From the sequence record PP496998.1: a DNA stretch of 64,000 nt; one strand, given 5' to 3'. Each line of letters begins with the position of its first letter. Position 1 is the first letter of the stretch. This document shows, one piece after another, positions 1 to 64,000 of the stretch. The notes under the pieces were generated by a model, which was not told the DNA's origin, searched no databases, and was given only the letters and a program-made list of their open reading frames with translations. Source of the stretch: Escherichia phage EC.W14-3. The translations under genes were made by a program, and so were the position numbers.

Positions 1-8
1 GAGCGGAG

Positions 9-224
9 ATGCTCAGCGCCACCGTGCACGTCGCATCGTTGAAAAGCGCGATGGAAAAGCTGCTGTCAGAGGTAAAGACGTTGGACACAAACGAGCTGTC
101 AAGTCTGGAGGCTCTAATGCGTCAAGCAACTTACGTGTTGAATCAGTCAGCTCAAACCGTTCAAACGGCGGCAAAAGTGGTGATCGAGCTGGAAAAGCAA
201 ACGGAGCTAGGAAGGGGGCGTTGA
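9..224 (+). CDS. hypothetical protein; frame is open to the window start so it may be the 3' part of a longer gene
   Basis: ORF track; no stop between position 3 and 9 in frame; no recognisable motif. Confidence 0.3.
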   Translation: MLSATVHVASLKSAMEKLLSEVKTLDTNELSSLEALMRQATYVLNQSAQTVQTAAKVVIELEKQTELGRGR

Positions 225-716
225 GTGGTTCTTGATGACACCTTATCTTACGATGCGGTCACAGGTAACCTATATTACACAAAATCTCCTAGCAAAGGAG
301 TGATGTGGAACAAAAGCCACCCCGGAAAGATAGCTGGATGTATGATATCGAAAGGCTATATCGGTGTGTATTTCCAAGGAAGACGATGGAGAGCGCACCG
401 ACTTATAGCTACGCACTTTATACCAAACCCTAACAATTATCCAGAAGTCAACCACATCAATGGGATAAAAGACGATAATCGACTGGAGAATCTTGAATGG
501 GTATCCGCTTCTGAAAACATACAACATTCCTTTGATACAGGGTTGAATAAAGGGCACACTCGTGACAATAACGGAATGACCAAATTATCCTCTGGAGATG
601 TTGTAAAGATTAAACAGATGTATGTGAAGGGTTCTAGGGATTTTGGCTCTAGAGGTCTTGGTAAGTTGTTTGGCGTGAGCCATACAGCTATACTCCATGC
701 TTTAAAGGAGCTTTAA
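225..716 (+). CDS. HNH homing endonuclease (HNH_3-like)
   Basis: GTG start abutting upstream stop; motif HRLIATHFIPNPNNYPEVNHINGIKDDNRLENLEWVSASENIQHS typical of phage HNH homing endonucleases. Confidence 0.7.
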   Translation: MVLDDTLSYDAVTGNLYYTKSPSKGVMWNKSHPGKIAGCMISKGYIGVYFQGRRWRAHRLIATHFIPNPNNYPEVNHINGIKDDNRLENLEWVSASENIQHSFDTGLNKGHTRDNNGMTKLSSGDVVKIKQMYVKGSRDFGSRGLGKLFGVSHTAILHALKEL

Positions 717-724
717 GCTCATCG

Positions 725-750
725 TAATATGAGGCTACCCAAATGGGTGG
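725..750 (+). terminator. rho-independent terminator-like hairpin
   Basis: GGCTACCCA / TGGGTGGCC stem followed by TTTT. Confidence 0.45.
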
Positions 751-795
751 CCTTTTCTTTCATATAAACCAAAATAAACTTCTTAGGTAATAAAT

Positions 796-1050
796 ATGTC
801 TATTGTAAAAATCGTAAATATTTTTGATGTAACCAGAGATGGCAAGATTGTTAAGTGGACTTTCACTAACCACCACAACAAATCAAACAAGATCATCGAA
901 CGGATGATTGAGATTAACCCAAAAACAGCTCGCACTAACGTACTCCTTCGAGGAGCTGATGGAAAATTTATCTCTTATAAGAATAAGAACGTAGAAAAAT
1001 CTTTCCGTGTTGCAGTAGAAAATCTCATCCCATTCCCTAAAGGAGTTTAA
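796..1050 (+). CDS. hypothetical protein, tandem paralog of 1052..1336
   Basis: shared C-terminal block KTARTNVLLRGADGKFISYKN / KTARTNVMLRDSKGKFISYRD. Confidence 0.45.
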   Translation: MSIVKIVNIFDVTRDGKIVKWTFTNHHNKSNKIIERMIEINPKTARTNVLLRGADGKFISYKNKNVEKSFRVAVENLIPFPKGV

Positions 1051-1051
1051 T

Positions 1052-1336
1052 ATGAATAAGTTAGCTATGGTTCAGATTCGAGACACATACCCTAACCGCC
1101 CGGAGCAGAAACCGCGTACTTGGTCTTATCTGTTGGCTGAAAGTAAGACTATTGACAAATACGCTGTAGGGATTGATGCTATTCCAAATAGTGTCACATT
1201 ACTCCCTCACAAAACAGCCAGAACTAATGTAATGTTACGTGATAGCAAAGGTAAGTTTATCTCTTATCGTGATTCAAGAATCAATAATGAAATTAAATCT
1301 GCTGTGGAATTTTTGATGCCATTCCCAAGAGGTTGA
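1052..1336 (+). CDS. hypothetical protein, tandem paralog of 796..1050
   Basis: shared C-terminal block with preceding ORF; tight spacing. Confidence 0.45.
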   Translation: MNKLAMVQIRDTYPNRPEQKPRTWSYLLAESKTIDKYAVGIDAIPNSVTLLPHKTARTNVMLRDSKGKFISYRDSRINNEIKSAVEFLMPFPRG

Positions 1337-1339
1337 GTT

Positions 1340-1499
1340 ATGAAAGAGTATATTTACGTTGGTCAGCGGTGGTTCGGTGATGAATGGGAAGGTGGATACA
1401 GCGTTGTGAAAGCTTTTAAGTCTGAAGAAGATGCCAAGGCATGGGTCTTAAAAGATGACGTTGGCGAGAGAACTTACATTGAAGTAGAGGTGGAGTAGA
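1340..1499 (+). CDS. small hypothetical protein (about 52 aa)
   Basis: ATG found by eye overlapping previous stop; below ORF-track cutoff; coordinates approximate. Confidence 0.3.
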
Positions 1500-1922
1500 A
1501 TGCCATTACCAGCTAGACACCAAAACCGTTTCTTAGTTCTTAAGTGGGATGATATCGAAATGAATCTCACTGAACATGAACTTGATTTGTTCCATGAACT
1601 ACTGTCAGAGATTCGCTCTGGTATCCCTGAACGTCAGTATGTGGTTATCAGTGATAAGCACCCTCAAGAGTTTGAAGAAGCTTGGGGTATGAAGTTGGCT
1701 TACATTCAGAGAGCTATCCGAGAAAGAGAAGAAGTCGCTAACCAAAGGGTTGTGGCTCATTTAGTACGAGAGCAACCTCGTGAAGCTAGGGCTAACCATG
1801 CACCACCTCCACCTACTCCTCGGATAGTTGTTAACGGGGCGGTTAGGGCTTACAGTTATGAAGCTACCGCGTTAGATGTGATAGAAGATAACCAAGCATT
1901 TACAGATTTACTTTACCAATAA
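1500..1922 (+). CDS. hypothetical protein
   Basis: ORF track; co-oriented and tightly packed upstream of the polymerase. Confidence 0.4.
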   Translation: MPLPARHQNRFLVLKWDDIEMNLTEHELDLFHELLSEIRSGIPERQYVVISDKHPQEFEEAWGMKLAYIQRAIREREEVANQRVVAHLVREQPREARANHAPPPPTPRIVVNGAVRAYSYEATALDVIEDNQAFTDLLYQ

Positions 1923-1938
1923 TTTAAAGGAGTATAAA

Positions 1939-3783
1939 GTGAGCAACCCGGACGCTCTTCCATTTTTGACAGAGATGACTGTCGCTGATATAATCTCTAA
2001 GCAAGCAAAGCACGGAGTTAGTTTCAACCGAAGAAATGCTCGGTGGTATGTTCACCTCCTTAAAGAGATTATTGTTAATATTGACAGAGAGTTGATTCCT
2101 CTCTTACCTAAGATGAGATTAGATGGCTCTACTTATATGAAGCCGTTTAAGAAGTCTGGAGCTTTACAGAAGTGGCCTCAAGCTTATTGTGATAGGGTTG
2201 GGCTGAAAAGAGAAGACATTGGTGGAGCATTCACCTGTGTCGAATATGTAGACTTTGATCCATCGAAAGATGCACGAGTTAAAGAAGCTCTTATGGATGA
2301 GGGCTTTCTTCCTCCAGAGTTTAACGTATCTAAGAAGCCTTGGAATACTTTCGAAATTAAGAAAGATATGAGAAAGTATGGAACATACCAAGCATGGTAT
2401 ACTGCTTGGATGCGAGGTAATGCTAAACAGAAGCAGACAGCCGAGATGGTTGACGCTGATATTAGAAAGTTCTTAGAGAAGCATTTTCGGTTTAAAACTA
2501 AGAACTACATGAAGGCTTACGTATTTGGTTTGGGATTAAACCCTAATCGCCGTAATCCTGTAACGTTTGATGAGATTAAGAAAGCACTAGCCACATCAAA
2601 CAAGTGGCCTACAGCTCCTACAAACCTCGAGGAGACTCTTGAAGAAGGGTTAGGGGGTGAGCTAGGGAGTGTCGGAAGTTTGCTTAAGAGACGCGTTGTG
2701 GCGGCTCACAGGCTAGGTCTTATCAGTGGACTCATAGCAAAGGAACGCGAAGATGGTAAACTTTCGGCAGAAGCTAACAGCTGCGCTACGCCGACTTTTC
2801 GATTCAAACATCGTATCGTGGTTAATATTCCCTCCCGTGGTCTGTTTGGTCACGAGTGTCGCAGTTTGTTTGAGTCTGACTATAACTCAGACAGTGATCA
2901 CTCTCGTCCTTTCGTTATTACTAACGTTGTTCCTGATGGTTGTTATATACGAAAAGGTACTAACGTAATTTACGAGAAAGGTAAGCCGGGGAAGAAAGAC
3001 AAACCTGTAGGCGCTTACAAATATTACATACCCACTGGTAAAGAAGTATTCTTAGGGTATGATGGTTCTGGACTGGAACTTCGTATGCTCGCTCACTACC
3101 TCATTAAAGAGTGTAGGGATATGCTTGCTGAGGCAATTGAAGAGAACAACCCAGCTAAGAAAGCTCTGGCAGAACGTGGTTTAGCTTCTGCTATTATGTA
3201 TCGTGATATTCTCCTTGAAGGTGATATCCACTCCCACAACCAGAAACTTGCTGGTCTTCCTACTCGTGACAACGCTAAGACATTTATCTATGCATTCAAC
3301 TACGGTGCTGGCGATGCTAAGCTTGGTTCAATTGTAGGTGGTGGGGCTGACGAAGGTTCAGTGATGCGAGCACGTTTCTTAGCAGAGAACCCATGTATTG
3401 CAATCCTCATTGATCGTATGACAGAGAAAGCTGCTCAAGGATACTTGATTGGAGTTGATGGTCGTAAGATTACAATGAGACGGGATGCCACTGGTAAGGT
3501 TATGGTTCATAAAGCCCTTAACACACTCCTGCAATGTGCTGGTGCTGTTGTTATGAAATATGCTATGATGTTCCTTAACAAGTGGATTGAGAAAGATAAG
3601 GTTCGTTGTGCTAAGGTAATTGATATGCACGATGAAGGTCAATTCTCAGTAAACCGTAATGATGTACAGAAACTCAAAGAGCACACTGAGCTTTGTGTTA
3701 AGAAAGCTGGCGAGTATCTGAACATGGAATGTCCTCTGGCATCTGATTGTCAGATTGGACTTAACTGGATGCATACACACTAA
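1939..3783 (+). CDS. DNA polymerase, family A (T7-like), polymerase domain
   Basis: motif KTFIYAFNYGAGDAKLG and surrounding palm/fingers-like sequence; 614 aa; no 3'-5' exonuclease Exo motifs seen in the N-terminal region. Confidence 0.85.
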   Translation: MSNPDALPFLTEMTVADIISKQAKHGVSFNRRNARWYVHLLKEIIVNIDRELIPLLPKMRLDGSTYMKPFKKSGALQKWPQAYCDRVGLKREDIGGAFTCVEYVDFDPSKDARVKEALMDEGFLPPEFNVSKKPWNTFEIKKDMRKYGTYQAWYTAWMRGNAKQKQTAEMVDADIRKFLEKHFRFKTKNYMKAYVFGLGLNPNRRNPVTFDEIKKALATSNKWPTAPTNLEETLEEGLGGELGSVGSLLKRRVVAAHRLGLISGLIAKEREDGKLSAEANSCATPTFRFKHRIVVNIPSRGLFGHECRSLFESDYNSDSDHSRPFVITNVVPDGCYIRKGTNVIYEKGKPGKKDKPVGAYKYYIPTGKEVFLGYDGSGLELRMLAHYLIKECRDMLAEAIEENNPAKKALAERGLASAIMYRDILLEGDIHSHNQKLAGLPTRDNAKTFIYAFNYGAGDAKLGSIVGGGADEGSVMRARFLAENPCIAILIDRMTEKAAQGYLIGVDGRKITMRRDATGKVMVHKALNTLLQCAGAVVMKYAMMFLNKWIEKDKVRCAKVIDMHDEGQFSVNRNDVQKLKEHTELCVKKAGEYLNMECPLASDCQIGLNWMHTH

Positions 3784-3788
3784 GGTGA

Positions 3789-4157
3789 GTGATGAAAGAA
3801 ACCAATATCATCTACAGAACATTGAGATGTTTAGCTAAAGAGAGGGGGATGGAGGATTTCCTCCTCCAATATTATGAAATAACTAAGACTGGAATTTATC
3901 CAAAATGGTTTAGTGAAGATCACGGATTATGCTTCAACTTTCGCTGTTATAAGAGGTATTACTATTTCACAAAGCATTTAGATATTGACGACATGAAGAA
4001 TATGTTTAATCAAGAAAAGTTTTTGGACCCAACATACCCATTCGGATGTTATCAATATTTTAGAGATAGGGAAAACGGGGCACATCATAAGAATCCAAAA
4101 CGACGGGCTTGGATTAAAGATACACTGAAAACTCTGTACAGTATTGAGGTTGAGTGA
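3789..4157 (+). CDS. hypothetical protein
   Basis: ORF track; no motif recognised. Confidence 0.4.
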   Translation: MMKETNIIYRTLRCLAKERGMEDFLLQYYEITKTGIYPKWFSEDHGLCFNFRCYKRYYYFTKHLDIDDMKNMFNQEKFLDPTYPFGCYQYFRDRENGAHHKNPKRRAWIKDTLKTLYSIEVE

Positions 4158-4348
4158 TGAGTGTTCGTGGTTATTATGAATCTTGGGCCGTCTTCAGCGG
4201 TGGCTCCACTCTCGTAGCATTAAATGGTCAACTGTGTATCTTTGAGACAGAGAACTTAGCAATAACCAAAGCAGCAGAGCTAGTTCGAAAGTTTCCAAAC
4301 AAGACATTCACAGTTAAAAGGATAGAAGTACCTGCATTGGTAGAGTGA
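4154..4348 (+). CDS. hypothetical protein
   Basis: ORF track; ATGA overlap with upstream gene. Confidence 0.35.
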   Translation: MMSVRGYYESWAVFSGGSTLVALNGQLCIFETENLAITKAAELVRKFPNKTFTVKRIEVPALVE

Positions 4349-4531
4349 ATAAATAAGACGAATGAACTATTCTTATTGATTGGTTCGTAACAAGGAGATT
4401 GAAGTGGAAGAGATGCCATCGGATTGGTGTTATCGTCAGAGCGCCATCTGTAATGAACAAGGTCGTCCTGATGAGGCTGAGTTCTATCTAGAGCTAGCCG
4501 AACTGTGGAAAGAACGAGAGGAGAAAGAGTG

Positions 4532-4699
4532 ATGGAAGGTATTTACCGTAAACCGCCTCCAAAATATAACATCCTTTATACTGATGCAACAGGTGAGTTT
4601 AGAAGTGTGTTAGTTTACACGGATGAAGAACGAAACCAAATGGTTGCTGCTATTGAAGCCAATGGTGGTACAATCATGCGAATTTATAACATAACATAA
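4532..4699 (+). CDS. small hypothetical protein
   Basis: internal ATG (MEGIYRK) of ORF 4505..4699. Confidence 0.3.
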   Translation: MEGIYRKPPPKYNILYTDATGEFRSVLVYTDEERNQMVAAIEANGGTIMRIYNIT

Positions 4700-4708
4700 G
4701 GAATATCA

Positions 4709-4885
4709 ATGACTGCTTCTGAATTAAAAGAAACCCTATCCACTGAAGAAGGTAAAGCTTTCTTCTTATCTCAAGTACACTCTATGGGTAAAGATGCCCT
4801 TCGCCAAGCAGTCGTTGAGCTTACTGGTGTAGTGATTGACTTGAGTATTGAAAATGAAACACTTGAAGCTAAAGTGAACGGTTAA
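4709..4885 (+). CDS. small hypothetical protein (58 aa)
   Basis: ATG with upstream AAGGAA; below ORF-track cutoff. Confidence 0.3.
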   Translation: MTASELKETLSTEEGKAFFLSQVHSMGKDALRQAVVELTGVVIDLSIENETLEAKVNG

Positions 4886-4892
4886 ATAAGAA

Positions 4893-4914
4893 GCTGCCTT
4901 CGGGCGGCTTTTCT
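4893..4914 (+). terminator. rho-independent terminator-like hairpin
   Basis: GCTGCC-TTCG-GGCGGC followed by TTTT. Confidence 0.45.
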
Positions 4915-5324
4915 TGTCTAAAGGATTTGACATGAATATTGGTTTAGATTATGATGACACTTACACAGCAGATAGACGTCTGTGGAGAGATGTGATAGGA
5001 TTGATGAAAGGGTATGGACATGATGTAAGATTCGTGACTTTCCGTTTCTCAGAGCCTAATGGTTATGATAACGTGGATATCCTCTATGATGCAGAGACCC
5101 TGCAAATCCCTGTCATCTTTTGTAATGGTGTGCAGAAGGATGAGGTGTGTCGACAGTTAGGTTTCTTCGTCGATATCTGGATTGATGACTTCCCTGTTGG
5201 AATCCCCAAAAAGGACCACCTAGATGGTATGCTGAAGGGCGTAAGACTTAATGACCTTAGGGCAGCACCTCCTGTAGAAATAGCCGCTCCTGTGTACTCT
5301 GAAGAGCCTTTGGTGATTCGATGA
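4914..5324 (+). CDS. hypothetical protein with HAD-like DxD motif (possible phosphatase/nucleotidase)
   Basis: N-terminal IGLDYDDT and later WIDD resemble HAD motifs I and III; weak. Confidence 0.3.
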   Translation: MSKGFDMNIGLDYDDTYTADRRLWRDVIGLMKGYGHDVRFVTFRFSEPNGYDNVDILYDAETLQIPVIFCNGVQKDEVCRQLGFFVDIWIDDFPVGIPKKDHLDGMLKGVRLNDLRAAPPVEIAAPVYSEEPLVIR

Positions 5325-5485
5325 AGAAATATAGTGTATGGATTAACGAGGAAGAAGAAGGTTTTGATGAAGCTGGAGGGTGGGTGAATATCCTAAACAC
5401 CGACGACATAGAAGAGGCCGAGAAGTGCGCCCTAAACTATAACTCTGGATATTATGAAAGAAATTGGGAATATGGGGAAGAAGAA

Positions 5486-5706
5486 TGATTTGGGTTCACA
5501 CTTATAGAATTGGAAAGAAAGGGCTTACTACTATTCATACCTCTGAAGACAGTGCTAAAGCATCTCAGGCTGTACTGAAAGGGAAGATCACACCTTATGT
5601 AGTCGCTGAAGAAAAGAAGAGTCCTCCAGTTTTGGAATACTTAGGAACAGGTAAAGCTTATACAGCACTGGATGTTATTAACAACAAACAAGGAGATGTG
5701 GCATAA
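5486..5706 (+). CDS. hypothetical protein
   Basis: ORF 5464..5706, start chosen at ATGA overlap. Confidence 0.3.
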
Positions 5707-5708
5707 AA

Positions 5709-5924
5709 ATGGAATACATTGATAAATACTCAAGTGAAGACTCAACCAACGCTGAAGTTTTGTTCGTACTAAAAACAGACTGCCTCGAACATGGTCAGCT
5801 CATTAACTTTATGGAGTTGGCAAAACTTAAAGAAGAGATTGATCAACTATACAGCGATGAGCAATCCAGATTACTTTCCCTGTCCCTGCTAGGTGACTTA
5901 ACTTGTGATGGGTGTACTATCTAA
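5709..5924 (+). CDS. hypothetical protein
   Basis: ORF track. Confidence 0.35.
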   Translation: MEYIDKYSSEDSTNAEVLFVLKTDCLEHGQLINFMELAKLKEEIDQLYSDEQSRLLSLSLLGDLTCDGCTI

Positions 5925-5933
5925 GAGGTCTTT

Positions 5934-6437
5934 ATGGCTGAAGTTTATTTTGCAGGGGATGGTCACTTAGGCCATCGCAACATCTGTAGTTTTCGTAAGC
6001 AATTTAAAACCATCGAAGAACACGACAAAGTAATCCTAGCTGCATTTGATCATGTAACTAAGCGTGATAAAATCTTCTTTACCGGTGATTGGGTGTTTGA
6101 AAAGTATGCCCTTGATATCATCGCTGAAGTAAGAGGAGAGAAGCATCTAGTCTTAGGAAACCATGACAGGTTAGAACTTCTCCCTGATATGATGAAAGTC
6201 TTCCGTAGAATCTCTGGTGATTATAAATATAAAGAGTTTTGGGTAACTCATATTCCTATTCACACTGATGAGATGAGAGGAAAGTTTAACATTTATGCTC
6301 ATACACACAACCATGTAATTGATGATTGGAGATATTTCTGTACATCAATGGAGCAAATTGACTATAAAGCTGTTTCTCTGCAAGAGATTAGGAAGGTCTT
6401 TGATGAAAGAAGAAAAGAACAAGATCTCATTATTTAA
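5934..6437 (+). CDS. metallophosphoesterase (calcineurin-like phosphoesterase)
   Basis: ordered motifs GDGHLGH, FFTGDW, GNHD, THIPIH, AHTHNH. Confidence 0.6.
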   Translation: MAEVYFAGDGHLGHRNICSFRKQFKTIEEHDKVILAAFDHVTKRDKIFFTGDWVFEKYALDIIAEVRGEKHLVLGNHDRLELLPDMMKVFRRISGDYKYKEFWVTHIPIHTDEMRGKFNIYAHTHNHVIDDWRYFCTSMEQIDYKAVSLQEIRKVFDERRKEQDLII

Positions 6438-6915
6438 AGAACCTGTAGTACATAAAGATTCTATCAGAGATCAATATAATGAGATGTTAAAGAAACAAGC
6501 TGATTCTAATCTTCGTTATCAGAGGATAGTAGAACAATCTAACTTTAAAGGTTTACTTGAATGGTAACTTATATCCTTTACTTTTTAGCTTTCTTAGGAA
6601 TAGTCTTTTTATCTATTCTTATTGAATTTGGTTTAAGTAAGTTAGTTAATTATTTAGGTAATAAGTAATTAATATTCTTTTAAATAGAGAATCAAAGTCC
6701 CTAGGAGTCCCTACAACCTAAATCAAGGATTCCTTAATTCTCTATTTTTATCTCGCAGGTGGCTCCTGCCCTTCGGTACTTGCAAGGGATTCTGTGAATT
6801 GCCCAATATACAAGCCTGCAATAACTTTATCAGCTATACAATATATACATTACTAGTGTGATATATCTACTACCAAAGATACTTATATTATATAGTACTC
6901 TTATCGGTATAAGCG

Positions 6916-6924
6916 TAATGTATA
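6916..6924 (+). promoter_or_regulatory. TAATGTATA motif, candidate phage-sigma-dependent promoter element upstream of the SSB gene
   Basis: exact 9-mer also found upstream of two minus-strand structural genes (17095..17103 and 33925..33933 as reverse complement). Confidence 0.4.
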
Positions 6925-6983
6925 CTATACATAACCGCTCAAAGAGAGCAACAATCTTTCAAATTAAATAAGGAAATTAAAAT

Positions 6984-7730
6984 ATGTCTATGATTCCAAC
7001 TATCGCAACCGCTTCCCGTAAATCCAACTACGATGTAATCCCTGATGGTGAGTACGAAGCACGTATCGTTCGTGTAGTAGGTTTGGGTGTTCACAATCGT
7101 GACCCTTGGATTGACCCGAAGACCAAAGCAGTGACTCCTAAGAATCCGGCTTTCCGTATGGATTTAGCTTTCGAGCTGATTGGTGTTGATGCTACTGGTA
7201 AAGATTCCGATGGTAAGGCATTAGAACCACGTCCAGCTTGCCAGTTCAAGAGCTATGATGTAAACCCACGAGCTAAGAACTCTGGTATTCTTGATCTTTG
7301 CAAGATGATTGACCCAAGTATTCAAGCACTGAAAGGTGATCTATCTTGGTTCAAGGATGTTCTGTTAGGTCAGCCTGTTAACATTCTGGTTAACTCTTAT
7401 ACTAACAAAGCTGGTGAAGTTAAAAACTCCATCAAGACCATTTCTCCAATCCCAACCAAATATCGTGCAGCAGTTGGTGAAGCTCGTAGTCCTCTGGTAT
7501 TCTTCGAACCATATGCTGAAACCGACGAGAACGTAGCATCCTACCAACTGATGTTCCCGTTCCAGCGCAACCTGCTTACTCAAGCTAATGACGCTAAGAA
7601 CATGCCTCTGGCTGGTCGTGAAATTACTCGTGCTTCTGAAACAGAGCAGAAAGAAGCTACTCCTTCAATCCCTACGATTGATAAAGAGCCTGCTTCTACT
7701 TACGAAGACGACAACGATAGCCCATTCTAA
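6984..7730 (+). CDS. single-stranded DNA-binding protein, T7 gp2.5-like (putative)
   Basis: acidic C-terminus ending in Phe (YEDDNDSPF) as in gp2.5-type SSBs; preceded by AT-rich region; followed by terminator. Confidence 0.45.
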   Translation: MSMIPTIATASRKSNYDVIPDGEYEARIVRVVGLGVHNRDPWIDPKTKAVTPKNPAFRMDLAFELIGVDATGKDSDGKALEPRPACQFKSYDVNPRAKNSGILDLCKMIDPSIQALKGDLSWFKDVLLGQPVNILVNSYTNKAGEVKNSIKTISPIPTKYRAAVGEARSPLVFFEPYAETDENVASYQLMFPFQRNLLTQANDAKNMPLAGREITRASETEQKEATPSIPTIDKEPASTYEDDNDSPF

Positions 7731-7751
7731 TAACTCTCCTTGTTATAGCTT

Positions 7752-7776
7752 AGCCACCTCCGGGTGGCTTTTTTCG
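7752..7776 (+). terminator. rho-independent terminator
   Basis: AGCCACC-TCCG-GGTGGCT followed by TTTTTT. Confidence 0.6.
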
Positions 7777-7787
7777 TTGGAGACAAC

Positions 7788-8138
7788 ATGCAAAACACAT
7801 TAAGTGATAACTTAGGGTTTATCGTTTTCTCAGCTCTTGTATTCTTTGGTGGTATGAAGTTTAACGAATATCAAACAGACAGCAGTAATCTGGACAAAGA
7901 GAAGCACCAGCAAGAGTTAGAGATTGAAAGAAGTAGAGCAGCTGATGAAGTTGCTCAGAGAGTTCTTACCGGTTTATCTAACTGGAAGAAGAACACAGAA
8001 ACCGTTTATAAAGAGATGCATTATGAGAAAACTAAACCAGTTTTTTATGATGTCTGCGCTAGTGATGACTATGTCCGCATGTTCAATGATCGACAGCAGC
8101 AGGCAATCAATGCCCTTACCAACAAACCTAAAAGCTGA
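7788..8138 (+). CDS. i-spanin (Rz-like) candidate
   Basis: N-terminal TM helix LGFIVFSALVFFGG then coiled-coil-like periplasmic region; an embedded lipoprotein ORF in the +1 frame. Confidence 0.5.
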   Translation: MQNTLSDNLGFIVFSALVFFGGMKFNEYQTDSSNLDKEKHQQELEIERSRAADEVAQRVLTGLSNWKKNTETVYKEMHYEKTKPVFYDVCASDDYVRMFNDRQQQAINALTNKPKS

Positions 8139-8282
8139 ATGCAGGGTTGACTTACCTTTTTTAGAGAGTGCTCAAGGAAAAGCACTAGCCACTACGTTGG
8201 AGTGGTATCAGGACCAGTACACAGAATGTGCTGCCAATCACAATGGATTGTTAGAAGCTCTGAAAGAGCGTGGAATAGAATA

Positions 8283-8283
<1 letters not shown>
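8023..8283 (+). CDS. o-spanin (Rz1-like lipoprotein) candidate, overlapping the Rz frame
   Basis: ATG inside the Rz gene in another frame; signal peptide ending in lipobox-like MSAC; extends past the Rz stop. Confidence 0.45.
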
Positions 8284-9769
<1,486 letters not shown>

Positions 9770-9779
<10 letters not shown>

Positions 9780-10669
9780 ATGAAGAGGTAAAAGCTTTAA
9801 AGAAAGCTCTTGCAATTAAAATCAAACATTTAAATTTCGTCAGAGATGAGTTGGAGGAGCTATCCAACTTATCAGGATATGAGTTACAGAATGAGCTTGT
9901 AGAGTTTCAAATCAATATTGATGGCGGTAAATACGTAGAAACAACTAGAGCGATTTTACCTAAAGTTACTGGTAACAAAACTTCTCCAGTAGACTACTCA
10001 CATGACCACACGGAGCAATTAGAAATGGAATCTCAAGGCAATCCAGCACTGACCAATATGGTGGGAGATTCCCATTATAAGCCTTTAGTAGTAATTCTTA
10101 ATGGGCCTCCGGGTTGTGGTAAAGATACGATAGCCAATGCTTGGGTCAATGCCCATTCATACCATCACAATTATTCAACCAAATCCTTCAAGGAGCCAAT
10201 GTACAAGGTAGCTGCTGCTGCACTAGGCATACCTCTAGAAAACTTTCTAGCACGCTATGAAGACCGTGAATGGAAAGAAAAACCTAGACCAGAATGGGGA
10301 GGGAAGTCTGTAAGAGATTTGATGATTTCTACAAGTGAAGACTTCTTAAAACCTATGTTTGGCAACAGCCATATGGGGGATCTTGCTGTAAAAAGCATCA
10401 AACAAGAAGGGTTAGGTCAGGATGATATTGTCATGTTTACTGACGGAGGTTTTGATGCAGAGGTACGAGAACTAGAAAAGAATTTCCATGTCCAAGTTGT
10501 ACAAGTTCTTAGAGATGGTTGCTCTTTTGATGGAGACTCTCGCTCATATATTGAAGGCGAACAGAGAAAAACATATCTACTGTTTAATGACTCAACTATT
10601 GAATCAGCAGTATCAGATCTAGATTGGATTATTGCTCAAGCTCAGGATGATATTTATGGAAGAAGTTAA
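9770..10669 (+). CDS. P-loop nucleotide kinase (dNMP-kinase-like)
   Basis: Walker A LNGPPGCGKDT; N-terminal coiled-coil extension of about 100 aa. Confidence 0.5.
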
Positions 10670-11474
10670 GCTCCCTGAAGTTGCTATAGTGGACGCTGAC
10701 GTTCTTCGGTATGAAGTGGGCGCTCTTACTCAGGAGCATCCCTTTCTTGACACAGGACGTGTTCCAGTTGATTACAATTTCATGATTGAACGACTTCAGT
10801 ACAAGATCGATACAATCATAGCTCGCTCGGGTTGTAGTAAGGTTGTATTCTACTTCAGCGAAGGTGGTAACTTTCGTTTCGATGTTGCTAAGCAACAAGA
10901 CTACAAGGCAAATAGACCTCCCGGAGAAAGACCTTTTCACTGGCAAAACGTTGGCGATTACATTAAAGCCAAGTACGAATATGTTGAGGTCTTTGGGAGA
11001 GAAGCTGATGATGCATTAGCTGAAAGGCAACGTAGGGATAAGAATACTATCATCTGTACTAGAGACAAGGATTTGTTGATAACTCCCGGATGGCATTATC
11101 GCTGGGCTTGTGGAGAAAGACAGAAAGAAGTACCTCCTCATTATGTATCTGACTTGGTATCATGGCAAAATTTCTTCTATCAAATGTTGATTGGGGATGG
11201 GACAGATAACATTCCCGGATGTGGTGAACGTAAAGAAGTTATGTGGGGCGGTAAGCTCCAGCTACGACGTCAAGGTGTCGGGAAGAAAGCAGCAGCTAGT
11301 CTGTTGGCTGGTGTTGCAGATAAGTGGACCATGTATCATATAGTACGAATGGAATATTATAAGAAGTTCGATACTGAAGATGAAGAGAAGATGCTCGAGA
11401 ATGCTCGGCTTCTCTTTGTTGGTCAGACTCCGGAAGACCTGTTCGACTGGACATGGTTAGATAAATCTTGGTAA
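10656..11474 (+). CDS. 5'-3' exonuclease / flap endonuclease
   Basis: IGDGTDNIPG helix-3-turn-helix motif and acidic N-terminal block AIVDADVLRYE; start chosen at MEEVK. Confidence 0.65.
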   Translation: MEEVKLPEVAIVDADVLRYEVGALTQEHPFLDTGRVPVDYNFMIERLQYKIDTIIARSGCSKVVFYFSEGGNFRFDVAKQQDYKANRPPGERPFHWQNVGDYIKAKYEYVEVFGREADDALAERQRRDKNTIICTRDKDLLITPGWHYRWACGERQKEVPPHYVSDLVSWQNFFYQMLIGDGTDNIPGCGERKEVMWGGKLQLRRQGVGKKAAASLLAGVADKWTMYHIVRMEYYKKFDTEDEEKMLENARLLFVGQTPEDLFDWTWLDKSW

Positions 11475-11497
11475 TAAGGATATTATAATGGGTAAAT

Positions 11498-11677
11498 TTG
11501 ATTATCGTTCATATGATGAAAACTCCTCCAACCGTGAATCTCGTAAAGACCAAAAGATTAAACATCAACTGTTTGATCAGAGAACTGGTCGTATTCCTCG
11601 TGAGGGTAAGGTGAGCCATCGTGTAAACAAACGAGTTTGGGAAGAAGCTGATTATGGCGAAGTCTGAGAAGACTCGC
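11498..11677 (+). CDS. small hypothetical protein (59 aa)
   Basis: ATG found by eye; below ORF-track cutoff. Confidence 0.25.
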
Positions 11678-12055
11678 TGTAGTGGAATGTGGACTGAAGC
11701 TCGTTACAACTCTTTCATCAAGTCAGGGATTCGTTCTCTGACTAGAAAGTGGAAGCCCATGTTCGATGCACTAGCAGACGCCAAGACAGAGCAGAAGATT
11801 AATCCAAAGACAGGAAGACTGGCAATGCACTTTAAATGTGCCATGTGTGGTTCTGACCACCCTGTAAAGGATATGGCTATTGACCACATAGAGCCTATAG
11901 TTCCCTTAGATCATGAAGCAACTTGGGATGAAATCATCTCTCGTGCTCTGTGTGAGAAAGAAGGTTTTCAGGTTCTATGTAAAGACCCTTGTCATAAGAT
12001 TAAAACAAAAGAAGAGAATGATGCAAGAAAACAATTCAAAAAAGGAAATGAGTGA
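11654..12055 (+). CDS. HNH endonuclease
   Basis: CAMCGSDHPVKDMAIDHIEPIVP...LCKDPCHKIK: zinc-binding Cys pairs flanking the H-N-H core. Confidence 0.65.
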   Translation: MAKSEKTRCSGMWTEARYNSFIKSGIRSLTRKWKPMFDALADAKTEQKINPKTGRLAMHFKCAMCGSDHPVKDMAIDHIEPIVPLDHEATWDEIISRALCEKEGFQVLCKDPCHKIKTKEENDARKQFKKGNE

Positions 12056-12275
12056 TGATCAAAAATCTACGCAACAAGTGCTTCGCTTTCGCTATCGCAA
12101 TTGGAGAGGCGAGGTTGCTGACCGGTCCGTTATTCCACTCCGAACCTCCGTTGCTAGCTCCCGTTTTCATAACGGTGGCAAACCTTGTTGGATTATGACA
12201 GCGATAGATGTAGAGAAAGATGAGATTCGAGAGTTCAAACTCTCTGACATTATTCAGTATTACGATTTAATCTAG
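12048..12275 (+). CDS. hypothetical protein
   Basis: internal ATG of ORF 11913..12275, just after the HNH gene. Confidence 0.3.
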   Translation: MSDDQKSTQQVLRFRYRNWRGEVADRSVIPLRTSVASSRFHNGGKPCWIMTAIDVEKDEIREFKLSDIIQYYDLI

Positions 12276-12598
12276 GAACTGACATTATCACACAAGCAGA
12301 TAAAAATAAACTCTTCGACTTAATCCACGACCTATTAGAAGCTCAGAGCTTTATTGACAATGCCGATACTTGGGAGATGGAAGCAGCTGGAAAAGCTTTT
12401 GATGAAAGTGAAGAGAAACTTACTAATTTTATAAACACAATCTAGGAGGGTATATGAATGAAGAAGTTGTTATCCTTGGAAGTAAATCAGATTGGTTCTA
12501 TGGAGGCATCTCAGGATGCTTTGAAGATGAACATCCAGACTTCTGAAGAAAATTGGGATGTATGACGAATTTGATGGTTTTTAAAACTTAGAAACAAA

Positions 12599-12632
12599 TA
12601 AAGCCCCTTCCTTTCGGTTGGGGCTTTTCTTT
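12599..12632. terminator. bidirectional terminator between the convergent plus and minus gene blocks
   Basis: AAGCCCC...GGGGCTT hairpin flanked by A-run and T-run. Confidence 0.55.
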
Positions 12633-12634
12633 TA

Positions 12635-15600
12635 TCACTCCTTAGGTCGAACTCTTACACGGAGTCTCGATTGACGCTTACTGCGTTCAAGCTTCTCTGA
12701 CAATGAGCCACGTTTAATCTTAGGCTTCCCTTCGTCATTAAACTTCTCCAAGAACTGCAAGTACTCAGTACGATTTGTTGTCTTGTAAGAAGGAATCTTG
12801 ATATCAGGGTTCTCTTCAATCACACGTCTCATCTTCGCTACATCATCCCTACCAAGCAACTTACTCTTAGCCTGTTCAGCTGTAGAACCAAAGATCTTCT
12901 CCAGTGCTCTGGATTTGTTACCACCTGCGGAAGAAGCACCAAGTTTAGCAATGGCAGAGTAATCATCAGCACTAAACCAAGCTACTGGATTATCACCATA
13001 CTTCTTCTTGTTTTCAGCAGCAGTCTGCAATGCACGTACAAAGCGACGGTTGTTACCAGCCTTATCTGCACCATGAACCCTGTCTAAAACTTCAGCCACA
13101 CTAGCTAATTCATCCAAGCTCTTCCCGCTTAAGAAAGCTTTCTCTACTTTATCAGCAAAGACCTCTTCCTGTTGTTTAATGCTTTCCAAGATATCAGAAT
13201 TTGCTTGAGATTTTTCATCATCAGGTAGAGCAGAACGAATCTTCTCCATCTCCAATTCTTCCTCTTGCAGTTTCTTAATATCAGAGTCAACCTTCTGAGC
13301 CTCCTCAATAGCCTTCCTAGTATCCGCATCCAAGTTATCAAGCTTACCTTCAGTATCTCCAGTAACCTTAACAATCTCTTTCTCGATAGGAGTCATTGAT
13401 TCGTACTTCTTAGCAAACTTCTCAACATCAGCTTCGATACGAGAACGAGCATTCTGATGTTCAGTAGGAGTCATAGGTTTCTCAAGAAGTGCATAACGGT
13501 TGTCCATATAGGAACCAGCAAACGCTTCAGCATCCTCTCTAGATATGCCCTTATCTTCCATAGTACGCATCAGGCGGCGATGAATGTCATCACGTTGACG
13601 TTGTACTGCCATAAGATCATTCTCACGCTCTTGGGCCGCTTTAAGCTCTTCACTGCGCTTAACTCTCTTGTCCACATCAAACTTACGGTTCATCTCTTCC
13701 GCTTGCTCGTACATCTTGTTCCACTTGGCCTGACGAGCATCTTCCTCTGCATCAGTTAAACGACGCTGACGATCAAGGTAATCTGACTCGGCGTTGTGGA
13801 TACGTTCAATGTAACTACGGAACTTCTCTGGAGGAACTGGAGAGTTCTTGTCATGGTGAGCAGCCAACTGTTTCAATGTACGAGATTCCTGAGCCTCACG
13901 AACAGGTTTAGGTAAACCTTCCATCATCTTCTCAATCTCACTCTTCTGAGCTGCAATAGCCTCTAAAGTTTTACGTTCATTCTCAACAGCAGCCTTAGCA
14001 TCTGAACGAGCCTGAGCCTTTTTCCTGAGGGTAGCAAGACGTTCTTCACGAGCCTGTAAGTGCTTAGCAGCAGCTTCGTACTGAGAGTTCTTGTTAGCTT
14101 TGTTGAAGGCATTCACTTCTCTGTTGTAGGTGTTAATAAACCCATCCCAAATATCCTTCATCTGACCAACTTCCAAAGCCTCTTCCCTACCAGCCTTCTC
14201 TGAAGATTTAAACTTCCCATCTACAAAGTCATTCATCAGCTTACGCATAGCATCTTTCTGAGCAGGACGTAAAGGTTCTGAATCAATCAAAGCATCAATC
14301 TCAGACTGAAGCTCTTTCTTCTGATCAACCAGTTTAGGAGCATCTTTCTTATCGAAAGCTTTGTTCTCTTCTAGAGCTTGTTGGTACAGTCTATCAAACT
14401 CATCCTCACGCTGCTTCTGATACAACCTTTCAGCACGACGTTTCAGACTATCCAAGTTAGTTACGTTCCCACCTAAACCTTTCTCTTCAGCACGTAATGC
14501 CTTAGTAGCAATGTCTTCTGGCAGACCACGTTCTTTAACCCATTCAGCAAAATTAGTTCGTACAGTGTTGTTCTTAGCAGTAGCAATACCTTGCTGAGAG
14601 GCCAGCTGGTTACGAGCCATTTCTTCATGACGTTCAGTGTTGATAGCATTATCTTCCTGACGAATACGACGCATCAGTTCCTTAGGATCGCCTTTATAAG
14701 CCAAGAAGTTTTCAGCAGTAGCTTTAGCTTTAGCAGCCTTAGAGTACAGAGAACGAGCAAAGCGTTCTGCACGATCTTTAGTAGCCTGACGAGCAGCACT
14801 AGACATAGCAGCTAAACGTTCTACACCACTTGCCGGTTTAACGTCCTGTACAGCTTCCTTAGGAGCTTTAGGAGCACGAGCAGGTAACGGCTCAGCTTTG
14901 ACTGTTGGTTCCTCTACGGTTGGTTCTGGAGCCTGTGCGGCCTCTTCTTGAGCACGTTGCTGTTCCATTGCACGACGCTCCTCTAGAGGGTTACGAGCAG
15001 GGAGAGGTTCAGCCTGTGGAGCTTGTTCGACCGGAGCTTCTTGAGCTGCTGCTGCCTCTTCTTCAGCTCGACGCTGTTCAGCCTGACGGATAGCGCGTCT
15101 TTGCGCAACTAAATCACGAGCTGTGAGAGGGGTTTCTTGAGGAGTAGAAGAAGGAAGATTTTCTTCCGTCACAGTACTAGAAGAAGGCTCCCGAACCGGT
15201 TCGGTTTCCACGTCATTTTGCGTCTTAAATTTAATGTCATCAACAACTGGTTCTTCTTCCATCTTAGCACGAGCTTCATCAGCAGTAGATTTAGCACGAG
15301 CAACTTCCAAATCACCACGAGCCAGAGAGCGGATAGCTTCACTATTAGACTCTTGTTGCTTAACACGTTGAGAACGGGCACGCTGAGAAGAGAAGCGATT
15401 CAGAGCATATTTAGCAGCACCGAGAGTGTTCATCACCAGACTAGGAGAAGAAGCCTCACGGAATCCATCATCAGTCAAGGAAGTCCAACCACGATCTTGG
15501 TTGCTCATGAATTTAGCTGTATTGTTCAGAGTATAAGCATCTTGAATAGGATTAAAACCTTCAGGCATACCTTTCAGTTTCTTCAACCCACCAATAGCTT

Positions 15601-17056
15601 TCTTCATCTCTGGAGAAACATTATCAGCCATCTTCTGTAGTTCAGCAGCTTTCTCTACAAAGTTATTAAAGTCTTCGCCATCACGAGCTTTGAATCGATT
15701 TGCTTCATTGTAGAAAGTCTTGTAAGCATCAATGAAATCACGGTCGGCTTGTGTACGGTTCTTAATATCAATCGGACTACCAGTAAAATCACCAGAAGCT
15801 CGGAGAGAGGTTAATTCACGATCTAGATTATCTAGAACATCTGTAAGAGCTTTCGTGTTGTCTTTGGTGTAGTCAGCCATTGCATCCTTCATAGCAACAG
15901 CCTGCTTCTGGTTGTGCTCGTTATCAGCGAATGCTTTACCACGAGTCTTAGCAGGAGAAGCTAAAGGGTTGAGGCCCGGAATGTTGGAATGTTCTTTCTG
16001 AATGGAAGCAGCTTTCTCAGCACGAGCTTGGTCAGTATTAAGAATACGCTGAGCAGCAGGAGAGTCTACAGCAACAGCATCTGTAATACGGAATCCATTC
16101 TCATCCAGAAGGTTCAGAGCAGAAGCAGCGTTAGCAGTTTCAGCTTTAGAGTAAGCTTCTTTCAGTTCATCAATATTCTTAGCACTACGAATTAGTTCAT
16201 CATCAGCAGCAATATCAGTCTTCGCATACTCTGGAGTGTTCTTGAAGACAGTAGAATCCGGACGGTTAATCAAACCATGAACCCCACCAACTGCACCACC
16301 GAATGCAGCACCCATAGCACCTTCTTCGATAGCACCTTCTAATACATTAGCAAAGGTTGTATCATCTCCATGCTTGTTCTGAGCTTCAGCAGCACCTACA
16401 AGAGCGCCACCTTTAGCACCAGCCACTGCGTTAGTAGCAACGTTCTGACCAATACGTCCAAGTGTGGACTCAGCTGTACCAACAGCGCCCGGAAGGATTC
16501 TCTGAGCCGCATAGTTAGCACCACCAACTAAGGCTGCATCTAGAATAGATTTATCTTCCCCCTCTTCAGGGGTTTGGTCTGCATATGCACGACCTGTCTC
16601 ACGACCTGCGATGATAGCAGCAGCAGCCAATGGGTTAGCAACAGTCATACCAATATCACCAGCAACGCCAGCATACTGACCTACAGTTTTACCAATCCCA
16701 TCCTCAATCTTATCCATACGTTCTTTCAGAAGATTCTGAGAGTTCTCTTGGATACGCTTACCATAACTAGTTTGTGCTCCAGCTAGATTCTCACCAATCT
16801 CAACTAAACCACCAATACCTTTAGCAGCACTAGCTGCAATATTTGCACCACCAGATTGAAGAGCATTTGACACACCTTGAGCAAACTCACCTATAGCACC
16901 ACGTTCTTCTTGTTGTGGTTGTGCTACTGGCTGTTCCTCAGGAATAGAGCCACCTGCTGCCTTATATTGTTCTCTCATTTGAGCTTGTTGCTCCGGAGAG
17001 GCATTCAGATACGCAGGAGCTTTGGAAGCTTCTTCCCACGGTTTAATGTTAGCCAT
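12635..17056 (-). CDS. large internal virion / ejection protein (about 1473 aa)
   Basis: start placed at MANIK with AAGGAG upstream; Gly/Ala-rich N-terminus, long charged coiled-coil regions, internal repeats AEPLPAR; last gene of the structural block. Confidence 0.5.
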   Translation of the reverse strand: MANIKPWEEASKAPAYLNASPEQQAQMREQYKAAGGSIPEEQPVAQPQQEERGAIGEFAQGVSNALQSGGANIAASAAKGIGGLVEIGENLAGAQTSYGKRIQENSQNLLKERMDKIEDGIGKTVGQYAGVAGDIGMTVANPLAAAAIIAGRETGRAYADQTPEEGEDKSILDAALVGGANYAAQRILPGAVGTAESTLGRIGQNVATNAVAGAKGGALVGAAEAQNKHGDDTTFANVLEGAIEEGAMGAAFGGAVGGVHGLINRPDSTVFKNTPEYAKTDIAADDELIRSAKNIDELKEAYSKAETANAASALNLLDENGFRITDAVAVDSPAAQRILNTDQARAEKAASIQKEHSNIPGLNPLASPAKTRGKAFADNEHNQKQAVAMKDAMADYTKDNTKALTDVLDNLDRELTSLRASGDFTGSPIDIKNRTQADRDFIDAYKTFYNEANRFKARDGEDFNNFVEKAAELQKMADNVSPEMKKAIGGLKKLKGMPEGFNPIQDAYTLNNTAKFMSNQDRGWTSLTDDGFREASSPSLVMNTLGAAKYALNRFSSQRARSQRVKQQESNSEAIRSLARGDLEVARAKSTADEARAKMEEEPVVDDIKFKTQNDVETEPVREPSSSTVTEENLPSSTPQETPLTARDLVAQRRAIRQAEQRRAEEEAAAAQEAPVEQAPQAEPLPARNPLEERRAMEQQRAQEEAAQAPEPTVEEPTVKAEPLPARAPKAPKEAVQDVKPASGVERLAAMSSAARQATKDRAERFARSLYSKAAKAKATAENFLAYKGDPKELMRRIRQEDNAINTERHEEMARNQLASQQGIATAKNNTVRTNFAEWVKERGLPEDIATKALRAEEKGLGGNVTNLDSLKRRAERLYQKQREDEFDRLYQQALEENKAFDKKDAPKLVDQKKELQSEIDALIDSEPLRPAQKDAMRKLMNDFVDGKFKSSEKAGREEALEVGQMKDIWDGFINTYNREVNAFNKANKNSQYEAAAKHLQAREERLATLRKKAQARSDAKAAVENERKTLEAIAAQKSEIEKMMEGLPKPVREAQESRTLKQLAAHHDKNSPVPPEKFRSYIERIHNAESDYLDRQRRLTDAEEDARQAKWNKMYEQAEEMNRKFDVDKRVKRSEELKAAQERENDLMAVQRQRDDIHRRLMRTMEDKGISREDAEAFAGSYMDNRYALLEKPMTPTEHQNARSRIEADVEKFAKKYESMTPIEKEIVKVTGDTEGKLDNLDADTRKAIEEAQKVDSDIKKLQEEELEMEKIRSALPDDEKSQANSDILESIKQQEEVFADKVEKAFLSGKSLDELASVAEVLDRVHGADKAGNNRRFVRALQTAAENKKKYGDNPVAWFSADDYSAIAKLGASSAGGNKSRALEKIFGSTAEQAKSKLLGRDDVAKMRRVIEENPDIKIPSYKTTNRTEYLQFLEKFNDEGKPKIKRGSLSEKLERSKRQSRLRVRVRPKE

Positions 17057-17094
17057 AACGTCTCCTTTTATAAATAAAAATGTCCTACCCCCTA

Positions 17095-17103
17095 TATACA
17101 TTA
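17095..17103 (-). promoter_or_regulatory. TAATGTATA motif (reverse complement on plus strand), candidate phage-sigma promoter upstream of the 1473-aa gene
   Basis: exact 9-mer about 40 nt upstream of the start codon. Confidence 0.4.
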
Positions 17104-17123
17104 TAGAAGGCAGGACTTAGGTC

Positions 17124-18779
17124 TTATTGAGTAAACCAGCTAGTGTCTTCGACAGCTGATAAAGCACCATTGAGCTTAGGATTGGTTGCTGCACCACCAA
17201 CTGCTTCTTCTGCTTGTTCAGAGAAAACACCTAGAGGGTCATAGAAACCACCAGAAGGGATTGCACGGTTAACCAATGCAGTAGCTCTCTTCTTATCCAT
17301 ACCAGAACCGATGTAAGCTTCAATCGTAGCTCTCTTAGCATCAGCAACACCTTTCATTGCAGAGGTGTGACCAACGTTAGCTTGCTTACGAGCATAAGCA
17401 AGAGCAGAATCAGTAGGACGCCATCCAGATTTCAGTGCAAACTTGTTGCCAACACGAACGAAGATTGATGGGTCTTCTGCAAAGTGCCCCAAGTCTTCTT
17501 CGGTAAGAGAACGAGTAGCACCGATTTCAGCCCTTGCGGAGTTCATGATAGCCTGCATGTAAGCAGAACGAGCTGTCTGATAGTCTTTATCCTTAACAGC
17601 CTTATCAGCCAAATCCAAGTCTTTGTTAGACTGGTTAAACAGGCCACCTTTCTCTGCCCACTGCTTAGCAACCGTACCTTCAGCTGTATTCTGAGCAAGA
17701 CGAACTTCTTTCGGGTTAAAGTTAAAACTCTGAGCAGCTTGTTCAGCACGTTCAGCCTTAACCTTATCACGATAACCAATCAACTCTTTCTGACGTTCAA
17801 AGTTCATGTTAGCTCTTTCTTCAGCGGCACGACGAGTTTCATCAGCACGCTCACGCATAGTTTGCTCTTGAATCTGTTGACGTCTATCCCATTCAGCATT
17901 TTGTCGTTCTTCACGAGCAGCATACAACGCTTCTTTCTGAGCAGGGTCTACAGCTCTCATCTTCAGTAGAGATGGGTCTCCGTTAGCAATAGCAGCTGCA
18001 ATCGAGTCTTGAGAGAAGCCTTGTTCAATCAGAGCATCACGGTTAGCTTCCAGTTGCTTCTTAGTCTCATCTTGATTAGCCATTCCCTGACCAATCTGGA
18101 AAGCTTCAATAGGAGACTTACCTGACATAATGGAAAGACCTACACCCATCAAACCTGTGTAGAAACTAGAGTTCTGATAGAATGGTTCTTTCTGTAGCTT
18201 GTTCCAAGCTTCCGAAGGGTCTTTAGCTTTCGCAACTTGCAAGATATCATTGTTAACACGTTCCTGATCTTTAGCACGAGTAGCAGCAGCCATTCCATCA
18301 CCAGTATCTTGTCCTTGAGCAAGAGTATTAATCACACCTTGTGCCTGTTCCACCTGAGAAGGAGTAAACTCCATAGGACCAGCTTCTAACGGTTTAGTAG
18401 GAGGTGTTACCGGAAGAGGGTCACTAGGCATAAGCCCAGCATCCTGTAAACCTTGATCAGTGGATAGGTTAGGGTTAGACGCTACAGGGGCCGGTGCTCC
18501 AATATCAATACCTTGAAGACTTGTAGGAGTTCCTTGATTCTGCTGTTCCATAAGACGTTGCTGGAATCCCGGATTAACCATAGCAGTCTGATCTTCTTCT
18601 GCCTGAGAGACAAGACCCGCAAGAGATGAAGGTACAGCAGGACGTTGATACATAGAAATATCTGCTGTCTGAGTTGGTCTAGCCATATAAGGAGAGGCCG
18701 AAGCCGCTCCCGGATTAACACCATAGAAAGTATTTCTCGGGTCACGACTTCTGACCTGAGCGTAAGTTGTCTGTTGCAT
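17124..18779 (-). CDS. internal virion protein (putative)
   Basis: 551 aa; position among ejection-protein genes. Confidence 0.4.
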   Translation of the reverse strand: MQQTTYAQVRSRDPRNTFYGVNPGAASASPYMARPTQTADISMYQRPAVPSSLAGLVSQAEEDQTAMVNPGFQQRLMEQQNQGTPTSLQGIDIGAPAPVASNPNLSTDQGLQDAGLMPSDPLPVTPPTKPLEAGPMEFTPSQVEQAQGVINTLAQGQDTGDGMAAATRAKDQERVNNDILQVAKAKDPSEAWNKLQKEPFYQNSSFYTGLMGVGLSIMSGKSPIEAFQIGQGMANQDETKKQLEANRDALIEQGFSQDSIAAAIANGDPSLLKMRAVDPAQKEALYAAREERQNAEWDRRQQIQEQTMRERADETRRAAEERANMNFERQKELIGYRDKVKAERAEQAAQSFNFNPKEVRLAQNTAEGTVAKQWAEKGGLFNQSNKDLDLADKAVKDKDYQTARSAYMQAIMNSARAEIGATRSLTEEDLGHFAEDPSIFVRVGNKFALKSGWRPTDSALAYARKQANVGHTSAMKGVADAKRATIEAYIGSGMDKKRATALVNRAIPSGGFYDPLGVFSEQAEEAVGGAATNPKLNGALSAVEDTSWFTQ

Positions 18780-18792
18780 ATTTATCTCCTAA

Positions 18793-19761
18793 TTAAGTAC
18801 TAGCCAACCCACCGATTACACCCCCAGCTAATGCACCCCAAGGCCCAAAGGAAGAGCCAGCTGCTGCACCACTCATAGCTCCACCAAGGAAACCACCTTT
18901 GCCACCAGATGTTTTAGTAGTTGTAGTTTGTCCGAGAGCACCGTTAAGTACACCTGCTGCACCGAGTTGGTTATTGATATCTTGCCATCCCCAATTAGCT
19001 GCGTTCTGAGCATTCTGGTAGGCATTATCATATTCATTCTGTTGTTGCTGTTGTTGCTGCAACCCTGCATTCCATTGATTCATTATTTGCTGTTGAGACA
19101 AATTAGCACCCTGCTGACCTAGGTTAGAAAGGTTAGAACCAATATTAGAAAGACCAGAGAGAGCAGCTGCCTGATTCTGTCTATTACCAGAGAGGATGCT
19201 TTCAGCTTGGCTAATAGCCGAGTTATAGGCACTATTGGTAATATCTGTTGCTTGGCCTTGCATCTGATTCAGAGCATCACCTTGGGCAAAAGACTTAGCC
19301 ATACGAGCACCTGAACCTTGTTGACCAGCAAACTGTTGAGCTAACTGAGGAAGAGCATTACGTGCCAAGTTCTGTTGAACCTGTTCATTATTAGCTGTAA
19401 TGGCTGCTTGCACAGCGTCATCATCATACAGTTGACCAGCGAGAGCACCAATCTGCTCTCCAGTAATCCCACCTTGTCCAGAGAGGCTCTGATAACCTTT
19501 ATAGGCATTATCTAGATAACCCAAGCCTTGACCTGCTGCATCCATATACTGCTGTGAGAGAGTACCTAGAGCGCCAGATTGTGCTAGGTTGTTAAGTGCC
19601 TCTGTCTGATTGTTATTAAACCCTACATTGTCACGATAAACATAATCCCCTGAACTAGTATTACCAATCTGTTGGTTAAGCTGGTCAATATACTGTTGAA
19701 TGTATTCAGGGCGAATCATTTGGGAAGTAGTTTTACTACCCCCGCCTCCGAAAAGTCCCAT
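18793..19761 (-). CDS. Gln/Asn/Gly-rich virion protein, paralog of 19774..20826
   Basis: low-complexity Q/N-rich composition, N-terminal GLFGGGG and Gly-rich hydrophobic C-terminus shared with neighbour. Confidence 0.4.
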   Translation of the reverse strand: MGLFGGGGSKTTSQMIRPEYIQQYIDQLNQQIGNTSSGDYVYRDNVGFNNNQTEALNNLAQSGALGTLSQQYMDAAGQGLGYLDNAYKGYQSLSGQGGITGEQIGALAGQLYDDDAVQAAITANNEQVQQNLARNALPQLAQQFAGQQGSGARMAKSFAQGDALNQMQGQATDITNSAYNSAISQAESILSGNRQNQAAALSGLSNIGSNLSNLGQQGANLSQQQIMNQWNAGLQQQQQQQNEYDNAYQNAQNAANWGWQDINNQLGAAGVLNGALGQTTTTKTSGGKGGFLGGAMSGAAAGSSFGPWGALAGGVIGGLAST

Positions 19762-19773
19762 ATCAAATCTCCT

Positions 19774-20826
19774 TTAGTTTGCTCCAAATGCCCCTAAGAC
19801 ACCACCTAAGATATTACTACCTGCTGTGGATAACCAGTTAGACTGACCTTTCTGTTGAGAAAGATTAGAACCACCAATCATAGGACCAGCCATTCCAGAT
19901 TGCCCACCTGAGTTGTTATAGGAACTCCAAGCATTCTGAGTCTGTTGATTAGGAGAGAAAGCACCCATACGACCTGCAATACCTAATCCAGTGATACCAG
20001 CACCTAGGAGCTGTTGTCCAGTATTAACCCCCGGAGCAGCATTCTTAATCGTGTACCCAGCCATTGGGCTTACACTATTTAATACATTAAGTTGGTTGTT
20101 AAGCTGATTCCACCTATACTGTTGAGAGCCAATAGCGTTCTGCCAATTAATATCAGCTTGAGCTTGGGCTTGTTGCTGTTGTAGATTACCAGCCATGAGT
20201 TGATTCTGGATAGCTTGTTGAGTTGCCTGAACACCTTGAGCACCAAGATTGAGATTCTGTCCAGCCAATCCTGACTGAGCACCAAGTAAGCCCCTCTGGA
20301 AGTTTTGGTCTTGTTGAAGAGCACTGATTCCCATATTCTTGCCACTGATAGTACGAGCTAAGTTTGTATTAGCACTGTTCAGAGCAGCACCTTGAGCAGC
20401 AGCTCTACGGAGAGAGCCTGAATCAGAACCATTTCCGAGGGATACATTGGAAGCTGCCTTACTAGTCGCTTGAGCAAGAGCTGAGTTATTCAATCCTTTA
20501 CTAAAGTTATTAACACCATCAGCAGTTAGACCACCACCATTGACAATATTCTGATACTGCTGTGCAAGAGAGTTTAATTGGTCCAACCCTTGCTGTGTAC
20601 GAGGCGTGTACATATCAGCCAATTGCTTCTGAGTAGTAGAAGCTGCTAAGTTGTTCAGAGCACCCTGTTGGTTGCCATTAAACCCAGCCAGTTGTTGGGA
20701 GATGAATCCCGGATCGTTGTTCTGCATATTCTGAGCATTAGCAACAATCTGCTTCAGCAGGGCATCAACCTGAGAGGAAGGGGCCACTGTGGTTTTGCTA
20801 GAAGCTGATTTTCCAAATAAAGACAT
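19774..20826 (-). CDS. Gln/Asn/Gly-rich virion protein, paralog of 18793..19761
   Basis: same composition and termini as neighbour (MSLFGKSAS ... GVLGAFGAN). Confidence 0.4.
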   Translation of the reverse strand: MSLFGKSASSKTTVAPSSQVDALLKQIVANAQNMQNNDPGFISQQLAGFNGNQQGALNNLAASTTQKQLADMYTPRTQQGLDQLNSLAQQYQNIVNGGGLTADGVNNFSKGLNNSALAQATSKAASNVSLGNGSDSGSLRRAAAQGAALNSANTNLARTISGKNMGISALQQDQNFQRGLLGAQSGLAGQNLNLGAQGVQATQQAIQNQLMAGNLQQQQAQAQADINWQNAIGSQQYRWNQLNNQLNVLNSVSPMAGYTIKNAAPGVNTGQQLLGAGITGLGIAGRMGAFSPNQQTQNAWSSYNNSGGQSGMAGPMIGGSNLSQQKGQSNWLSTAGSNILGGVLGAFGAN

Positions 20827-20845
20827 AAGTCCTCCTTAAAGATTA

Positions 20846-21628
20846 TTACTTTACACCAATGCTAGCCAGACGTCTGAGCACTGCTTGTGTTTGTGGACTG
20901 TACTGAGAACCTGCTGCATGTGGTGCACTTGCCCTCTGAACTGTTTGAGAAGTGGGAGGTTTACCAGCAAGCATAGCAGCTACCCCTAATACTGCATTAC
21001 CAAAGTTCTGTTGAGGTTTCTGATTTTCGCCTTCCTGCACTTCATCAGAGTAAAACTCTACTGGATTTCCACCTAAAGCACCTGTCTTAGAAGCAGCAAT
21101 CTCTGCCTGAGTTGGAGCTTGTGCGGCCTTCTCTCTATCTAACAAGTCAGGACTAAACTGATTGACTGGTTGAACAGCTTGCAAAGCTCCAACAGGGTTA
21201 GCAATCTGAGAAGCTGCATCACCATAGAAAGGAAGAAAGTGTTTATTGTTCATGGAGTCAAGAGCTTGTGGAGTAAACCCCTTTTTACCAGCGAACATTT
21301 GCTTAGCTCCACCGATACCTTCTGAATAACCAACCATTGCTTTCTTAACATCACCATTAAAAGCTTTTAAGTTATCTCTTATGTAACGAGCGCCCATATC
21401 AATATTCTTTGCTGGGTCAAGTCTATCTTCTAGTTTGTAACCGTAATCTTTAGCCAACCCTTTACTGATCTGCATTAAACCTACAGGACCAGTTCCAGAG
21501 GCCACTGTAGGACGACCACTGGACTCTCTTTGGATGACAGCATGAATCAAAGCAGCAGGAATCCCATACTTCTTTGAAGCTTGCTGTACCATTGGGTCTA
21601 GTTCTTCGATACCCATTCTGATTGCCAT
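20846..21628 (-). CDS. lytic transglycosylase (SLT domain), virion-associated
   Basis: SLT motif QRESSGRP...GLMQIS with the catalytic Glu context; sits within the internal virion protein genes. Confidence 0.7.
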   Translation of the reverse strand: MAIRMGIEELDPMVQQASKKYGIPAALIHAVIQRESSGRPTVASGTGPVGLMQISKGLAKDYGYKLEDRLDPAKNIDMGARYIRDNLKAFNGDVKKAMVGYSEGIGGAKQMFAGKKGFTPQALDSMNNKHFLPFYGDAASQIANPVGALQAVQPVNQFSPDLLDREKAAQAPTQAEIAASKTGALGGNPVEFYSDEVQEGENQKPQQNFGNAVLGVAAMLAGKPPTSQTVQRASAPHAAGSQYSPQTQAVLRRLASIGVK

Positions 21629-21637
21629 AATATCTCC

Positions 21638-22672
21638 TTATTGTATACTCCTGAATATCTTTCTAGCATCTAATATTGGAATACTTAACCCGAGGGCACC
21701 ACCCCCTCCTAAATCATATTGACTACTCCAAGAGTAAATCATCCTTCCGAAACCTGTACCGAAAGAAGAGCCATTCATCATGTGAGATCTTGTGTGTTGA
21801 AAATACCAACCACTAGCCTTGCCTCTTATTGCTCCTGCTCCGTAAGATAGTGGTATCATTGGATAGGCCAGAGATGTGTTACCGCCACTCATAGGCATAA
21901 ATCCCTCAACACTAAAAGGGGTTCTATATGTAGAAAATACACACTGAGACCCATTTGGAGAGAAGATATTTAAACCACCATTGTGGGTTGGTACTCCAGA
22001 ACCATCACAGAAGACGGCAATTCTAACACCACCAATGTATCCTGTTTGGTTTGTGTTACCATTATCATGAGACCTGTTCTGGTACACATAAACAACCCTA
22101 TTGGATGGATTGTATAGCAGCCCTGCTCCACCGTTACTCCAATTCGCGTAGACAGTTGCTCGGCTCATATCAAAACCACCAATATCTGGTATTTGAAGAG
22201 AACCATTTATGTCACCCTCCCAAGCCCAAATACATTGACCAACAACCCCAGAATCGGATATTGAGAAATAGTCAGCAGAGTTGGAGAATGTGATTCCATA
22301 ATTCCTGTTAGCTCTAGGCCATATTTGATACACATTAAAAGCCATATCAAATACCCAACCGTTTACATTATAGTCCATAGTAACTCTGAAGGTTGAGTTA
22401 TTAATAACAGATATATCCGTTATCCAATACACATCAGACGTTACGTTAGGAGGTATGTATCTCTCCCAAACAACAGACCCTGTTGGAACTACAACTATCT
22501 GACCACTACCATCCCAACCACTTATAGGCAAGTCACAGGTATTTCCACTAAAAGAGAAATTCCCACTGACTCTATTTCTGAGTTGAGGGAATGTGCTACC
22601 ACTATCGATGTAAATATCAGCAGGTGCCGCTGGACCCGGACCAACCGGGCGTGTCCATATTCCATATGCCAT
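21638..22672 (-). CDS. virion structural protein (putative)
   Basis: 344 aa; position only. Confidence 0.35.
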   Translation of the reverse strand: MAYGIWTRPVGPGPAAPADIYIDSGSTFPQLRNRVSGNFSFSGNTCDLPISGWDGSGQIVVVPTGSVVWERYIPPNVTSDVYWITDISVINNSTFRVTMDYNVNGWVFDMAFNVYQIWPRANRNYGITFSNSADYFSISDSGVVGQCIWAWEGDINGSLQIPDIGGFDMSRATVYANWSNGGAGLLYNPSNRVVYVYQNRSHDNGNTNQTGYIGGVRIAVFCDGSGVPTHNGGLNIFSPNGSQCVFSTYRTPFSVEGFMPMSGGNTSLAYPMIPLSYGAGAIRGKASGWYFQHTRSHMMNGSSFGTGFGRMIYSWSSQYDLGGGGALGLSIPILDARKIFRSIQ

Positions 22673-22673
22673 G

Positions 22674-23708
22674 TTACCAACTCCCTATTCTTATGCGAAG
22701 AGTTCCACTCCCATCATAAAAATCTATTCTATTACCATTCATCCACAACTGAGAACCACCTGTACCACCCATAACAAAATCACCACCAACAGTAAGTCTC
22801 CAGTTAGAACCCCACATAGAACCAGCAGTGATTTTATCCGCTGATAAGTTCTGAATCTGAGCATTGGAGATAGATACGTTATCAATCTGTGCCCATTGGA
22901 TCCTAGCGTTGGCAATCTGAGCAGTTGTGATGTTGACGTTCTTTATGTCAGCGAATTCCATCCTAGCTCGCCCACCCTCAAATACGAAGGGGGTATTCCC
23001 AGAGCTGCCATCACCAACAATAAATTTGTTAGCTGTTACTTGGAATTGACTGTTTGTTCCGTTGTTAGTTAACTTGACCCCAGCATATCTTCCGTTGACT
23101 GTAGAGTTAACACCCCACGTAGCTTCATACTCAGAGAGTTTCATATACTGAGAAAGGCTTCCGTTGATATTTTGCAGTTCTGTCTGAACAAGAGCAATCT
23201 CTTGACCTTGATCGTTAACAATACCTTCTACTGTCTGAATTTTAGTTGTGTTACCTTCGATGCTGGTCTTAAAACCAGATACAGTGCTTTCTAGCTTCAC
23301 AGGGGGTTGAACAGAATTATCCCAAATGTCCTCAGTGGACAGGTTCCCCATCTGGGTTTGGATATCTGCAATAGCTGTTTCTATCTCTGTAGTAATTCTA
23401 TTCTCAAGCTCATCAAATTGTAGATTCATTGCATTAAGAGCTTTAATACGAACATCAATCTCTTCGTGAATTTCATCTATAGCTTGGAACATTTGGTTAG
23501 TAGCTGTGCTAACTTTTTGTAATTCATCATACACGGCTACGTTATATGTTTCTGTGTCCTGTACATTATTGAGAAACCCAACGTTGTACGGGAGTGTGGT
23601 GTTGTTGCGACCAGTGTTCTTACGAAAACCACCTGCACCCATAAGTTCCTCCAAAACAATAAAAGGGGCACGAAGCCCCTTGTTGTTATCTCCGCCCGCC
23701 AACAGCAA
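22674..23708 (-). CDS. tail fibre-like structural protein
   Basis: coiled-coil segment then repeat-like NVSISNAQIQNLSADKI stretch. Confidence 0.4.
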   Translation of the reverse strand: MLLAGGDNNKGLRAPFIVLEELMGAGGFRKNTGRNNTTLPYNVGFLNNVQDTETYNVAVYDELQKVSTATNQMFQAIDEIHEEIDVRIKALNAMNLQFDELENRITTEIETAIADIQTQMGNLSTEDIWDNSVQPPVKLESTVSGFKTSIEGNTTKIQTVEGIVNDQGQEIALVQTELQNINGSLSQYMKLSEYEATWGVNSTVNGRYAGVKLTNNGTNSQFQVTANKFIVGDGSSGNTPFVFEGGRARMEFADIKNVNITTAQIANARIQWAQIDNVSISNAQIQNLSADKITAGSMWGSNWRLTVGGDFVMGGTGGSQLWMNGNRIDFYDGSGTLRIRIGSW

Positions 23709-26703
23709 ACTCTATCGTTAAACCATTGATAGCAGCATTACTATTAACATCATTATCTATAACATTATAGAAAAGGTATGGATGGTTCAGTCTCACCGAG
23801 ACATGCCTGTCAACACCGATCGTATATGTCTTAGATGTGTGTGGGTGTCCATATTCATTTGAGAATTGACTACCACCAGCTTCAAATATGTAAGTACCTG
23901 AACCAGTTGTCTGAGGTCGGAACCTGTTAATATGCTTCTGATTCCACTCATTCGTCACATTATCAAAATCTATACCAGTCCTCTCCAACCTCATTTCCAG
24001 AGGCTTCTCTATAACAACATCATTTAGCCTGTCATAGAAGTAATCAAGAGCACCTACATCCACTTGATAGAATCCCTTCAAGAATGAACCTACTATCGTA
24101 ACCCTCTGTCTAAAGTTTGTTGCATCCTTTCTCCAAACGAGTTCTTTAATAGATGGGTCATCCCAAGTGATTTCTTGGAAGTCAGACCAGATTGGACCTC
24201 TTTCTAAAACAGGAGGATCAACCAGACCAATACACTGAGCATATGGGATAGTACGGAATGACCAAGTATCAAACTCGTAGTTCCATACAGCAGCTTTAGT
24301 ACAAGCGAAGCTTTCTTTTGGCTCTCCCGGACCTACGTACAGAACCCAAACTTCTTTCTTATCCTGATGCAAATGCACTCGAGTTGCTAGAGGGTTAACC
24401 AGACATACCTCGTTAATCAGCATATTCTTAACACGGTTAGATGCAATTGACTTCTTAGTTGCACCGTTGTGTAAGATTACATCGTTCTGAGTAACTACGA
24501 AGTGACTACCTTCTACTTCAACCACACACTCAGGAGCAAGGATACCAGAGTCGTTAAAGAGCTTCTTGAACATTAGAGGTTGGTACGTGTTATTAGTCGG
24601 AGAACCAATATACGTTTCAAACTCTGTATAAACGAACAAGTAATCTTTAAGAGGTAGGATATCAATCAAGCTACCATTAGAATCTGCTAAGTCAATGTAA
24701 CCAGCATACCCATTCTCTAGAGCCTGAGTCTGCCCTACGATGTTAGAAGCTAAGTCCGAAGACACAACTCGATCATAGGCAAAGTCATCCCACAGTGTAG
24801 GAGCCTTGTTCTCATTGGCAAAGTTAGACCAACGAAGACGAAGCGGGTAGTTAGTGGTAACACCAGAAGCATTAGCCTCTCTCATATTCAGAGCAAAAAG
24901 ACGGTTGTTAAAAGATCTTACTCTCTCACATTTCCAGTTAAACTTCTTGACTGAAGGGTTTCCATCACTATCCACCACTGTTTGCTCACCCCACCCCGGA
25001 AGGTCTACAAAGTATTCTGATTCGAATTCTTTTACCTGAGGAGTTTCATAGTGAGTTGTAGCAACTGCACAGTTAGAGATAACAGCGTGATACCAAGGGT
25101 AGTCATCAAAAGCATCGTAATCCTTCTGAGTCATCTGACTGACAGTACATGTTACGTTAATCTCTCCTTTACGAAGAGCAACCAGTTTGATAGATTTACC
25201 AGTGACTGAAGTTGTAGAAACATAACCAGTTTTATCAACAGACCACTGATAAGAGTACTCACCTTCTGGAGAAGCTGTGGCTGTAATGACAACCTCTTCA
25301 CCAACATCAAGAGAAGCGCTGACAATATCTAAGGTTACAGATGACAAAGGGGTTGCCAGTAAAGAAGCTCTTGCAAAACCTTCAATGTCATTCACGTTAG
25401 AGTAGTCATAGAAGTTATTACCTTCGTACATCCCTGACGTATCAATACCGGATGTAGGCTCAGCAAAATAAACCGTCTCTTCACTTTCAGGAGGAGTTAC
25501 TACTTCTTCCTCTTGAGTTTCTACTGACTCTGACACAGGAGCAGCAAATGCCATAGAACTTGTTCTCATTGTTCTTCCAGCTAAATCTACACGTACAGTA
25601 CAGACAGCAACCCTGTTGCCTTCTTCAGTGGTAGCTGTAATCTCAGTAAAGCCAGCAAGTAAAGCGTTGATCGTCCCTTGTGTGCTAGTCCCTGATACTG
25701 TTGCAATATTTGGATTAGAAGAGGTCCAAGTAATATTTTGATTAGGGGCGTTAGCAGGAGAAAGGGTAGCAGTTAAGATATACTGAGAACCTCTACTCAC
25801 AATAACATCTGACTGGCTTAAAGAGATACTATCAATCTGAGGGATGGAAACAACCTCACAAGAAGCAGTCTTAGTTCCGTTATCAGCAGTGATTGTTACA
25901 TTACCTTCTCCATTCGCTGTAATGACAGCAGTTAAAGAATTGGCGTTAGGGGTTACGGATACAATAGAAGCGTTATTGCTGGACCAAGTTACAGGAGTCT
26001 TGCCAGTAACAGCCGTGAGAGTAGTAGTCCCTCCTTTACGAATTGTAACAGTGTCTTGACTCAAGAAGATGCCTGAATCACCGTCGATGATATTAACAGC
26101 AATCTGAGCCACTACGGATTCGTTGGCAGTAGAGATAGTTACTACAAGATTACCTTCTTTCTCAAAAGATGTTAGAGTAGCAAGTTTAGAGTCACTAGGG
26201 TCTACCGTAATACTTCCATAGGATGAGTTACTAACCTCCCAAATAAGATCAGTATTGTTAGCATCAGCAGGGAGAAGAGAAACCTCTAGATTCTTGGTCT
26301 GATTGAAGTTCATTGAGATAGTTGATTCTTTAGGAACGATCTGAGAAACAACTGGATAAATCTTAATTGAGGCAGAAGCCTTCTTAGTGACTGTAGCAAC
26401 CTTACGGCTAATATCAGTCAAGCTTTCATCTGTCAGTTTATATAACTTCTTATCCGTACCTACAACAAGAAAGCTATTACCTGCGCTATAATAATCGAAA
26501 GGCATAGAAACGAAAGACAGAGGGGTTAAATCCTTATCTTCATCTACATAAGAAAGAGGGGCATTGCCCCCCGTCTTAAATACTCTCTGCTCAACAAATC
26601 GAGCATTTATAGCATTAGTGAAAGCATTAGGAGCTAAGTCTGTCGGAGCCTGATCAGCGATAATGCCTACAGCACCTAGTGACTTTATTGGATACAGCGC
26701 CAT
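23686..26703 (-). CDS. large tail/baseplate protein with bacterial Ig-like (Big_2-type) repeats
   Basis: several about 80-aa repeats of the form ...ITATTEEGNRVAVCTV... / ...TITADNGTKTASCEV... Confidence 0.5.
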   Translation of the reverse strand: MALYPIKSLGAVGIIADQAPTDLAPNAFTNAINARFVEQRVFKTGGNAPLSYVDEDKDLTPLSFVSMPFDYYSAGNSFLVVGTDKKLYKLTDESLTDISRKVATVTKKASASIKIYPVVSQIVPKESTISMNFNQTKNLEVSLLPADANNTDLIWEVSNSSYGSITVDPSDSKLATLTSFEKEGNLVVTISTANESVVAQIAVNIIDGDSGIFLSQDTVTIRKGGTTTLTAVTGKTPVTWSSNNASIVSVTPNANSLTAVITANGEGNVTITADNGTKTASCEVVSIPQIDSISLSQSDVIVSRGSQYILTATLSPANAPNQNITWTSSNPNIATVSGTSTQGTINALLAGFTEITATTEEGNRVAVCTVRVDLAGRTMRTSSMAFAAPVSESVETQEEEVVTPPESEETVYFAEPTSGIDTSGMYEGNNFYDYSNVNDIEGFARASLLATPLSSVTLDIVSASLDVGEEVVITATASPEGEYSYQWSVDKTGYVSTTSVTGKSIKLVALRKGEINVTCTVSQMTQKDYDAFDDYPWYHAVISNCAVATTHYETPQVKEFESEYFVDLPGWGEQTVVDSDGNPSVKKFNWKCERVRSFNNRLFALNMREANASGVTTNYPLRLRWSNFANENKAPTLWDDFAYDRVVSSDLASNIVGQTQALENGYAGYIDLADSNGSLIDILPLKDYLFVYTEFETYIGSPTNNTYQPLMFKKLFNDSGILAPECVVEVEGSHFVVTQNDVILHNGATKKSIASNRVKNMLINEVCLVNPLATRVHLHQDKKEVWVLYVGPGEPKESFACTKAAVWNYEFDTWSFRTIPYAQCIGLVDPPVLERGPIWSDFQEITWDDPSIKELVWRKDATNFRQRVTIVGSFLKGFYQVDVGALDYFYDRLNDVVIEKPLEMRLERTGIDFDNVTNEWNQKHINRFRPQTTGSGTYIFEAGGSQFSNEYGHPHTSKTYTIGVDRHVSVRLNHPYLFYNVIDNDVNSNAAINGLTIEFAVGGRR

Positions 26704-26712
26704 AATTCCTCC

Positions 26713-27516
26713 TTAGCTAATACGTCTCCAAATGTGAGCTGCTCTGAATGGTGGCAAAGTGTTAATAGGTTGACGAGAGATATCATCACGACCAAGACTT
26801 ACACTACCAGAGATTGTATGAGTGTGAGTATCATTATCAGTTCTCTGACTGTATCCACCACCCGGACTATACCAGTTTGGCGAGCTGTTATGACCACTAG
26901 CATCTCCACGACCAAATACCATGTTGTGACTGTGAGTATTACTGGATAGAGAGAAGCTGGAGCCATTAACTGTCATCAAAGGTACGTTCTCAGTTCGAAT
27001 AGTATTGAAGACACGACCACCAGTACCACCTGCTTGGAACTCAACTCTCTGAGCATTAGGGACAGAACCATCAGGGTTTACTACACCAGTACCCATGATA
27101 ACACCAGTCACTTTAGCCCAAGAGCCAAACCCTAAGGAGATGGAATCACCGGGGTTAATATCTTCTTCAGTGATGTAGTAAGAACCAATTCGATAGAGCT
27201 TATTCTCCATCCAGTTCTTCATGAACGCTTCCATCTGGCCTTTAGTAACAACATCCTTGTCACCAGTTCCCGGAGTAACGTTCTTGATCATAAGACCACC
27301 AACATCCATTGAATCACCAGTAAACTTGAGCTTCTCTGACATAATCTTAAAGGTGTCAGAATCTATATCAACTGGTTCTGTAACATTGGGGAATGTGTTC
27401 TGTAACGTTTGTTTAATGAGGCGGATTTGAGCCGCCCCTTCGTAGATGTAATCCCTGTCTCTAGGATAGAGCGGGTTTAAGTCGGTAATAACTACCGCAT
27501 TAGTTTCGATAGCCAA
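26713..27516 (-). CDS. tail-associated structural protein (putative)
   Basis: 267 aa, Gly/Ser-rich; position between the Ig-repeat protein and lysozyme. Confidence 0.35.
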   Translation of the reverse strand: MAIETNAVVITDLNPLYPRDRDYIYEGAAQIRLIKQTLQNTFPNVTEPVDIDSDTFKIMSEKLKFTGDSMDVGGLMIKNVTPGTGDKDVVTKGQMEAFMKNWMENKLYRIGSYYITEEDINPGDSISLGFGSWAKVTGVIMGTGVVNPDGSVPNAQRVEFQAGGTGGRVFNTIRTENVPLMTVNGSSFSLSSNTHSHNMVFGRGDASGHNSSPNWYSPGGGYSQRTDNDTHTHTISGSVSLGRDDISRQPINTLPPFRAAHIWRRIS

Positions 27517-27528
27517 AAGGCACCTCCA

Positions 27529-28020
27529 TTAATATTTACCTTCGGTGTAAAGATTAGCTTCTGCAACTCTTCTATTATGAAGACCCTGACTTCTCTGCTT
27601 CTCTCCCTTGACCGTTATTTTATCCCAACGAAGAAATTCGGAATAAACATCCCCCTTAACATCTCCATTGATTACCTTCCTTAACTTAGATGTGCTCAAA
27701 GCCCCACTGCCAACATTGAAGTTGAAAGAAGTGAGTGCATCAAACTCATGAACTAGTAAAGGAACCTTTATGTTCTTCTGAGTAGCACGAACAGAGTCTT
27801 GTGTGTCTCTATCTAGCAGAGCTAGACAATCCTCTATAGAATACGTTAATCCTTGTCTAACCGGATAACCATTCATATCGCGCGTAGCCCCTACACATAT
27901 AGTCCAGATACCTGCGGAATCTTTATAAGCCTTGGTTCTCATACCCTCATGCTTCATGATGAATTCCATTCCAGCTGGGCTTAAGTTTAATTGTACAGGT
28001 GGCAATGCGGCGTTATCCAT
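27529..28020 (-). CDS. lysozyme, glycoside hydrolase family 24 (T4/lambda-R-like)
   Basis: KHEGMRTKAYKDSAGIWTICVGAT catalytic region; no signal or SAR sequence. Confidence 0.75.
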   Translation of the reverse strand: MDNAALPPVQLNLSPAGMEFIMKHEGMRTKAYKDSAGIWTICVGATRDMNGYPVRQGLTYSIEDCLALLDRDTQDSVRATQKNIKVPLLVHEFDALTSFNFNVGSGALSTSKLRKVINGDVKGDVYSEFLRWDKITVKGEKQRSQGLHNRRVAEANLYTEGKY

Positions 28021-28049
28021 TTCTAACCTCCTTTTGTAGTCCCTTTAAA

Positions 28050-28268
28050 TTAAGGTAGTATCTTTCTCAGAGCGTTAGATTCAGCATCAGGGCAAATAAC
28101 AACTAAGTTATTTTGAATTGTTCTCTGCTTGCATTGAGAGCTAAGCTTCTCTACTGGAGCAGGGACAGTTACTAATGGATGAACTGCGCCTACAGGAACT
28201 GCGGTGGATACCACAACACCTGCGCCTAAACATATTAAACCATATGCAGCTTGTTTCATCATTTTCAT
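28050..28268 (-). CDS. small membrane or secreted protein upstream of lysozyme (holin candidate, weak)
   Basis: single N-terminal hydrophobic segment AAYGLICLGAGVVVSTAVPVGAV. Confidence 0.3.
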   Translation of the reverse strand: MKMMKQAAYGLICLGAGVVVSTAVPVGAVHPLVTVPAPVEKLSSQCKQRTIQNNLVVICPDAESNALRKILP

Positions 28269-28361
28269 TTGAGTGTCTCCTATATATTAACCTCTTGGGA
28301 TATAGTAGTTTCATTACTTATTCACCAGTTTTACTCCTAAAAGCCCCCGAAGGGGCTTATC

Positions 28362-30530
28362 TCACTTCTCTGCTAACTTCGCTTCTAGAACTTCAATACG
28401 CTTCAGCAGATCTTGAACAACCTGCATGGTATCTAAAAGCATTGGAGTTGCATCCAACTCTTTCTGTTCCTGCTCTACCCCATCGTTGTCATGGAATTTA
28501 CGAGTTTTAACATAAAGAGGTTCAACTTTCTCTGCCTGCTGTGCAATGATACCACGACGAGTTCTTCCTTGATTATCATTGTTGTACACAAACGATTTGA
28601 AATCCAAACCTTTTATCGCACGAATTGCTTCATCAGGAGAGATATCTTGGATGTTATGTTTCAACTTTTCATCAGATACAGGATTCATAGCAAGAGTATA
28701 AGTTCCGGTTGAACTTGGCTGCCAAGTGTAGTAGTAAATCTCGTTCCTGTTTGGTCGGAGAGTTAAACGACAACCATATTTGTTGTCTTCATCTCCCGAA
28801 ACATGCCAACAGGAATCAGCAAAAGATCCAGCATCATTGTGAATCATCCCTACATGGGTAGTAGTTTTGTATCCACCTTGGGATGCTTGGGAAGCACTCA
28901 GTATAGAGTTAAAAGAGTAGTTAGCACCAACCCCTTGGTTGTCTATAGAAAACGTCCCTCTGCGACTTCCTGTTTCACTCCAAGACATCAATGTTCTAGA
29001 CCGAGCAACATATCTATCAGAGTTCAGGGTTCCAGAATCGTCAAAAGCTAATTGCTTGGTAACTCCTTTGGTTTTATTATAAACATTGATAATCCCATAA
29101 TAAGCTCCGTCGATATAAGCATCAGTTTGGAGCGTAGTAGAGGCTTCTACTTCTGAACCTATTTTATATTCAGAAACAACTGAACCGCTAGTTACCCTAG
29201 TTCCACCAGCAGGACGGTTTGCATCACTGTTAATAACTGACCAAGAGGTGTTAGCAGCAGTAAAACCTCCATGAGCACGAATAGTCCAAACACCTACAAA
29301 GTTACGGGTCAGAATCTCCTCAGTGGAGCGACCATAAATAGGACTGGAACGCGATGCGTCAAAGTTTGTGGATATGTATTTACCTCCAGCCCCCACTGGA
29401 GCCACATCGTCTGTAGAGGTGATTGATTGAATTGCCCCGTTAGTCGCCACCTGCCCCGGAGCGGAGGCTAGTGTTACCATTGTGTGAGGGGACGCATATG
29501 TGATATTCGGTGCAGCAGAATCAAACACTTGGCCATTTGCAGCAGAATTACCACCATCACCACGGCCATATAAAGCTCTCAGTGACCCCTCTTGGATACC
29601 ATTTCGGTCAGGAACACGGAAAGTTGTTGTACCATTTCCGGTAGAATACCTACCCCTCTGATAGATATTAGACAACCAAAGAGAGTCTTCAATTGGGGAT
29701 AGCAGTTGTGCATAAGCCCATAAATCTGGGTAGTCAGCACGATTCAAAAGCTGCCCATCCGACACAACCTCAAAAGCTGGGATGAAAGCTCGACTGTCAC
29801 GTAAATGGAAATCACCAATACCAAAGTTAGAGATACCGCTCATCGTAGGACCACCAGAGCCACCACCACTGTTTCGAAGCTGTCTCAAAGTAACCGCATC
29901 ATAATCACCAACTGCATCAGGGACAGTTACTGGTTGAGTGAAAGTAACTTTCTGTGTGAGCTGTTTGATATCAGAGTTAATCCCTGTACGAGTAACACCT
30001 ACCGTACGACCTTTAGAGTCTTTAACATAAGAACCAATTGCAGCAAAAGGCAAATCCTCAATCTCAGGACGGTAACGTTTAGAATAAACTGGATACTTAG
30101 TTTCTACCCCAGAGTCATTCTGGTCAACAACCTGAAGACGACCAGCAGAATGAATCTCTACACCTTGAACTGAAGAGGCATAACTACCAATCTTGATTGA
30201 GTTATCAGTAGTAACTTTCATCATATCAACTGATTCTACACCATTAGCTCCAGTAGAACGGAATGGGGTATCATTAACAACCCAAGGGTCTTCTCGGAAC
30301 AGCGCACCAGACATAATAGGTTGAATCGAATCCAGCACAAAATCTTTAGATGCACCCTCTGTTTTAGTTTGATAGGTAGCAGCTGCGTCGGTTTTCTGTA
30401 AATATTTTCCGGTGAGGTTAATAGCTCCAGTCTGTCCATCTACAGTAGAAACCCCAACAACAGCCGCGTCTCTGGTTACAACCACATGAGGCATCATTAT
30501 ACCAGATTTGGGCATTAATTCTCTAGACAT
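28362..30530 (-). CDS. tail fibre/spike with tail-collar-like domain and C-terminal intramolecular chaperone (S74-like) domain
   Basis: YPDLWAYAQLL...TTFRVPDRNG collar-like motif; C-terminus ...GLDFKSFVYNN...LEAKLAEK typical of self-cleaving chaperone domains. Confidence 0.55.
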   Translation of the reverse strand: MSRELMPKSGIMMPHVVVTRDAAVVGVSTVDGQTGAINLTGKYLQKTDAAATYQTKTEGASKDFVLDSIQPIMSGALFREDPWVVNDTPFRSTGANGVESVDMMKVTTDNSIKIGSYASSVQGVEIHSAGRLQVVDQNDSGVETKYPVYSKRYRPEIEDLPFAAIGSYVKDSKGRTVGVTRTGINSDIKQLTQKVTFTQPVTVPDAVGDYDAVTLRQLRNSGGGSGGPTMSGISNFGIGDFHLRDSRAFIPAFEVVSDGQLLNRADYPDLWAYAQLLSPIEDSLWLSNIYQRGRYSTGNGTTTFRVPDRNGIQEGSLRALYGRGDGGNSAANGQVFDSAAPNITYASPHTMVTLASAPGQVATNGAIQSITSTDDVAPVGAGGKYISTNFDASRSSPIYGRSTEEILTRNFVGVWTIRAHGGFTAANTSWSVINSDANRPAGGTRVTSGSVVSEYKIGSEVEASTTLQTDAYIDGAYYGIINVYNKTKGVTKQLAFDDSGTLNSDRYVARSRTLMSWSETGSRRGTFSIDNQGVGANYSFNSILSASQASQGGYKTTTHVGMIHNDAGSFADSCWHVSGDEDNKYGCRLTLRPNRNEIYYYTWQPSSTGTYTLAMNPVSDEKLKHNIQDISPDEAIRAIKGLDFKSFVYNNDNQGRTRRGIIAQQAEKVEPLYVKTRKFHDNDGVEQEQKELDATPMLLDTMQVVQDLLKRIEVLEAKLAEK

Positions 30531-30570
30531 TTAAATCTCCTTAAAGCCCCCCGAAGGGAGCATTGTTAAA

Positions 30571-33129
30571 TTACTCAGAAGGCATTTCAACACGAACTGA
30601 AATAAAAGCATCACTCGGGATATCAATAGGATCACCGTCAGAAAAACCTTCTATCTCATTTCTAGAAAAAACCGGAGAGGTTGGATGGGTTCTGTGATAG
30701 GTTTTAACTAAAATAGAACCATCTTCTTTAATCTCATAGTCCAGCCAAACCCTAGGTTGTTTGTTGCGGTCAGTAGGGATTTCAAAGCCGCCGTCAATGC
30801 CTCCCCATTTTGCATCTGCGTTTAAGCCAAGGCAACCGGTAATCAAGTACTCACCAACACCTTGCCGAATGACATTAACCCCCTCAGATTCCTCGTTCGT
30901 CTCATATCGACCGTCGGAGTAAATATGAACTACCGGAGATGCCGCTTTGATAAATCCGTTTACATCAACAGTGGTGTTTTTGTTTGTAAGACAATGGACA
31001 TATTTTATTGTTCCGTCTGCAATCTTTATTGCGTAAGATATGCGACCGTATTGTGAGGCTTCGCCACCAGACCCTGCATATGACACACCGTGGGCAATCC
31101 AGAAGTTAGTATCCTCTGGCTGCATATACCAGTAGCAGTTAAACAAGTCTAAAGTAAACAGGCCGTTCCCGGAGGCATGTTGGACACGATCCCCAGTACC
31201 ACCTACGCCTGAATTTGCTGGGGTGTTACTTAGCGCTCCAATATTGAACCTTGCACCAGCAGCATCTCCAGCCCCTGTCCCACCATTAGCAATAGGTACA
31301 TTATCCAGAGTAGAAACACTTCCCAACCCTAGATTAGAACGAGCACTAGCAGCATTTTTAGCTCCAGTGCCTCCTCTTTCAACACCTAGAGCCAAATCGC
31401 CAACTCTTCCAGGCGAGGTACTGTAACATCCCCACCCATTATTATCCACAAAGAGGTAGGTTTCTTTGTTAGGAGATAGTAATCTACTCTCCCCAGAGGC
31501 TTGATCAACTCTATCTATAGATAAATTGGAACGAGCAGCATCAACAGTAGTTGCCCCTGTACCACCATTAGCTATAGGAATTGTGTTGAGTGTAGCTATG
31601 GAGCTTAGACCTAGATTAGAACGAGCACTAGCAGCGTCTTTAGCTCCAGTGCCTCCTTGTGTGACAGACAGTGCTGTAGTGAGTCCCGTGAGGGATGTTA
31701 TATCAGAGTTTGTACCAGAAGCGGCAGCACCTAAAATTGATCTGGAGATGTTCACATTACCAGTAATCTCATCAGGAGCTTGGTTATTTACAGTAACAAC
31801 ATAAGGTTTCTGAGCCTGTACAGACCCATTGTACTGAGAGTCTTTATCAGAATCTGGTGCTCTTATTGCCTCCCCTCCAGTCCAATCAGGAAGTCGAATG
31901 TTGATAAAATTAGTAGAATCTGCATCGGTAATACCATCTGCCAATTTACCCCAAGAGAAGTATTGTTTAGCCCCTGCTTGCCATTCAGTTTCAGAAACAA
32001 CAGGAAGTTGTCCACTGACAAGGGATGGGCCTAAATCTGAAGCAGACTCTTTAGACACTAGACGACCATCGGCTGGAAGAACGCCCGGATAGGAGATATT
32101 CTTTGTTGGGTCATAAGGGAACATTACCATCTCACCAAGATATAGAGAAGGGTTTCCTGTTGGAATGGTAATGTCAATATTACCACTGGAGTCTGGAGAA
32201 CGGGAATTAACAGTAAGAATTCTACCTTCAGTTTTAACAGGAGTTAATGTTTTGTTAGCAGCAACAGTATAAAATTCATACTTAGTAGCTTCCCAAACTA
32301 AGACCTTCTCACCAACTTGGCGATACTGAGCGTCAGCATCAGCTTCTGCTTTAGATTGATATGTCTTGGTGGTTTTATCAAACTTGTCATTAATCTCTTG
32401 ACGACTGTACTGAGCAACGTTCAGAACATTTCCTAAACCTACCGTCTCTTTGTTAAGCGTTAGAGCAACCTCTCCATCAAGAGCTGGACCGCCGTTAATA
32501 GAGACAGAACGGACAGATGGGATTAAGTTAGCAATGTTATCTAGAGTAGTTTTGTGGACGGTGTTGTCATCTTTGTCAACATAGAAACCTAAATCACCTA
32601 GCTCTGGAACACCTGTAGGTGCTGTATCCAAATCCTTAACAGAACCATCTTTTCCGGGATCACCTTCTGGAATACCTAAAGAGATTACACCAGTGTTAGG
32701 ATTAAAAGAGCCAGTAGCTGGAGTTCCCGGAGGGAGAGTTGTTACATCAACAGACATTCCTAACAGAACATCAAGCTGATTCTGGACTTCAATAAGTTTT
32801 TGGTTAATGAGAGCAACGGCATTATTAGCATCCGATACTGCTGCGTTGGTTTGGGCAATCAGAGTCATCAAACGAGCATCTTGATCCTTAAAATCCTGCT
32901 TAAGATCTTCAATATCCTGCTTCATCAGAACACCCTGTTGATATAGACGCTCTACTTCAGCGATTAAATCATCAATTGTACCAAACTTAGATTCTGCTAG
33001 CAGTGCCCAATATTTGGAGTCAGCTGCATATTCTGCTGCTTGCTTGTAAGCTCCGATAGAGCCTTCAGTAGCACCAAACTGCCCAACGTTATTCACTGCA
33101 TCAGGTGCTTGGTTATTATAAACGATCAT
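30571..33129 (-). CDS. tail fibre protein
   Basis: N-terminal coiled coil; repeated GGTGAKDAASARSNLGL / ANGGTGA blocks. Confidence 0.55.
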   Translation of the reverse strand: MIVYNNQAPDAVNNVGQFGATEGSIGAYKQAAEYAADSKYWALLAESKFGTIDDLIAEVERLYQQGVLMKQDIEDLKQDFKDQDARLMTLIAQTNAAVSDANNAVALINQKLIEVQNQLDVLLGMSVDVTTLPPGTPATGSFNPNTGVISLGIPEGDPGKDGSVKDLDTAPTGVPELGDLGFYVDKDDNTVHKTTLDNIANLIPSVRSVSINGGPALDGEVALTLNKETVGLGNVLNVAQYSRQEINDKFDKTTKTYQSKAEADADAQYRQVGEKVLVWEATKYEFYTVAANKTLTPVKTEGRILTVNSRSPDSSGNIDITIPTGNPSLYLGEMVMFPYDPTKNISYPGVLPADGRLVSKESASDLGPSLVSGQLPVVSETEWQAGAKQYFSWGKLADGITDADSTNFINIRLPDWTGGEAIRAPDSDKDSQYNGSVQAQKPYVVTVNNQAPDEITGNVNISRSILGAAASGTNSDITSLTGLTTALSVTQGGTGAKDAASARSNLGLSSIATLNTIPIANGGTGATTVDAARSNLSIDRVDQASGESRLLSPNKETYLFVDNNGWGCYSTSPGRVGDLALGVERGGTGAKNAASARSNLGLGSVSTLDNVPIANGGTGAGDAAGARFNIGALSNTPANSGVGGTGDRVQHASGNGLFTLDLFNCYWYMQPEDTNFWIAHGVSYAGSGGEASQYGRISYAIKIADGTIKYVHCLTNKNTTVDVNGFIKAASPVVHIYSDGRYETNEESEGVNVIRQGVGEYLITGCLGLNADAKWGGIDGGFEIPTDRNKQPRVWLDYEIKEDGSILVKTYHRTHPTSPVFSRNEIEGFSDGDPIDIPSDAFISVRVEMPSE

Positions 33130-33138
33130 ATTATCTCC

Positions 33139-33891
33139 TTATACACGAGAAGTACGAATACCATAAATATCAGGCAAGCTGCTCTGAAGCCGAGTCATGT
33201 TATTCGGAATTGCGATAGGTGAACCTGAGTACTCTTGTTTCTTATTCTGCTCTACCATTTCATCAAGGATAGCTTTTCCTAATGCTGACCATTTCTGAAC
33301 ACCGTTATCATCTTGAACAAAGAGACAAGCATGACGTAGGGTGAAGTACAGAAGAAGTTCTGGTGCGATAGTAAGAATAGCACTGGTATCTGTATCTTCG
33401 TGGAATTCCGGTGGGTCTGCATAATAGCTAAGAATCACTGAGTTTTCTGCTGGAATTAAAGGGCTTCCATCATCAGGATAAACAGGAGTATCTGCTTCAA
33501 TACTAGGGTAGAAAATGAAACGACTCCCGAAACGAGCAAAGTTAACAGGTTGGTTATTCCAGTGAGATGGATTAATTGTTCCATGCTGTCTACGATAGCT
33601 AATCTCCTCAGGAGAGGTTACTTGGAAGATTGTACCATCTTTGGCTCTCATCATCCATTGAGCTTCTAAGTAATCAGGAGGAATATAAGCTACTCCATCT
33701 TTGATATCTAAATACACTTCTTTTTCCAGAGGAGGAATACGTAAGTTACGATAAATCTCTTTCTCTGCAAAGTTAATAAAGTTTGGAATTTGATTAACAA
33801 ATTCATCGTCGTCCCTATCTGCCCAGAGGGCCACGGCCTTCTTTAGCCACCCATAGGTATTGATGGGGTATTGAACATCTGGCATTGCCAT
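33139..33891 (-). CDS. virion protein (head-tail adaptor or tail protein, putative)
   Basis: 250 aa; position after capsid genes; preceded by terminator and TAATGTATA motif. Confidence 0.35.
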   Translation of the reverse strand: MAMPDVQYPINTYGWLKKAVALWADRDDDEFVNQIPNFINFAEKEIYRNLRIPPLEKEVYLDIKDGVAYIPPDYLEAQWMMRAKDGTIFQVTSPEEISYRRQHGTINPSHWNNQPVNFARFGSRFIFYPSIEADTPVYPDDGSPLIPAENSVILSYYADPPEFHEDTDTSAILTIAPELLLYFTLRHACLFVQDDNGVQKWSALGKAILDEMVEQNKKQEYSGSPIAIPNNMTRLQSSLPDIYGIRTSRV

Positions 33892-33924
33892 AGGTTGTCC
33901 TCCTTGTTATATGTAGACAAAGAA

Positions 33925-33933
33925 TATACATTA
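33925..33933 (-). promoter_or_regulatory. TAATGTATA motif, candidate phage-sigma promoter upstream of 33139..33891
   Basis: exact 9-mer (as reverse complement) about 35 nt upstream of the ATG, just after a terminator hairpin. Confidence 0.4.
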
Positions 33934-33961
33934 CACACTAGCTTGTATAGGTCTTAAAACG

Positions 33962-33990
33962 AAAAAACCCCGCCCGAAGGCAGGGTCTGA
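33962..33990 (-). terminator. rho-independent terminator after the capsid genes
   Basis: CCCTGCC-TTCG-GGCGGGG hairpin followed by TTTTTT on the minus strand. Confidence 0.55.
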
Positions 33991-33992
33991 TT

Positions 33993-34535
33993 TTAAGCAG
34001 GTGTTACACCAGTAAAAGTGCATGTTGCATTGATGGACGGGTCAGCTGTCAAACTTGCTTGAACAGTAACTTCGCCACTTGCAGCAGCATCTAAGGTTAA
34101 CGCACCAGCGGCGCTTACTGTACCGGCTTCTGTAGGAGTTACAACAAACGTGTAATCCGCAGCAGCAGAGTTAGTTACAGTAAACATGGTAGTGAAATTA
34201 GTGGAAGAACCACCAGTTTTACCCGTAATTGGACCCTTAGCTACAATAGTAGGAGCAGGAGCAACAATTTCAGAAATGGTTGCTGTACCAGAAACACCTT
34301 CTAAAGTTGCAGTAATGGATACATCAGTGGATTGAGACGCACTCGGAGCAGTATACAAACCAGACTGAGTGATAGAACCACCTCCTGTCACTGACCAAGT
34401 AAAGCCAGTTGTTTCGGTAGAACCATCACTTTTCTCCGCGCTTGCAGTGAACTGCCGAGTAGCCCCTGTCTCTAGACTTGCTAAAGACGCAGGGCTAACA
34501 GTCACACTGTCTACTGTTACGCCGCCACCTTTCCC
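33993..34535 (-). CDS. Ig-like (Big_2-type) domain ORF in the -1 frame of the capsid gene; likely expressed as a frameshift extension
   Basis: no SD upstream of its GTG; frame open back across the capsid stop; slippery heptamer GGGAAAG at 34529..34535; Thr/Ser/Gly-rich beta-sandwich-like sequence. Confidence 0.45.
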   Translation of the reverse strand, partial: GKGGGVTVDSVTVSPASLASLETGATRQFTASAEKSDGSTETTGFTWSVTGGGSITQSGLYTAPSASQSTDVSITATLEGVSGTATISEIVAPAPTIVAKGPITGKTGGSSTNFTTMFTVTNSAAADYTFVVTPTEAGTVSAAGALTLDAAASGEVTVQASLTADPSINATCTFTGVTPA

Positions 34536-35575
34536 GCAGCAGTGAACAGAACGCCGGAAGCATACGGGTTGCGGTGACGCAGACCAACTTCCATTTCAAT
34601 CATCCACTTCTCGTAAGAACCGTCTTTAGCCAGTTCAGTACGTTTCGGAGCACGCAGAACCATCTGAGTCCAGTCAGCGCTACGGAAGAAGTAAACTGCA
34701 TCGGTAGGCATCCAACGGTTAACGATGATTTTGTAGCTCTGGCCCAGCGGGTCAGTGATGCTGTTAACTTCGTAGATGAACTGCTTGGTGTTCTCAAAGA
34801 TACGCTTACGTGAACCCTGAGTATTTTCTTGCAGACCAGCAAAGATCTTAGCATGAGCCGGGTTAATCATGATGATATCTGCTTCAGAACCAGCGGTATA
34901 CAGTTGCAGAGTCATATCAAAGATATCAGCTTCGTCGAAACCAATGTTAGTGGTCGGGTTAGAAGCATTCTGTGCAACTTTAACAGTTACTGCACCAGTG
35001 TCCGGGTCAGCAGGACCATTCTTGGTCTTGTCAACAACGCCACCAGCCAGACCACCGTGAGCACACAGGAACTGGAATGCACCAGTCTTACGAGCTGCAT
35101 GGGTGTCATTCAGACCAACAACAGCAGGATCAGTTGCAGAGTTAGTCAGATACTGGTCAGCCAGAACGTCGGTACGAGCCTGACCGGACAGAAGGATTTT
35201 CTCGAGGTCACGCTTGATCTCTTTACCTTTCTTCTCCAGCTGATACATCAGTTCACGACCACGACCGTAGTTAGCGGTGGTGTTAGCAGTATCAGAAACA
35301 CGAACAACCTTACGCAGAATCTGAGTAACGTTAGATTTGATAACAGTCGGTTTCATTTCACCGTCTTCAGCACGAGAGCCTTCGACGTGTGCGTTATTAC
35401 CGTCAACGCTTGCCAGTGCATCGGTCTGCCAGCTAAAGATAGTCTGGTTGATAGACTCTTTACCGGTCATAGATACGAACGGGGTATCCTGAGGGGACAG
35501 AACAGAAATCCAGTTAGCAAAAGAAAGTTTTTTACCATTCTGGTCATACGATACAAATAAAGTTGGATTAGCCAT
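34517..35575 (-). CDS. major capsid protein (putative)
   Basis: 352 aa; directly after scaffold-like gene, followed by Ig-like extension and strong terminator; TAGGAG SD. Confidence 0.6.
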   Translation of the reverse strand: MANPTLFVSYDQNGKKLSFANWISVLSPQDTPFVSMTGKESINQTIFSWQTDALASVDGNNAHVEGSRAEDGEMKPTVIKSNVTQILRKVVRVSDTANTTANYGRGRELMYQLEKKGKEIKRDLEKILLSGQARTDVLADQYLTNSATDPAVVGLNDTHAARKTGAFQFLCAHGGLAGGVVDKTKNGPADPDTGAVTVKVAQNASNPTTNIGFDEADIFDMTLQLYTAGSEADIIMINPAHAKIFAGLQENTQGSRKRIFENTKQFIYEVNSITDPLGQSYKIIVNRWMPTDAVYFFRSADWTQMVLRAPKRTELAKDGSYEKWMIEMEVGLRHRNPYASGVLFTAAGKVAA

Positions 35576-35616
35576 GTTATGTTAGCTCCTATACTATTAA
35601 TAATTTAATTTGTCGA

Positions 35617-36693
35617 TTAATCTACGAGGAATTTGAATGCGTCTTCGTGACTAACGCGACCCTCTGCGAATGCCTTGGCAACCTTAGCGTTGTCGGGCTT
35701 ATTGGAAGTGCGAGACTTTGCAGCATCAGACTTCACAACCTTGCGTGGAGCACCGGGACGTTTAATCTTAGCCATCACCTGTTGCTTACCTTTATCAAAT
35801 TGGTATGCTTTGTGGAGAGCTAGGAAAATAGACGGACGGTTTTCCTTCAATACTTCTTCTTCAGTAGCACCTAAGTCAATTGCGTATTGCATTAAGTTTT
35901 GATATAAGTTTTCATCCCAATTTGGAATCTCACGTTTCAGAATATTAACACATTCAATACTCTTGGCTTGGAAAGCTTCCTGCTCTTTAGCTGCTGCTTC
36001 CTGCTTAATACGGACCTGAGCCTGTTCAAGCTGTTGACGGCGAGCTGTGTACTTCTCTAGGAAACGTTTGTTTTCAACATATGCTTGAGGATCTTCTACT
36101 GCAAGCTTGTCCCAATCAAAACCGTTATAATCTTCAATTACTCGGTCTGCTTCTAAAGACGCTAGTTCTAATACATCCTTCAAACCTACTACACGTTCCT
36201 CGAATGCTTCCATATGACGCTGAAGAGTTGATTCTCGTTCTGTCATATCAGCACCAGTAAGATAGCCATTAGAAAGTTCTTCAATAGTCATCTCACGTCC
36301 ATCAGGAAGGGTGATAACGGTTTCGTAGTCTACATCAAAGACTTCACCTTCACCGTCAGCAGAATCATCTTCATACTCTGCATCGCTTGAATCTTCTTCC
36401 TCTTGTTCTTCTGCTTCAGAGGATTCGTCTTCATCTTCTTCGACTTCGCCTTCCTCTTCACGATCTTCCCAACCATCTTCATCTTCGAACTTAAGCTCAT
36501 CGCTTTCACCGAGAAGGTCGGTATCAAAGTCGAAATCGTCACCGTCTTTTTCCGGGAACTCATCGTCAATGTCCACTTCTGGTTCTTGTTCAGATTCTAA
36601 TCGACCGAGTTCTTCTTTGAAAGAACCTTTCAGGTCATCCAGTTGGAGGAAAGATTTAAAATCGTTCGGGTCAATATAATTATCTTGTGGCAT
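35617..36693 (-). CDS. scaffolding protein (putative)
   Basis: highly acidic N-terminal half (runs of E/D) and helical C-terminal half; between portal and capsid. Confidence 0.5.
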   Translation of the reverse strand: MPQDNYIDPNDFKSFLQLDDLKGSFKEELGRLESEQEPEVDIDDEFPEKDGDDFDFDTDLLGESDELKFEDEDGWEDREEEGEVEEDEDESSEAEEQEEEDSSDAEYEDDSADGEGEVFDVDYETVITLPDGREMTIEELSNGYLTGADMTERESTLQRHMEAFEERVVGLKDVLELASLEADRVIEDYNGFDWDKLAVEDPQAYVENKRFLEKYTARRQQLEQAQVRIKQEAAAKEQEAFQAKSIECVNILKREIPNWDENLYQNLMQYAIDLGATEEEVLKENRPSIFLALHKAYQFDKGKQQVMAKIKRPGAPRKVVKSDAAKSRTSNKPDNAKVAKAFAEGRVSHEDAFKFLVD

Positions 36694-36929
36694 TATGAAA
36701 CATCTCCTGCACTATTGATAGCAGCTTTTATGACCTCTTTTAAGCTACCAACCATTTTATACTTTTGATAACAATCTTCGCGTTTCTTATTCTCATGAGG
36801 TTCTGTTTGAACTATCTCTGTCATGAGTCTTTCTTTCAATGCCTCTAATGCTGCGTCAAGACTGCCGTTAAGGTTGAGAGCCGCCAAAGCGGCGGCGTGC
36901 TCTTTATTAAATTGATGTCTAATGTTCAT
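36693..36929 (-). CDS. hypothetical protein
   Basis: ORF track; between portal and scaffold. Confidence 0.35.
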   Translation of the reverse strand: MNIRHQFNKEHAAALAALNLNGSLDAALEALKERLMTEIVQTEPHENKKREDCYQKYKMVGSLKEVIKAAINSAGDVS

Positions 36930-36938
36930 TCGACGTCC

Positions 36939-39182
36939 TTAGTTTTTACTTCCAAGACGTTTGCCTGGAATCCGTGAATCTTTGAGAGAAGCTTGTTGCT
37001 CTTTCTTAGTTACATTAGCTTCTTTCTTTTGGAGTTCCAAAGTTTTATCCTGAACACGAGCTTGCTGAACAATCTTCTCTTGGTCTACCTGATGCTCCAT
37101 AACCATCTGCAATTCTTTCAGTACAGACTCATACTGACGGACCTGCTGTTGCATAAGAGCTAACTTGTGCTTAGCTTGTTCCAGAGTAGCATTGTTATCC
37201 TCTTTACGGTTTTCCAGAGTCATAGCATCTGCTGCATTTTCTTGCTTGAACTGCAACTCTTCCTGACGCAGACTTAATTCATCCGCAGCTTTCTGCTGTT
37301 CGAATGTAGTACGTTCACGTTGGTCGAATGCATCAGCAATCATCTTCTGAGAAGAAGCCTGTACGTTCTCAACCTGTGCTTTAGTCATCTCGAGTTGGAG
37401 GATTTCCATTGGAGACGGCTCAGGAGGCTGATACTGTTCCAGAGGCAGTAAGTATTTATGAGTGTCCTTAATACCCATCAACTCAAAGATCTGTGCAGTC
37501 ATGTAACGGTCTTGCTCCAAACCGAAGAGAGGTGCTAACTGTGCATCTGCTGCAATCAGCTGTTTCAAGCTAATCAGTTTCTGTGCACGTTCTGCTTTCT
37601 CATTAGGAGAGATAGCTACAACAACTTGAAGATTGTGACGAGCTGGCAATTGTTTCGGATTTACCTGAACCATACCACGAGGGGTTTGTACCTCAATAGG
37701 AACTTCACCATTTTCTCTGATAAGGCTGTAAATACCACGCATCAATTCAACCATACCATTGTGAGCAATGTTACGACATACCATACGGAGACGGTTCTGT
37801 GCAGCATTCATCATCAAGCCTACAGTTGCATAAGCGTTATCATTCTTAAACACATCAGGGTTGATACCCATGCCTAGTTTGGTTACACCTGTACGTGTCT
37901 CTTTAAGCTCCTCAGACATGCCTAGGAGGCCGTCAATACCTTGAGGTAGGTTATGGTATGGGAACAGGTCAATAGCGTCCTGACGTTCCATTTCAACCAC
38001 TCCACCGGGACGGTTATCAAGCAGAGAGCGACGGTCGTATGCACCAACAAGAGCTTTGTATCGACCATAGTTAGCATTGTTGACGTTATCAATATAACCA
38101 CGAACTAACGCGGTACGTAAATCTTGAATATCTTTCGTAATGTCATAGACCGATTGACCATAGAAGGAACCCGGAATCGGATATGGGCAGAAGGTTACAA
38201 ACGGAATGTGAGTTACTTCTTCAGTGTGAAGGATATGCTCACCAGCTTGGATAACCTGATAGAGTTTAGACTCTTTATTCTTATCTAGAACACCAGTACG
38301 AATGTAGTGCTCGTAAACCCAAACCATAGAAGCGATATCTTCGGTATCTGTACCAATATCAGCATCAATATCTTGACGCCAGTCAGTACGAGACCAAGCA
38401 ACTGTAGATTGAGTAGTATCCATCGTGTCTGTCCAGTCGTTGAATGCTTCAATCTCATCTTTAGGGAAGCCCATAGCAACCAGATCTTCTTTAGAACGAC
38501 GTACACGATGACAGAAGTATTGTGCATCTGCAAAAGAGGTAGCATGTTCATCAACAAAGATTTGCTCTGAAGGAACATATTCAACTTTCACACGTTTAAC
38601 AGTTTGTTCGTAAGTAACTTTAACATCGACTGTACCGTCTTCATTTTCTTCAGTGAAGACTTCCAGATTCTTGAGTCCACCAGCTTCTAATCCCTGAACA
38701 TATGCAGCCAATGCTTCCGGTGGTACACCTTCAGCTTCTTCAGTTTGAGTAGAAGTTTGTTCATCCCAATAATACTTGATAAAAGAGTTACGAGTAACTA
38801 GACATTCTTGTGCAGCAGAAGAGATAATATTGTATCCCGGATTATCACGCAGAAGAATTTGGTTAACTAATTTAGTTGCTACATCAGCAGCATCAGAATC
38901 CTGTTGGTTGTCAGCTACGAAAGTAACTGCTTCATCACCAGAACAGAATACGTTAATAATATCTTGCAATGTACCGTTAACAGATTCCCAAACAGTACGA
39001 TCTACCCAACTAGAGCTGCCAGCAGTTACTGGTGCAGGTAAGTTACCATAGAAATATTCCCAAGCTTCACGAGCATAGCCCTTAACAGCCATGTCCACGT
39101 AACCTTGAGCGTAATTAAAACGACGTTGAAGGTCAACACGTAACTCGTCCAACACCTCTTCACTATATTTTTGCTTAGCCAT
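36939..39182 (-). CDS. portal protein (putative)
   Basis: 747 aa directly after the large terminase; C-terminal coiled coil. Confidence 0.6.
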   Translation of the reverse strand: MAKQKYSEEVLDELRVDLQRRFNYAQGYVDMAVKGYAREAWEYFYGNLPAPVTAGSSSWVDRTVWESVNGTLQDIINVFCSGDEAVTFVADNQQDSDAADVATKLVNQILLRDNPGYNIISSAAQECLVTRNSFIKYYWDEQTSTQTEEAEGVPPEALAAYVQGLEAGGLKNLEVFTEENEDGTVDVKVTYEQTVKRVKVEYVPSEQIFVDEHATSFADAQYFCHRVRRSKEDLVAMGFPKDEIEAFNDWTDTMDTTQSTVAWSRTDWRQDIDADIGTDTEDIASMVWVYEHYIRTGVLDKNKESKLYQVIQAGEHILHTEEVTHIPFVTFCPYPIPGSFYGQSVYDITKDIQDLRTALVRGYIDNVNNANYGRYKALVGAYDRRSLLDNRPGGVVEMERQDAIDLFPYHNLPQGIDGLLGMSEELKETRTGVTKLGMGINPDVFKNDNAYATVGLMMNAAQNRLRMVCRNIAHNGMVELMRGIYSLIRENGEVPIEVQTPRGMVQVNPKQLPARHNLQVVVAISPNEKAERAQKLISLKQLIAADAQLAPLFGLEQDRYMTAQIFELMGIKDTHKYLLPLEQYQPPEPSPMEILQLEMTKAQVENVQASSQKMIADAFDQRERTTFEQQKAADELSLRQEELQFKQENAADAMTLENRKEDNNATLEQAKHKLALMQQQVRQYESVLKELQMVMEHQVDQEKIVQQARVQDKTLELQKKEANVTKKEQQASLKDSRIPGKRLGSKN

Positions 39183-39243
39183 CTATTCTCTCCCTCGGTT
39201 GATAGCTTAAATAAAAGAAGGGAGGACAAACCTCCCCCTTACT

Positions 39244-40785
39244 TTAGTAACTCTGATTCCATCTGCTTACGTTTGCCTCATACAGAGAAGCACTTCCGTA
39301 GCTAACGTCATGCTTAGAGCGACCACGATGTGTAACAGAGCACGCTGAATAGCGCATTGCATCCATTAAGTCATCATGTTCTTTAATAATCTTACCAACC
39401 TTACGGTGATATCTAGCTTTCTCTTCGAATAGCTTAGCATTAGCGGCTGTGTTAAAGATTTTAAAGCGTCCACTCATCATTCTTTCTCGGATATCTGTGA
39501 TTCCCGGTTCTACAAAGAAGTTCTTTTTACCATCCATTCCAATTTTGTTGTAGAAGGTCTCACTCTGTACGTTAACTCCTGCATTCTTATAGAATTGAGC
39601 AACAGATGAGCCACTACCTTTCTCAATATTGTCCGCATCGTGCGGTAGGATGACAGGAATCCACTGACCACGACCATTAATAGCTGGAGCATGATACACT
39701 GGAGTAAAGCCACCTTCTTTATATGAGTCGTAAACATAGATAGTATCCGTGTTTGCATCGTAAGCTGTCCAAACAGCAGCAGTTGGGTGATCAATACCAA
39801 TATCAATTGCACAGACACGTTTCCACGTATCAGGAATTTCGAATGGTTCACATTTAATTGTGTCATCCGATACATCATAAATCAAACCACTTCCTAACAA
39901 TGGCATACCTTTCGAACGCATCTCTAACTGCCACGCTGGAATACCTTCAGTCATATCTTTTATATCTTGGTCAGTGATATGTCCACCTAGGTCTGCATGA
40001 GCATCCCACCAAGAAGCGTTCTGGAAATATAGAGAACCTGTGTTCTCATCCCCTTCGCCTTTCATAAATTTATCTACCAGTTCAGTTAAACCGTTCTCTG
40101 GTGTAGCTGTAATTGTAACTAGACCTTTAGTTGTGAGTGTACGTGTGACGCACTGTGCGAATATAGCCATAGACTCGTATGGATCTTCTTCGTCTAACCA
40201 AATGTAGTCAACTGTTGCACCCATCAATGTGTGTTCACCCTGTTGGGTTGAACGGAATTCTAATGTACTTAAACCGTCAAACTCCCCTCTCTCATTTTGA
40301 TGTTTGATTTGTACGATTTGAAGTTTGTTACCATCTCGTTCTATCGTGTCAATGACGATAGCATCACGAGGAATGACACCTGTCCCCAATAAGTTTGTAT
40401 CCTTTCCGATAGGTGTACCAAACAATTCCTTTTGCAATACTTTCCTTGTGGAATCCCCTGTAATACCAACTGCCCATGCTAAGATAGGTCTTTTAAATTT
40501 ATATCCTGTCCACCAAGTTGGGTAGCGACCTGTGACATGACAAGCAAACTCGTATGCCTCGCTATAAGATTTACCAACACGGTTCGCTGCACACAAGAAT
40601 CTAAAGCGATGCTTCAATCCTGCTGCATAAAATTTCTTTTGGAAGTCATACGCCTTGAAAGACAAAATCTTATTATACTTCCTCCATTGGTCACGCTCTT
40701 TCAACATATTCAATAGTGCTTTCTTTTCCTCTACACTAAGATTGTTACCAGTTAGAGCTTCATAAATTTGTTTATCTAATGACAT
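39244..40785 (-). CDS. terminase large subunit
   Basis: Walker A-like CAANRVGKSY, Walker B-like IWLDEED, C-terminal nuclease-like region; 513 aa. Confidence 0.75.
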   Translation of the reverse strand: MSLDKQIYEALTGNNLSVEEKKALLNMLKERDQWRKYNKILSFKAYDFQKKFYAAGLKHRFRFLCAANRVGKSYSEAYEFACHVTGRYPTWWTGYKFKRPILAWAVGITGDSTRKVLQKELFGTPIGKDTNLLGTGVIPRDAIVIDTIERDGNKLQIVQIKHQNERGEFDGLSTLEFRSTQQGEHTLMGATVDYIWLDEEDPYESMAIFAQCVTRTLTTKGLVTITATPENGLTELVDKFMKGEGDENTGSLYFQNASWWDAHADLGGHITDQDIKDMTEGIPAWQLEMRSKGMPLLGSGLIYDVSDDTIKCEPFEIPDTWKRVCAIDIGIDHPTAAVWTAYDANTDTIYVYDSYKEGGFTPVYHAPAINGRGQWIPVILPHDADNIEKGSGSSVAQFYKNAGVNVQSETFYNKIGMDGKKNFFVEPGITDIRERMMSGRFKIFNTAANAKLFEEKARYHRKVGKIIKEHDDLMDAMRYSACSVTHRGRSKHDVSYGSASLYEANVSRWNQSY

Positions 40786-40854
40786 ACTTCCTCCAGTTTA
40801 AAAATAGAAAAGGGAAAGTCCCTTCGTCAAAGAACCTCCCCTTCTTTCCTTTAC

Positions 40855-41328
40855 TTAACTCTCGTCCGCTTCCTCCCCCTTTTCAGCGTCCTCAGAGTTG
40901 TCTTCTTCTGGAGGCATAACGTCGATACCAAGTGCTCCAGTCAAGAAGTCCTTGATTTGTGCATTCAATGATTCTTCGTTGATTACATTCTCTTCCTCAA
41001 TCTTAACTTCAACAGAGGCCGCCTTAGGATATACCAGATCTGCAACTTTTGATGCAGCCTTGAATCTAAGATCAGGTGGAATATTAGGATCTTCGTAAAT
41101 TTGAATTAACACTTCATCAGGAGACAAATGACTTGCAGCAACACGGTCCAACATTAATTGTGTCAGTTTACCTCTACTACCTCTGGGTCGTCCGAATTTA
41201 TTTCCCTTTTGAAACTTCCCATTGCTTGGGTTCATACCACGGCCTTCAAGTTCTTCCGTTACTCCGGGTAATCTTCCTGTAATCTCAGCTACCTGTGCAG
41301 GCGTGAGTTCTCCGTTTTCTCCAAACAT
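40855..41328 (-). CDS. terminase small subunit (putative)
   Basis: 157 aa immediately upstream of the large terminase; basic central region, acidic tail. Confidence 0.4.
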   Translation of the reverse strand: MFGENGELTPAQVAEITGRLPGVTEELEGRGMNPSNGKFQKGNKFGRPRGSRGKLTQLMLDRVAASHLSPDEVLIQIYEDPNIPPDLRFKAASKVADLVYPKAASVEVKIEEENVINEESLNAQIKDFLTGALGIDVMPPEEDNSEDAEKGEEADES

Positions 41329-41384
41329 TTTATACTCCTTCTACATTATCAACAACACAAAAAGCCTCCCAACGGAGGCAAATA

Positions 41385-42017
41385 TTACTTACAATCACCA
41401 ACGGACAGGTTAAACATCTTACCTAGAGCAATCGTCTCACCTTCCCACGGAAGTTCTGCACCCTTCTCTTCCTCTAAAAGAATAGAGCCGTCGACCAAAA
41501 ATTTTTCGTAGTCTCGCAGTGCGTCGTCTACTAGCTCACTCTTGTGAATCCATGTAATTGTTTCTGTACCATCCTCTTCGATTCTAACATCACGATGCCA
41601 TTCATCTTTGGAGGTAATATAATCATGGAGCATTTCGTATTCAGCTTCTTCAATCATCTCAATCATTGCACGAGCATAGTCAGGGAGGTGATCATGTTTA
41701 GTAGATTCGTATTCAACTACTTCCAGAGTAGAAGGCTTAGCCCGTGCAACTTCTTCAAGTACTTTTGAGCGATCTTTGTAGTAGTTCTCATATTTATCAC
41801 CAATAGTACCGACTTGAAGTCCACGGTATTGTTCTACTAAACTCATCATATCTTTCTTCTCCGTAATAGTTGGTTTAAGAATACTTCCACTATATAAATC
41901 TTGTACAGCCAATCCTGAAACATTTCCCATAGTTTCTAAATGCTGTAAGCTACAACCAGATCGACATAGCTGTGAATTGTAATCGTTAAGGTCCATCGCT
42001 TGGATTAAATTATTCAT
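41385..42017 (-). CDS. hypothetical protein
   Basis: start at MNNLIQ in an ATGAATAA overlap with the upstream gene. Confidence 0.4.
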   Translation of the reverse strand: MNNLIQAMDLNDYNSQLCRSGCSLQHLETMGNVSGLAVQDLYSGSILKPTITEKKDMMSLVEQYRGLQVGTIGDKYENYYKDRSKVLEEVARAKPSTLEVVEYESTKHDHLPDYARAMIEMIEEAEYEMLHDYITSKDEWHRDVRIEEDGTETITWIHKSELVDDALRDYEKFLVDGSILLEEEKGAELPWEGETIALGKMFNLSVGDCK

Positions 42018-42264
42018 TTGTATCTCCCTTGCTGTAATCTTTGTATGTTTCTTTTCTGTAAGTGCGGAATGCTCTGAAGAAGAGCCAACCAAAACTACTT
42101 ACATCAATTGTAATATCGAAATCTGTTTCATCATCTAAATCAACAAGACGGCCTAAGCAAGTAGCTTCCATCCCTTCTTCAGAGTCACTGTTGACCACGA
42201 AAGCGTATGTCTCCGTTCTGAACCGAGGCACCATCTCTGATAAAAAGTCTAGTACTAAATTCAT
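42010..42264 (-). CDS. small acidic hypothetical protein, first gene of the minus-strand block
   Basis: GAGGAG SD upstream of ATG; translationally coupled to the next gene. Confidence 0.35.
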   Translation of the reverse strand: MNLVLDFLSEMVPRFRTETYAFVVNSDSEEGMEATCLGRLVDLDDETDFDITIDVSSFGWLFFRAFRTYRKETYKDYSKGDTNE

Positions 42265-42269
42265 AATTC

Positions 42270-43500
42270 TTCTCCTCTGAATAAGAGTATAAAGGGCACA
42301 TCATAAGACCTACCCGTAAAGGCCACCTCACATTAACACCCGTGAGAATACCTGTATTCATTTTCGTAGTCTTCTTCAGAGAAGCTACCGTATTCATCTT
42401 CTGTCATACATCCCTCTGATAAAGTTAAGACATAAAGGGGACGTCATCTTTGATGACTACTTCACATTAAGGCACCCCCATAAAGGCCATGTCACGTTAA
42501 GGCCTATCCATCCATGTGCTGTGTTTAAGCTTACCACATTTACTACATCTCCAAGTGGACTTATAAAGGGTGTGAACTCTTTCATCCCCGTAAGCTTTGC
42601 GTATCCGATAGTACTCATGATCACATTTGAATTGCTTAATGATTAACTTAATTTTCCACATAAGTTCTCTTTCAACCTTATATATAAGAGTTTAAAATAC
42701 AGATTTATAAAAAATAAAGATGTATATATCTGTTTAAAATTCTGATTTGACCGAGTGGGGCTAGCCGCTCGCCGCGCGTTTCCTAAAAGGGGGGAGTCCT
42801 CATTTAAAAAAGGGTTATTGGCAATGCCTTTACACCTCCTTCCACGTTCCAACCTTTCCCCGTGCCTACTCCCCGTTATTCTTTCCCCGTGTATACCATC
42901 CTATTCATTAGCTACCCGTTTATTTAGTACCCCTTTAGAGAGTGAGAGAAAGGCTATACTCTGATAAGGCACAATCATAACAGGTCTAATAATACCGTAT
43001 TGTTACCGTTCAGCTCCCCATAGTTTGAATGTAAATAGTTTCAATAGTAATGATTATGAGTGCAATAATGATGTATGTATTAATTAAGTGGATGATTGTA
43101 ATTCTTTTAATAATTGCTTTTATTCTTTTCTTTTTCAGCGTGCCTTTGTGAGCGTAGCGAACGTCTTTGATGTTTGAGTTATACAATTATTTAAGTGGTA
43201 TATTATTACCGCACTATCTTGCTATGTTTCCCCGTGGTCTACCCTGCGGTTGTATGCTCCCCGTGTCCTGGTCTGTTGGTCTGCTACCCGTAGCACCAGC
43301 GTAACACCCGTAGGATTAGTGTTATAAAGTAACAATAGCTAGTAAGCTGATTCTCTGAGTATGGAAGGTTTAGTAAATTAAATTCCTTTAGTTTTCAGTG
43401 AGTTATAAGAAAGTTAGAAAATAAATGGTTGACAGGTTTTTCCTTTATTATATAGTTGCGATTGTAATTTGTAGTTTTCATCAACCATAAGGAATATCAA
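42270..43500. promoter_or_regulatory. ORF-free divergent control region with two families of short direct repeats
   Basis: three repeats of TAAAGGCCAC..CACATTAA and about eight CCCCGT(G)/ACCCGT motifs; divergent genes on both sides. Confidence 0.45.
43429..43457 (+). promoter_or_regulatory. sigma70-type promoter
   Basis: TTGACA, 16-17 nt spacer, TATAGT, about 45 nt upstream of the first early ORF. Confidence 0.5.
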
Positions 43501-44373
43501 ATGTCTAAAGTAGCAATTAACCACTTGAACAAAGCAAACGAAAGCCTTTCCTCTTTAGGCTTAACCGTTGGTAGTCCTGATGCGTGGATGGAAAACGAAA
43601 GCGCACGTAAAGGATTCAAAAACTCTGTAATGCTGGCTTGCTTGATCATTAATTCTACTGCGAACGCCTTACAGTGTGAAGATGAAAGCACGTTCAAAGA
43701 GAATGGCTTTACCGATATACAGGACGCTATCAACTGTTACATTCAGGCAAATTTGGATAGCTGGAATCAGAAAGATTGGCCTGAGTCATGCCGTGATGTG
43801 AAAGCTGAATTATCCCGCTTGTCTGTCATGGTTGAAGCATGGAACAAGAAAAACAAGAAACAACCAATCAAGCCTACTGTTGCAAGTAAGATTATGAAGT
43901 CTGTTAATCTGGCAAGTTATGCACTGGTTGCAGCTATCGGTGTTAGTGCACTGGTCACGTCTCTTTCTGATAAGGCTATCGCTAGTCCTGCTCCTGCAAC
44001 TGATGCGGCTAGTGTCTTCTCTAGTTCCATCAATAAGGGTTGGATGATTTGCAACGGTGCGGATAGTGACGGCAATAATATCGTGCTAAAGATGAAATTT
44101 AGCAACGTAACAAATGATGGAGTTCTCTTTCAATCTAAAACGTTAGATAATCAGCCTAACAGTGATCTAGTTCTCAAGCGTACTGATAACGATGCGGATA
44201 TGGTGACATTTGGCACTGTACAACGTTATGAAGACGTTAAAGCTGTAACCAACCTAGTGAGCTATGGCCCGATCAATGAGTCGATGATCGCCACCACGGT
44301 TTACAATAACGCTGATAATGCTGTTTATACTGTTCACGTTAATTTAGCCAACTGCATTAAGGCTAGTAAGTAA
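43501..44373 (+). CDS. early protein with one central TM segment
   Basis: 290 aa; hydrophobic SVNLASYALVAAIGVSALVTSL. Confidence 0.45.
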   Translation: MSKVAINHLNKANESLSSLGLTVGSPDAWMENESARKGFKNSVMLACLIINSTANALQCEDESTFKENGFTDIQDAINCYIQANLDSWNQKDWPESCRDVKAELSRLSVMVEAWNKKNKKQPIKPTVASKIMKSVNLASYALVAAIGVSALVTSLSDKAIASPAPATDAASVFSSSINKGWMICNGADSDGNNIVLKMKFSNVTNDGVLFQSKTLDNQPNSDLVLKRTDNDADMVTFGTVQRYEDVKAVTNLVSYGPINESMIATTVYNNADNAVYTVHVNLANCIKASK

Positions 44374-44397
44374 ATAACCTATTTTGGGAGTGTAAAA

Positions 44398-44661
44398 ATG
44401 GCTATCAAAGAAATTAAGTTATCTAATGGCTTTTCTTGTTTTGTTGGTGGAAGCTCTATCCTGTTTAATACACTTGATGGTCAGATAACGTTACCTGTTA
44501 TCACTTTTTGCAGGATGGAATATCAGCCTCTTAAAGATTGGCTAGCCTTTGCTGATTTTGAAATTACCCGTGAAGACTTCAAATCAATCTATATTGACGG
44601 TGATTTATCACTGGCTAACCTGCTCAATCATGGACTAATTAAGGGTGATATTAATGGGTAA
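44398..44661 (+). CDS. hypothetical early protein
   Basis: ORF track. Confidence 0.4.
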   Translation: MAIKEIKLSNGFSCFVGGSSILFNTLDGQITLPVITFCRMEYQPLKDWLAFADFEITREDFKSIYIDGDLSLANLLNHGLIKGDING

Positions 44662-44908
44662 TGAAACAATCGCACTGATTGACACGCACAATTACGGTGG
44701 CGTTACGCTCTCCTTTGATGAGTCAATCGACTACACTTATTTGTCCTTTCTAACTAAGGGTGAAATAAAAACTATTAGCTTTCCTGCGGTCTATTTAGTA
44801 CAGGATTATCTCACTATTGGGAAGTATTTAGCCCAACGCGGGATTCTTCTGTCGCTGGAAGAAGTGGAACAGGTTAGCGTAGCATTTTTTGGCGAGGATA
44901 GCAACTAG
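44645..44908 (+). CDS. hypothetical early protein
   Basis: ORF track; overlaps previous stop. Confidence 0.4.
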   Translation: MILMGNETIALIDTHNYGGVTLSFDESIDYTYLSFLTKGEIKTISFPAVYLVQDYLTIGKYLAQRGILLSLEEVEQVSVAFFGEDSN

Positions 44909-45000
44909 TGATTCATGATTATTTTTGGCGTTGCTTGTTCGTTGTTACAGTGGCGTTATTCGTCGCTGATATGCTTTATTCTTATATTCTCTAACTATAG

Positions 45001-45378
45001 GTGATTATTATCATGGGTATTATCAAATTTGTAGTAAAAGTATTCGTGGGCTTCTTCCTTGTCGTTCTCCTGCTGGGTGTGCTCCTATCGGCTATGGGTA
45101 GCGTTAAGGCTGCAACATTCTCCCCTGCTACGGTGGAAGGTTTACAGTGCACCTATTTGATAGAAAATTATGATACCGGTAAAAAGTCACCTAAAGTTAT
45201 TATTTTGCATGTAAATGATTTCGATCATGTGCAATCAGATAGTAAAACTATTCTACTGGTAAATGAAACTACTGGTAAACAAATCACGGTCGATCACTTG
45301 ATGCGCTCATCGTTAACGCTCTTTGATGAGTCCATGAATGAAATGGCATCCGGTAATGGTCAATGTGTAAATCCATAG
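45001..45378 (+). CDS. secreted or membrane early protein
   Basis: N-terminal signal/TM FVVKVFVGFFLVVLLLGVLLSAMG. Confidence 0.4.
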   Translation: MIIIMGIIKFVVKVFVGFFLVVLLLGVLLSAMGSVKAATFSPATVEGLQCTYLIENYDTGKKSPKVIILHVNDFDHVQSDSKTILLVNETTGKQITVDHLMRSSLTLFDESMNEMASGNGQCVNP

Positions 45379-45682
45379 GCTTAATCTTTCTCCTGTATTG
45401 TGCCGTAGTCATGCCTATGGTCATAATTTATCTGATGCTTTAAATCCTTCCTGTAAGCCTCCTAGTGAGGCTTTTCTCTTTTATGAGGTGATTGTATGCC
45501 TTACTCCCTTTTAGCTCGTTGTGGTGCGTTACAGGCCGCTTATTATTGCTTTACAAGCCGTTTTCTATGATGTATCACGCGCCCCCGCTCTTTTACCTCC
45601 TGATTTCTTCCGGTGTCCTACCGACAATAAAATAAATTCCTTTATAAAACAGTGAGATGAAAAATAATTTGAAAAAAGGGTA

Positions 45683-45710
45683 TTGACATGATTTTCCTTT
45701 ATAGTAATAT
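45683..45710 (+). promoter_or_regulatory. sigma70-type promoter
   Basis: TTGACA, 16 nt spacer, TAATAT. Confidence 0.5.
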
Positions 45711-45839
45711 GAATCCCGTAGTAAGCAGTAAGTAACAACAAGTAGTAAAAACTCCTCGATAGGTGATTAGCATCACGGTAAAAGGCTTCAACGGGGAGCG
45801 GTAGGAATACCGACAGTAAGACGCACAATGAAGGTGCTA

Positions 45840-45849
45840 CGCTCTTTAA
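45840..45849 (+). repeat. CGCTCTTTAA motif, copy 1 of 4
   Basis: further exact copies at 45950, 46078 and 46311, each followed by an A-rich run. Confidence 0.5.
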
Positions 45850-45888
45850 AAATCAGGCTAGAAAGTGAAAATATTCTTAAAAAGAGTA

Positions 45889-45917
45889 TTGACACCGAAA
45901 ACAGCCTGATTCATAAT
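45889..45917 (+). promoter_or_regulatory. sigma70-type promoter (duplicate of the promoter at 46192)
   Basis: TTGACA, 17 nt spacer, CATAAT; about 50 bp near-identical to 46180..46240. Confidence 0.55.
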
Positions 45918-45949
45918 AAGCACTCAGTCAGCGATGACTTAAAAAATCC

Positions 45950-45959
45950 CGCTCTTTAA
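45950..45959 (+). repeat. CGCTCTTTAA motif, copy 2
   Basis: exact 10-mer. Confidence 0.5.
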
Positions 45960-46077
45960 AAACTTATCATCTTGCCTTTTCGCATAGATTCACGCGAGAT
46001 AAGGGAAAAGAATAAAAGAAGATGATAAAAAAGAGATTGACAAGCTAACACGATGTGTTAAGCTGTAAATGCTACAC

Positions 46078-46087
46078 CGCTCTTTAA
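46078..46087 (+). repeat. CGCTCTTTAA motif, copy 3
   Basis: exact 10-mer. Confidence 0.5.
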
Positions 46088-46191
46088 CAATATGAATCAT
46101 AAGTTAAGCATCACCGCTTAATCTTCAATCAAATAAAGCTGATTGATATATCCTCCCAATAGCGGGAACGACGAAAAAGATTAAAAAGTGG

Positions 46192-46220
46192 TTGACAGCG
46201 AAAACAACATGATTCATAAT
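46192..46220 (+). promoter_or_regulatory. sigma70-type promoter (duplicate of the promoter at 45889)
   Basis: TTGACA, 17 nt spacer, CATAAT. Confidence 0.55.
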
Positions 46221-46310
46221 GAGCACTCACTAAGCAAATCACCGCTTCAGTGAAAAGCGTAACAACGGCTAACAGTTGCATAGTGTGAGAAAGCACACTG
46301 ATAGATTTAC

Positions 46311-46320
46311 CGCTCTTTAA
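46311..46320 (+). repeat. CGCTCTTTAA motif, copy 4
   Basis: exact 10-mer. Confidence 0.5.
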
Positions 46321-47141
46321 TAATTTAAACATTCTCCTATATCGGTTGAATATGTTAGATGATAATAACCATCGGATAACATACCAGATAAAACGGTGTA
46401 AGATTCTCTAAACTATCAGAGAAAACAATCTTATAATCCCTTGCTGGAAACGTCACCACTGATAAACGGATTCATTGAGTGTACGCAAAGATTTAAGCTA
46501 ATCGCCCACGGTTAAGGGTAGCGGCGGTCATCGCTAACAAGGCGCTACAGTGAAAGAAGTTAATCAGGGTAGGCAAGCCCGAAGAATTAACGCTCAATTG
46601 AGAGCGGCGGGGAGTGGTTAAAAAGTGGCAAATTGCTATTTAACAATAAGGTTTAGTGTGAACGTTTACGATGTGAATGATTTGAGGCCACTATTGATGG
46701 CGTACATAGTCAGTTTATGTAGTAAACTTGCCGAAAGATATAAAACGTCAGAACATTAGACGGTCAATGACTCTTTCACAATAGCATCCCGTTGTGGGCG
46801 ATGGCTAGTGATTGAGAGTTGATACAAAAGGATAGGCGAGAGCGAAAGCAAAGTAGACGATATTGCCGACGGTTACAATAAACGTAACTAATTAGAGTCG
46901 GACGCACTGCCTTATTGTGATGATTGATCATCGCTATCAGGTCGGCTTCGTTTATAGCGACTAATTAAAGATACCAGATGAAACATCACGGATAAGGGGG
47001 CGGCAAGGTTAACTCCTGATAAGACCGCCCCGCTTACCTATAACTACTTAACAACGAGTGGTTATAGTTAAGTTAATAGTGACTTAAACAAGCTCATAGA
47101 GAGCGGGGCAATAGCGCCCTTACAAGTGAAAGGTGAATATC

Positions 47142-48041
47142 ATGGCTAAAATCTTTACTCTGGTTAACGAATCCGGTTTTAATGCTCTGGCTAACAACAT
47201 TCGCAGTAATAACGCGGCGATCAAACAAGATGTTTCTAACTTCCTGTTAGGGCACTTACAGCACTTCCGCAGTAATGGTAAGAAGCTGGACGTATTGCAG
47301 TCGGCGGTTGACTTTCTGTTAACTGAACGTTTCCGTGATATGGATGTTATTGCCACTGCAATTACTTTCTTAACTCCTATCAAGTTTAACACCGATGCGG
47401 CAAATGGTCGTAAAAAGTGGATTAATCTGGAAGGTGAGGCGAAAGCTAAAGAAGACGCGAAAGAAGCGCAAATTAAAACCAAAATGGAACAAAACCGCGC
47501 TCGCTGGTCAAATGCTTTCGAGAATTTTGCTTTAGGCCGTGAAATTGAAGTTGATAATCCTAACTTTTACAAGGGTTGCAATGACAACGTGGCGGCACAC
47601 CTGCAAATCCCGGCGAAAAACAAGGAAGATTTTAATCAGGATATTTACGCTTTAGTTGAACGCTTGAATGCAATCCGTATTGAAGCCAAATTATTGGCTG
47701 ATGAGCGCAATGGTGCTACCAGCGATAACACTATCGCCTTAAGTGAAGAAGTGGGCAAAGTTAAGAAGTCATTCGACTCGCTCATCAAGAAAGTCACGGC
47801 CTCAACGGTAGCGATCTCTGATAACTACCTGATGAACGCATCAAGCAAGGAATTAGAATCACTCGATTCATACGCTGATGAAATGGAAAAGACTGTTGCA
47901 GCTATGCAGGAGAAGTTAGAAAGTCTGCGCGGTCGTATCTCTTCAACGGTTGCTACCCGTACCGAACAAGCTGCGAAAGCAGAAGAGGAAGAAGTATTGC
48001 GTAAAGCGGCTGAAATTATGGCGGCACGTCAAGCGGCATAA
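47142..48041 (+). CDS. hypothetical early protein (300 aa, helical)
   Basis: ATG with AAAGGTGA SD; first long ORF after the 1.7 kb ORF-free stretch. Confidence 0.5.
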   Translation: MAKIFTLVNESGFNALANNIRSNNAAIKQDVSNFLLGHLQHFRSNGKKLDVLQSAVDFLLTERFRDMDVIATAITFLTPIKFNTDAANGRKKWINLEGEAKAKEDAKEAQIKTKMEQNRARWSNAFENFALGREIEVDNPNFYKGCNDNVAAHLQIPAKNKEDFNQDIYALVERLNAIRIEAKLLADERNGATSDNTIALSEEVGKVKKSFDSLIKKVTASTVAISDNYLMNASSKELESLDSYADEMEKTVAAMQEKLESLRGRISSTVATRTEQAAKAEEEEVLRKAAEIMAARQAA

Positions 48042-48143
48042 GTAAGACAATTTAAATAAACATAAGGTGCTATCTTAACGGGTAGCGCCTTTTCTTTTAT
48101 CAGTGCATTGATTCAGTGCATTAATCAAAGAATTTAATCAAAG

Positions 48144-48371
48144 GTGATGATCATGTTAATTACGCATACCACGATTTATAGGAATCTTGTCAACGGTCAA
48201 CATTACCGCCTATCTAAAAAATATGGCGTTGAATGTAAATGTATTATTACCGGTGAATGGTATCCGTCACCAATGAAGATTGAAACATTGGAACGTGAAG
48301 CGATCAGCTATATTATCACGCAAGAAACAACGTTAGGCCGTATCTTAAGAAAGTTGGGATTGAGAAAATGA
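48144..48371 (+). CDS. hypothetical protein
   Basis: ORF track. Confidence 0.35.
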   Translation: MMIMLITHTTIYRNLVNGQHYRLSKKYGVECKCIITGEWYPSPMKIETLEREAISYIITQETTLGRILRKLGLRK

Positions 48372-48592
48372 TATTCAGTAATAATTTTGGCAAGTGTCCT
48401 ATTTGTGAGAAACATCGCAGCACGGGAAACCATCGCAAATGTAGTAAGATATTACAGCGCCAACGTGATAACAACCATTGGGATACTGTACACGCTAATC
48501 AGCGTAAAGAAGAAGTTAAAGAAATGGCTGTTAAAGCATCCTTTGCCCAATCCACCCGTATTGAACACATCCAAAGGTATCAAGCATTATGA
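48368..48592 (+). CDS. small zinc-finger-like protein
   Basis: CPICEKH...HRKC Cys/His cluster. Confidence 0.35.
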   Translation: MIFSNNFGKCPICEKHRSTGNHRKCSKILQRQRDNNHWDTVHANQRKEEVKEMAVKASFAQSTRIEHIQRYQAL

Positions 48593-48798
48593 TCACTAAT
48601 ATTTCAGAGTTTAAGAAAGCGCCTTCTCGTCTGTTAGGTCGTCGTGTTGTGTATCTTTATAGCAATAAAGGTAAAGCTACAACTGGACGAATTACAACAG
48701 TAAGTAGTGTTACTAAAGGTTTGCTCAAGTTATGTGTAGCTATGGACGATGGTACAATCCTGCTACGCAGTTGGAAGTCATTTAGTTTACTCGATTAA
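48589..48798 (+). CDS. hypothetical protein
   Basis: ORF track; ATGA overlap. Confidence 0.35.
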   Translation: MITNISEFKKAPSRLLGRRVVYLYSNKGKATTGRITTVSSVTKGLLKLCVAMDDGTILLRSWKSFSLLD

Positions 48799-48867
48799 GT
48801 TATTTGTTCAAGCCTGTCACCTTGATGGGCTTGCCCGATATAATTTATCACTAAAAGGAATAAGGTT

Positions 48868-49311
48868 GTGGCTAAATCTAAAATCAGCATGAAGGGCGGG
48901 CGTTGTTTTTCTATATCTGAACTGGAGAAAGAGAATCCAAAGGCAACCAATCACGTCAGCAAGCGTAGTTTAAAACGTCGTGCTGCAAAGGCTGAAGCTG
49001 AATCCCATATCCCTTCTAGTGTGGCAAAACGTGTAGGCCATCGTGTCCATCGTGCTGATGCGTTATTGTTAGCCGATCATAAACGTTCTTTGTTAAAGAG
49101 CGGGGGAGCAAAAACAGAAGAGGAGAAGAAGTTAGAAATCTTCTGTAATGGTCGCACCCGTGGTAAACAGAAGTTTAAGGGTAGCACGAAAGACCCGCAG
49201 GCTTTTCCTAAGACAAGCCAGTGCGCACCTGATGTTTTCTACGCAGACAGTAAACACAAGTGGGGCGTTGAAAAATACATTGATCCCATCAAAGAGGCGA
49301 GGGTAAAATGA
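48868..49311 (+). CDS. basic hypothetical protein
   Basis: ORF track; Lys/Arg-rich. Confidence 0.4.
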   Translation: MAKSKISMKGGRCFSISELEKENPKATNHVSKRSLKRRAAKAEAESHIPSSVAKRVGHRVHRADALLLADHKRSLLKSGGAKTEEEKKLEIFCNGRTRGKQKFKGSTKDPQAFPKTSQCAPDVFYADSKHKWGVEKYIDPIKEARVK

Positions 49312-49481
49312 TTTATTCAGAGATTCTAAATAAAGTCAGAGAGATGCGGCAAGGTGATGCAGTAGTTGATGTTCTGGTCCATCTGGTAGCATCCTTGCAA
49401 GAAGAAAACGAATTGGTTAAACAAGAAAACAAGGCATTAAGGAAGGCAATAAGTAACCTCTCCAATAGCCTCTCTTTTTAG
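49308..49481 (+). CDS. small hypothetical protein (57 aa)
   Basis: ATGA overlap with previous gene; translation checked by hand. Confidence 0.35.
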   Translation: MIYSEILNKVREMRQGDAVVDVLVHLVASLQEENELVKQENKALRKAISNLSNSLSF

Positions 49482-49536
49482 TACTATGACGCTCTTTCTG
49501 TCGCGTCGTGCCCTCTCCCCATTTGAAGCTTCCGCA

Positions 49537-49560
49537 TAGCCGCCTTTGAGCGGCTTTTTG
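49537..49560 (+). terminator. rho-independent terminator
   Basis: AGCCGCC-TTTGA-GCGGCT followed by TTTTT. Confidence 0.55.
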
Positions 49561-49622
49561 CGTTGCTGTAAGTGCATTTGCGAGTGTATTTATAGCAACG
49601 GTCATGTGTTGCTTTCAGGTTT

Positions 49623-49648
49623 GCCCCGGCTACGGCTGGGGCTTTTTT
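49623..49648 (+). terminator. rho-independent terminator
   Basis: GCCCCGGC-TAC-GGCTGGGGC followed by TTTTTT. Confidence 0.6.
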
Positions 49649-49697
49649 ATGCCCGTAAAACAGGAGGTATCAAGTTCTGATAACAACGGCACAGCTA

Positions 49698-50087
49698 ATG
49701 TTGACATTGACTATTTATTATGAGGCAGGGAATCAGCCAACCGCATGTAAGGCTTTAGTTGCGGATACCGTGATAAATAGAATGGCCCAACGAAAACTGA
49801 CCGCTGAACAGGTGATAAGACAAAAGAACCAGTTTGAGTGGATTCCGGTACTATTAAAACAGGAGAAACCTTATAAACGTTATGTAAAGCTGATTCGTGA
49901 TAAAAATCCGATGACTAAGCAAGCCATTGGAGAAAGCGAGCGGCTGGCTAAACGTGCCCTTAAGAAGAATTATGTTCCGCTGTACAGTGGGACTTACTTT
50001 CAGAGTAAGAGCGAAGGGGTGCCAAAATGGTATGCCAATCCTATGTATTGTGGTGATTTAGTATTTGATAATAGCTCTAGGGAATAA
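49698..50087 (+). CDS. cell-wall hydrolase, SleB/CwlJ-like (Hydrolase_2) domain
   Basis: TIYYEAGNQPTACKALVADTVINRM resembles the conserved N-terminal block of SleB-type hydrolases. Confidence 0.45.
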   Translation: MLTLTIYYEAGNQPTACKALVADTVINRMAQRKLTAEQVIRQKNQFEWIPVLLKQEKPYKRYVKLIRDKNPMTKQAIGESERLAKRALKKNYVPLYSGTYFQSKSEGVPKWYANPMYCGDLVFDNSSRE

Positions 50088-50286
50088 TCACTAGTGCCAG
50101 ATTTGACAAACTAAATTCCTTTATAAACCAACCACTTAGTAAATTTATTGAAAAAGATGGTAGTATTCTGGGACTATGGGTAATGCTCTGTATATAGACC
50201 CTTTGAAAATTTCTTAGAAAATAAGTTTACTAAATATAACTTACTTAAATAATATTACTTTTAATCTCTGATAAAGGGTAAATAAT

Positions 50287-50583
50287 ATGACTTTAGAAGT
50301 ATATAAATTCCTTTTTGTAAGCTGTTTAACTATCAGCGTTCTAGGATTTATTGTTCTAAGAAACAAAGCAGCAAGCTGGGAAAGAATGTATAAATCCCTA
50401 GTCCGAGTGGATGAGATGTATAATGAGAAGGTTAAAGTAACACTCAACGATCTTATTATGCAAGTTGAGGACAGAAACAAGCGTCTTCAGAACCTCAATC
50501 ACGAAGTGTTACGCCTTGCTCGTGCTAATGAAGACTTGCGAATAGCTATTGCTAAGCAGCAGGAGATTAACAGTGATAATTGA
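50287..50583 (+). CDS. membrane protein with N-terminal TM and coiled coil
   Basis: FLFVSCLTISVLGFIVL then heptad-like region. Confidence 0.4.
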   Translation: MTLEVYKFLFVSCLTISVLGFIVLRNKAASWERMYKSLVRVDEMYNEKVKVTLNDLIMQVEDRNKRLQNLNHEVLRLARANEDLRIAIAKQQEINSDN

Positions 50584-50584
50584 T

Positions 50585-50809
50585 ATGAACAACGCCCCAA
50601 AGGTTTTAACTCTTGGGGATTTAGAATCAGGTGATGTATTCCAGTTCCCTCTGGATGGGGAGAATTACTATATGTTATCTAGTCAGAAGTTTGGGACAAC
50701 AGACAAGAGAAGTTATATCAATCTTTCCTGTGGCGTTATTGCAACGGATGAAGGTAATACAGTCATCAAGAAGGTCAGCAATGCTCGGCTTACCAATAAG
50801 GTGGATTAA
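50585..50809 (+). CDS. GDVF-family small protein, paralog A
   Basis: shared pattern L.LGDL..GDVF ... YYM ... G with seven other ORFs. Confidence 0.45.
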   Translation: MNNAPKVLTLGDLESGDVFQFPLDGENYYMLSSQKFGTTDKRSYINLSCGVIATDEGNTVIKKVSNARLTNKVD

Positions 50810-50811
50810 CA

Positions 50812-51048
50812 GTGAAAGTTAATATTAAATCCGATCGTACAATGCTTCGCTTAAACAACATGAAGCCGGGCGTTCTATTTGAGCGTAAAGAATCCCTTTA
50901 CATTAGAACCGACACATTGTACGCAGACAATTATGTCAACTGTGTTGATGTGGTAACTGGAAAGCTCATTCCTTTTAAACGGGATGAAGTCTGCCAAGTA
51001 CGCAGCGATCTCCACATAACTAACATAGAGGCTAAAGATGAAGATTGA
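50812..51048 (+). CDS. GDVF-family small protein, paralog B (divergent)
   Basis: PGVLF ... YI ... VNCVDVVTG pattern; tandem position. Confidence 0.4.
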   Translation: MKVNIKSDRTMLRLNNMKPGVLFERKESLYIRTDTLYADNYVNCVDVVTGKLIPFKRDEVCQVRSDLHITNIEAKDED

Positions 51049-51295
51049 TTTGAAGGTAAATGAACCATCTTTGTGTGTTGGTGATCTCAAACTTGGAGAT
51101 GTATTCCAAATCAGGGAAACACGAGCAGATTTCTACATGGTTGTTCAGCTATTTACCTCACAGATTGAAGAGACCAAGCCTTCTGATGGGGGTTGTGTCG
51201 TCCTTAGTCTGACAAATAAGCAAGTCCTTAAGCTTAGCTCGAAAAGCAAGGTTGTTCTTCTTCATGATGTTGTTATTACTAACAAGGGCAAGTAG
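51038..51295 (+). CDS. GDVF-family small protein, paralog C
   Basis: VGDLKLGDVFQ ... FYMVV. Confidence 0.45.
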   Translation: MKIDLKVNEPSLCVGDLKLGDVFQIRETRADFYMVVQLFTSQIEETKPSDGGCVVLSLTNKQVLKLSSKSKVVLLHDVVITNKGK

Positions 51296-51514
51296 ATGGA
51301 AATTAAAGTAGTTGATTATCCTAAATATGCAAATGCAGAAGATGTTAAAGGTGGTGATGTTTTCTCTTACGACAGACGTTTCTGGCTGATGTTAGAAGAT
51401 AAAACTCCCGATGGTTTATGTAAGGCCGCCAATCTGAACAGCGGTTCTGTTGAAGTCTTCGGTCTATCAACCACTGTTATGCCACGCCCTGATCTGTGTT
51501 TATCCCAAAAGTAA
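51296..51514 (+). CDS. GDVF-family small protein, paralog D
   Basis: VKGGDVFSY ... FWLML ... ANLNSGSV. Confidence 0.45.
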   Translation: MEIKVVDYPKYANAEDVKGGDVFSYDRRFWLMLEDKTPDGLCKAANLNSGSVEVFGLSTTVMPRPDLCLSQK

Positions 51515-51522
51515 CATCGACT

Positions 51523-51609
51523 TATAGCCCTTGTGTTTATCAGAGGGCTATGTGAGGGTGTTCCTCATTAACTTATTAATTCAGGCATATGCCACACCGC
51601 TAGGGAGAG
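51523..51609 (+). repeat. conserved intergenic element, copy A (hairpin ATAGCCCT..AGGGCTAT + GTGAG; GCTAGGGAGAG box)
   Basis: same components recur at 56671..56760. Confidence 0.45.
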
Positions 51610-51872
51610 CTTGCTCGAACATCCGGTGTTAGACTAAAACCTGTTCAATTTCGGTAGACTTTCCACTACGTAGGGGTACGTATTGGTTTGGGATTCAGGA
51701 GATCTCCTAGGGGTAGGAGGTCTTCACCAGTTGGGATAAGAGATAGCTCTAGAACCTGAACTCTTAGGCAGAGAGGGTCGGCAATGAGTACGAGGTCAGA
51801 ATTAGCCTCCTGACTAGGGCTATCCCTTATATCAACTGGCAATAATGCCTCCACTAATAAAGAGAGAACGTT

Positions 51873-52013
51873 ATGAAGAAGTCAACCAAGAGTATGAACC
51901 GTCCTGAGCGTATGGATGCAGTAGCAAATGGTGCACTGAAGATCGAGTCTGCCATGCTGCGTCTGATGGGTAACATCCGTAAGCGTCAAGGTGGTTGGGT
52001 TTACAATAACTGA
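51873..52013 (+). CDS. small basic protein (46 aa)
   Basis: ATG after AGAGAGAA; translation checked by hand; below ORF-track cutoff. Confidence 0.3.
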   Translation: MKKSTKSMNRPERMDAVANGALKIESAMLRLMGNIRKRQGGWVYNN

Positions 52014-52226
52014 TTTAATAAAAGGCTGCCTAGAAATAGGTGGCCTTTGTTGTTTTAATTAAGGGTCAACTCTTACTTAAACTAACAACGGGTGTATGGT
52101 ATTGACAGGCATCGGCACGGAACTTGTTACCAACAAGGTTGGCGAATCAAGACCTCTGTGAAGCTCCGAAGAAATCAAGGCAGGTTCGACTCCTGCTCCC
52201 CGACCAAATCAGCAAGAGGTGCTTAT

Positions 52227-52580
52227 ATGAGAAGCATGGTTAAAGATTGGGTAACTAAATCAGGTCTTCGTGCTGTGATTATGCACATGAACGACTCCCA
52301 CTTTTGTGGATATGTAGAGCTACCAGACAGCTTAAAACATAAAAACTTCACCGGATATAACGGGAATGAAGAAGTTTGTTATGTAAGTGTTCATGGTGGT
52401 GTCACATGGCAAGATACCCTTGAAGAGATGGATGGTTTAGATACAATCGGATTTGATTGTGCCCATGCAGGTGATAAGACACGGTTCAACCCTAACGGGG
52501 TTCCAAGAACAGAAACGTTCTGCATCAACGAATGCGAACAAATGGCTGAACAACTAAGAGATCTCGAATCAAATGTCTAA
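52227..52580 (+). CDS. hypothetical protein
   Basis: internal ATG (MRSMVKDW) with AAGAGGTG SD; the upstream part of ORF 52092..52580 is probably promoter/leader. Confidence 0.4.
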   Translation: MRSMVKDWVTKSGLRAVIMHMNDSHFCGYVELPDSLKHKNFTGYNGNEEVCYVSVHGGVTWQDTLEEMDGLDTIGFDCAHAGDKTRFNPNGVPRTETFCINECEQMAEQLRDLESNV

Positions 52581-52745
52581 GCAAACAATCAAACATACGC
52601 AAGCTGGTTACTCTTATATCAACTCTCCTTGTTGTGGTGCTCGTGTGAATCTGGTTAAGGAAGAGGTTCGTATCGTTCAGCGTGGCGCTACTGTTGTTCG
52701 TTCATGCTGTGTCTGTGGTAATGACATTTTTATCAAAGGTAAAGT

Positions 52746-52997
52746 ATGAAAAACTTCCAAGCTGCACCAATAACTAAAGTGATCGAAGTTGACGGTGTAA
52801 TGATGACTGTTCCTCTGAACACTCGTTACATTGCAATTGACAAGATGGGCTATGTATGGGCTTGGAAGATCAAGCCTAGTTATAACGCACTGTTTGATGA
52901 GTTTGTTTGTACTGGTACTTACAGTCCTACATTCTTGGGTTTATTTGGAGAGTTTGATGGTAAGCATAAAATCATCACTCTCCCTGCTTGTGCTTGA
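52746..52997 (+). CDS. hypothetical protein
   Basis: ORF track. Confidence 0.35.
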   Translation: MKNFQAAPITKVIEVDGVMMTVPLNTRYIAIDKMGYVWAWKIKPSYNALFDEFVCTGTYSPTFLGLFGEFDGKHKIITLPACA

Positions 52998-53177
52998 GGT
53001 TATTATGTTCAAGTGGTTTAAACGTTTCTTCCATCTCCATGATTGGGAGACAATAAAAGAAATTCGTTTACACATATATAATGAGATTGGTCAAATAGAA
53101 GACACAGGTACTCGTTATATACTTCGATGTAAAACATGTGGTCATATCACCAAGCGAGATATGATCTAAATAATTCT

Positions 53178-53253
53178 GCGCTCTTAGCTCAATGGATAGA
53201 GCAGTAGCCTTCTAAGCTATTGGTTACAGGTTCGAGTCCTGTAGGGCGCACCA
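53178..53253 (+). tRNA. tRNA-Arg, anticodon UCU
   Basis: hand-folded cloverleaf: 7-bp acceptor stem (one G-U), D-arm GCTC/GAGC, anticodon loop CTTCTAA, T-arm ACAGG-TTCGAGT-CCTGT, discriminator A and encoded CCA. Confidence 0.8.
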
Positions 53254-53393
53254 CATTTAGGGCTAGTATGGGTGCGGCACCAGAGTTAGTGTATCCCTGT
53301 TGAGGCAAGTGCTTTTATAACAGTGGGAATTACTTTCTTAGTGAGCTTCTGGTTCGATTCCAGATAGTCCACCAAATCTAATAGGAGGTAATT

Positions 53394-53693
53394 ATGAGTT
53401 GGGGTGGTGTAATATCCTTAATCTGTATCTTCCTTGTCTGTATAGCCCTTACAGGCTGCGTACAGAGTCGTCCTGATGGATGGTGTGCAGTAGCAGTGGA
53501 AGGTGTTTGTGTTTCTCGCTGGCATAAAGGTAAGAAGGTTCCTTCTGGTGAAATTGATATGCGCTGGAACGGAGCAACCTGCTCTAATGCTAACCCTTCT
53601 ATCAACGAAGAGAAATCTACACCGGATAATGTTGTGATTGATACAGCGTTGTGGTGTGGTGGCTCTGTAACAACAACCGGTAAGGAGTGGTAA
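53394..53693 (+). CDS. lipoprotein (candidate envelope-modifying / superinfection-exclusion protein)
   Basis: signal peptide with lipobox LTGC (ICIFLVCIALTGC); Cys-rich mature part. Confidence 0.45.
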   Translation: MSWGGVISLICIFLVCIALTGCVQSRPDGWCAVAVEGVCVSRWHKGKKVPSGEIDMRWNGATCSNANPSINEEKSTPDNVVIDTALWCGGSVTTTGKEW

Positions 53694-53694
53694 T

Positions 53695-53943
53695 ATGACA
53701 GCTCATTATTGGAATACAAAGAAGCTTCTTGAGGAGATGGCTGGGGGTAGTAGAGTACAGCTAATCTCTATGCTTCGAATGGATGCTCGCTCTTTACGCT
53801 TTCAAGTGAAGATTGGTAACTTCAGCGATGGTCTTTATTATACCTTGAAGGAAAGAATTAAGAAAACTCACTTCATCATGTACGGAATCAAACCGAGAAC
53901 GTACGTTAACTACATGTATTGGGATACATGCTACGATAGTTGA
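53695..53943 (+). CDS. hypothetical protein
   Basis: ORF track. Confidence 0.35.
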   Translation: MTAHYWNTKKLLEEMAGGSRVQLISMLRMDARSLRFQVKIGNFSDGLYYTLKERIKKTHFIMYGIKPRTYVNYMYWDTCYDS

Positions 53944-53950
53944 GGCTATT

Positions 53951-54172
53951 ATGAAATTAGATTCTAAACAATCACTTAAAACTGTTGAACTATCCACCCT
54001 TCCAAATGGAAGTATTTTTGGTCATGATAAACACTTCTGGATTAAAACAGACTACTTGAACGATGGGTATATCACCTGTGTCAATCTTTGGAATGGCTCA
54101 GTGGATGGCTACCGCCCTAGTGCAAAAGTAGTCCCTCAGCCTGATGCAAAAGCTATAGGTTTGGTCTACTAA
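53951..54172 (+). CDS. GDVF-family small protein, paralog E
   Basis: LPNGSIFGHDKHFWIK ... CVNLWNGSV. Confidence 0.45.
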   Translation: MKLDSKQSLKTVELSTLPNGSIFGHDKHFWIKTDYLNDGYITCVNLWNGSVDGYRPSAKVVPQPDAKAIGLVY

Positions 54173-54181
54173 GGAGTTCAT

Positions 54182-54355
54182 ATGAGCTGTTATGGTGGAG
54201 GTGAAGTTTATGATGACGATGATATGGAATCTAATGGGGAATGCCCTGATTGCGGGTGTGAGACGTTTGATGGTGTATCAGTATATCCTGCCTGTAGTTA
54301 CTCACCAGTGATCTGTAAAACATGTGGTGATCAGCCATGTGACCAATCTTGTTAA
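54182..54355 (+). CDS. small Cys-rich protein (57 aa, zinc-ribbon-like)
   Basis: CPDCGC ... CKTCGDQPCDQSC; below ORF-track cutoff. Confidence 0.3.
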   Translation: MSCYGGGEVYDDDDMESNGECPDCGCETFDGVSVYPACSYSPVICKTCGDQPCDQSC

Positions 54356-54364
54356 GAGGTTAAT

Positions 54365-54622
54365 ATGGACGGAGAAATGGTTTCATATATAGCCATGACC
54401 TACTTGGTAGGTTGGTGGGTTGCAGTGTTGGTGGTGAAGTGGTGCTTCAAGAGAGGGAAGTTTAAAACTTTCCTACATACTCCTTGGGGGAACCCTGACG
54501 AAACTGCAATGTGGGTTGTGATCTTCTTCTGGCCTGTTATCTTATTATTCTTTATCATCTTCCCAATCCTACTACTATTTGACACTGTATTATGTAGGCT
54601 TACTAATTTTATAGTAAAGTAA
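54365..54622 (+). CDS. small membrane protein with two TM helices
   Basis: two hydrophobic segments separated by a basic loop. Confidence 0.4.
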   Translation: MDGEMVSYIAMTYLVGWWVAVLVVKWCFKRGKFKTFLHTPWGNPDETAMWVVIFFWPVILLFFIIFPILLLFDTVLCRLTNFIVK

Positions 54623-54912
54623 TATCGTGAAGGACTCTTACGAGAGTCCTTTGAGATAGGACTTCAGATCTCCTATCAAACTAACATTCATGTAACTAGC
54701 CCATAAGGGCGTTACCCTTTAATAACCCAGCCCACTAAGGGGGCGGGAGTTTAGTGCTGGATGAGCATAACGCTTATTCCTACAAAGGCAACCGATTGTT
54801 AGATCTTACATGCAATATTAATTAATAGGATAAGGGAGGATTCGTCCCCTCCCCCTATTTTATTGAATCTTTATCTAAGCAAGTCTTATATAAACATTTA
54901 ATCGGAGGGTAT

Positions 54913-55134
54913 ATGACAAAATGTGAAACACTTATCAAACATAGTCCGTATCCTTTCAGAAGGGTAACTCTTAGTCAGATAGAGGAAGAAGCCAAAAAGC
55001 ACTACACTAATTGGGAGGATATGAACTTCCTTCAGTGGAATAGCGCTCATGGAGATCTGTCTTCAGACATGATAAGGCATTCGCATTATCTGATAATTGA
55101 TGGTGTGTTAGTTAAAAGTCGACATGGGTGGTAA
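54913..55134 (+). CDS. hypothetical protein
   Basis: ORF track. Confidence 0.35.
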   Translation: MTKCETLIKHSPYPFRRVTLSQIEEEAKKHYTNWEDMNFLQWNSAHGDLSSDMIRHSHYLIIDGVLVKSRHGW

Positions 55135-55447
55135 AATGAAAGCTCGAAGAACTATATGGACTCCGATGCAGATTGAAAACCTTCGGAGACTAATCAAAGA
55201 GTACTCTGTCCAAGAGGTTGCTCAGATTATGAATGTAACGGAGAATGCAGTTAATACAGCTTGCACTAAGTTCGGTATATCAAGAGCTGTAATCCGAGTT
55301 AAGTGGTCTAAAGAAGAAGATCAGTTCCTTATCCGTAATGCTGGGTTCATGTCTATTCAGAGAATGGCTGACATGCTCGGTAGAAGTTATGCTGCTGTAC
55401 AGAACAGGGCATGTATGCACCTTAACATTAGCCTCAAACTTAAATAG
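55124..55447 (+). CDS. DNA-binding protein with two HTH-like repeats (putative)
   Basis: internal duplication SVQEVAQIMNVTENAVNTACTKFGI / SIQRMADMLGRSYAAVQNRACMHLNI. Confidence 0.35.
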   Translation: MGGKMKARRTIWTPMQIENLRRLIKEYSVQEVAQIMNVTENAVNTACTKFGISRAVIRVKWSKEEDQFLIRNAGFMSIQRMADMLGRSYAAVQNRACMHLNISLKLK

Positions 55448-55455
55448 GAATCAAT

Positions 55456-55701
55456 ATGAAGATCATCCCAAAGAAAAAGGATAATACGGTACGATTGGAA
55501 ACGATCATTCCCGGAAACCCCTTTGTGGTACAGCACGGAAGTGTCTCTCCTCAATATTATATGAGGGTTGAAAATGCTTCTGGTAATATCCGTATAGCCA
55601 GTGGCTGGGTTCCTGTGGTAAACCTTTCCACAGGTGTACTATCTGTTAAAGGTCTTGATGATCAGGTAGAAATGATTCGTATGTCAGTGGTTCAGGAGTA
55701 A
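55456..55701 (+). CDS. GDVF-family small protein, paralog F
   Basis: IIPGNPFVV ... YYMRV ... VNLSTG. Confidence 0.45.
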   Translation: MKIIPKKKDNTVRLETIIPGNPFVVQHGSVSPQYYMRVENASGNIRIASGWVPVVNLSTGVLSVKGLDDQVEMIRMSVVQE

Positions 55702-55703
55702 TT

Positions 55704-55952
55704 ATGGGCACTATTCATATTAAAGTTAAGAGCAAAGAGGAAACAGTCCTCCGTGTTAAAGATCTAAATATGTCAGATGTGTTCACTCTCCAAGAGTGCC
55801 ATCTTCAAAAGATTTATATGCTTACAGCTAAGAGCAGGGGCTGTCAACCTGCTGGAGCTGTTAACTTAGGCACTGGAGAACTGCGTGTCATCTCTGGTGA
55901 TATGGTTGTTGGTGAGAAGTTTAGTAAGGCTGAAATTATCTTAACTCCATAG
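55704..55952 (+). CDS. GDVF-family small protein, paralog G
   Basis: VKDLNMSDVFTL ... IYML ... VNLGTG. Confidence 0.45.
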   Translation: MGTIHIKVKSKEETVLRVKDLNMSDVFTLQECHLQKIYMLTAKSRGCQPAGAVNLGTGELRVISGDMVVGEKFSKAEIILTP

Positions 55953-56183
55953 GAAAACAAATGAGACGTAAAGCATATTCTTATGACGATATGATTAACC
56001 AGAAAGGCTTTGGTCAACGGCAGCCTGACGGTTCAATTATCTGGTTCGTAAACGGACAGAAAAAGGTAGCTAAATAAGCCCTCTTCTCTCCCCCTTTTAG
56101 TACTATGACGCCTCTCTGTGGGCGGCCCAATTTGCGTAGGGAATTCCCTCTACGCAGCCATGACTTTTTAAGGAATTTCCCCT

Positions 56184-56417
56184 ATGTCTAAAGTAAGCGC
56201 AATCGATGCAATCCGTCAACCGTTCCAGTTCCAATCCAAATCAACCCAAACCTTCAGTGAGCCTAAGCAAATTCGCTTGGGTGGCACAGAGAAGACTGTG
56301 TTTGATCTGGCTAAAAACAAGAGCGTTACCGTAGTTGATGGTGGCACTCTGGTTAACGTTTCCCATCGTATCCGCACTGGCAAAACTGCCAAAGATCGTG
56401 CTAAGAAAGGTGAGTGA
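56184..56417 (+). CDS. hypothetical protein
   Basis: ORF track. Confidence 0.35.
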   Translation: MSKVSAIDAIRQPFQFQSKSTQTFSEPKQIRLGGTEKTVFDLAKNKSVTVVDGGTLVNVSHRIRTGKTAKDRAKKGE

Positions 56418-56659
56418 TGAAAATAGGGAAACCAGCTAAGGATGTTCTAGCGAAGATTGGTGATATCTCTATTGGGGAAGTTTTCTCAGCTGAGCACTTT
56501 TCAAGTTACTACATGAGAATCCCTGACACTAAAGTTGAGGGTTGCATCATCCCTGCCAACGCAGTTAACCTGAACACAGGACACCTGTCTGCATTCAAAC
56601 CTGATTCACAGGTTACTGAAATCAAAGATGCCTACCTCGCCTTTGGTGGGGATAAGTAG
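56414..56659 (+). CDS. GDVF-family small protein, paralog H
   Basis: IGDISIGEVFS ... YYMRI ... VNLNTG. Confidence 0.45.
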   Translation: MMKIGKPAKDVLAKIGDISIGEVFSAEHFSSYYMRIPDTKVEGCIIPANAVNLNTGHLSAFKPDSQVTEIKDAYLAFGGDK

Positions 56660-56670
56660 AGTAACATCTA

Positions 56671-56760
56671 TAGCCTTCTTCTGAGGGCTATGTGAGTTAT
56701 TCTGACTCAACTAACCTAATCTTAATATATTTCCCGTATGGGGCCGATGCTAGGGAGAGG
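56671..56760 (+). repeat. conserved intergenic element, copy B
   Basis: hairpin ATAGCC..GGCTAT + GTGAG, GCTAGGGAGAG, GTTCCTCA and ACATCCG boxes shared with copy A. Confidence 0.45.
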
Positions 56761-57045
56761 AGTGTTCCTCAAACATCCGTCGGATAGATATTTTAAGAGC
56801 AGGTTATCCACAGATATTGGGTAATATCTTTTTGGATTTAAAGCTTGGCTCTTTTCGGAGAGTCCTTTTTTAAATTCAATGAGAGGAAATATGTCTAAAT
56901 TAGATTTAAAACTGCTAGCAGCAGCGGTAGTGATTTGTGCACTAGCACTGGTAACGCAGAGAACATCTGGATTTATTCAGTGTTTCTTTTCTGGGCAATC
57001 CACTTATCAGTGGGTTATTGACGAGTGTAAACAACAGGAGTAAGT

Positions 57046-57408
57046 ATGAATACACGTCCCATTAAGGGCAACGTTAATATTGAAACTCTGAACAAGGTTG
57101 CATCAAATCTCGGTGGAATGTCCAACGATGAGCTTGAGCAAGAACTTGCTTGGATTGCAAATGGTATCAAAGTTGCTAAAGGTAAGATTGCTCGTGAGCA
57201 AAGCAACATGAAAGCTCACAAGTATATCATCCGTCGTGCAAACATGTTACCAGAGCGGGTTGTACATCTTGCCCGTAAAAACTACTCAGAAGCAAAGAAA
57301 GCTCTGGAAGAAGCTACTTTCCAGAAGCACCAATTTATGAACAACTATCGAAACTTCCGAGATATTTTTTATATCCGTAAGTCGATTGAGTTGATTAAAA
57401 ACCAATAG
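57046..57408 (+). CDS. hypothetical protein
   Basis: ORF track. Confidence 0.4.
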   Translation: MNTRPIKGNVNIETLNKVASNLGGMSNDELEQELAWIANGIKVAKGKIAREQSNMKAHKYIIRRANMLPERVVHLARKNYSEAKKALEEATFQKHQFMNNYRNFRDIFYIRKSIELIKNQ

Positions 57409-57419
57409 AGGTTGGTATA

Positions 57420-58619
57420 ATGTTTCCAGTAACATTAGAAGATACTGAAGGTAATGTTTTAACGGTCAACCCTCCTTGTTATGGGTTCCTTCAGCTTCGC
57501 AACTATAACGGTGGCGTTGATGAAGACGGTGACGAAGATGATGACTACTTCGACCCTAACATGTATGAGGCAACTCATGGATGGAATATGCACGTTCGAG
57601 TATGGCATGAAGAAGCCAACGTTCGTAGCGCTGACGGAGAAGAGTTCTTGTTAAGCCGAGAGATGGGTATGTGTAAAATCAAGCATATCTGGAACTCTGG
57701 AACTCATATGAAGATGTTAGGTTTTAGACGTTGGCGTGATGAAAAGCATGTAGCTGAAGCTTTAAGTTGGTGTTCGTATGAAGATGAAGACACGCCTCCT
57801 AAGAATAACATTGAACGTTGGAACGACAAAAACCCTGAACATCGAACCACACCTCGTGCTGTACTGGAAGCTATGGAAGCATTTGTGGACAAAGACCGTC
57901 CCTCCTGTTTACGCTGGCACGATAAAGGTTTTATGGGGGTAGCAACTGAGAACATCCCTGCTGATCGTTGTCTGTTCTATTTGATGTTAGACCGAACCTT
58001 CTATTGTGAAGATGAAGAGAGTCAAGTTGAAACCTTCCTCCATAAATGGTTGGTTGAAGGCTGGACAATCCTTCAGGCTTATGTTTACTCACGAATGGTT
58101 AGCACTTACACTAACCTCTTGGGCGAAAAGAAAGCAACTCTGGTTGGTAACGATTGGGATGCTTGTATCTTCCCAGCGTCGCTGTTTACAGTCGGCATGG
58201 CTGATAAATACGCTGAAGCATTTCAAGTTCCTTGGCGTCAACAGTCATACAGAGATGGATGCGGTCACTTCCGTGATGAAGACTTTAAGTGGATTCATTA
58301 TGAGAATAACGAAACAGCAGAATTGCGAGTTAATAACTCGATGTTCTTGCCGGTGATGCATCCTGATTTAGTAAAAGATGAGTCAGAAATACTCAAAGGT
58401 GACAACCTTCTGGTTACCTTTGCTCGTCGAGTATCTAAAGATGAAAGAACAGCTGACAGATTAGTCTACGCTTATCGCGCTGAGACTAAAGATATGTTCA
58501 ATATTTATAATATTGTTCAGCGATTCAGTAGCGGAACTCTGGACCAAAGTTCGGAGTATTCAGTGATTCCGTCCTCTGAGTGGGATGGTATTATGAGCGG
58601 ATTATTTTTAGGAAAATAA
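57420..58619 (+). CDS. hypothetical protein (399 aa), first gene of the amidoligase-containing cluster
   Basis: ORF track; co-oriented and tightly packed with downstream enzymes; no motif recognised. Confidence 0.4.
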   Translation: MFPVTLEDTEGNVLTVNPPCYGFLQLRNYNGGVDEDGDEDDDYFDPNMYEATHGWNMHVRVWHEEANVRSADGEEFLLSREMGMCKIKHIWNSGTHMKMLGFRRWRDEKHVAEALSWCSYEDEDTPPKNNIERWNDKNPEHRTTPRAVLEAMEAFVDKDRPSCLRWHDKGFMGVATENIPADRCLFYLMLDRTFYCEDEESQVETFLHKWLVEGWTILQAYVYSRMVSTYTNLLGEKKATLVGNDWDACIFPASLFTVGMADKYAEAFQVPWRQQSYRDGCGHFRDEDFKWIHYENNETAELRVNNSMFLPVMHPDLVKDESEILKGDNLLVTFARRVSKDERTADRLVYAYRAETKDMFNIYNIVQRFSSGTLDQSSEYSVIPSSEWDGIMSGLFLGK

Positions 58620-58629
58620 AAGGTTAGTT

Positions 58630-59601
58630 ATGTCAATCTCCACAACGATCGTACCTCTTAATCTTCAACAGGATTTAGGGGAACAAAAGTTCTTAGGTCG
58701 TGGGTGCTTCGGTATCCACAACTACATGCAAGGCCAGTGTGTAAATGACATTAATGGTGAAGTTATCTCGGAAGAAGGGCGTTATCGTCGCTTCAACCGT
58801 GATATCAACTTGCAACTGGAGATGTTGAATTACTGGACTCACTCTTTTCACGGTCATGTTGCATCTGATATTGAAAAGAACTTGGTTGAAACAGCAGACA
58901 TTATGAACTCCATGTCTTGCTATCGTGACGTATTTACGATCACTTCAGCAAATAGTGTTGCTGTCAACCTTCGTGAGCATCCAGCAGATCAGATCTTCAC
59001 AGGACTTATGCTCTTTCGTAGTATTCTGGAAGGGCAATATCGTGGAATGGATTTCCTAGCAGAAGGAATTGAAGACAGGGAAGAGTGGCTGAAGCGTAAA
59101 CGCATCGGCATCGCTCTAGTGTTAGCTGGGTTGGGTCGTGACTTCTTCGGTGGATGGTCTCAACGAGGAAGAGCTAATGGGAGTAGCGAAAGCACCTCTA
59201 TTGTTATTAACAACAATATGTCAGCAGCAGCATTCCTTCCTTTGGTTGTAGACTCTGATGAATACACGAAGCAAGTATGGGTTCAAAACCCCTTCGGTGT
59301 TGGCGACAACGAGAATGGTTATGTTCGTAACCATAACCAAGATGCCTTACGAAGATTTGCTCGTGCTAAAGATCAAGACCCGGACGAGTATGAAACAATG
59401 TCAGAGTGGTTAAGACTCTGGTCCAACTGTTATGGTCACAAACGTGAATCAATAGACGACAAGTTGGGAAACATTACAGTACAAAACTTTACATCCCGAC
59501 TGATTCAAAGAACTGGAGCAGATTCCGGTCTTACTCTTGAAGAAGTTGGTAACACAATCTCATCTCTCTTTTCTGAACTAGTGGAGTATTACAATGACTA
59601 A
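58630..59601 (+). CDS. hypothetical protein (323 aa)
   Basis: ORF track; overlaps next gene start. Confidence 0.4.
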   Translation: MSISTTIVPLNLQQDLGEQKFLGRGCFGIHNYMQGQCVNDINGEVISEEGRYRRFNRDINLQLEMLNYWTHSFHGHVASDIEKNLVETADIMNSMSCYRDVFTITSANSVAVNLREHPADQIFTGLMLFRSILEGQYRGMDFLAEGIEDREEWLKRKRIGIALVLAGLGRDFFGGWSQRGRANGSSESTSIVINNNMSAAAFLPLVVDSDEYTKQVWVQNPFGVGDNENGYVRNHNQDALRRFARAKDQDPDEYETMSEWLRLWSNCYGHKRESIDDKLGNITVQNFTSRLIQRTGADSGLTLEEVGNTISSLFSELVEYYND

Positions 59602-60400
59602 GCGCAAATTCCTCATCGGCTCTGACCCTGAAATGTTCGTTCGTACTAGCAACGGTATCATCACCTCTGTAGCTGGTCTATTAGGCTGTTCTAAGGACGA
59701 TAAGATCACTCTGGCTAAGGATGTTCGTCTTCAAGAGGACAATGTATTGGCTGAGTTTGATATCGACCCACAGAGCGGTTTTGAAGCGTTTAACGATAAC
59801 ATGCAACGTGGTATTGATCTCACCAATAATGTCCTGAACAAACTGGACATGGAAACAGCTCCGGGTGTTAGCTCTCACATCTTCACTGAAGAAGAGATGA
59901 AGACCTTTAATGAATCAGCGTTCATCTTCGGGTGCACTCCTGATTTCAACGCCTTCACTGGTCAGAAAAACCCATCCCCGACTTCTCAGAATAAGGGACT
60001 TCGTACTGCCGGTGGTCACGTACATCTTGGCGTAGTTGGTGCTTTGGATATCACTCTGCAAACTCAGATGATGCTGGGTGTGTTGTGTGACTACTTCCTG
60101 TCTCTTCCAGCAGTAATTATGGACAAAGATACTCGCCGTAAAGAACTCTACGGTAAAGCATCTGCAATCCGTTATAAAGACTACGGTATCGAATACCGTT
60201 CGCTGTCTAACTTCTGGATTAGTGATCGTGAAAACCGTAAGTTTGTTTACGATCAGGTTGACAAGGTTGTTCAGCAGTGTGATATGTCCACTCTGATGGC
60301 ATTGCACTCTCGCCTTCCGATTGAGAAGCTTCATGAAATCATTAACGGGAACAACGTTAAAGAAGCTGACCAGCAGATCAAACTCCTTCAGGTAGCATAA
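59594..60400 (+). CDS. amidoligase-like protein (GCS2/YbdK-type carboxylate-amine ligase fold), putative
   Basis: N-terminal FLIGSDPEMF (G-x-D-x-E variant of the GxExE strand) and GGHVHLG His motif; paralogous pattern to 61024..62127. Confidence 0.4.
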   Translation: MTKRKFLIGSDPEMFVRTSNGIITSVAGLLGCSKDDKITLAKDVRLQEDNVLAEFDIDPQSGFEAFNDNMQRGIDLTNNVLNKLDMETAPGVSSHIFTEEEMKTFNESAFIFGCTPDFNAFTGQKNPSPTSQNKGLRTAGGHVHLGVVGALDITLQTQMMLGVLCDYFLSLPAVIMDKDTRRKELYGKASAIRYKDYGIEYRSLSNFWISDRENRKFVYDQVDKVVQQCDMSTLMALHSRLPIEKLHEIINGNNVKEADQQIKLLQVA

Positions 60401-60409
60401 GAGGTTATC

Positions 60410-61027
60410 GTGAGCTTAGTAGCTGATTTTTCTCATTACTATAATGGTACATGGATTGCTAAACGAGCAGGCAATGTCAACCTTCCGTGTTTTGTGATTG
60501 GTGTTGAGCAGAGCGGTAACTTCCGCAGCGATGACTTCTCGCATGAAGCAGAACAGGCTCTGTATTTTGTTGTAGAGCAGTGGTACAAGAACGAGCATGG
60601 GAATCTCCGAAACACTACGATGAATATTCCAGTGTTCGACCCAACCTTGATTCTTGAATCACCTGATGTTGGTTATCTGTTCCATAACGGTAACACTGTA
60701 AGCTGGACTCATATCAACCCTGTTCGTCAGAGAGCGAAGGGTTTGATGGGTAACAAGATTCGAAACGCTCCGGGAATTGGTCGTTCGATCTCTGGTGAAA
60801 TGGTTTACAGTCTGTTCAATCCTGAATTTGATGGATTGGTTACTCGTTATATTTACATCAATCCTACAGATGGTAAAGTGCATTATAAAGGTGCACTGGT
60901 AGGTCAGGTAGATCTGGAAGCGCCTCGTGACTCTTACGGTCAACAACCGATGCGACTTCTAGAGCATTTTCATCACATCTCTGAAAACCTTAGCAATTAT
61001 AATATTACGTTGGTGGATTCGTTATGA
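60410..61027 (+). CDS. hypothetical protein (205 aa) between the two amidoligase-like genes
   Basis: GTG start with GAGG SD; no motif recognised. Confidence 0.35.
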   Translation: MSLVADFSHYYNGTWIAKRAGNVNLPCFVIGVEQSGNFRSDDFSHEAEQALYFVVEQWYKNEHGNLRNTTMNIPVFDPTLILESPDVGYLFHNGNTVSWTHINPVRQRAKGLMGNKIRNAPGIGRSISGEMVYSLFNPEFDGLVTRYIYINPTDGKVHYKGALVGQVDLEAPRDSYGQQPMRLLEHFHHISENLSNYNITLVDSL

Positions 61028-62127
61028 CAACTGTAGCGCAAACTTTTGGATATCGAGAAGGTCGTTTAACTGAGGCGCATAGTTCAATTGCACTTCAGTG
61101 CGGTGTCGGTATTGAACTTGAACTCGAAGGTTCTGAACATATCGAAGCAGATATGTGGGATTGCACAGAGGATGGTTCCCTGCGTAACGGTTGTGAAATG
61201 GTATGTTCACGACCTTACAACGGACAGGAGTTGTTAGACGCTATCAACAACCTGAGTGAAGCAGTAGCTGAATCGCACGCCGAGGGGACTTGGCGTTGCT
61301 CTACTCACGTTCATATGGATATGAGGGATGCTGATAGTAATATCCTCAAGAAAACCATTCTCGCTTGGACCTTCTATGAAAAGATGTTGTTCAAGTGTTC
61401 AGGCTATCATCGTTACCGTAGCAACTTCTGCCCTGCTTTCGCAGTAGTACAAGCACAGGTAATGAATGCCTCTGACGCATTTAACTACGACGATGAAGAG
61501 TTCTTCAACCGTCTGGTTCGTTCATGGGATAAATATACATCTCTGAACCTTCTGCCACTTTCCCAATACGGTTCGATTGAGTTCCGTATCAGTGAGCCTA
61601 AGTGGAAACGTGGTCAACTTCTCAATCTGGTTAACCGCTTCTTGATGTTGAAGAAGCTGGCTTTAGATAACGCAGAGATGAGCAATGATCAGTTTATCGA
61701 GCATTTAAATACTGTACGATTTGCCCCAATGCTTCCTTACCTTCCTCTGGATTACAATCTGGACGAATCGGATTTGCATTCAGGGTATTGTATGGCCCGT
61801 GATGTTTTGTATTGCCGTTCTCATGGAGTAGAGCAGTCTGGTCGTATTCGTTTACGTCGAACCAACTCCAACGGAGAAGTTCTTGTTGACTTACGTCTTA
61901 TCTCAAACTTCTACGGATTCCTTGGATATGTACGAGGGAACGCTAACAACTTGTACCAAGAGATTCTGGTTATGCTTCGTACAACTGACCTATCTCAAGT
62001 AAGACACGCTCCAGAACAACGTATTCGTGCTATTTTTGACTTACTACGTGAGTCTGGTCATAGTGATAGCAATATCACAGGGTACATTCCAGACCATCTG
62101 GAAAATCAGTTAGAGCAAGCGCTGTAA
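61024..62127 (+). CDS. amidoligase (GCS2/YbdK-type carboxylate-amine ligase, glutamine-synthetase-like fold), putative
   Basis: N-terminal VGIELELEG, DGSLRNGCEMV and STHVHMD motifs. Confidence 0.5.
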   Translation: MTTVAQTFGYREGRLTEAHSSIALQCGVGIELELEGSEHIEADMWDCTEDGSLRNGCEMVCSRPYNGQELLDAINNLSEAVAESHAEGTWRCSTHVHMDMRDADSNILKKTILAWTFYEKMLFKCSGYHRYRSNFCPAFAVVQAQVMNASDAFNYDDEEFFNRLVRSWDKYTSLNLLPLSQYGSIEFRISEPKWKRGQLLNLVNRFLMLKKLALDNAEMSNDQFIEHLNTVRFAPMLPYLPLDYNLDESDLHSGYCMARDVLYCRSHGVEQSGRIRLRRTNSNGEVLVDLRLISNFYGFLGYVRGNANNLYQEILVMLRTTDLSQVRHAPEQRIRAIFDLLRESGHSDSNITGYIPDHLENQLEQAL

Positions 62128-62206
62128 TCAATGGGTGCCTCTGATAAAGGGGCACAATTTAAAGGTTAATTAGATGAAAGGGTTTACCCTTCAGGTGGAT
62201 TAGAAA

Positions 62207-64000
62207 ATTTGTGGCATCGTATTAGCTGGCGGTAATCTGTCAAGCACTGATTTAGACGTATTTAACCAACTCTTTTATGCTGGAGTATTCCGAGGACAAC
62301 ATTCCTCCGGTATCTTTGGTCAGCGTAAAAGTACTAAGGAAGTCTTCACTTATAAAGAAGCTCTTCCTTCTTTCGCATTCATCCTACAAGATGAGTACAA
62401 GAAGCACACCACTGGTGAAACAGCTTACACTGTAGCACCTTCATGGATTGTTGGTCACAGCCGTCATGCAACGAAAGGTGCAGTTAACGCCAAGAACGCC
62501 CATCCTTTCCAACATGGTAACATCACTCTGGTTCATAACGGAACCTTGATGGACCAAGATCTGTTACCTGACAGCAAAAACTTCGAGGTAGACAGTGAGA
62601 ACATCTGCCACTCTATTAACACTATTGGTGCAGCAGAAACTATTCAAAAGCTGGATGGTGCTTTCACCTTAATCTGGCATGATGCTTCTGATAACCGTCT
62701 TCATATTATCCGTAACGAAGAGCGTCCATTCCACCTCGCACGTTGTAACAGAGATTGGTTTGGTGCTTCTGAAGAAGACATGTTGATGTGGATTCTGAAG
62801 CGTTCTAGATCTCACAAGAACCGTATTGATGAGCATTTTGAATGTAAAGTTGGTACAGAGTATATCTTTGACATGTCAAACAACAGCATGACTCTGGTTG
62901 AAGAGGTCGCCCACGAGCTTCCGGTTTTTACGGTAATCAATCGTTGGGGCAATTACTACTCGAACAACTACAGCCAAAGCAATTATCAAAGTTCCTCAAA
63001 AAGCAGTACAAGCAATCCTTACGACACGAAGCCGGGAGTGACAGCGGCAGACGTTCGTCGAAGAAACGCAGTGGTAAGTCAAAACAAAATCGCAAGCGAT
63101 CGAAACATTGATATTCGCCGCGATATGACTGTGGAAATCACTCCGCATGAGTTTGTTCCTTATGCAACTGCTGGTGCTGTTCCTTCTCGTGGTAAGATGA
63201 TTGGCTATATCTACGATGAGAAGTCTCAAGAGTACATCGAAGGTGATGTTCATAACGTAGACATTAAGGCTTATCAGGATGCACTGAAAGACCCTAAAAT
63301 TGTTTACCGTGGGACAGTATCCTGCATCTCCGAAGTCAATGCTATGGTCCGTTTAGTGATCACAGCAGGTCGTTTTGTTGACCCATCTCTGGAGAAAAAG
63401 GAGCCTGAGTCAACTACTGCTGACTTCGATGATGATATCCCTTTTGATATGAATGATAGTTTCGTCAACAAGAATGGCGTTACTATCACTCGTAAATTCT
63501 GGGAAGCACACTCTCATGGTGATTGTGGTGGTTGTGACAAGCACATTGATTGGAAGGATGCACCTAAAGCAGTCTTCGCATATCAGTGCTATTGGCATCC
63601 TGAATGTCTGGAAGGTTTGACTAAACCTAAAGAGGAAGAGGAGGAGGAAACTCCTATTGGTGTTTGTGAAATCTGCGGTGAAGTTAAAACAGAAAATGAG
63701 TTCGATGATGAACTTAGTCGTCTTCGTGGTGAAGATATCTGTAAAACCTGCGCTGTAGAAGTAAAGAAGAAAGTATCTAATGCTACAATCAAAGATGGTT
63801 ATGTCTGGATTAAAGCAACAGATACAACAAACGCCCGTCGTCCTGAGTTTGCTTTACGTGTAACTGAAGAAATGATCGGTCGTATGACTGTATTACCTTC
63901 CTCAGCGAAACAGACAGGCATCACTCTGGAGGATGTTGTTGATGCTTATGTTGAGAAACGTAGCAACAGTATTTTTGCAATCTCAACTAAGCCAAAAAAG
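62207..64000 (+). CDS. class-II (Ntn) glutamine amidotransferase domain protein with Cys-rich C-terminal region; partial, runs off window end
   Basis: open frame from 62204 to the window end; CGIVLAGG at the N-terminus, GHSRHATKGAVNAKNAHPF, LVHNGTL, later four CxxC pairs; putative ATT start with AGGTGG SD 8 nt upstream. Confidence 0.5.
   Translation, partial: MCGIVLAGGNLSSTDLDVFNQLFYAGVFRGQHSSGIFGQRKSTKEVFTYKEALPSFAFILQDEYKKHTTGETAYTVAPSWIVGHSRHATKGAVNAKNAHPFQHGNITLVHNGTLMDQDLLPDSKNFEVDSENICHSINTIGAAETIQKLDGAFTLIWHDASDNRLHIIRNEERPFHLARCNRDWFGASEEDMLMWILKRSRSHKNRIDEHFECKVGTEYIFDMSNNSMTLVEEVAHELPVFTVINRWGNYYSNNYSQSNYQSSSKSSTSNPYDTKPGVTAADVRRRNAVVSQNKIASDRNIDIRRDMTVEITPHEFVPYATAGAVPSRGKMIGYIYDEKSQEYIEGDVHNVDIKAYQDALKDPKIVYRGTVSCISEVNAMVRLVITAGRFVDPSLEKKEPESTTADFDDDIPFDMNDSFVNKNGVTITRKFWEAHSHGDCGGCDKHIDWKDAPKAVFAYQCYWHPECLEGLTKPKEEEEEETPIGVCEICGEVKTENEFDDELSRLRGEDICKTCAVEVKKKVSNATIKDGYVWIKATDTTNARRPEFALRVTEEMIGRMTVLPSSAKQTGITLEDVVDAYVEKRSNSIFAISTKPKK

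What the first reader, a model, noticed from the sequence alone, without database searches (positions are those of the whole stretch)
57420..64000. Phage-borne cluster of two amidoligase-like enzymes plus a class-II glutamine amidotransferase
Six co-oriented, tightly packed genes. ORF 61024..62127 opens with VGIELELEG and carries STHVHMD; ORF 59594..60400 has IGSDPEMF and GGHVHLG. Both fit the N-terminal metal-binding strand and His motifs of GCS2/YbdK-type carboxylate-amine ligases. The next ORF (62207 onward) has Ntn glutamine amidotransferase motifs (CGIV..., HSRHATKG..NAHPF, LVHNGTL) followed by zinc-ribbon-like CxxC pairs. Three flanking proteins (399, 323, 205 aa) have no recognisable motif. 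Amidoligase plus GAT-II neighbourhoods are predicted in the comparative-genomics literature to build amide-linked metabolites or to modify macromolecules. In a phage the plausible targets are DNA bases (thymidine-type hypermodification, possibly with the P-loop kinase at 9770..10669) or a virion/host protein. Substrate and product cannot be read from the sequence.
Basis: partly seen in the sequence, partly recalled or inferred. Interest (0 to 1): 0.8.

Follow-up and report, generated by a model that had tools for sequence, protein, structure and literature searches.

The report
Known phiEco32-type phage amide-ligase cassette

Summary
The window is Escherichia phage EC.W8-1 (Kuravirus), 100% identical to PQ030848.1. 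The region corresponds to phiEco32 genes gp88 to gp83 at 97.5% nucleotide identity.

The motifs and enzyme calls hold:
- 59594-60400 matches Pfam PF14395, "Phage phiEco32-like COOH.NH2 ligase-type 2".
- 61024-62127 matches PF12224, Amidoligase_2.

The window end cuts the cassette. In the same genome it continues with a small DUF7195 protein, a RimK-like ATP-grasp ligase and a gamma-glutamyl cyclotransferase, then the primase/helicase. Seven genes keep their order in Kuravirus, LUZ24-like Pseudomonas phages and uncultured phage contigs. A crAss-like Cellulophaga phage has the five enzymes, and a Vibrio phage has most of them in shuffled order. The 399-aa and 323-aa proteins are lineage-specific.

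Iyer et al. 2009 and Hardies et al. 2013 described the cassette; I know both only through papers that cite them. I found no experiment on it. The published guess is cell-wall modification.

The proposed DNA hypermodification link with the P-loop kinase is not supported.

Possibly new: the amidotransferase has an OB-like domain and zinc ribbons where a synthase domain would sit, and a conserved ATT start codon.

Already known; low to moderate interest.

The parts
57420..58619 (+). 399-aa protein (phiEco32 gp88 equivalent). Function unknown; specific to the Kuravirus lineage; membership of the cassette is uncertain.
   Evidence: phrog_13063 at 1e-247, a profile exactly 399 positions long. No Pfam, NCBIfam or PDB match. 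No similarity to the positionally equivalent LUZ24 gp14 and no homologue in the distant contig L008.
58630..59601 (+). 323-aa protein (gp87 equivalent). Function unknown; lineage-specific; membership of the cassette is uncertain.
   Evidence: phrog_13102 at 3e-204. No Pfam or NCBIfam match, and PDB matches only at chance level. No similarity to LUZ24 gp15 or to L008 ORFs. ORFs at the same position in other lineages fall into unrelated PHROGs.
59594..60400 (+). COOH-NH2 ligase type 2 (gp86 equivalent); predicted ATP-dependent carboxylate-amine ligase.
   Evidence: PF14395 at 2.2e-8, above the gathering score; phrog_3815 at 3e-118. Invariant in four distant phages: G9 D11 P12 E13, Q47 D49 E54, R137 T138 G140 H142 H144, D177 D179 R182, R193 K195 E200 R202. 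tblastn finds the family in 306 phage records.
60410..61027 (+). 205-aa conserved accessory protein (gp85 equivalent), always encoded between the two ligases; probably non-catalytic.
61024..62127 (+). Amidoligase_2 (gp84 equivalent); predicted ATP-dependent carboxylate-amine ligase.
   Evidence: PF12224 at 3.3e-8, above the gathering score; phrog_7469 at 4e-157. Invariant in 44 homologues down to 24% identity: G29 E31 E33 E35, D50 G51 S52 L53 R54 G56 E58, R91 C92 S93 T94 H95 H97, E119 R130, K170 Y171 N175, G183 E186 R188.
62128..62206 (+). Intergenic spacer with an 8-bp hairpin (62135-62155) and a Shine-Dalgarno AGGTGGA (62193-62199), 7 nt before the ATT start.
   Evidence: Sequence. The fold has a z-score of -1.47, not significant. 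The spacer is identical in phiEco32 and nearly so in SU7.
62207..62935 (+). Class-II (Ntn) glutamine amidotransferase / gamma-glutamyl amidohydrolase domain, residues 1-243 of the gp83 equivalent. ATT start, Cys at residue 2.
63128..63379 (+). OB-like five-stranded beta-barrel, residues 308-391 of the amidotransferase protein.
63458..63793 (+). Two zinc-ribbon-like modules, residues 418-529 of the amidotransferase protein.
   Evidence: C440 C443 C467 are invariant; C487 C490 C512 C515 are nearly invariant in 64 homologues. The modules are confidently modelled. A third module lies in the 78 residues past the window end (YCSEC...CNSPKC).
63800..63985 (+). Second small beta-domain, residues 532-593 of the amidotransferase protein. 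The ORF runs off the window end at 64000.
   Evidence: AF2 secondary structure with pLDDT about 93. The ORF continues in frame at positions 1-237 of the circular record PQ030848.1.

Best explanation
The region is the 5' two-thirds of the phiEco32/LUZ24-type cassette for gamma-glutamyl and unusual peptide bonds, carried by virulent phages. It is expressed early to mid infection and sits directly upstream of the replication genes.

Shown here: what the proteins are, that their catalytic residues are conserved, and that the gene order is conserved.

Inferred chemistry:
- Three ATP-dependent carboxylate-amine ligases each form one amide bond through an acyl-phosphate: the type-2 COOH-NH2 ligase, Amidoligase_2, and a RimK/MptN-like ATP-grasp enzyme encoded just past the window end.
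- Two enzymes that recognise a free glutamyl head group edit or remove gamma-glutamyl links.
- The first editor is the Ntn Cys amidotransferase. It keeps the residues that hold the alpha-amino and alpha-carboxylate groups of glutamine or a gamma-glutamyl group. It either hydrolyses a gamma-glutamyl amide, as EgtC does, or hands ammonia from glutamine to a ligase-activated carboxylate.
- The second editor is the AIG2/GGACT-type cyclotransferase, which would release 5-oxoproline and the free amine.
- The net result would be a short amide-linked, glutamate-containing adduct that is written and then trimmed.

The amidotransferase has no synthase domain. Instead it carries an OB-like barrel and zinc ribbons. 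Two small non-catalytic proteins (the 205-aa protein and DUF7195) always accompany the enzymes. I therefore lean towards a macromolecular or carrier-bound substrate over a free metabolite. The substrate cannot be read from the sequence.

My rough split: protein 0.3; soluble amine, polyamine or thiol metabolite 0.25; cell-wall precursor 0.2; nucleic acid 0.15; other 0.1.
For: Identity:
- 100% match to phage EC.W8-1 and 97.5% to phiEco32 gp88-gp83.
- Pfam and PHROG matches for both ligases and the amidotransferase.
- The rest of the cassette in the same genome: DUF7195 at 4.7e-17, ATP-grasp (MptN 1e-7, RimK family 2e-6, phrog_2599 2e-185), GGACT at 2.8e-17.

Conserved order, from COOH-NH2 ligase through the ~200-aa protein, Amidoligase_2, amidotransferase, DUF7195, ATP-grasp and GGACT to the primase/helicase:
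- LUZ24 and UFV-P2 (PMC3890496).
- Four uncultured phage contigs.
- Seven proteins are homologous in L008.
- The five enzymes lie next to the primase in the crAss-like Cellulophaga phage phi14:2.

Catalytic residues are invariant across distant homologues.

Amidotransferase fold and architecture:
- NCBIfam also gives a weak EgtC match (2e-4).

Expression: SU10 proteomics detected the amidotransferase, the ATP-grasp enzyme, the cyclotransferase and a 23-kDa protein, listed as early gene products (PMC4281155).

The literature describes the same operon (PMC4819975; PMC5498523; PMC10580990).

The subfamily looks restricted to phages. A scan of one genome for each of 100,044 bacterial and archaeal species found five loci, all on short contigs that look like phage contamination.
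Against: - No enzyme of the cassette has been assayed, and I found no knock-out or metabolite data.
- The placement of the two ligases in the glutamine-synthetase/GCS2 superfamily rests on Pfam and Iyer et al. 2009.
- Whether the amidotransferase acts as a hydrolase or as an ammonia donor cannot be decided from sequence.
- The Cellulophaga cassette shows neither DUF7195 nor a 200-aa protein among its annotated genes, so the accessory proteins are not universal.
Confidence: 0.7

Rival explanations
1. Cell-wall remodelling, the published guess. The ligases build unusual peptide or amide links on cytoplasmic peptidoglycan precursors (UDP-MurNAc-peptide or lipid II). The amidotransferase amidates a stem-peptide carboxylate, functionally like MurT/GatD or AsnB-type mDAP amidation. 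The result would block superinfecting phages or prepare the wall for lysis.
For: - This is how later papers report Iyer et al. 2009 and Hardies et al. 2013 (PMC10580990; PMC5498523; PMC11945000; PMC11318856).
- The stem peptide contains gamma-linked D-Glu and free carboxylates, which are suitable chemistry for three ligases plus gamma-glutamyl-specific enzymes (established knowledge).
- OB folds can bind glycans.
Against: - It is hypothesis only; I found no experiment.
- None of the proteins matches Mur ligases or any cell-wall family.
- The cassette sits in the replication/early module, not with the lysis genes.
- Zinc ribbons plus an S1/OB-like barrel on the amidotransferase are unusual for a small-precursor enzyme.
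- The benefit is unclear for a strictly lytic phage.
Confidence: 0.2
2. Protein modification. The RimK-like ATP-grasp enzyme and the two ligases add glutamate or a short peptide to a host or phage protein, for example a ribosomal protein, RNA polymerase or a replication protein. The amidotransferase and the cyclotransferase act as erasers.
For: - The ATP-grasp enzyme is closest to RimK/MptN-type alpha-L-glutamate ligases, and the PHROG names it a ribosomal protein S6 modifier.
- Non-catalytic partner domains are typical of macromolecule targeting: the SH3/Tudor-like barrel in the 205-aa protein, and the OB-like barrel and zinc ribbons in the amidotransferase.
- The sigma-70 inhibitor gp79 is encoded inside the extended cassette in phiEco32 (PMC8948821).
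- The Aravind group proposes that linked ligases of this kind modify proteins in phage-host conflict (PMC4431377).
Against: - No target is identifiable.
- DUF7195 is not a Pup-like tag: its C-terminus is not conserved between Kuravirus and LUZ24.
- ATP-grasp matches are far below the family cut-offs.
- The model of the 205-aa protein has low confidence.
Confidence: 0.3
3. Free-metabolite pathway. The cassette makes or consumes a soluble gamma-glutamyl amide, such as a gamma-glutamyl polyamine or a glutathione-like thiol. Gamma-glutamylation would serve as a temporary handle, as in ergothioneine (EgtA/EgtC), butirosin (BtrJ/BtrG) or Puu/Pau polyamine catabolism.
For: - All three precedents pair a ligase of the GS/GCS2 or ATP-grasp type with a GAT-like hydrolase or a gamma-glutamyl cyclotransferase (established knowledge of those pathways).
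- Amidoligase plus gamma-glutamyl cyclotransferase pairs are also annotated in Clostridium prophages (PMC11318856), which suggests a minimal writer/eraser pair.
Against: - Auxiliary metabolic genes usually have close host homologues. This subfamily was not found in representative bacterial genomes.
- The OB-like barrel, zinc ribbons and accessory proteins are not expected for small-molecule enzymes.
- I found no metabolomic evidence.
Confidence: 0.25
4. Nucleic-acid modification. The cassette decorates phage DNA, or an RNA or tRNA, with an amide-linked group. The amidotransferase is brought to the polymer by its OB-like barrel and zinc ribbons.
For: - OB/S1-like barrel plus conserved zinc ribbons on the amidotransferase.
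- The cassette abuts the primase/helicase in Kuravirus, LUZ24-like and uncultured phages, and the primase in the crAss-like phage.
- The window still carries 8 EcoRI, 32 EcoRV, 7 EcoKI and 104 EcoP1I sites, so site loss alone does not explain that resistance.
Against: - No hydroxymethylase, aGPT-Pplase or DNA-glycosylase-type transferase was found.
- The P-loop protein is of the dNMP-kinase family, and the genome record annotates a ThyX thymidylate synthase.
- DNA of LUZ24-like phage U17, which carries the same module, was sensitive to 11 of 16 restriction enzymes and was the least resistant of four phages tested (PMC11945000).
- No known DNA modification pathway uses GS-like or ATP-grasp ligases (my knowledge).
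- The BASEL authors themselves point to the dCTP deaminase and nucleotidyltransferase instead.
Confidence: 0.13

Closest known systems
phiEco32 gp86-gp77 / LUZ24 gp16-gp22 cassette (Iyer, Abhiman, Burroughs and Aravind 2009, Mol Biosyst 5:1636; Hardies et al. [quoted passage not shown]
   Same: It is the same locus: 97.5% nucleotide identity to phiEco32, the same families, and the same order and neighbours. PF14395 is named after it.
   Different: Nothing substantive. This isolate's GenBank record leaves the amidotransferase unannotated, because the gene crosses the record ends and starts with ATT.
EgtC (ergothioneine pathway Ntn amidohydrolase) and the glutaminase domains of GlmS, PurF and AsnB
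   Different: Only 16-22% identity. There is no fused synthase domain as in GlmS, PurF and AsnB, and the protein is not stand-alone like EgtC. Instead it carries about 430 residues of OB-like barrel, three zinc ribbons and a second beta-domain.
RimK / MptN / CofF alpha-L-glutamate ligases (ATP-grasp)
   Same: They are the best family matches of the downstream ATP-grasp protein. The Mg-binding E-x-N motif is present (LEVN, read from the sequence).
   Different: Scores are far below the family cut-offs (31 bits against 350). The Kuravirus protein has an acidic linker and an extra 80-aa C-terminal domain (phrog_20552). This gene lies outside the window.
Writer/eraser or protect/deprotect pairs that use gamma-glutamyl groups: BtrJ/BtrG (butirosin), PuuA/PuuD and PauA/PauD (polyamines), PafA/Dop (pupylation)
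   Same: Each combines an ATP-dependent carboxylate-amine ligase with a gamma-glutamyl-specific hydrolase or cyclotransferase (my knowledge of those pathways).
   Different: No sequence-level membership was shown. No carrier protein (ACP) is present. The small DUF7195 protein lacks a conserved C-terminal Gln or Glu. Three ligases are present rather than one.
Thymidine hypermodification clusters (5-hmdU DNA kinase, aGPT-Pplase; phages ViI, M6, SP10, phiW-14)
   Same: Both are phage-encoded multi-enzyme clusters near replication genes.
   Different: None of the defining enzymes was detected, and the record annotates a ThyX rather than a hydroxymethylase.

Membership tests
phiEco32/LUZ24-type gamma-glutamyl / peptide-bond cassette | COOH-NH2 ligase type 2 (PF14395) | tested here: met
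   E 2.2e-8, 34.1 bits against a cut-off of 25; phrog_3815 at 3e-118.
phiEco32/LUZ24-type gamma-glutamyl / peptide-bond cassette | Amidoligase_2 (PF12224) | tested here: met
   E 3.3e-8, 34.2 bits against a cut-off of 22; phrog_7469 at 4e-157.
phiEco32/LUZ24-type gamma-glutamyl / peptide-bond cassette | Class-II amidotransferase-like Ntn protein encoded after the amidoligase | tested here: met
   Same position in LUZ24, UFV-P2, L008, L009, L012 and L013.
phiEco32/LUZ24-type gamma-glutamyl / peptide-bond cassette | RimK-like ATP-grasp ligase and AIG2/GGACT cyclotransferase in the same operon | tested here: met
   Both are present in the same genome just past the window end (PQ030848.1 positions 681-1883 and 2585-3004). 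GGACT at 2.8e-17; ATP-grasp phrog_2599 at 2e-185.
phiEco32/LUZ24-type gamma-glutamyl / peptide-bond cassette | Conserved gene order, located upstream of the primase/helicase | tested here: met
   97.5% nucleotide identity to phiEco32 itself.
Glutamine synthetase / GCS2 (YbdK)-like carboxylate-amine ligase superfamily | Detectable sequence relationship to a characterised or solved member (YbdK, GS, PafA) | tested here: not met
   Searching the single proteins (phmmer) and profiles built from their alignments (hmmsearch) against all PDB sequences gave no relevant hit. hhalign between the two phage families aligns RCSTHVH with RTAGGHVH, but not significantly.
Glutamine synthetase / GCS2 (YbdK)-like carboxylate-amine ligase superfamily | Acidic residues on the first strand, an H-x-H motif and a late E-x-R motif, all conserved | tested here: met
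   Amidoligase_2: E31 E33 E35, H95 H97, E186 R188 are invariant in 44 sequences. COOH-NH2 ligase: D11 E13, H142 H144, E200 R202 are invariant in 4 distant sequences. That these are the metal and ATP ligands is inference.
Glutamine synthetase / GCS2 (YbdK)-like carboxylate-amine ligase superfamily | GS-like fold and ATP-dependent ligase activity | not tested
Activity cannot be tested with these tools.
Class-II (Ntn) glutamine amidotransferase | Cys as the first residue after the initiator | tested here: met
   ATT TGT here, in phiEco32 and in SU7; ATG TGT in LUZ24; TTG TGT in a Vibrio phage.
Class-II (Ntn) glutamine amidotransferase | Ntn four-layer fold with an Asn-Gly oxyanion pair and Arg/Asp binding of the glutamyl head group | tested here: met
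Class-II (Ntn) glutamine amidotransferase | Fused acceptor (synthase) domain that receives the ammonia | tested here: not met
Thymidine hypermodification pathway (5-hmdU based) | 5-hmdU DNA kinase, aGPT-Pplase and a dUMP hydroxymethylase | tested here: not met
   The P-loop protein at 9776-10669 matches phrog_139, dNMP kinase, at 4.6e-55. No aGPT-Pplase hit appeared in the cluster or in ten other + strand ORFs. A ThyX is annotated. The check is not exhaustive: small ORFs and record positions 1-12408 were only partly scanned.
Pup-like peptide tagging (PafA/Dop) | Small tag protein with a conserved C-terminal Gln or Glu | tested here: not met
   DUF7195 ends in ...KSGS in Kuravirus and ...DYFE in LUZ24. 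Only internal motifs are shared.

The most novel reading that the evidence does not exclude
The cassette acts on a nucleic acid (phage DNA, or an RNA such as tRNA) rather than on the cell wall. The amidotransferase would be delivered to the polymer by its conserved OB/S1-like barrel and zinc ribbons. This would be a new amide-forming class of nucleic-acid modification, and it could account for the unexplained restriction resistance of Gordonclarkvirinae.
Probability: 0.12. Interest if true: 0.85.

Novelty: already known. Interest (0 to 1): 0.3.

Why it matters
The cassette is widespread. tblastn finds the type-2 ligase in 306 phage records infecting Escherichia, Pseudomonas, Vibrio, Aeromonas, Proteus, Cronobacter, Cellulophaga and other hosts. 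Many of these phages are therapy candidates. In the representative bacterial genomes scanned, the cassette appears restricted to phages.

Finding its substrate would assign a function to seven conserved genes. It would also either confirm the much-repeated 'cell-wall modification' annotation or replace it.

This window adds no new system. It offers a tractable E. coli example and two details that may help design experiments: the nucleic-acid-binding-like tail of the amidotransferase and its ATT start codon.

Tried and rejected
- **Pup-like tag:** rejected. The C-terminus of DUF7195 is not conserved.
- **The 399-aa and 323-aa proteins as conserved cassette members:** rejected at the available sensitivity (BLASTP; phmmer; different PHROGs).
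- **The 205-aa protein fused into the longer Cellulophaga amidoligase:** no support.
- **P-loop protein as a 5-hmdU DNA kinase:** it matches the dNMP-kinase PHROG.
- **Other DNA-modification enzymes in the window:** none found.
- **Restriction resistance explained by loss of sites:** rejected for EcoRI, EcoRV, EcoKI and EcoP1I. Sites are present, although several palindromes, GATC and CCWGG are depleted.
- **Internal promoter for the phage sigma factor (TAATGTATA) or a terminator inside the cluster:** none on the + strand in 57-64 kb. The intergenic hairpin is not significant.
- **Solved relatives of the ligases, or of the 399-aa, 323-aa and 205-aa proteins:** none.
- **Structure of the 205-aa protein:** the model is poor (pLDDT 58), so its fold hits are only suggestive.
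- **Bacterial chromosomal homologues that might give functional context:** only contaminant-like contigs were found. The scan is pattern-based, so divergent relatives would be missed.
- **Papers not held in the library:** Iyer 2009, Savalia 2008 and Hardies 2013.
- **Papers not read because the cap was reached:** PMC8989533 and PMC4635203. PMC11706807, on viruses of Poseidoniales archaea, was also left unread.
- **Tool limitation:** several fetched loci never appeared in the Python sandbox, so cross-locus comparisons were done with the built-in tools.

Full report
**What is there**

The window is Escherichia phage EC.W8-1 (PQ030848.1; Kuravirus, Gordonclarkvirinae). The region 57420-64000 matches it at 100% and matches phiEco32, SU10 and about 65 other Kuravirus-type genomes at 90% identity or more over at least 80% of its length. 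Window coordinates equal record positions 12409-76408. The window end is therefore the end of a circular record that was cut inside a gene.

They correspond to phiEco32 gp88, gp87, gp86, gp85, gp84 and gp83. All quoted motifs are present.

**Family assignment**

| ORF | Match | Source |
|---|---|---|
| 59594-60400 | PF14395 "Phage phiEco32-like COOH.NH2 ligase-type 2", 2.2e-8 | |
| 61024-62127 | PF12224 Amidoligase_2, 3.3e-8 | |
| 62207 onward | GATase_6, 9e-15 | |

All three pass the curated cut-offs, and PHROG matches reach 1e-77 to 1e-247. The 399, 323 and 205 aa proteins have no Pfam, NCBIfam or PDB relatives.

- The amidotransferase gene starts at ATT (62207), behind a good Shine-Dalgarno sequence and directly after an in-frame TAG.
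- The window end cuts it at 598 of 676 aa.

**The unit is larger than the finding, and partly different from it**

In the same genome the operon continues with:
- a 77-aa DUF7195 protein (4.7e-17);
- a 74-aa protein;
- a 400-aa ATP-grasp ligase (best matches MptN and RimK-type alpha-L-glutamate ligases; phrog_2599 at 2e-185);
- several small proteins, one of which is the homologue of phiEco32 gp79, a known inhibitor of sigma-70 transcription (PMC8948821);
- a GGACT/AIG2-type gamma-glutamyl cyclotransferase (2.8e-17);
- then the primase/helicase.

The order COOH-NH2 ligase, ~165-205-aa protein, Amidoligase_2, amidotransferase, DUF7195, ATP-grasp, cyclotransferase, primase/helicase recurs in:
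- Pseudomonas phage LUZ24;
- UFV-P2 (PMC3890496);
- uncultured phage contigs (with partial versions; the ~400-500-aa gene after DUF7195 has no Pfam hit there and is called ATP-grasp by position, confirmed by homology only in L008).

A Vibrio phage has most of the enzymes in a shuffled order. The crAss-like Cellulophaga phage phi14:2 has the five enzymes next to its primase.

Against one distant contig, seven cassette proteins find homologues while gp88 and gp87 find none. ORFs at the same position in other lineages belong to unrelated PHROGs. Four of the six genes in the finding are therefore core members. The two upstream genes are lineage-specific neighbours of unknown standing.

**It is already known**

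Papers citing Iyer et al. 2009 and Hardies et al. 2013 describe exactly this operon:
[quoted passage not shown] - a proposed role in modifying the cell wall to prevent superinfection (PMC10580990; PMC11945000; PMC11318856).

The two primary papers are not in the library, so I know them only through these citations. I found no experiment on any of the enzymes. The only direct data are SU10 proteomics, which detected the amidotransferase, the ATP-grasp enzyme, the cyclotransferase and a 23-kDa protein (PMC4281155).

**How it probably works**

*Shown here*
- Catalytic-looking residues are invariant over large evolutionary distances. In Amidoligase_2 these are E31/E33/E35, the DGSLRxGxE block, RCSTHxH and ExR. 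In the type-2 ligase they are DPE, QxD...E, RTxGxHxH, DxD..R and R.K....E.R.
- It has Cys at residue 2. R86, T89, N111-G112 and D129 are invariant in 64 homologues. These align with the GlmS motifs that bind glutamine.

*Inferred*
- Three ATP-dependent ligases make three amide bonds.
- The Ntn enzyme and the cyclotransferase both recognise a free glutamyl head group. They act as editors or removers, or the Ntn enzyme supplies ammonia.

Class-II amidotransferases that pass ammonia are normally fused to their synthase domain (established knowledge of GlmS, PurF, AsnB and GltB). This protein carries something else, modelled at pLDDT 87 overall:
- a disordered linker;
- a five-stranded barrel in the order beta1-beta2-beta3-helix-beta4-beta5;
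- two zinc ribbons, with a third past the window end;
- a second small beta-domain.

This architecture favours a tethered hydrolase, or an enzyme docked to a polymer or a complex. Together with the ever-present 205-aa protein and DUF7195, it tilts me towards a macromolecular or carrier-bound substrate. That is a lean, not a result.

**The DNA-hypermodification idea**

*Against*
- The P-loop protein at 9776-10669 belongs to the dNMP-kinase PHROG (4.6e-55).
- The genome record annotates a ThyX thymidylate synthase and a dCTP deaminase.
- No aGPT-Pplase or similar domain was found.
- DNA of LUZ24-like phage U17, with the same module, was sensitive to 11 of 16 restriction enzymes (PMC11945000).

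*For keeping the idea alive in a broader form*
- The BASEL study reports Gordonclarkvirinae as remarkably resistant to restriction-modification systems, with no known modification pathway (PMC11990801).
- The window retains EcoRI, EcoRV, EcoKI and EcoP1I sites.
- The cassette sits next to replication genes in unrelated phage lineages.
- The amidotransferase tail resembles nucleic-acid-binding modules.

I put this reading at about 0.12-0.15.

**Distribution**

The type-2 ligase occurs in 306 phage records. A pattern-based scan of one genome per bacterial or archaeal species found only five loci, all on short contigs that look like phage contamination. This subfamily therefore appears restricted to phages, within the limits of that method.

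**Verdict**

The system is already described, though only computationally, and the specific link to thymidine hypermodification is not supported.

The possibly new details are modest:
- the OB-like barrel and zinc ribbons of the amidotransferase;
- the ATT start, conserved across two genera and misannotated or unannotated in public records;
- the finding that gp88 and gp87 are not part of the conserved core.

Interest is 0.3. The open question of the substrate is real and testable in E. coli, but this window does not change what is known.

Noticed in passing
window 62193-62212: The amidotransferase gene starts with ATT, after an in-frame TAG and the Shine-Dalgarno sequence AGGTGGA. The same ATT TGT is present in phiEco32 (Kuravirus) and SU7 (Suseptimavirus). 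RefSeq annotates the phiEco32 gene from this ATT. The SU7 record starts the CDS at an internal ATG, which drops the catalytic Cys. The EC.W8-1 record does not annotate the gene at all. From my own knowledge, AUU starts are rare in E. coli (infC, pcnB) and sensitive to IF3, so expression may be deliberately low or regulated.
   Followed up: partly
window 64000 / PQ030848.1 positions 1-237: The circular GenBank record is opened inside the amidotransferase gene. The last 78 codons, including a third zinc ribbon, are annotated there as a separate 70-aa 'hypothetical protein' with a GTG start.
   Followed up: yes
whole window: Short-palindrome and methylation-site depletion:
- CCWGG occurs only 3 times.
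- GATC occurs 133 times against 302 expected.
- PstI 0 against 15.6 expected; SacI 0 against 13.1.
- 14 six-base palindromes are absent.
- All 6-bp palindromes: 673 observed against 830 expected from a Markov model.

EcoRI (8), EcoRV (32), EcoKI (7) and EcoP1I (104) sites remain.
   Followed up: partly
L001 14462-14710 (phiEco32 gp79); PQ030848.1 1896-2138, outside the window: The known sigma-70 inhibitor and activator of the phage sigma factor, gp79, is encoded inside the extended cassette, between the ATP-grasp ligase and the cyclotransferase. LUZ24 shows no gene between its ATP-grasp and cyclotransferase genes, so gp79 looks like an insertion rather than a cassette member.
   Followed up: partly
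L011 4528-4998 (SU7); UFV-P2 ORF24; L008 3508-4113 and 9547-9972; L007 6146-6562 and 11470-11967: HNH homing endonuclease genes are inserted at different points inside the cassette in several phages. The cassette seems to be a hot spot for homing elements, and it tolerates being split.
   Followed up: no
window 8283-8723, 8746-9390, 9387-9779: Three neighbours upstream of the dNMP kinase:
- a Macro domain protein (3.3e-11), a possible ADP-ribose binder or hydrolase;
- a sigma-factor-like protein, presumably the gp36 homologue (a weak Sigma70_r2 match);
- a small protein with a borderline match to the SLOG/YAcAr family (5e-6, just under the cut-off), annotated 'chromosome segregation protein' in the record.
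   Followed up: no
window 6844-6852 (-), 6916-6924 (+), 17095-17103 (-), 33925-33933 (-): There are four exact matches to the published phiEco32 gp36-dependent promoter consensus TAATGTATA, and none inside the cassette. The total count with one mismatch allowed (20) equals the chance expectation (20.6), so only the exact matches placed upstream of genes are likely to be meaningful.
   Followed up: no
window 54834-54863 and 56847-56874 (+): Two good intrinsic-terminator-like hairpins with T-tracts lie upstream of the cluster. The second is about 570 nt before gp88. Terminator-like sites in 54-64 kb number 16, against 6.6 expected.
   Followed up: no
L014 (Peptococcaceae MAG contig, 8.2 kb); L015-L018 (Herbiconiux daphne scaffolds of about 1 kb): Genome assemblies labelled as bacteria contain short contigs encoding this phage amidoligase, one of them 98% identical to this phage. 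They look like phage contamination or mis-binning rather than bacterial genes.
   Followed up: no
L008 14041-17227; L009 14681-19847: In distant relatives the cassette lies next to NAD-salvage and RNA-repair genes: NAPRTase, a ribose-phosphate pyrophosphokinase-like protein, an NMN transporter, NUDIX, RtcB and an Rnl2-type RNA ligase. These genes are absent from Kuravirus.
   Followed up: no

What the first reader, a model, noticed from the sequence alone, without database searches (positions are those of the whole stretch)
62171..62215. GAT-II ORF has no canonical start: in-frame amber codon after a 9-codon upstream ATG, and ATT immediately before the catalytic Cys
Read in frame: TAG ATG AAA GGG TTT ACC CTT CAG GTG GAT TAG AAA ATT TGT GGC ATC. 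Class-II amidotransferases need Cys as the first residue of the mature protein. Here Cys (TGT, 62210) is preceded by ATT (62207) with a good AGGTGG SD 8 nt upstream (62193..62198), and by an in-frame ATG (62174) separated by a TAG stop (62201). Options: initiation at the rare ATT codon; amber read-through of a short propeptide that is then autoprocessed, as in some Ntn enzymes; translational coupling from the 9-aa leader; or a sequencing error / pseudogene. A 5-bp hairpin (AAGGG-TTTA-CCCTT) sits just upstream of the SD.
Basis: seen in the sequence. Interest (0 to 1): 0.6.

Follow-up and report, generated by a model that had tools for sequence, protein, structure and literature searches.

The report
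Phage amidotransferase gene starting at ATT
A phiEco32-like coliphage enzyme gene almost certainly starts translation at the rare codon ATT, placed directly before its catalytic cysteine; GenBank already annotates this for phiEco32, but the same ATT start, with a small upstream hairpin, recurs in many distant phage relatives.

Summary
The window is Escherichia phage EC.W8-1 (Kuravirus, phiEco32-like). The class-II glutamine amidotransferase ORF has no ATG, GTG or TTG between the in-frame TAG (62201) and the catalytic Cys codon (62210); only AAA ATT lies between.

It is neither a sequencing error nor a pseudogene:
- The 66 nt around the site are 98.5-100% identical in about 99 phage records from three genera.
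- Synonymous sites of the adjacent coding sequence are saturated, and the 114 codons upstream of the first in-frame ATG have dN/dS 0.06-0.09.

Distant orthologues (Salmonella 7-11, Cronobacter GAP52, Proteus P59, Vibrio Vp_R1) have ATG at exactly the position of the ATT. Cys-Gly-Ile-Val is invariant. The phiEco32, SU10 and LAMP GenBank records already start the CDS at this ATT.

Amber read-through is very unlikely. The phage encodes only tRNA-Arg, TAG is an ordinary stop, and one relative has TAG-TAA before the ATT.

Two results go beyond the finding:
- ATT or ATC precedes the Cys in about 15 of 109 lineages of this phage enzyme family.
- Eleven of those 15 carry a covarying hairpin abutting the Shine-Dalgarno sequence, against 8 of 86 ATG lineages.

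The best reading is AUU initiation. In this phage it may be helped by an infC-like stop-3 nt-AUU junction with the 9-codon upstream ORF.

The parts
62135..62155 (+). Stem-loop just after the amidoligase stop codon (GUGCCUCU-GAUAA-AGGGGCAC). It looks like a terminator or a 3' stabiliser, but has no clear U-tract.
   Evidence: The fold pairs 62135-62142 with 62148-62155. Suseptimavirus has GGGCGC...GGGCGC, a compensatory change. The simple terminator scan did not call it.
62160..62214 (+). Invariant 55-nt leader and initiation block. It holds the upstream-ORF initiation region, the hairpin, the Shine-Dalgarno sequence, the spacer, ATT and the first two codons.
   Evidence: It is identical in Kuravirus, Nieuwekanaalvirus and Suseptimavirus. 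An exact 49-nt match is found in all four compared genomes, while third-codon-position identity next door is only 42-48%. The block is 98.5-100% identical in about 99 records. Aeromonas phage BUCT695 differs at 2 positions from 62168 on.
62161..62165 (+). AAAGG, a Shine-Dalgarno-like sequence 8 nt upstream of the upstream-ORF ATG.
   Evidence: Read from the sequence. It is part of a 12-nt direct repeat, AGGTTAATTAGA 62163-62174 against AGGTGGATTAGA 62193-62204 (10 of 12 identical). I read this repeat off the sequence myself; it was not tested for significance.
62174..62203 (+). Nine-codon upstream ORF, MKGFTLQVD-stop (ATG to TAG), in frame with the amidotransferase. Its stop lies one codon (3 nt) before the ATT.
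   Evidence: It is retained in BUCT695 as MKGLTLQAD-stop. In L183 a 73-codon helix-turn-helix-like ORF ends at the same place instead.
62178..62191 (+). 5-bp hairpin AAGGG-TTTA-CCCTT. Its 3' end lies 15 nt before the ATT and abuts the Shine-Dalgarno sequence.
   Evidence: fold; -4.6 kcal/mol. The equivalent hairpin has a different stem sequence in 11 of 15 ATT/ATC lineages and occurs in 8 of 86 ATG lineages. All 6 stem pairs covary.
62193..62198 (+). Shine-Dalgarno sequence AGGTGG. It pairs either as AGGUG or as GGUGG with a central mismatch. It lies 8 nt before the ATT.
   Evidence: Duplex energy with the anti-Shine-Dalgarno sequence is -5.9 kcal/mol. It is homologous in position to the GGAGGA of other ATT lineages.
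62207..62209 (+). ATT, the inferred initiation codon, decoded as fMet. Met removal would expose Cys1.
   Evidence: The phiEco32, SU10 and LAMP CDS start here. Orthologues have ATG at the same position. ATT recurs in distant lineages.
62210..62212 (+). TGT, the codon of the catalytic N-terminal Cys of the class-II (Ntn) amidotransferase domain.
   Evidence: Cys1-Gly2-Ile3-Val4 is invariant. Pfam GATase_6 and GATase_7 match.
62207..64000 (+). Amidotransferase CDS, the orthologue of phiEco32 gp83. It runs off the window: 598 of 676 codons lie in the window, and the last 78 codons plus the stop are at record positions 1-237.
   Evidence: 676 aa, 76.2 kDa. dN/dS is 0.06-0.09 for the first 114 codons.

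Best explanation
The gene is intact and is translated from the AUU at 62207. Initiator tRNA places fMet there. Deformylase and methionine aminopeptidase then remove it (Cys is a permitted second residue), which exposes the catalytic Cys1 that every Ntn-type amidotransferase needs.

AUU is a weak start codon that IF3 discriminates against. It sits in a dedicated initiation region: a small hairpin directly 5' of the Shine-Dalgarno sequence, an A/U-rich 8-nt spacer, then AUU-UGU-GG. This hairpin-SD-AUU arrangement recurs in many distantly related phage homologues, so it is a selected way of expressing this enzyme, probably at a low or regulated level.

In the phiEco32-like phages the region also carries a 9-codon upstream ORF. 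Its stop lies 3 nt before the AUU, the same geometry as thrS-infC in E. coli. Part of the initiation may therefore come from ribosomes that have just terminated there.

Shown here: the sequence anatomy, its conservation, ATG at the same position in orthologues, the recurrence of ATT, and the association and covariation of the hairpin. Inferred: that AUU is the codon actually used, that the hairpin helps initiation, and the purpose of the weak start.
For: 1. There is no canonical start between the in-frame TAG and Cys1.
2. The 114 codons upstream of the first in-frame ATG are under strong purifying selection (dN/dS 0.06-0.09, dS saturated) and contain the invariant CGIV N-terminus.
3. Orthologues in Salmonella 7-11, Cronobacter GAP52, Proteus P59 and Vibrio Vp_R1 have ATG exactly where this phage has ATT.
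4. The codon before Cys1 in about 160 homologous loci is ATG 123, ATT 26, TTG 7, GTG 3, ATC 1. By lineage, 15 of 109 are ATT or ATC. They are scattered over the tree, with at least 21 start-codon changes by parsimony. None has a canonical in-frame alternative, except a weak TTG in L079.
5. The background frequency of annotated AUU starts in bacteria is 0.004-0.024%, with two genes in E. coli (PMC5499595).
6. A hairpin ending 11-15 nt before the start is present in 11 of 15 ATT/ATC lineages against 8 of 86 ATG lineages (Fisher 4.6e-7). Among genes with an upstream gap of at least 20 nt it is 9 of 11 against 2 of 16 (p 8.5e-4). Shuffled sequences give 0.5-5%. All 6 stem pairs covary, and 95% of cells are paired against 63% in shuffles.
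7. A covariance model built only from five distant leaders finds the window's element at 62171-62215 (E about 0.04).
8. The 55-nt block is invariant in about 99 genomes.
9. The phiEco32, SU10 and LAMP records annotate the ATT start.
10. The SU10 protein was detected by mass spectrometry with 9 peptides (PMC4281155).
11. In reporter work, hairpins flanking an initiation region stimulated expression, and AUU gave about 1/6 to 1/8 of AUG (PMC3592434).
Against: - No N-terminal protein data exist. The SU10 mass-spectrometry search used the 63.8-kDa form that starts at Met115, so it says nothing about the N-terminus.
- The Shine-Dalgarno sequence here (GGUGG or AGGUG, -5.9 kcal/mol) is weaker than the GGAGGA of other ATT lineages. 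On its own, this initiation region would be poor.
- TTG (62209) and GTG (62211) in other frames overlap the site and could compete.
- The hairpin is only 5 bp, and folding of the local region is not more stable than shuffled sequence (z about 0).
- The covariation count was made on an alignment fitted to the model.
- The ATT lineages may be fewer independent events than the poorly resolved NJ tree suggests.
Confidence: 0.85

Rival explanations
1. AUU is the start, but it is reached mainly or only by termination-reinitiation. Ribosomes translate the 9-codon upstream ORF (62174-62203), which has its own Shine-Dalgarno sequence and an ATG. They terminate at UAG and restart 3 nt downstream at AUU, held by the GGUGG inside the upstream ORF.
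For: The upstream ORF has a plausible initiation region (AAAGG, 8 nt, ATG). It is invariant in about 99 genomes and kept in Aeromonas phage BUCT695. In L183 a 73-codon upstream gene ends at the same position, in the same frame. In L064 and L079 an upstream ORF stops 1 nt before the ATT. The geometry stop-3 nt-AUU is that of thrS-infC, where reinitiation and de novo initiation contributed about equally in reporters (PMC3592434). The weak Shine-Dalgarno sequence here would make help from reinitiation useful.
Against: Six of 16 ATT/ATC lineages have no ORF of any length ending within 15 nt of the ATT, and most sit after a gap of 14-79 nt. The upstream ORF in BUCT695 has no Shine-Dalgarno sequence. 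The two substitutions in BUCT695 are both non-synonymous, so the peptide itself is not conserved. The hairpin begins 1 nt after the upstream-ORF ATG and would hinder initiation there. If a promoter lies at the AATGTA-like motif just upstream, as it may in BUCT695, the transcript could start at or after the upstream-ORF ATG (for the -11.5 position; this is inference).
Confidence: 0.25
2. Amber read-through: translation starts at ATG 62174, reads through TAG 62201, and a 12-residue propeptide is then removed autocatalytically to expose Cys1, as in Bacillus subtilis PurF.
For: The ATG and the amidotransferase are in frame, and that frame is kept in BUCT695. Some Ntn enzymes do carry propeptides (established knowledge).
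Against: The complete phage genome has no suppressor tRNA, only tRNA-Arg(TCT). TAG terminates 9 of 63 long ORFs. L183 has TAG TAA in tandem before the ATT. Other ATT lineages have in-frame stops 1-7 codons upstream and no ATG. Orthologues with ATG have no propeptide.
Confidence: 0.03
3. The true product starts at the first in-frame ATG (Met115, 62549) or at another internal start, as annotated in phage Paul and WFI101126 (Met115 equivalent) and, at other internal starts, in ECBP2, SU7 and KBNP1711. The upstream 114 codons would then be untranslated, or the gene would be a decaying pseudogene or carry a sequencing error.
For: Automatic gene callers choose these starts. The SU10 proteomics table lists the 63.8-kDa form.
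Against: The upstream 114 codons have dN/dS 0.06-0.09 with saturated dS. They hold the invariant catalytic Cys1 and other invariant residues. A protein starting at Met115 would lack the nucleophile. The ATT is identical in about 99 independently sequenced genomes. The ORF is open over 676 codons.
Confidence: 0.02

Closest known systems
E. coli infC (IF3) AUU start codon at the thrS-infC junction
   Same: AUU is used as the initiation codon. A Shine-Dalgarno sequence lies upstream. [quoted passage not shown] The AUU is phylogenetically conserved (PMC3592434, PMC5499595).
   Different: In infC the AUU serves autoregulation by its own product, IF3. Here the product is an amidotransferase with no known link to IF3. 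The preceding ORF is a 9-codon mini-ORF rather than a full gene. A hairpin abuts the Shine-Dalgarno sequence. IF3 dependence was not tested.
E. coli pcnB (poly(A) polymerase) AUU start
   Same: An AUU start is used to limit translation of an enzyme that is harmful in excess (Binns and Masters 2002, as cited in PMC3592434). That is the most likely purpose here too.
   Different: There is no evidence here of toxicity or of expression level. pcnB has no reported conserved hairpin-SD module.
Bacillus subtilis PurF-type propeptide processing of Ntn amidotransferases
   Same: The enzyme superfamily is the same, and so is the need for a free N-terminal Cys.
   Different: PurF of B. subtilis is made with an 11-residue propeptide from a normal start (from my own knowledge). 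Here an in-frame stop separates the upstream ATG from the Cys, and orthologues start with Met-Cys.
phiEco32 gp83 / SU10 gp85 / LAMP gp83 (GenBank CDS annotations)
   Same: It is the same gene at 97-99% DNA identity. These CDS begin at the very same ATT.
   Different: No paper found in the library discusses the ATT start. Many sister records annotate truncated proteins. In the present record the gene is not annotated at all.

Membership tests
Class-II (Ntn) glutamine amidotransferase domain | Sequence match to the class-II GATase domain models | tested here: met
   Pfam GATase_6 at 9e-15 (55.3 bits, cut-off 27) and GATase_7 at 3e-6 (27.7 bits, cut-off 25). GATase_4 is below its cut-off. phmmer found no PDB match by sequence.
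Class-II (Ntn) glutamine amidotransferase domain | Catalytic Cys as the first residue of the mature protein, directly after the initiator codon | tested here: met
   Cys1-Gly2-Ile3-Val4 is invariant in 8 diverse homologues. In about 160 loci the Cys-Gly follows a start-type codon directly. In this window that codon is ATT.
Class-II (Ntn) glutamine amidotransferase domain | Glutaminase or amide-transfer activity | not testable with these tools
   No biochemical data. The C-terminal roughly 430 residues have no Pfam assignment.
AUU-initiated bacterial and phage genes (infC/pcnB type) | AUU at the position where orthologues have AUG, with no canonical in-frame alternative | tested here: met
   (no alternative). 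(ATG in orthologues at the same position).
AUU-initiated bacterial and phage genes (infC/pcnB type) | Shine-Dalgarno sequence at functional spacing | tested here: met
   AGGTGG 62193-62198, 8 nt before the ATT. Duplex energy is -5.9 kcal/mol, similar to the family median. The match to the anti-Shine-Dalgarno sequence is imperfect.
AUU-initiated bacterial and phage genes (infC/pcnB type) | Protein N-terminus mapped to the AUU; dependence of expression on IF3 | not testable with these tools
   The only proteomic data (SU10, PMC4281155) used a database entry starting at Met115.
Termination-reinitiation (translational coupling) junction | A translatable upstream ORF whose stop lies within a few nt of the restart codon | tested here: met
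   Upstream ORF 62174-62203 with AAAGG 8 nt before its ATG; its stop is 3 nt before the ATT.
Termination-reinitiation (translational coupling) junction | The junction is conserved wherever the unusual start is found | tested here: not met
   It is present in the phiEco32-like group, BUCT695, L183, L064 and L079. It is absent in 6 of 16 ATT/ATC lineages, and most have gaps of 14-79 nt.
Programmed stop-codon read-through or recoded TAG | Suppressor tRNA, or genome-wide avoidance of TAG as a stop | tested here: not met
   Only tRNA-Arg(TCT) in the whole genome. TAG ends 9 of 63 ORFs of at least 100 aa.
Intrinsic terminator (for the 62178-62191 hairpin) | G+C-rich stem followed by a U-tract | tested here: not met
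   The hairpin is followed by CAGGTGG, not by a T run. The terminator scan did not call it.
Known RNA families (Rfam 15) | Match to a curated covariance model | tested here: not met
   Only chance-level hits in 61900-62500, with E of 0.66 or more and all far below gathering scores.

The most novel reading that the evidence does not exclude
The hairpin-SD-8 nt-AUU leader is a previously undescribed, widely conserved cis-acting translation element of phage Ntn-amidotransferase genes. The hairpin stacked next to the SD/anti-SD helix would make initiation at the IF3-disfavoured AUU possible. It would tie enzyme synthesis to the state of the host initiation machinery (IF3 and ribosome availability during infection). 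In phiEco32-like phages it is combined with an infC-like stop-3 nt-AUU mini-ORF. That overlap of functions would explain why 55 nt stay invariant while neighbouring synonymous sites are saturated.
Probability: 0.3. Interest if true: 0.6.

Novelty: new member of a known kind. Interest (0 to 1): 0.4.

Why it matters
Practical value. Gene callers that allow only ATG, GTG and TTG truncate or miss this gene. Examples are Paul, WFI101126, ECBP2, SU7, KBNP1711 and the present record. The annotated products then lack the catalytic cysteine and would be read as inactive, and spurious features such as a "terminator" get placed inside the real ORF. A simple rule would repair these annotations: extend to the codon before the conserved Cys-Gly and accept ATT.

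Biological value. AUU starts are very rare; E. coli has two. A protein family in which about one lineage in seven uses AUU, usually with a covarying hairpin next to the Shine-Dalgarno sequence, offers a natural comparative system. It could show what makes a non-canonical start work and why it is selected. The result does not change what is known about AUU initiation itself.

Tried and rejected
- Rfam search of 61900-62500 at a permissive threshold gave nothing meaningful.
- I looked for a gp36 (phage sigma) promoter in front of the gene. The consensus is AATGTA centred at -11.5 (PMC12276001). This phage has AAGGTT at the homologous place, while BUCT695 and several Grimontviridae have AATGTA. 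The SU10 promoter table lists no promoter or terminator here. TAATGTATA-like matches in the window occur at chance frequency. The promoter question stays open.
- A sigma-70-like antisense promoter at 62243-62216 (10 of 12 matches) is not conserved in other genera, so I dropped it.
- Folding the leader for a structure that sequesters the Shine-Dalgarno sequence and the AUU gave only a weak G-U-rich helix, with z-scores near 0.
- A search for the hairpin elsewhere in viral contigs found only the same five phiEco32-like genomes.
- The motif TAGATGAAAGG is not repeated in the window above chance.
- The Shine-Dalgarno sequence is not stronger in ATT genes than in ATG genes (p 0.46), so compensation by a stronger Shine-Dalgarno sequence is rejected.
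- The Savalia 2008 and Pavlova 2012 phiEco32 papers are not held in the library. I could not check whether they comment on the start codon or map 5' ends here.
- A PDB sequence search with the N-terminal domain found nothing.
- I considered frameshifting on A-AAA-TTT-G and rejected it. No upstream ORF with a start exists in the other frames (read directly).
Full report
IDENTITY OF THE WINDOW AND CHECK OF THE OBSERVATION

The last 3 kb of the window are 100% identical to Escherichia phage EC.W8-1 (PQ030848.1). This is a Kuravirus of the subfamily Gordonclarkvirinae, that is, a phiEco32-like podophage. The same 3 kb are 97-98% identical to phiEco32, SU10 and about 65 other records.

- TAG 62171, ATG 62174, then AAA GGG TTT ACC CTT CAG GTG GAT.
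- TAG 62201, AAA, ATT 62207, TGT 62210, GGC ATC.
- AGGTGG at 62193-62198, 8 nt before the ATT.
- Hairpin AAGGG-TTTA-CCCTT at 62178-62191.

No canonical-start ORF covers this part of the frame. The frame is open from 62204 to the window end. The gene continues for 78 codons past the end of the record, which is circularly permuted. The full product is 676 residues and 76.2 kDa. Pfam confirms a class-II amidotransferase domain, GATase_6 at 9e-15 and GATase_7 at 3e-6. The neighbours are the Amidoligase_2 and COOH-NH2 ligase genes typical of this phage module.

NOT AN ERROR AND NOT A PSEUDOGENE

The 66 nt at 62160-62225 are 98.5-100% identical in about 99 independently sequenced phage records. The only variable base is the wobble position of the Gly2 codon.

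Between the three genera Kuravirus, Nieuwekanaalvirus and Suseptimavirus, the first 114 codons of the ORF lie upstream of the first in-frame ATG. For those codons:
- Nucleotide identity is 70-74%.
- Third-position identity is 42-48%.
- dS is 1.7 or saturated.
- dN/dS is 0.06-0.09.

So this stretch is translated in this frame under strong purifying selection. It contains the invariant Cys1-Gly2-Ile3-Val4 and many other invariant residues. A protein starting at Met115 (63.8 kDa) would lack the nucleophile.

WHICH CODON STARTS THE PROTEIN

More distant orthologues have a plain ATG exactly where this phage has ATT, followed by TGT/TGC GG. These are Salmonella phage 7-11, Cronobacter phage GAP52, Proteus phage P59 and Vibrio phage Vp_R1.

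The GenBank and RefSeq CDS of phiEco32 (phi32_83), SU10 (SU10_085) and LAMP (phiL_083) begin at the very same ATT. The ATT start is therefore already the curated annotation for the type phage. I found no paper in the library that discusses it. The two primary phiEco32 papers are not held.

Other records annotate truncated products:
- ECBP2 and SU7 start 27 nt downstream.
- KBNP1711 starts 132 nt downstream.
- Paul and WFI101126 start at Met115.

In the present record the gene is not annotated at all. Its last 70 codons appear as a "hypothetical protein".

The SU10 study detected the protein by mass spectrometry, with 9 peptides and 23.7% coverage (PMC4281155). The "expected mass" of 63.8 kDa in that table equals the Met115 form. 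That experiment therefore proves expression but says nothing about the N-terminus.

ATT IS RECURRENT IN THE FAMILY

I collected about 180 homologous loci from viral contigs, metagenomes and genomes. I then read the codon directly before the conserved Cys-Gly. Counts by locus were ATG 123, ATT 26, TTG 7, GTG 3 and ATC 1. One further locus has Met-Cys-Cys.

After collapsing near-identical leaders, 15 of 109 lineages use ATT or ATC. The ATT lineages share only 30-45% protein identity with the phage studied here. They are scattered over a neighbour-joining tree, with at least 21 start-codon changes by parsimony. The tree is poorly resolved, so the true number of independent events is uncertain. 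One very close pair, L058 (ATG) and L064 (ATT), shows a recent switch.

In every ATT case an in-frame stop lies 1-18 codons upstream, with no canonical start in between. The one exception is a weakly placed TTG in L079.

For comparison, annotated AUU starts make up 0.004-0.024% of bacterial genes, and E. coli has two, infC and pcnB (PMC5499595). This recurrence is the strongest argument that the ATT is really used.

A HAIRPIN GOES WITH THE ATT

Reading the leaders side by side shows a common layout:
- A 5-8 bp hairpin with a 3-5 nt loop.
- Then, 0-2 nt later, a Shine-Dalgarno sequence (mostly GGAGGA).
- Then an A/T-rich spacer of about 8 nt, then ATT TGT GG.

The stems differ completely between lineages. 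Examples are AAGGG/CCCTT here, GAGGTC/GACCTC, AGAGTC/GACTCT, AAACCG/CGGTTT, CCTAGA/TCTAGG, AGACTAA/TTAGTCT and AGCGC/GCGCT.

I scored a hairpin as present if it was -3 kcal/mol or more stable and ended 9-24 nt before the start. In practice these ended 11-15 nt before it. The statistics are:
- Present in 11 of 15 ATT/ATC lineages and 8 of 86 ATG lineages (Fisher p 4.6e-7).
- Restricted to genes with an upstream gap of at least 20 nt: 9 of 11 against 2 of 16 (p 8.5e-4).
- Shuffled upstream sequence gives such a hairpin in 0.5-5% of trials for most lineages.

A covariance model built from five distant leaders only recovers six more ATT leaders in 396 kb, each exactly at the start site. These include the window's element at 62171-62215 (E about 0.04, rough) and BUCT695. 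On the resulting alignment all six stem pairs show changes on both sides. 95% of cells are paired, against 63% in shuffles and 20-57% when partners are slid. The caveat is that this alignment was fitted to the model.

ATT genes do not have stronger Shine-Dalgarno sequences than ATG genes. They differ in context. ATG genes mostly abut or overlap the upstream gene, while ATT genes mostly follow a gap of 14-79 nt.

In a reporter study, hairpins flanking an initiation region stimulated expression and AUU gave about 1/6 to 1/8 of AUG (PMC3592434). This fits a helper role for the hairpin, but that role is inference.

THE INVARIANT BLOCK AND THE MINI-ORF

In the phiEco32-like phages the whole 55-nt stretch 62160-62214 is invariant across three genera. 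Neighbouring synonymous sites are saturated.

Aeromonas phage BUCT695 belongs to another family (Grimontviridae), and its enzyme is only 54% identical. It carries the same element with two substitutions from 62168 on:
- Loop TTTA becomes TTAA.
- AGGTGG becomes AGGCGG.

Closer ATG-start relatives (59-64% identical; L017-L019) lack the element. This means either very strong conservation or transfer of the leader. I did not resolve which.

The block contains a 9-codon ORF at 62174-62203, with AAAGG 8 nt before its ATG. Its TAG lies one codon before the ATT. The two initiation regions are a 10-of-12 direct repeat (AGGTTAATTAGA and AGGTGGATTAGA). I read this off the sequence by eye and did not test it.

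In L183 there is no mini-ORF. A short contig in a Herbiconiux assembly, it looks phage-derived. Its 73-codon helix-turn-helix-like gene runs through a longer version of the same hairpin, in the same frame, and ends with TAG TAA directly before the ATT. BUCT695 has the remnant of such a gene, closed by stops, in the same frame. The mini-ORF may therefore be what is left of an upstream gene that ended at this junction.

Stop-3 nt-AUU is exactly the geometry of thrS-infC. There, de novo initiation and reinitiation contributed about equally in reporters (PMC3592434). Coupling therefore remains a reasonable contributor in this phage. It is not general: 6 of 16 ATT/ATC lineages have no ORF ending within 15 nt of the start.

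READ-THROUGH

The complete phage genome encodes a single tRNA, tRNA-Arg(TCT). TAG terminates 9 of 63 ORFs of at least 100 codons. L183 has two stops in tandem before the ATT. Most ATT lineages have no upstream in-frame ATG. ATG-start orthologues have no propeptide. I give read-through about 3%.

MECHANISM, WITH STATUS OF EACH STEP

1. The ORF is functional and begins at Cys1. This is shown by conservation.
2. The codon before it, AUU, is the initiation codon. This is strongly inferred from position, orthologues and recurrence, but not shown experimentally.
3. fMet is removed to expose Cys1. This follows from established knowledge of methionine aminopeptidase specificity and of Ntn enzymes.
4. 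The hairpin next to the Shine-Dalgarno sequence assists or insulates initiation at the weak codon. The association and covariation are shown; the function is inferred.
5. In this phage, ribosomes terminating on the mini-ORF contribute. This is possible and untested.
6. The purpose is low or IF3-sensitive expression of a glutamine-hydrolysing enzyme. This is speculation by analogy with pcnB and infC.

COMPARISON WITH KNOWN SYSTEMS AND NOVELTY

It works like the AUU-initiated genes infC and pcnB. It passes the sequence-level tests for that kind (see the membership table). The protein-level and IF3 tests cannot be done here. It is a member of the class-II amidotransferase family by domain match and by the Cys1 criterion. 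It is not an example of read-through, not an intrinsic terminator, and not a known Rfam family.

The ATT start itself is already in GenBank, so the original finding is largely a rediscovery of an existing annotation. As far as I could find, two things are not described: the recurrence of ATT across this phage enzyme family, and its association with a covarying hairpin. These are worth a modest follow-up.

Overall interest is 0.4.

Noticed in passing
window 62207-64000, and PQ030848.1 positions 1-237 (L202): In the source record the amidotransferase gene is cut by the arbitrary origin of the circularly permuted record and is not annotated. Only its last 70 codons appear, as a "hypothetical protein" at 25..237.
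   Followed up: yes
window 62289-62310 (= NC_070991.1 55929-55950; L201 1290-1311): Phage WFI101126 annotates a "terminator" here, and the simple scan also calls GAGGACAACATTCCTC plus a T-rich tail. It lies inside the conserved N-terminal coding region of the amidotransferase. It is probably an artefact of the truncated CDS annotation.
   Followed up: partly
window 62135-62155: An 8-bp stem-loop lies right after the amidoligase stop codon. Suseptimavirus has compensatory changes (GGGTGCC.. becomes GGGCGC..). There is no clear U-tract, and its function (terminator, processing site or 3' stabiliser) is unknown.
   Followed up: partly
L010 1305-1505 (Aeromonas phage BUCT695) and L183 1-222: A small helix-turn-helix-like ORF (...VGCSQ.H[VI]SKLE.GKY...) lies directly upstream of the ATT leader in both. 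It is unannotated in BUCT695. In L183 it runs through the hairpin and ends at the TAG TAA before the ATT. phiEco32-like phages lack it.
   Followed up: partly
L010 1500-1560 against window 62160-62220: BUCT695 shares the near-identical leader with phiEco32-like phages, although its enzyme is only 54% identical. Closer ATG-start relatives (59-64% identical; L017-L019) lack the leader. This suggests either extreme conservation with losses, or lateral transfer of the leader.
   Followed up: no
L132, L148, L150, L185, L048/L164 (start regions): Several distant ATT-start homologues have two near-cognate codons in tandem (ATT ATT or ATC ATT) before the Cys codon. Only the second would give Met-Cys.
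   Followed up: no
window 62216-62243, minus strand: A sigma-70-like promoter match (TTGACA, 16 nt, TACGAT; 10 of 12) points antisense into the leader. The -35 hexamer is not conserved in the other genera.
   Followed up: partly
window 6844(-), 6916(+), 17095(-), 33925(-): Exact TAATGTATA motifs, the consensus of gp36 (phage sigma) middle and late promoters. Two of them face each other about 70 nt apart near 6850-6920.
   Followed up: no
window 53178-53253: tRNA-Arg (anticodon TCT), the only tRNA gene in the whole phage genome.
   Followed up: yes
L004 (KF981730.1) and L005 (NC_018859.1): Product names are displaced in some records. The Amidoligase_2 gene of KBNP1711 is labelled "L-glutamine-D-fructose-6-phosphate aminotransferase-like", while the true amidotransferase is called "hypothetical protein".
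   Followed up: no
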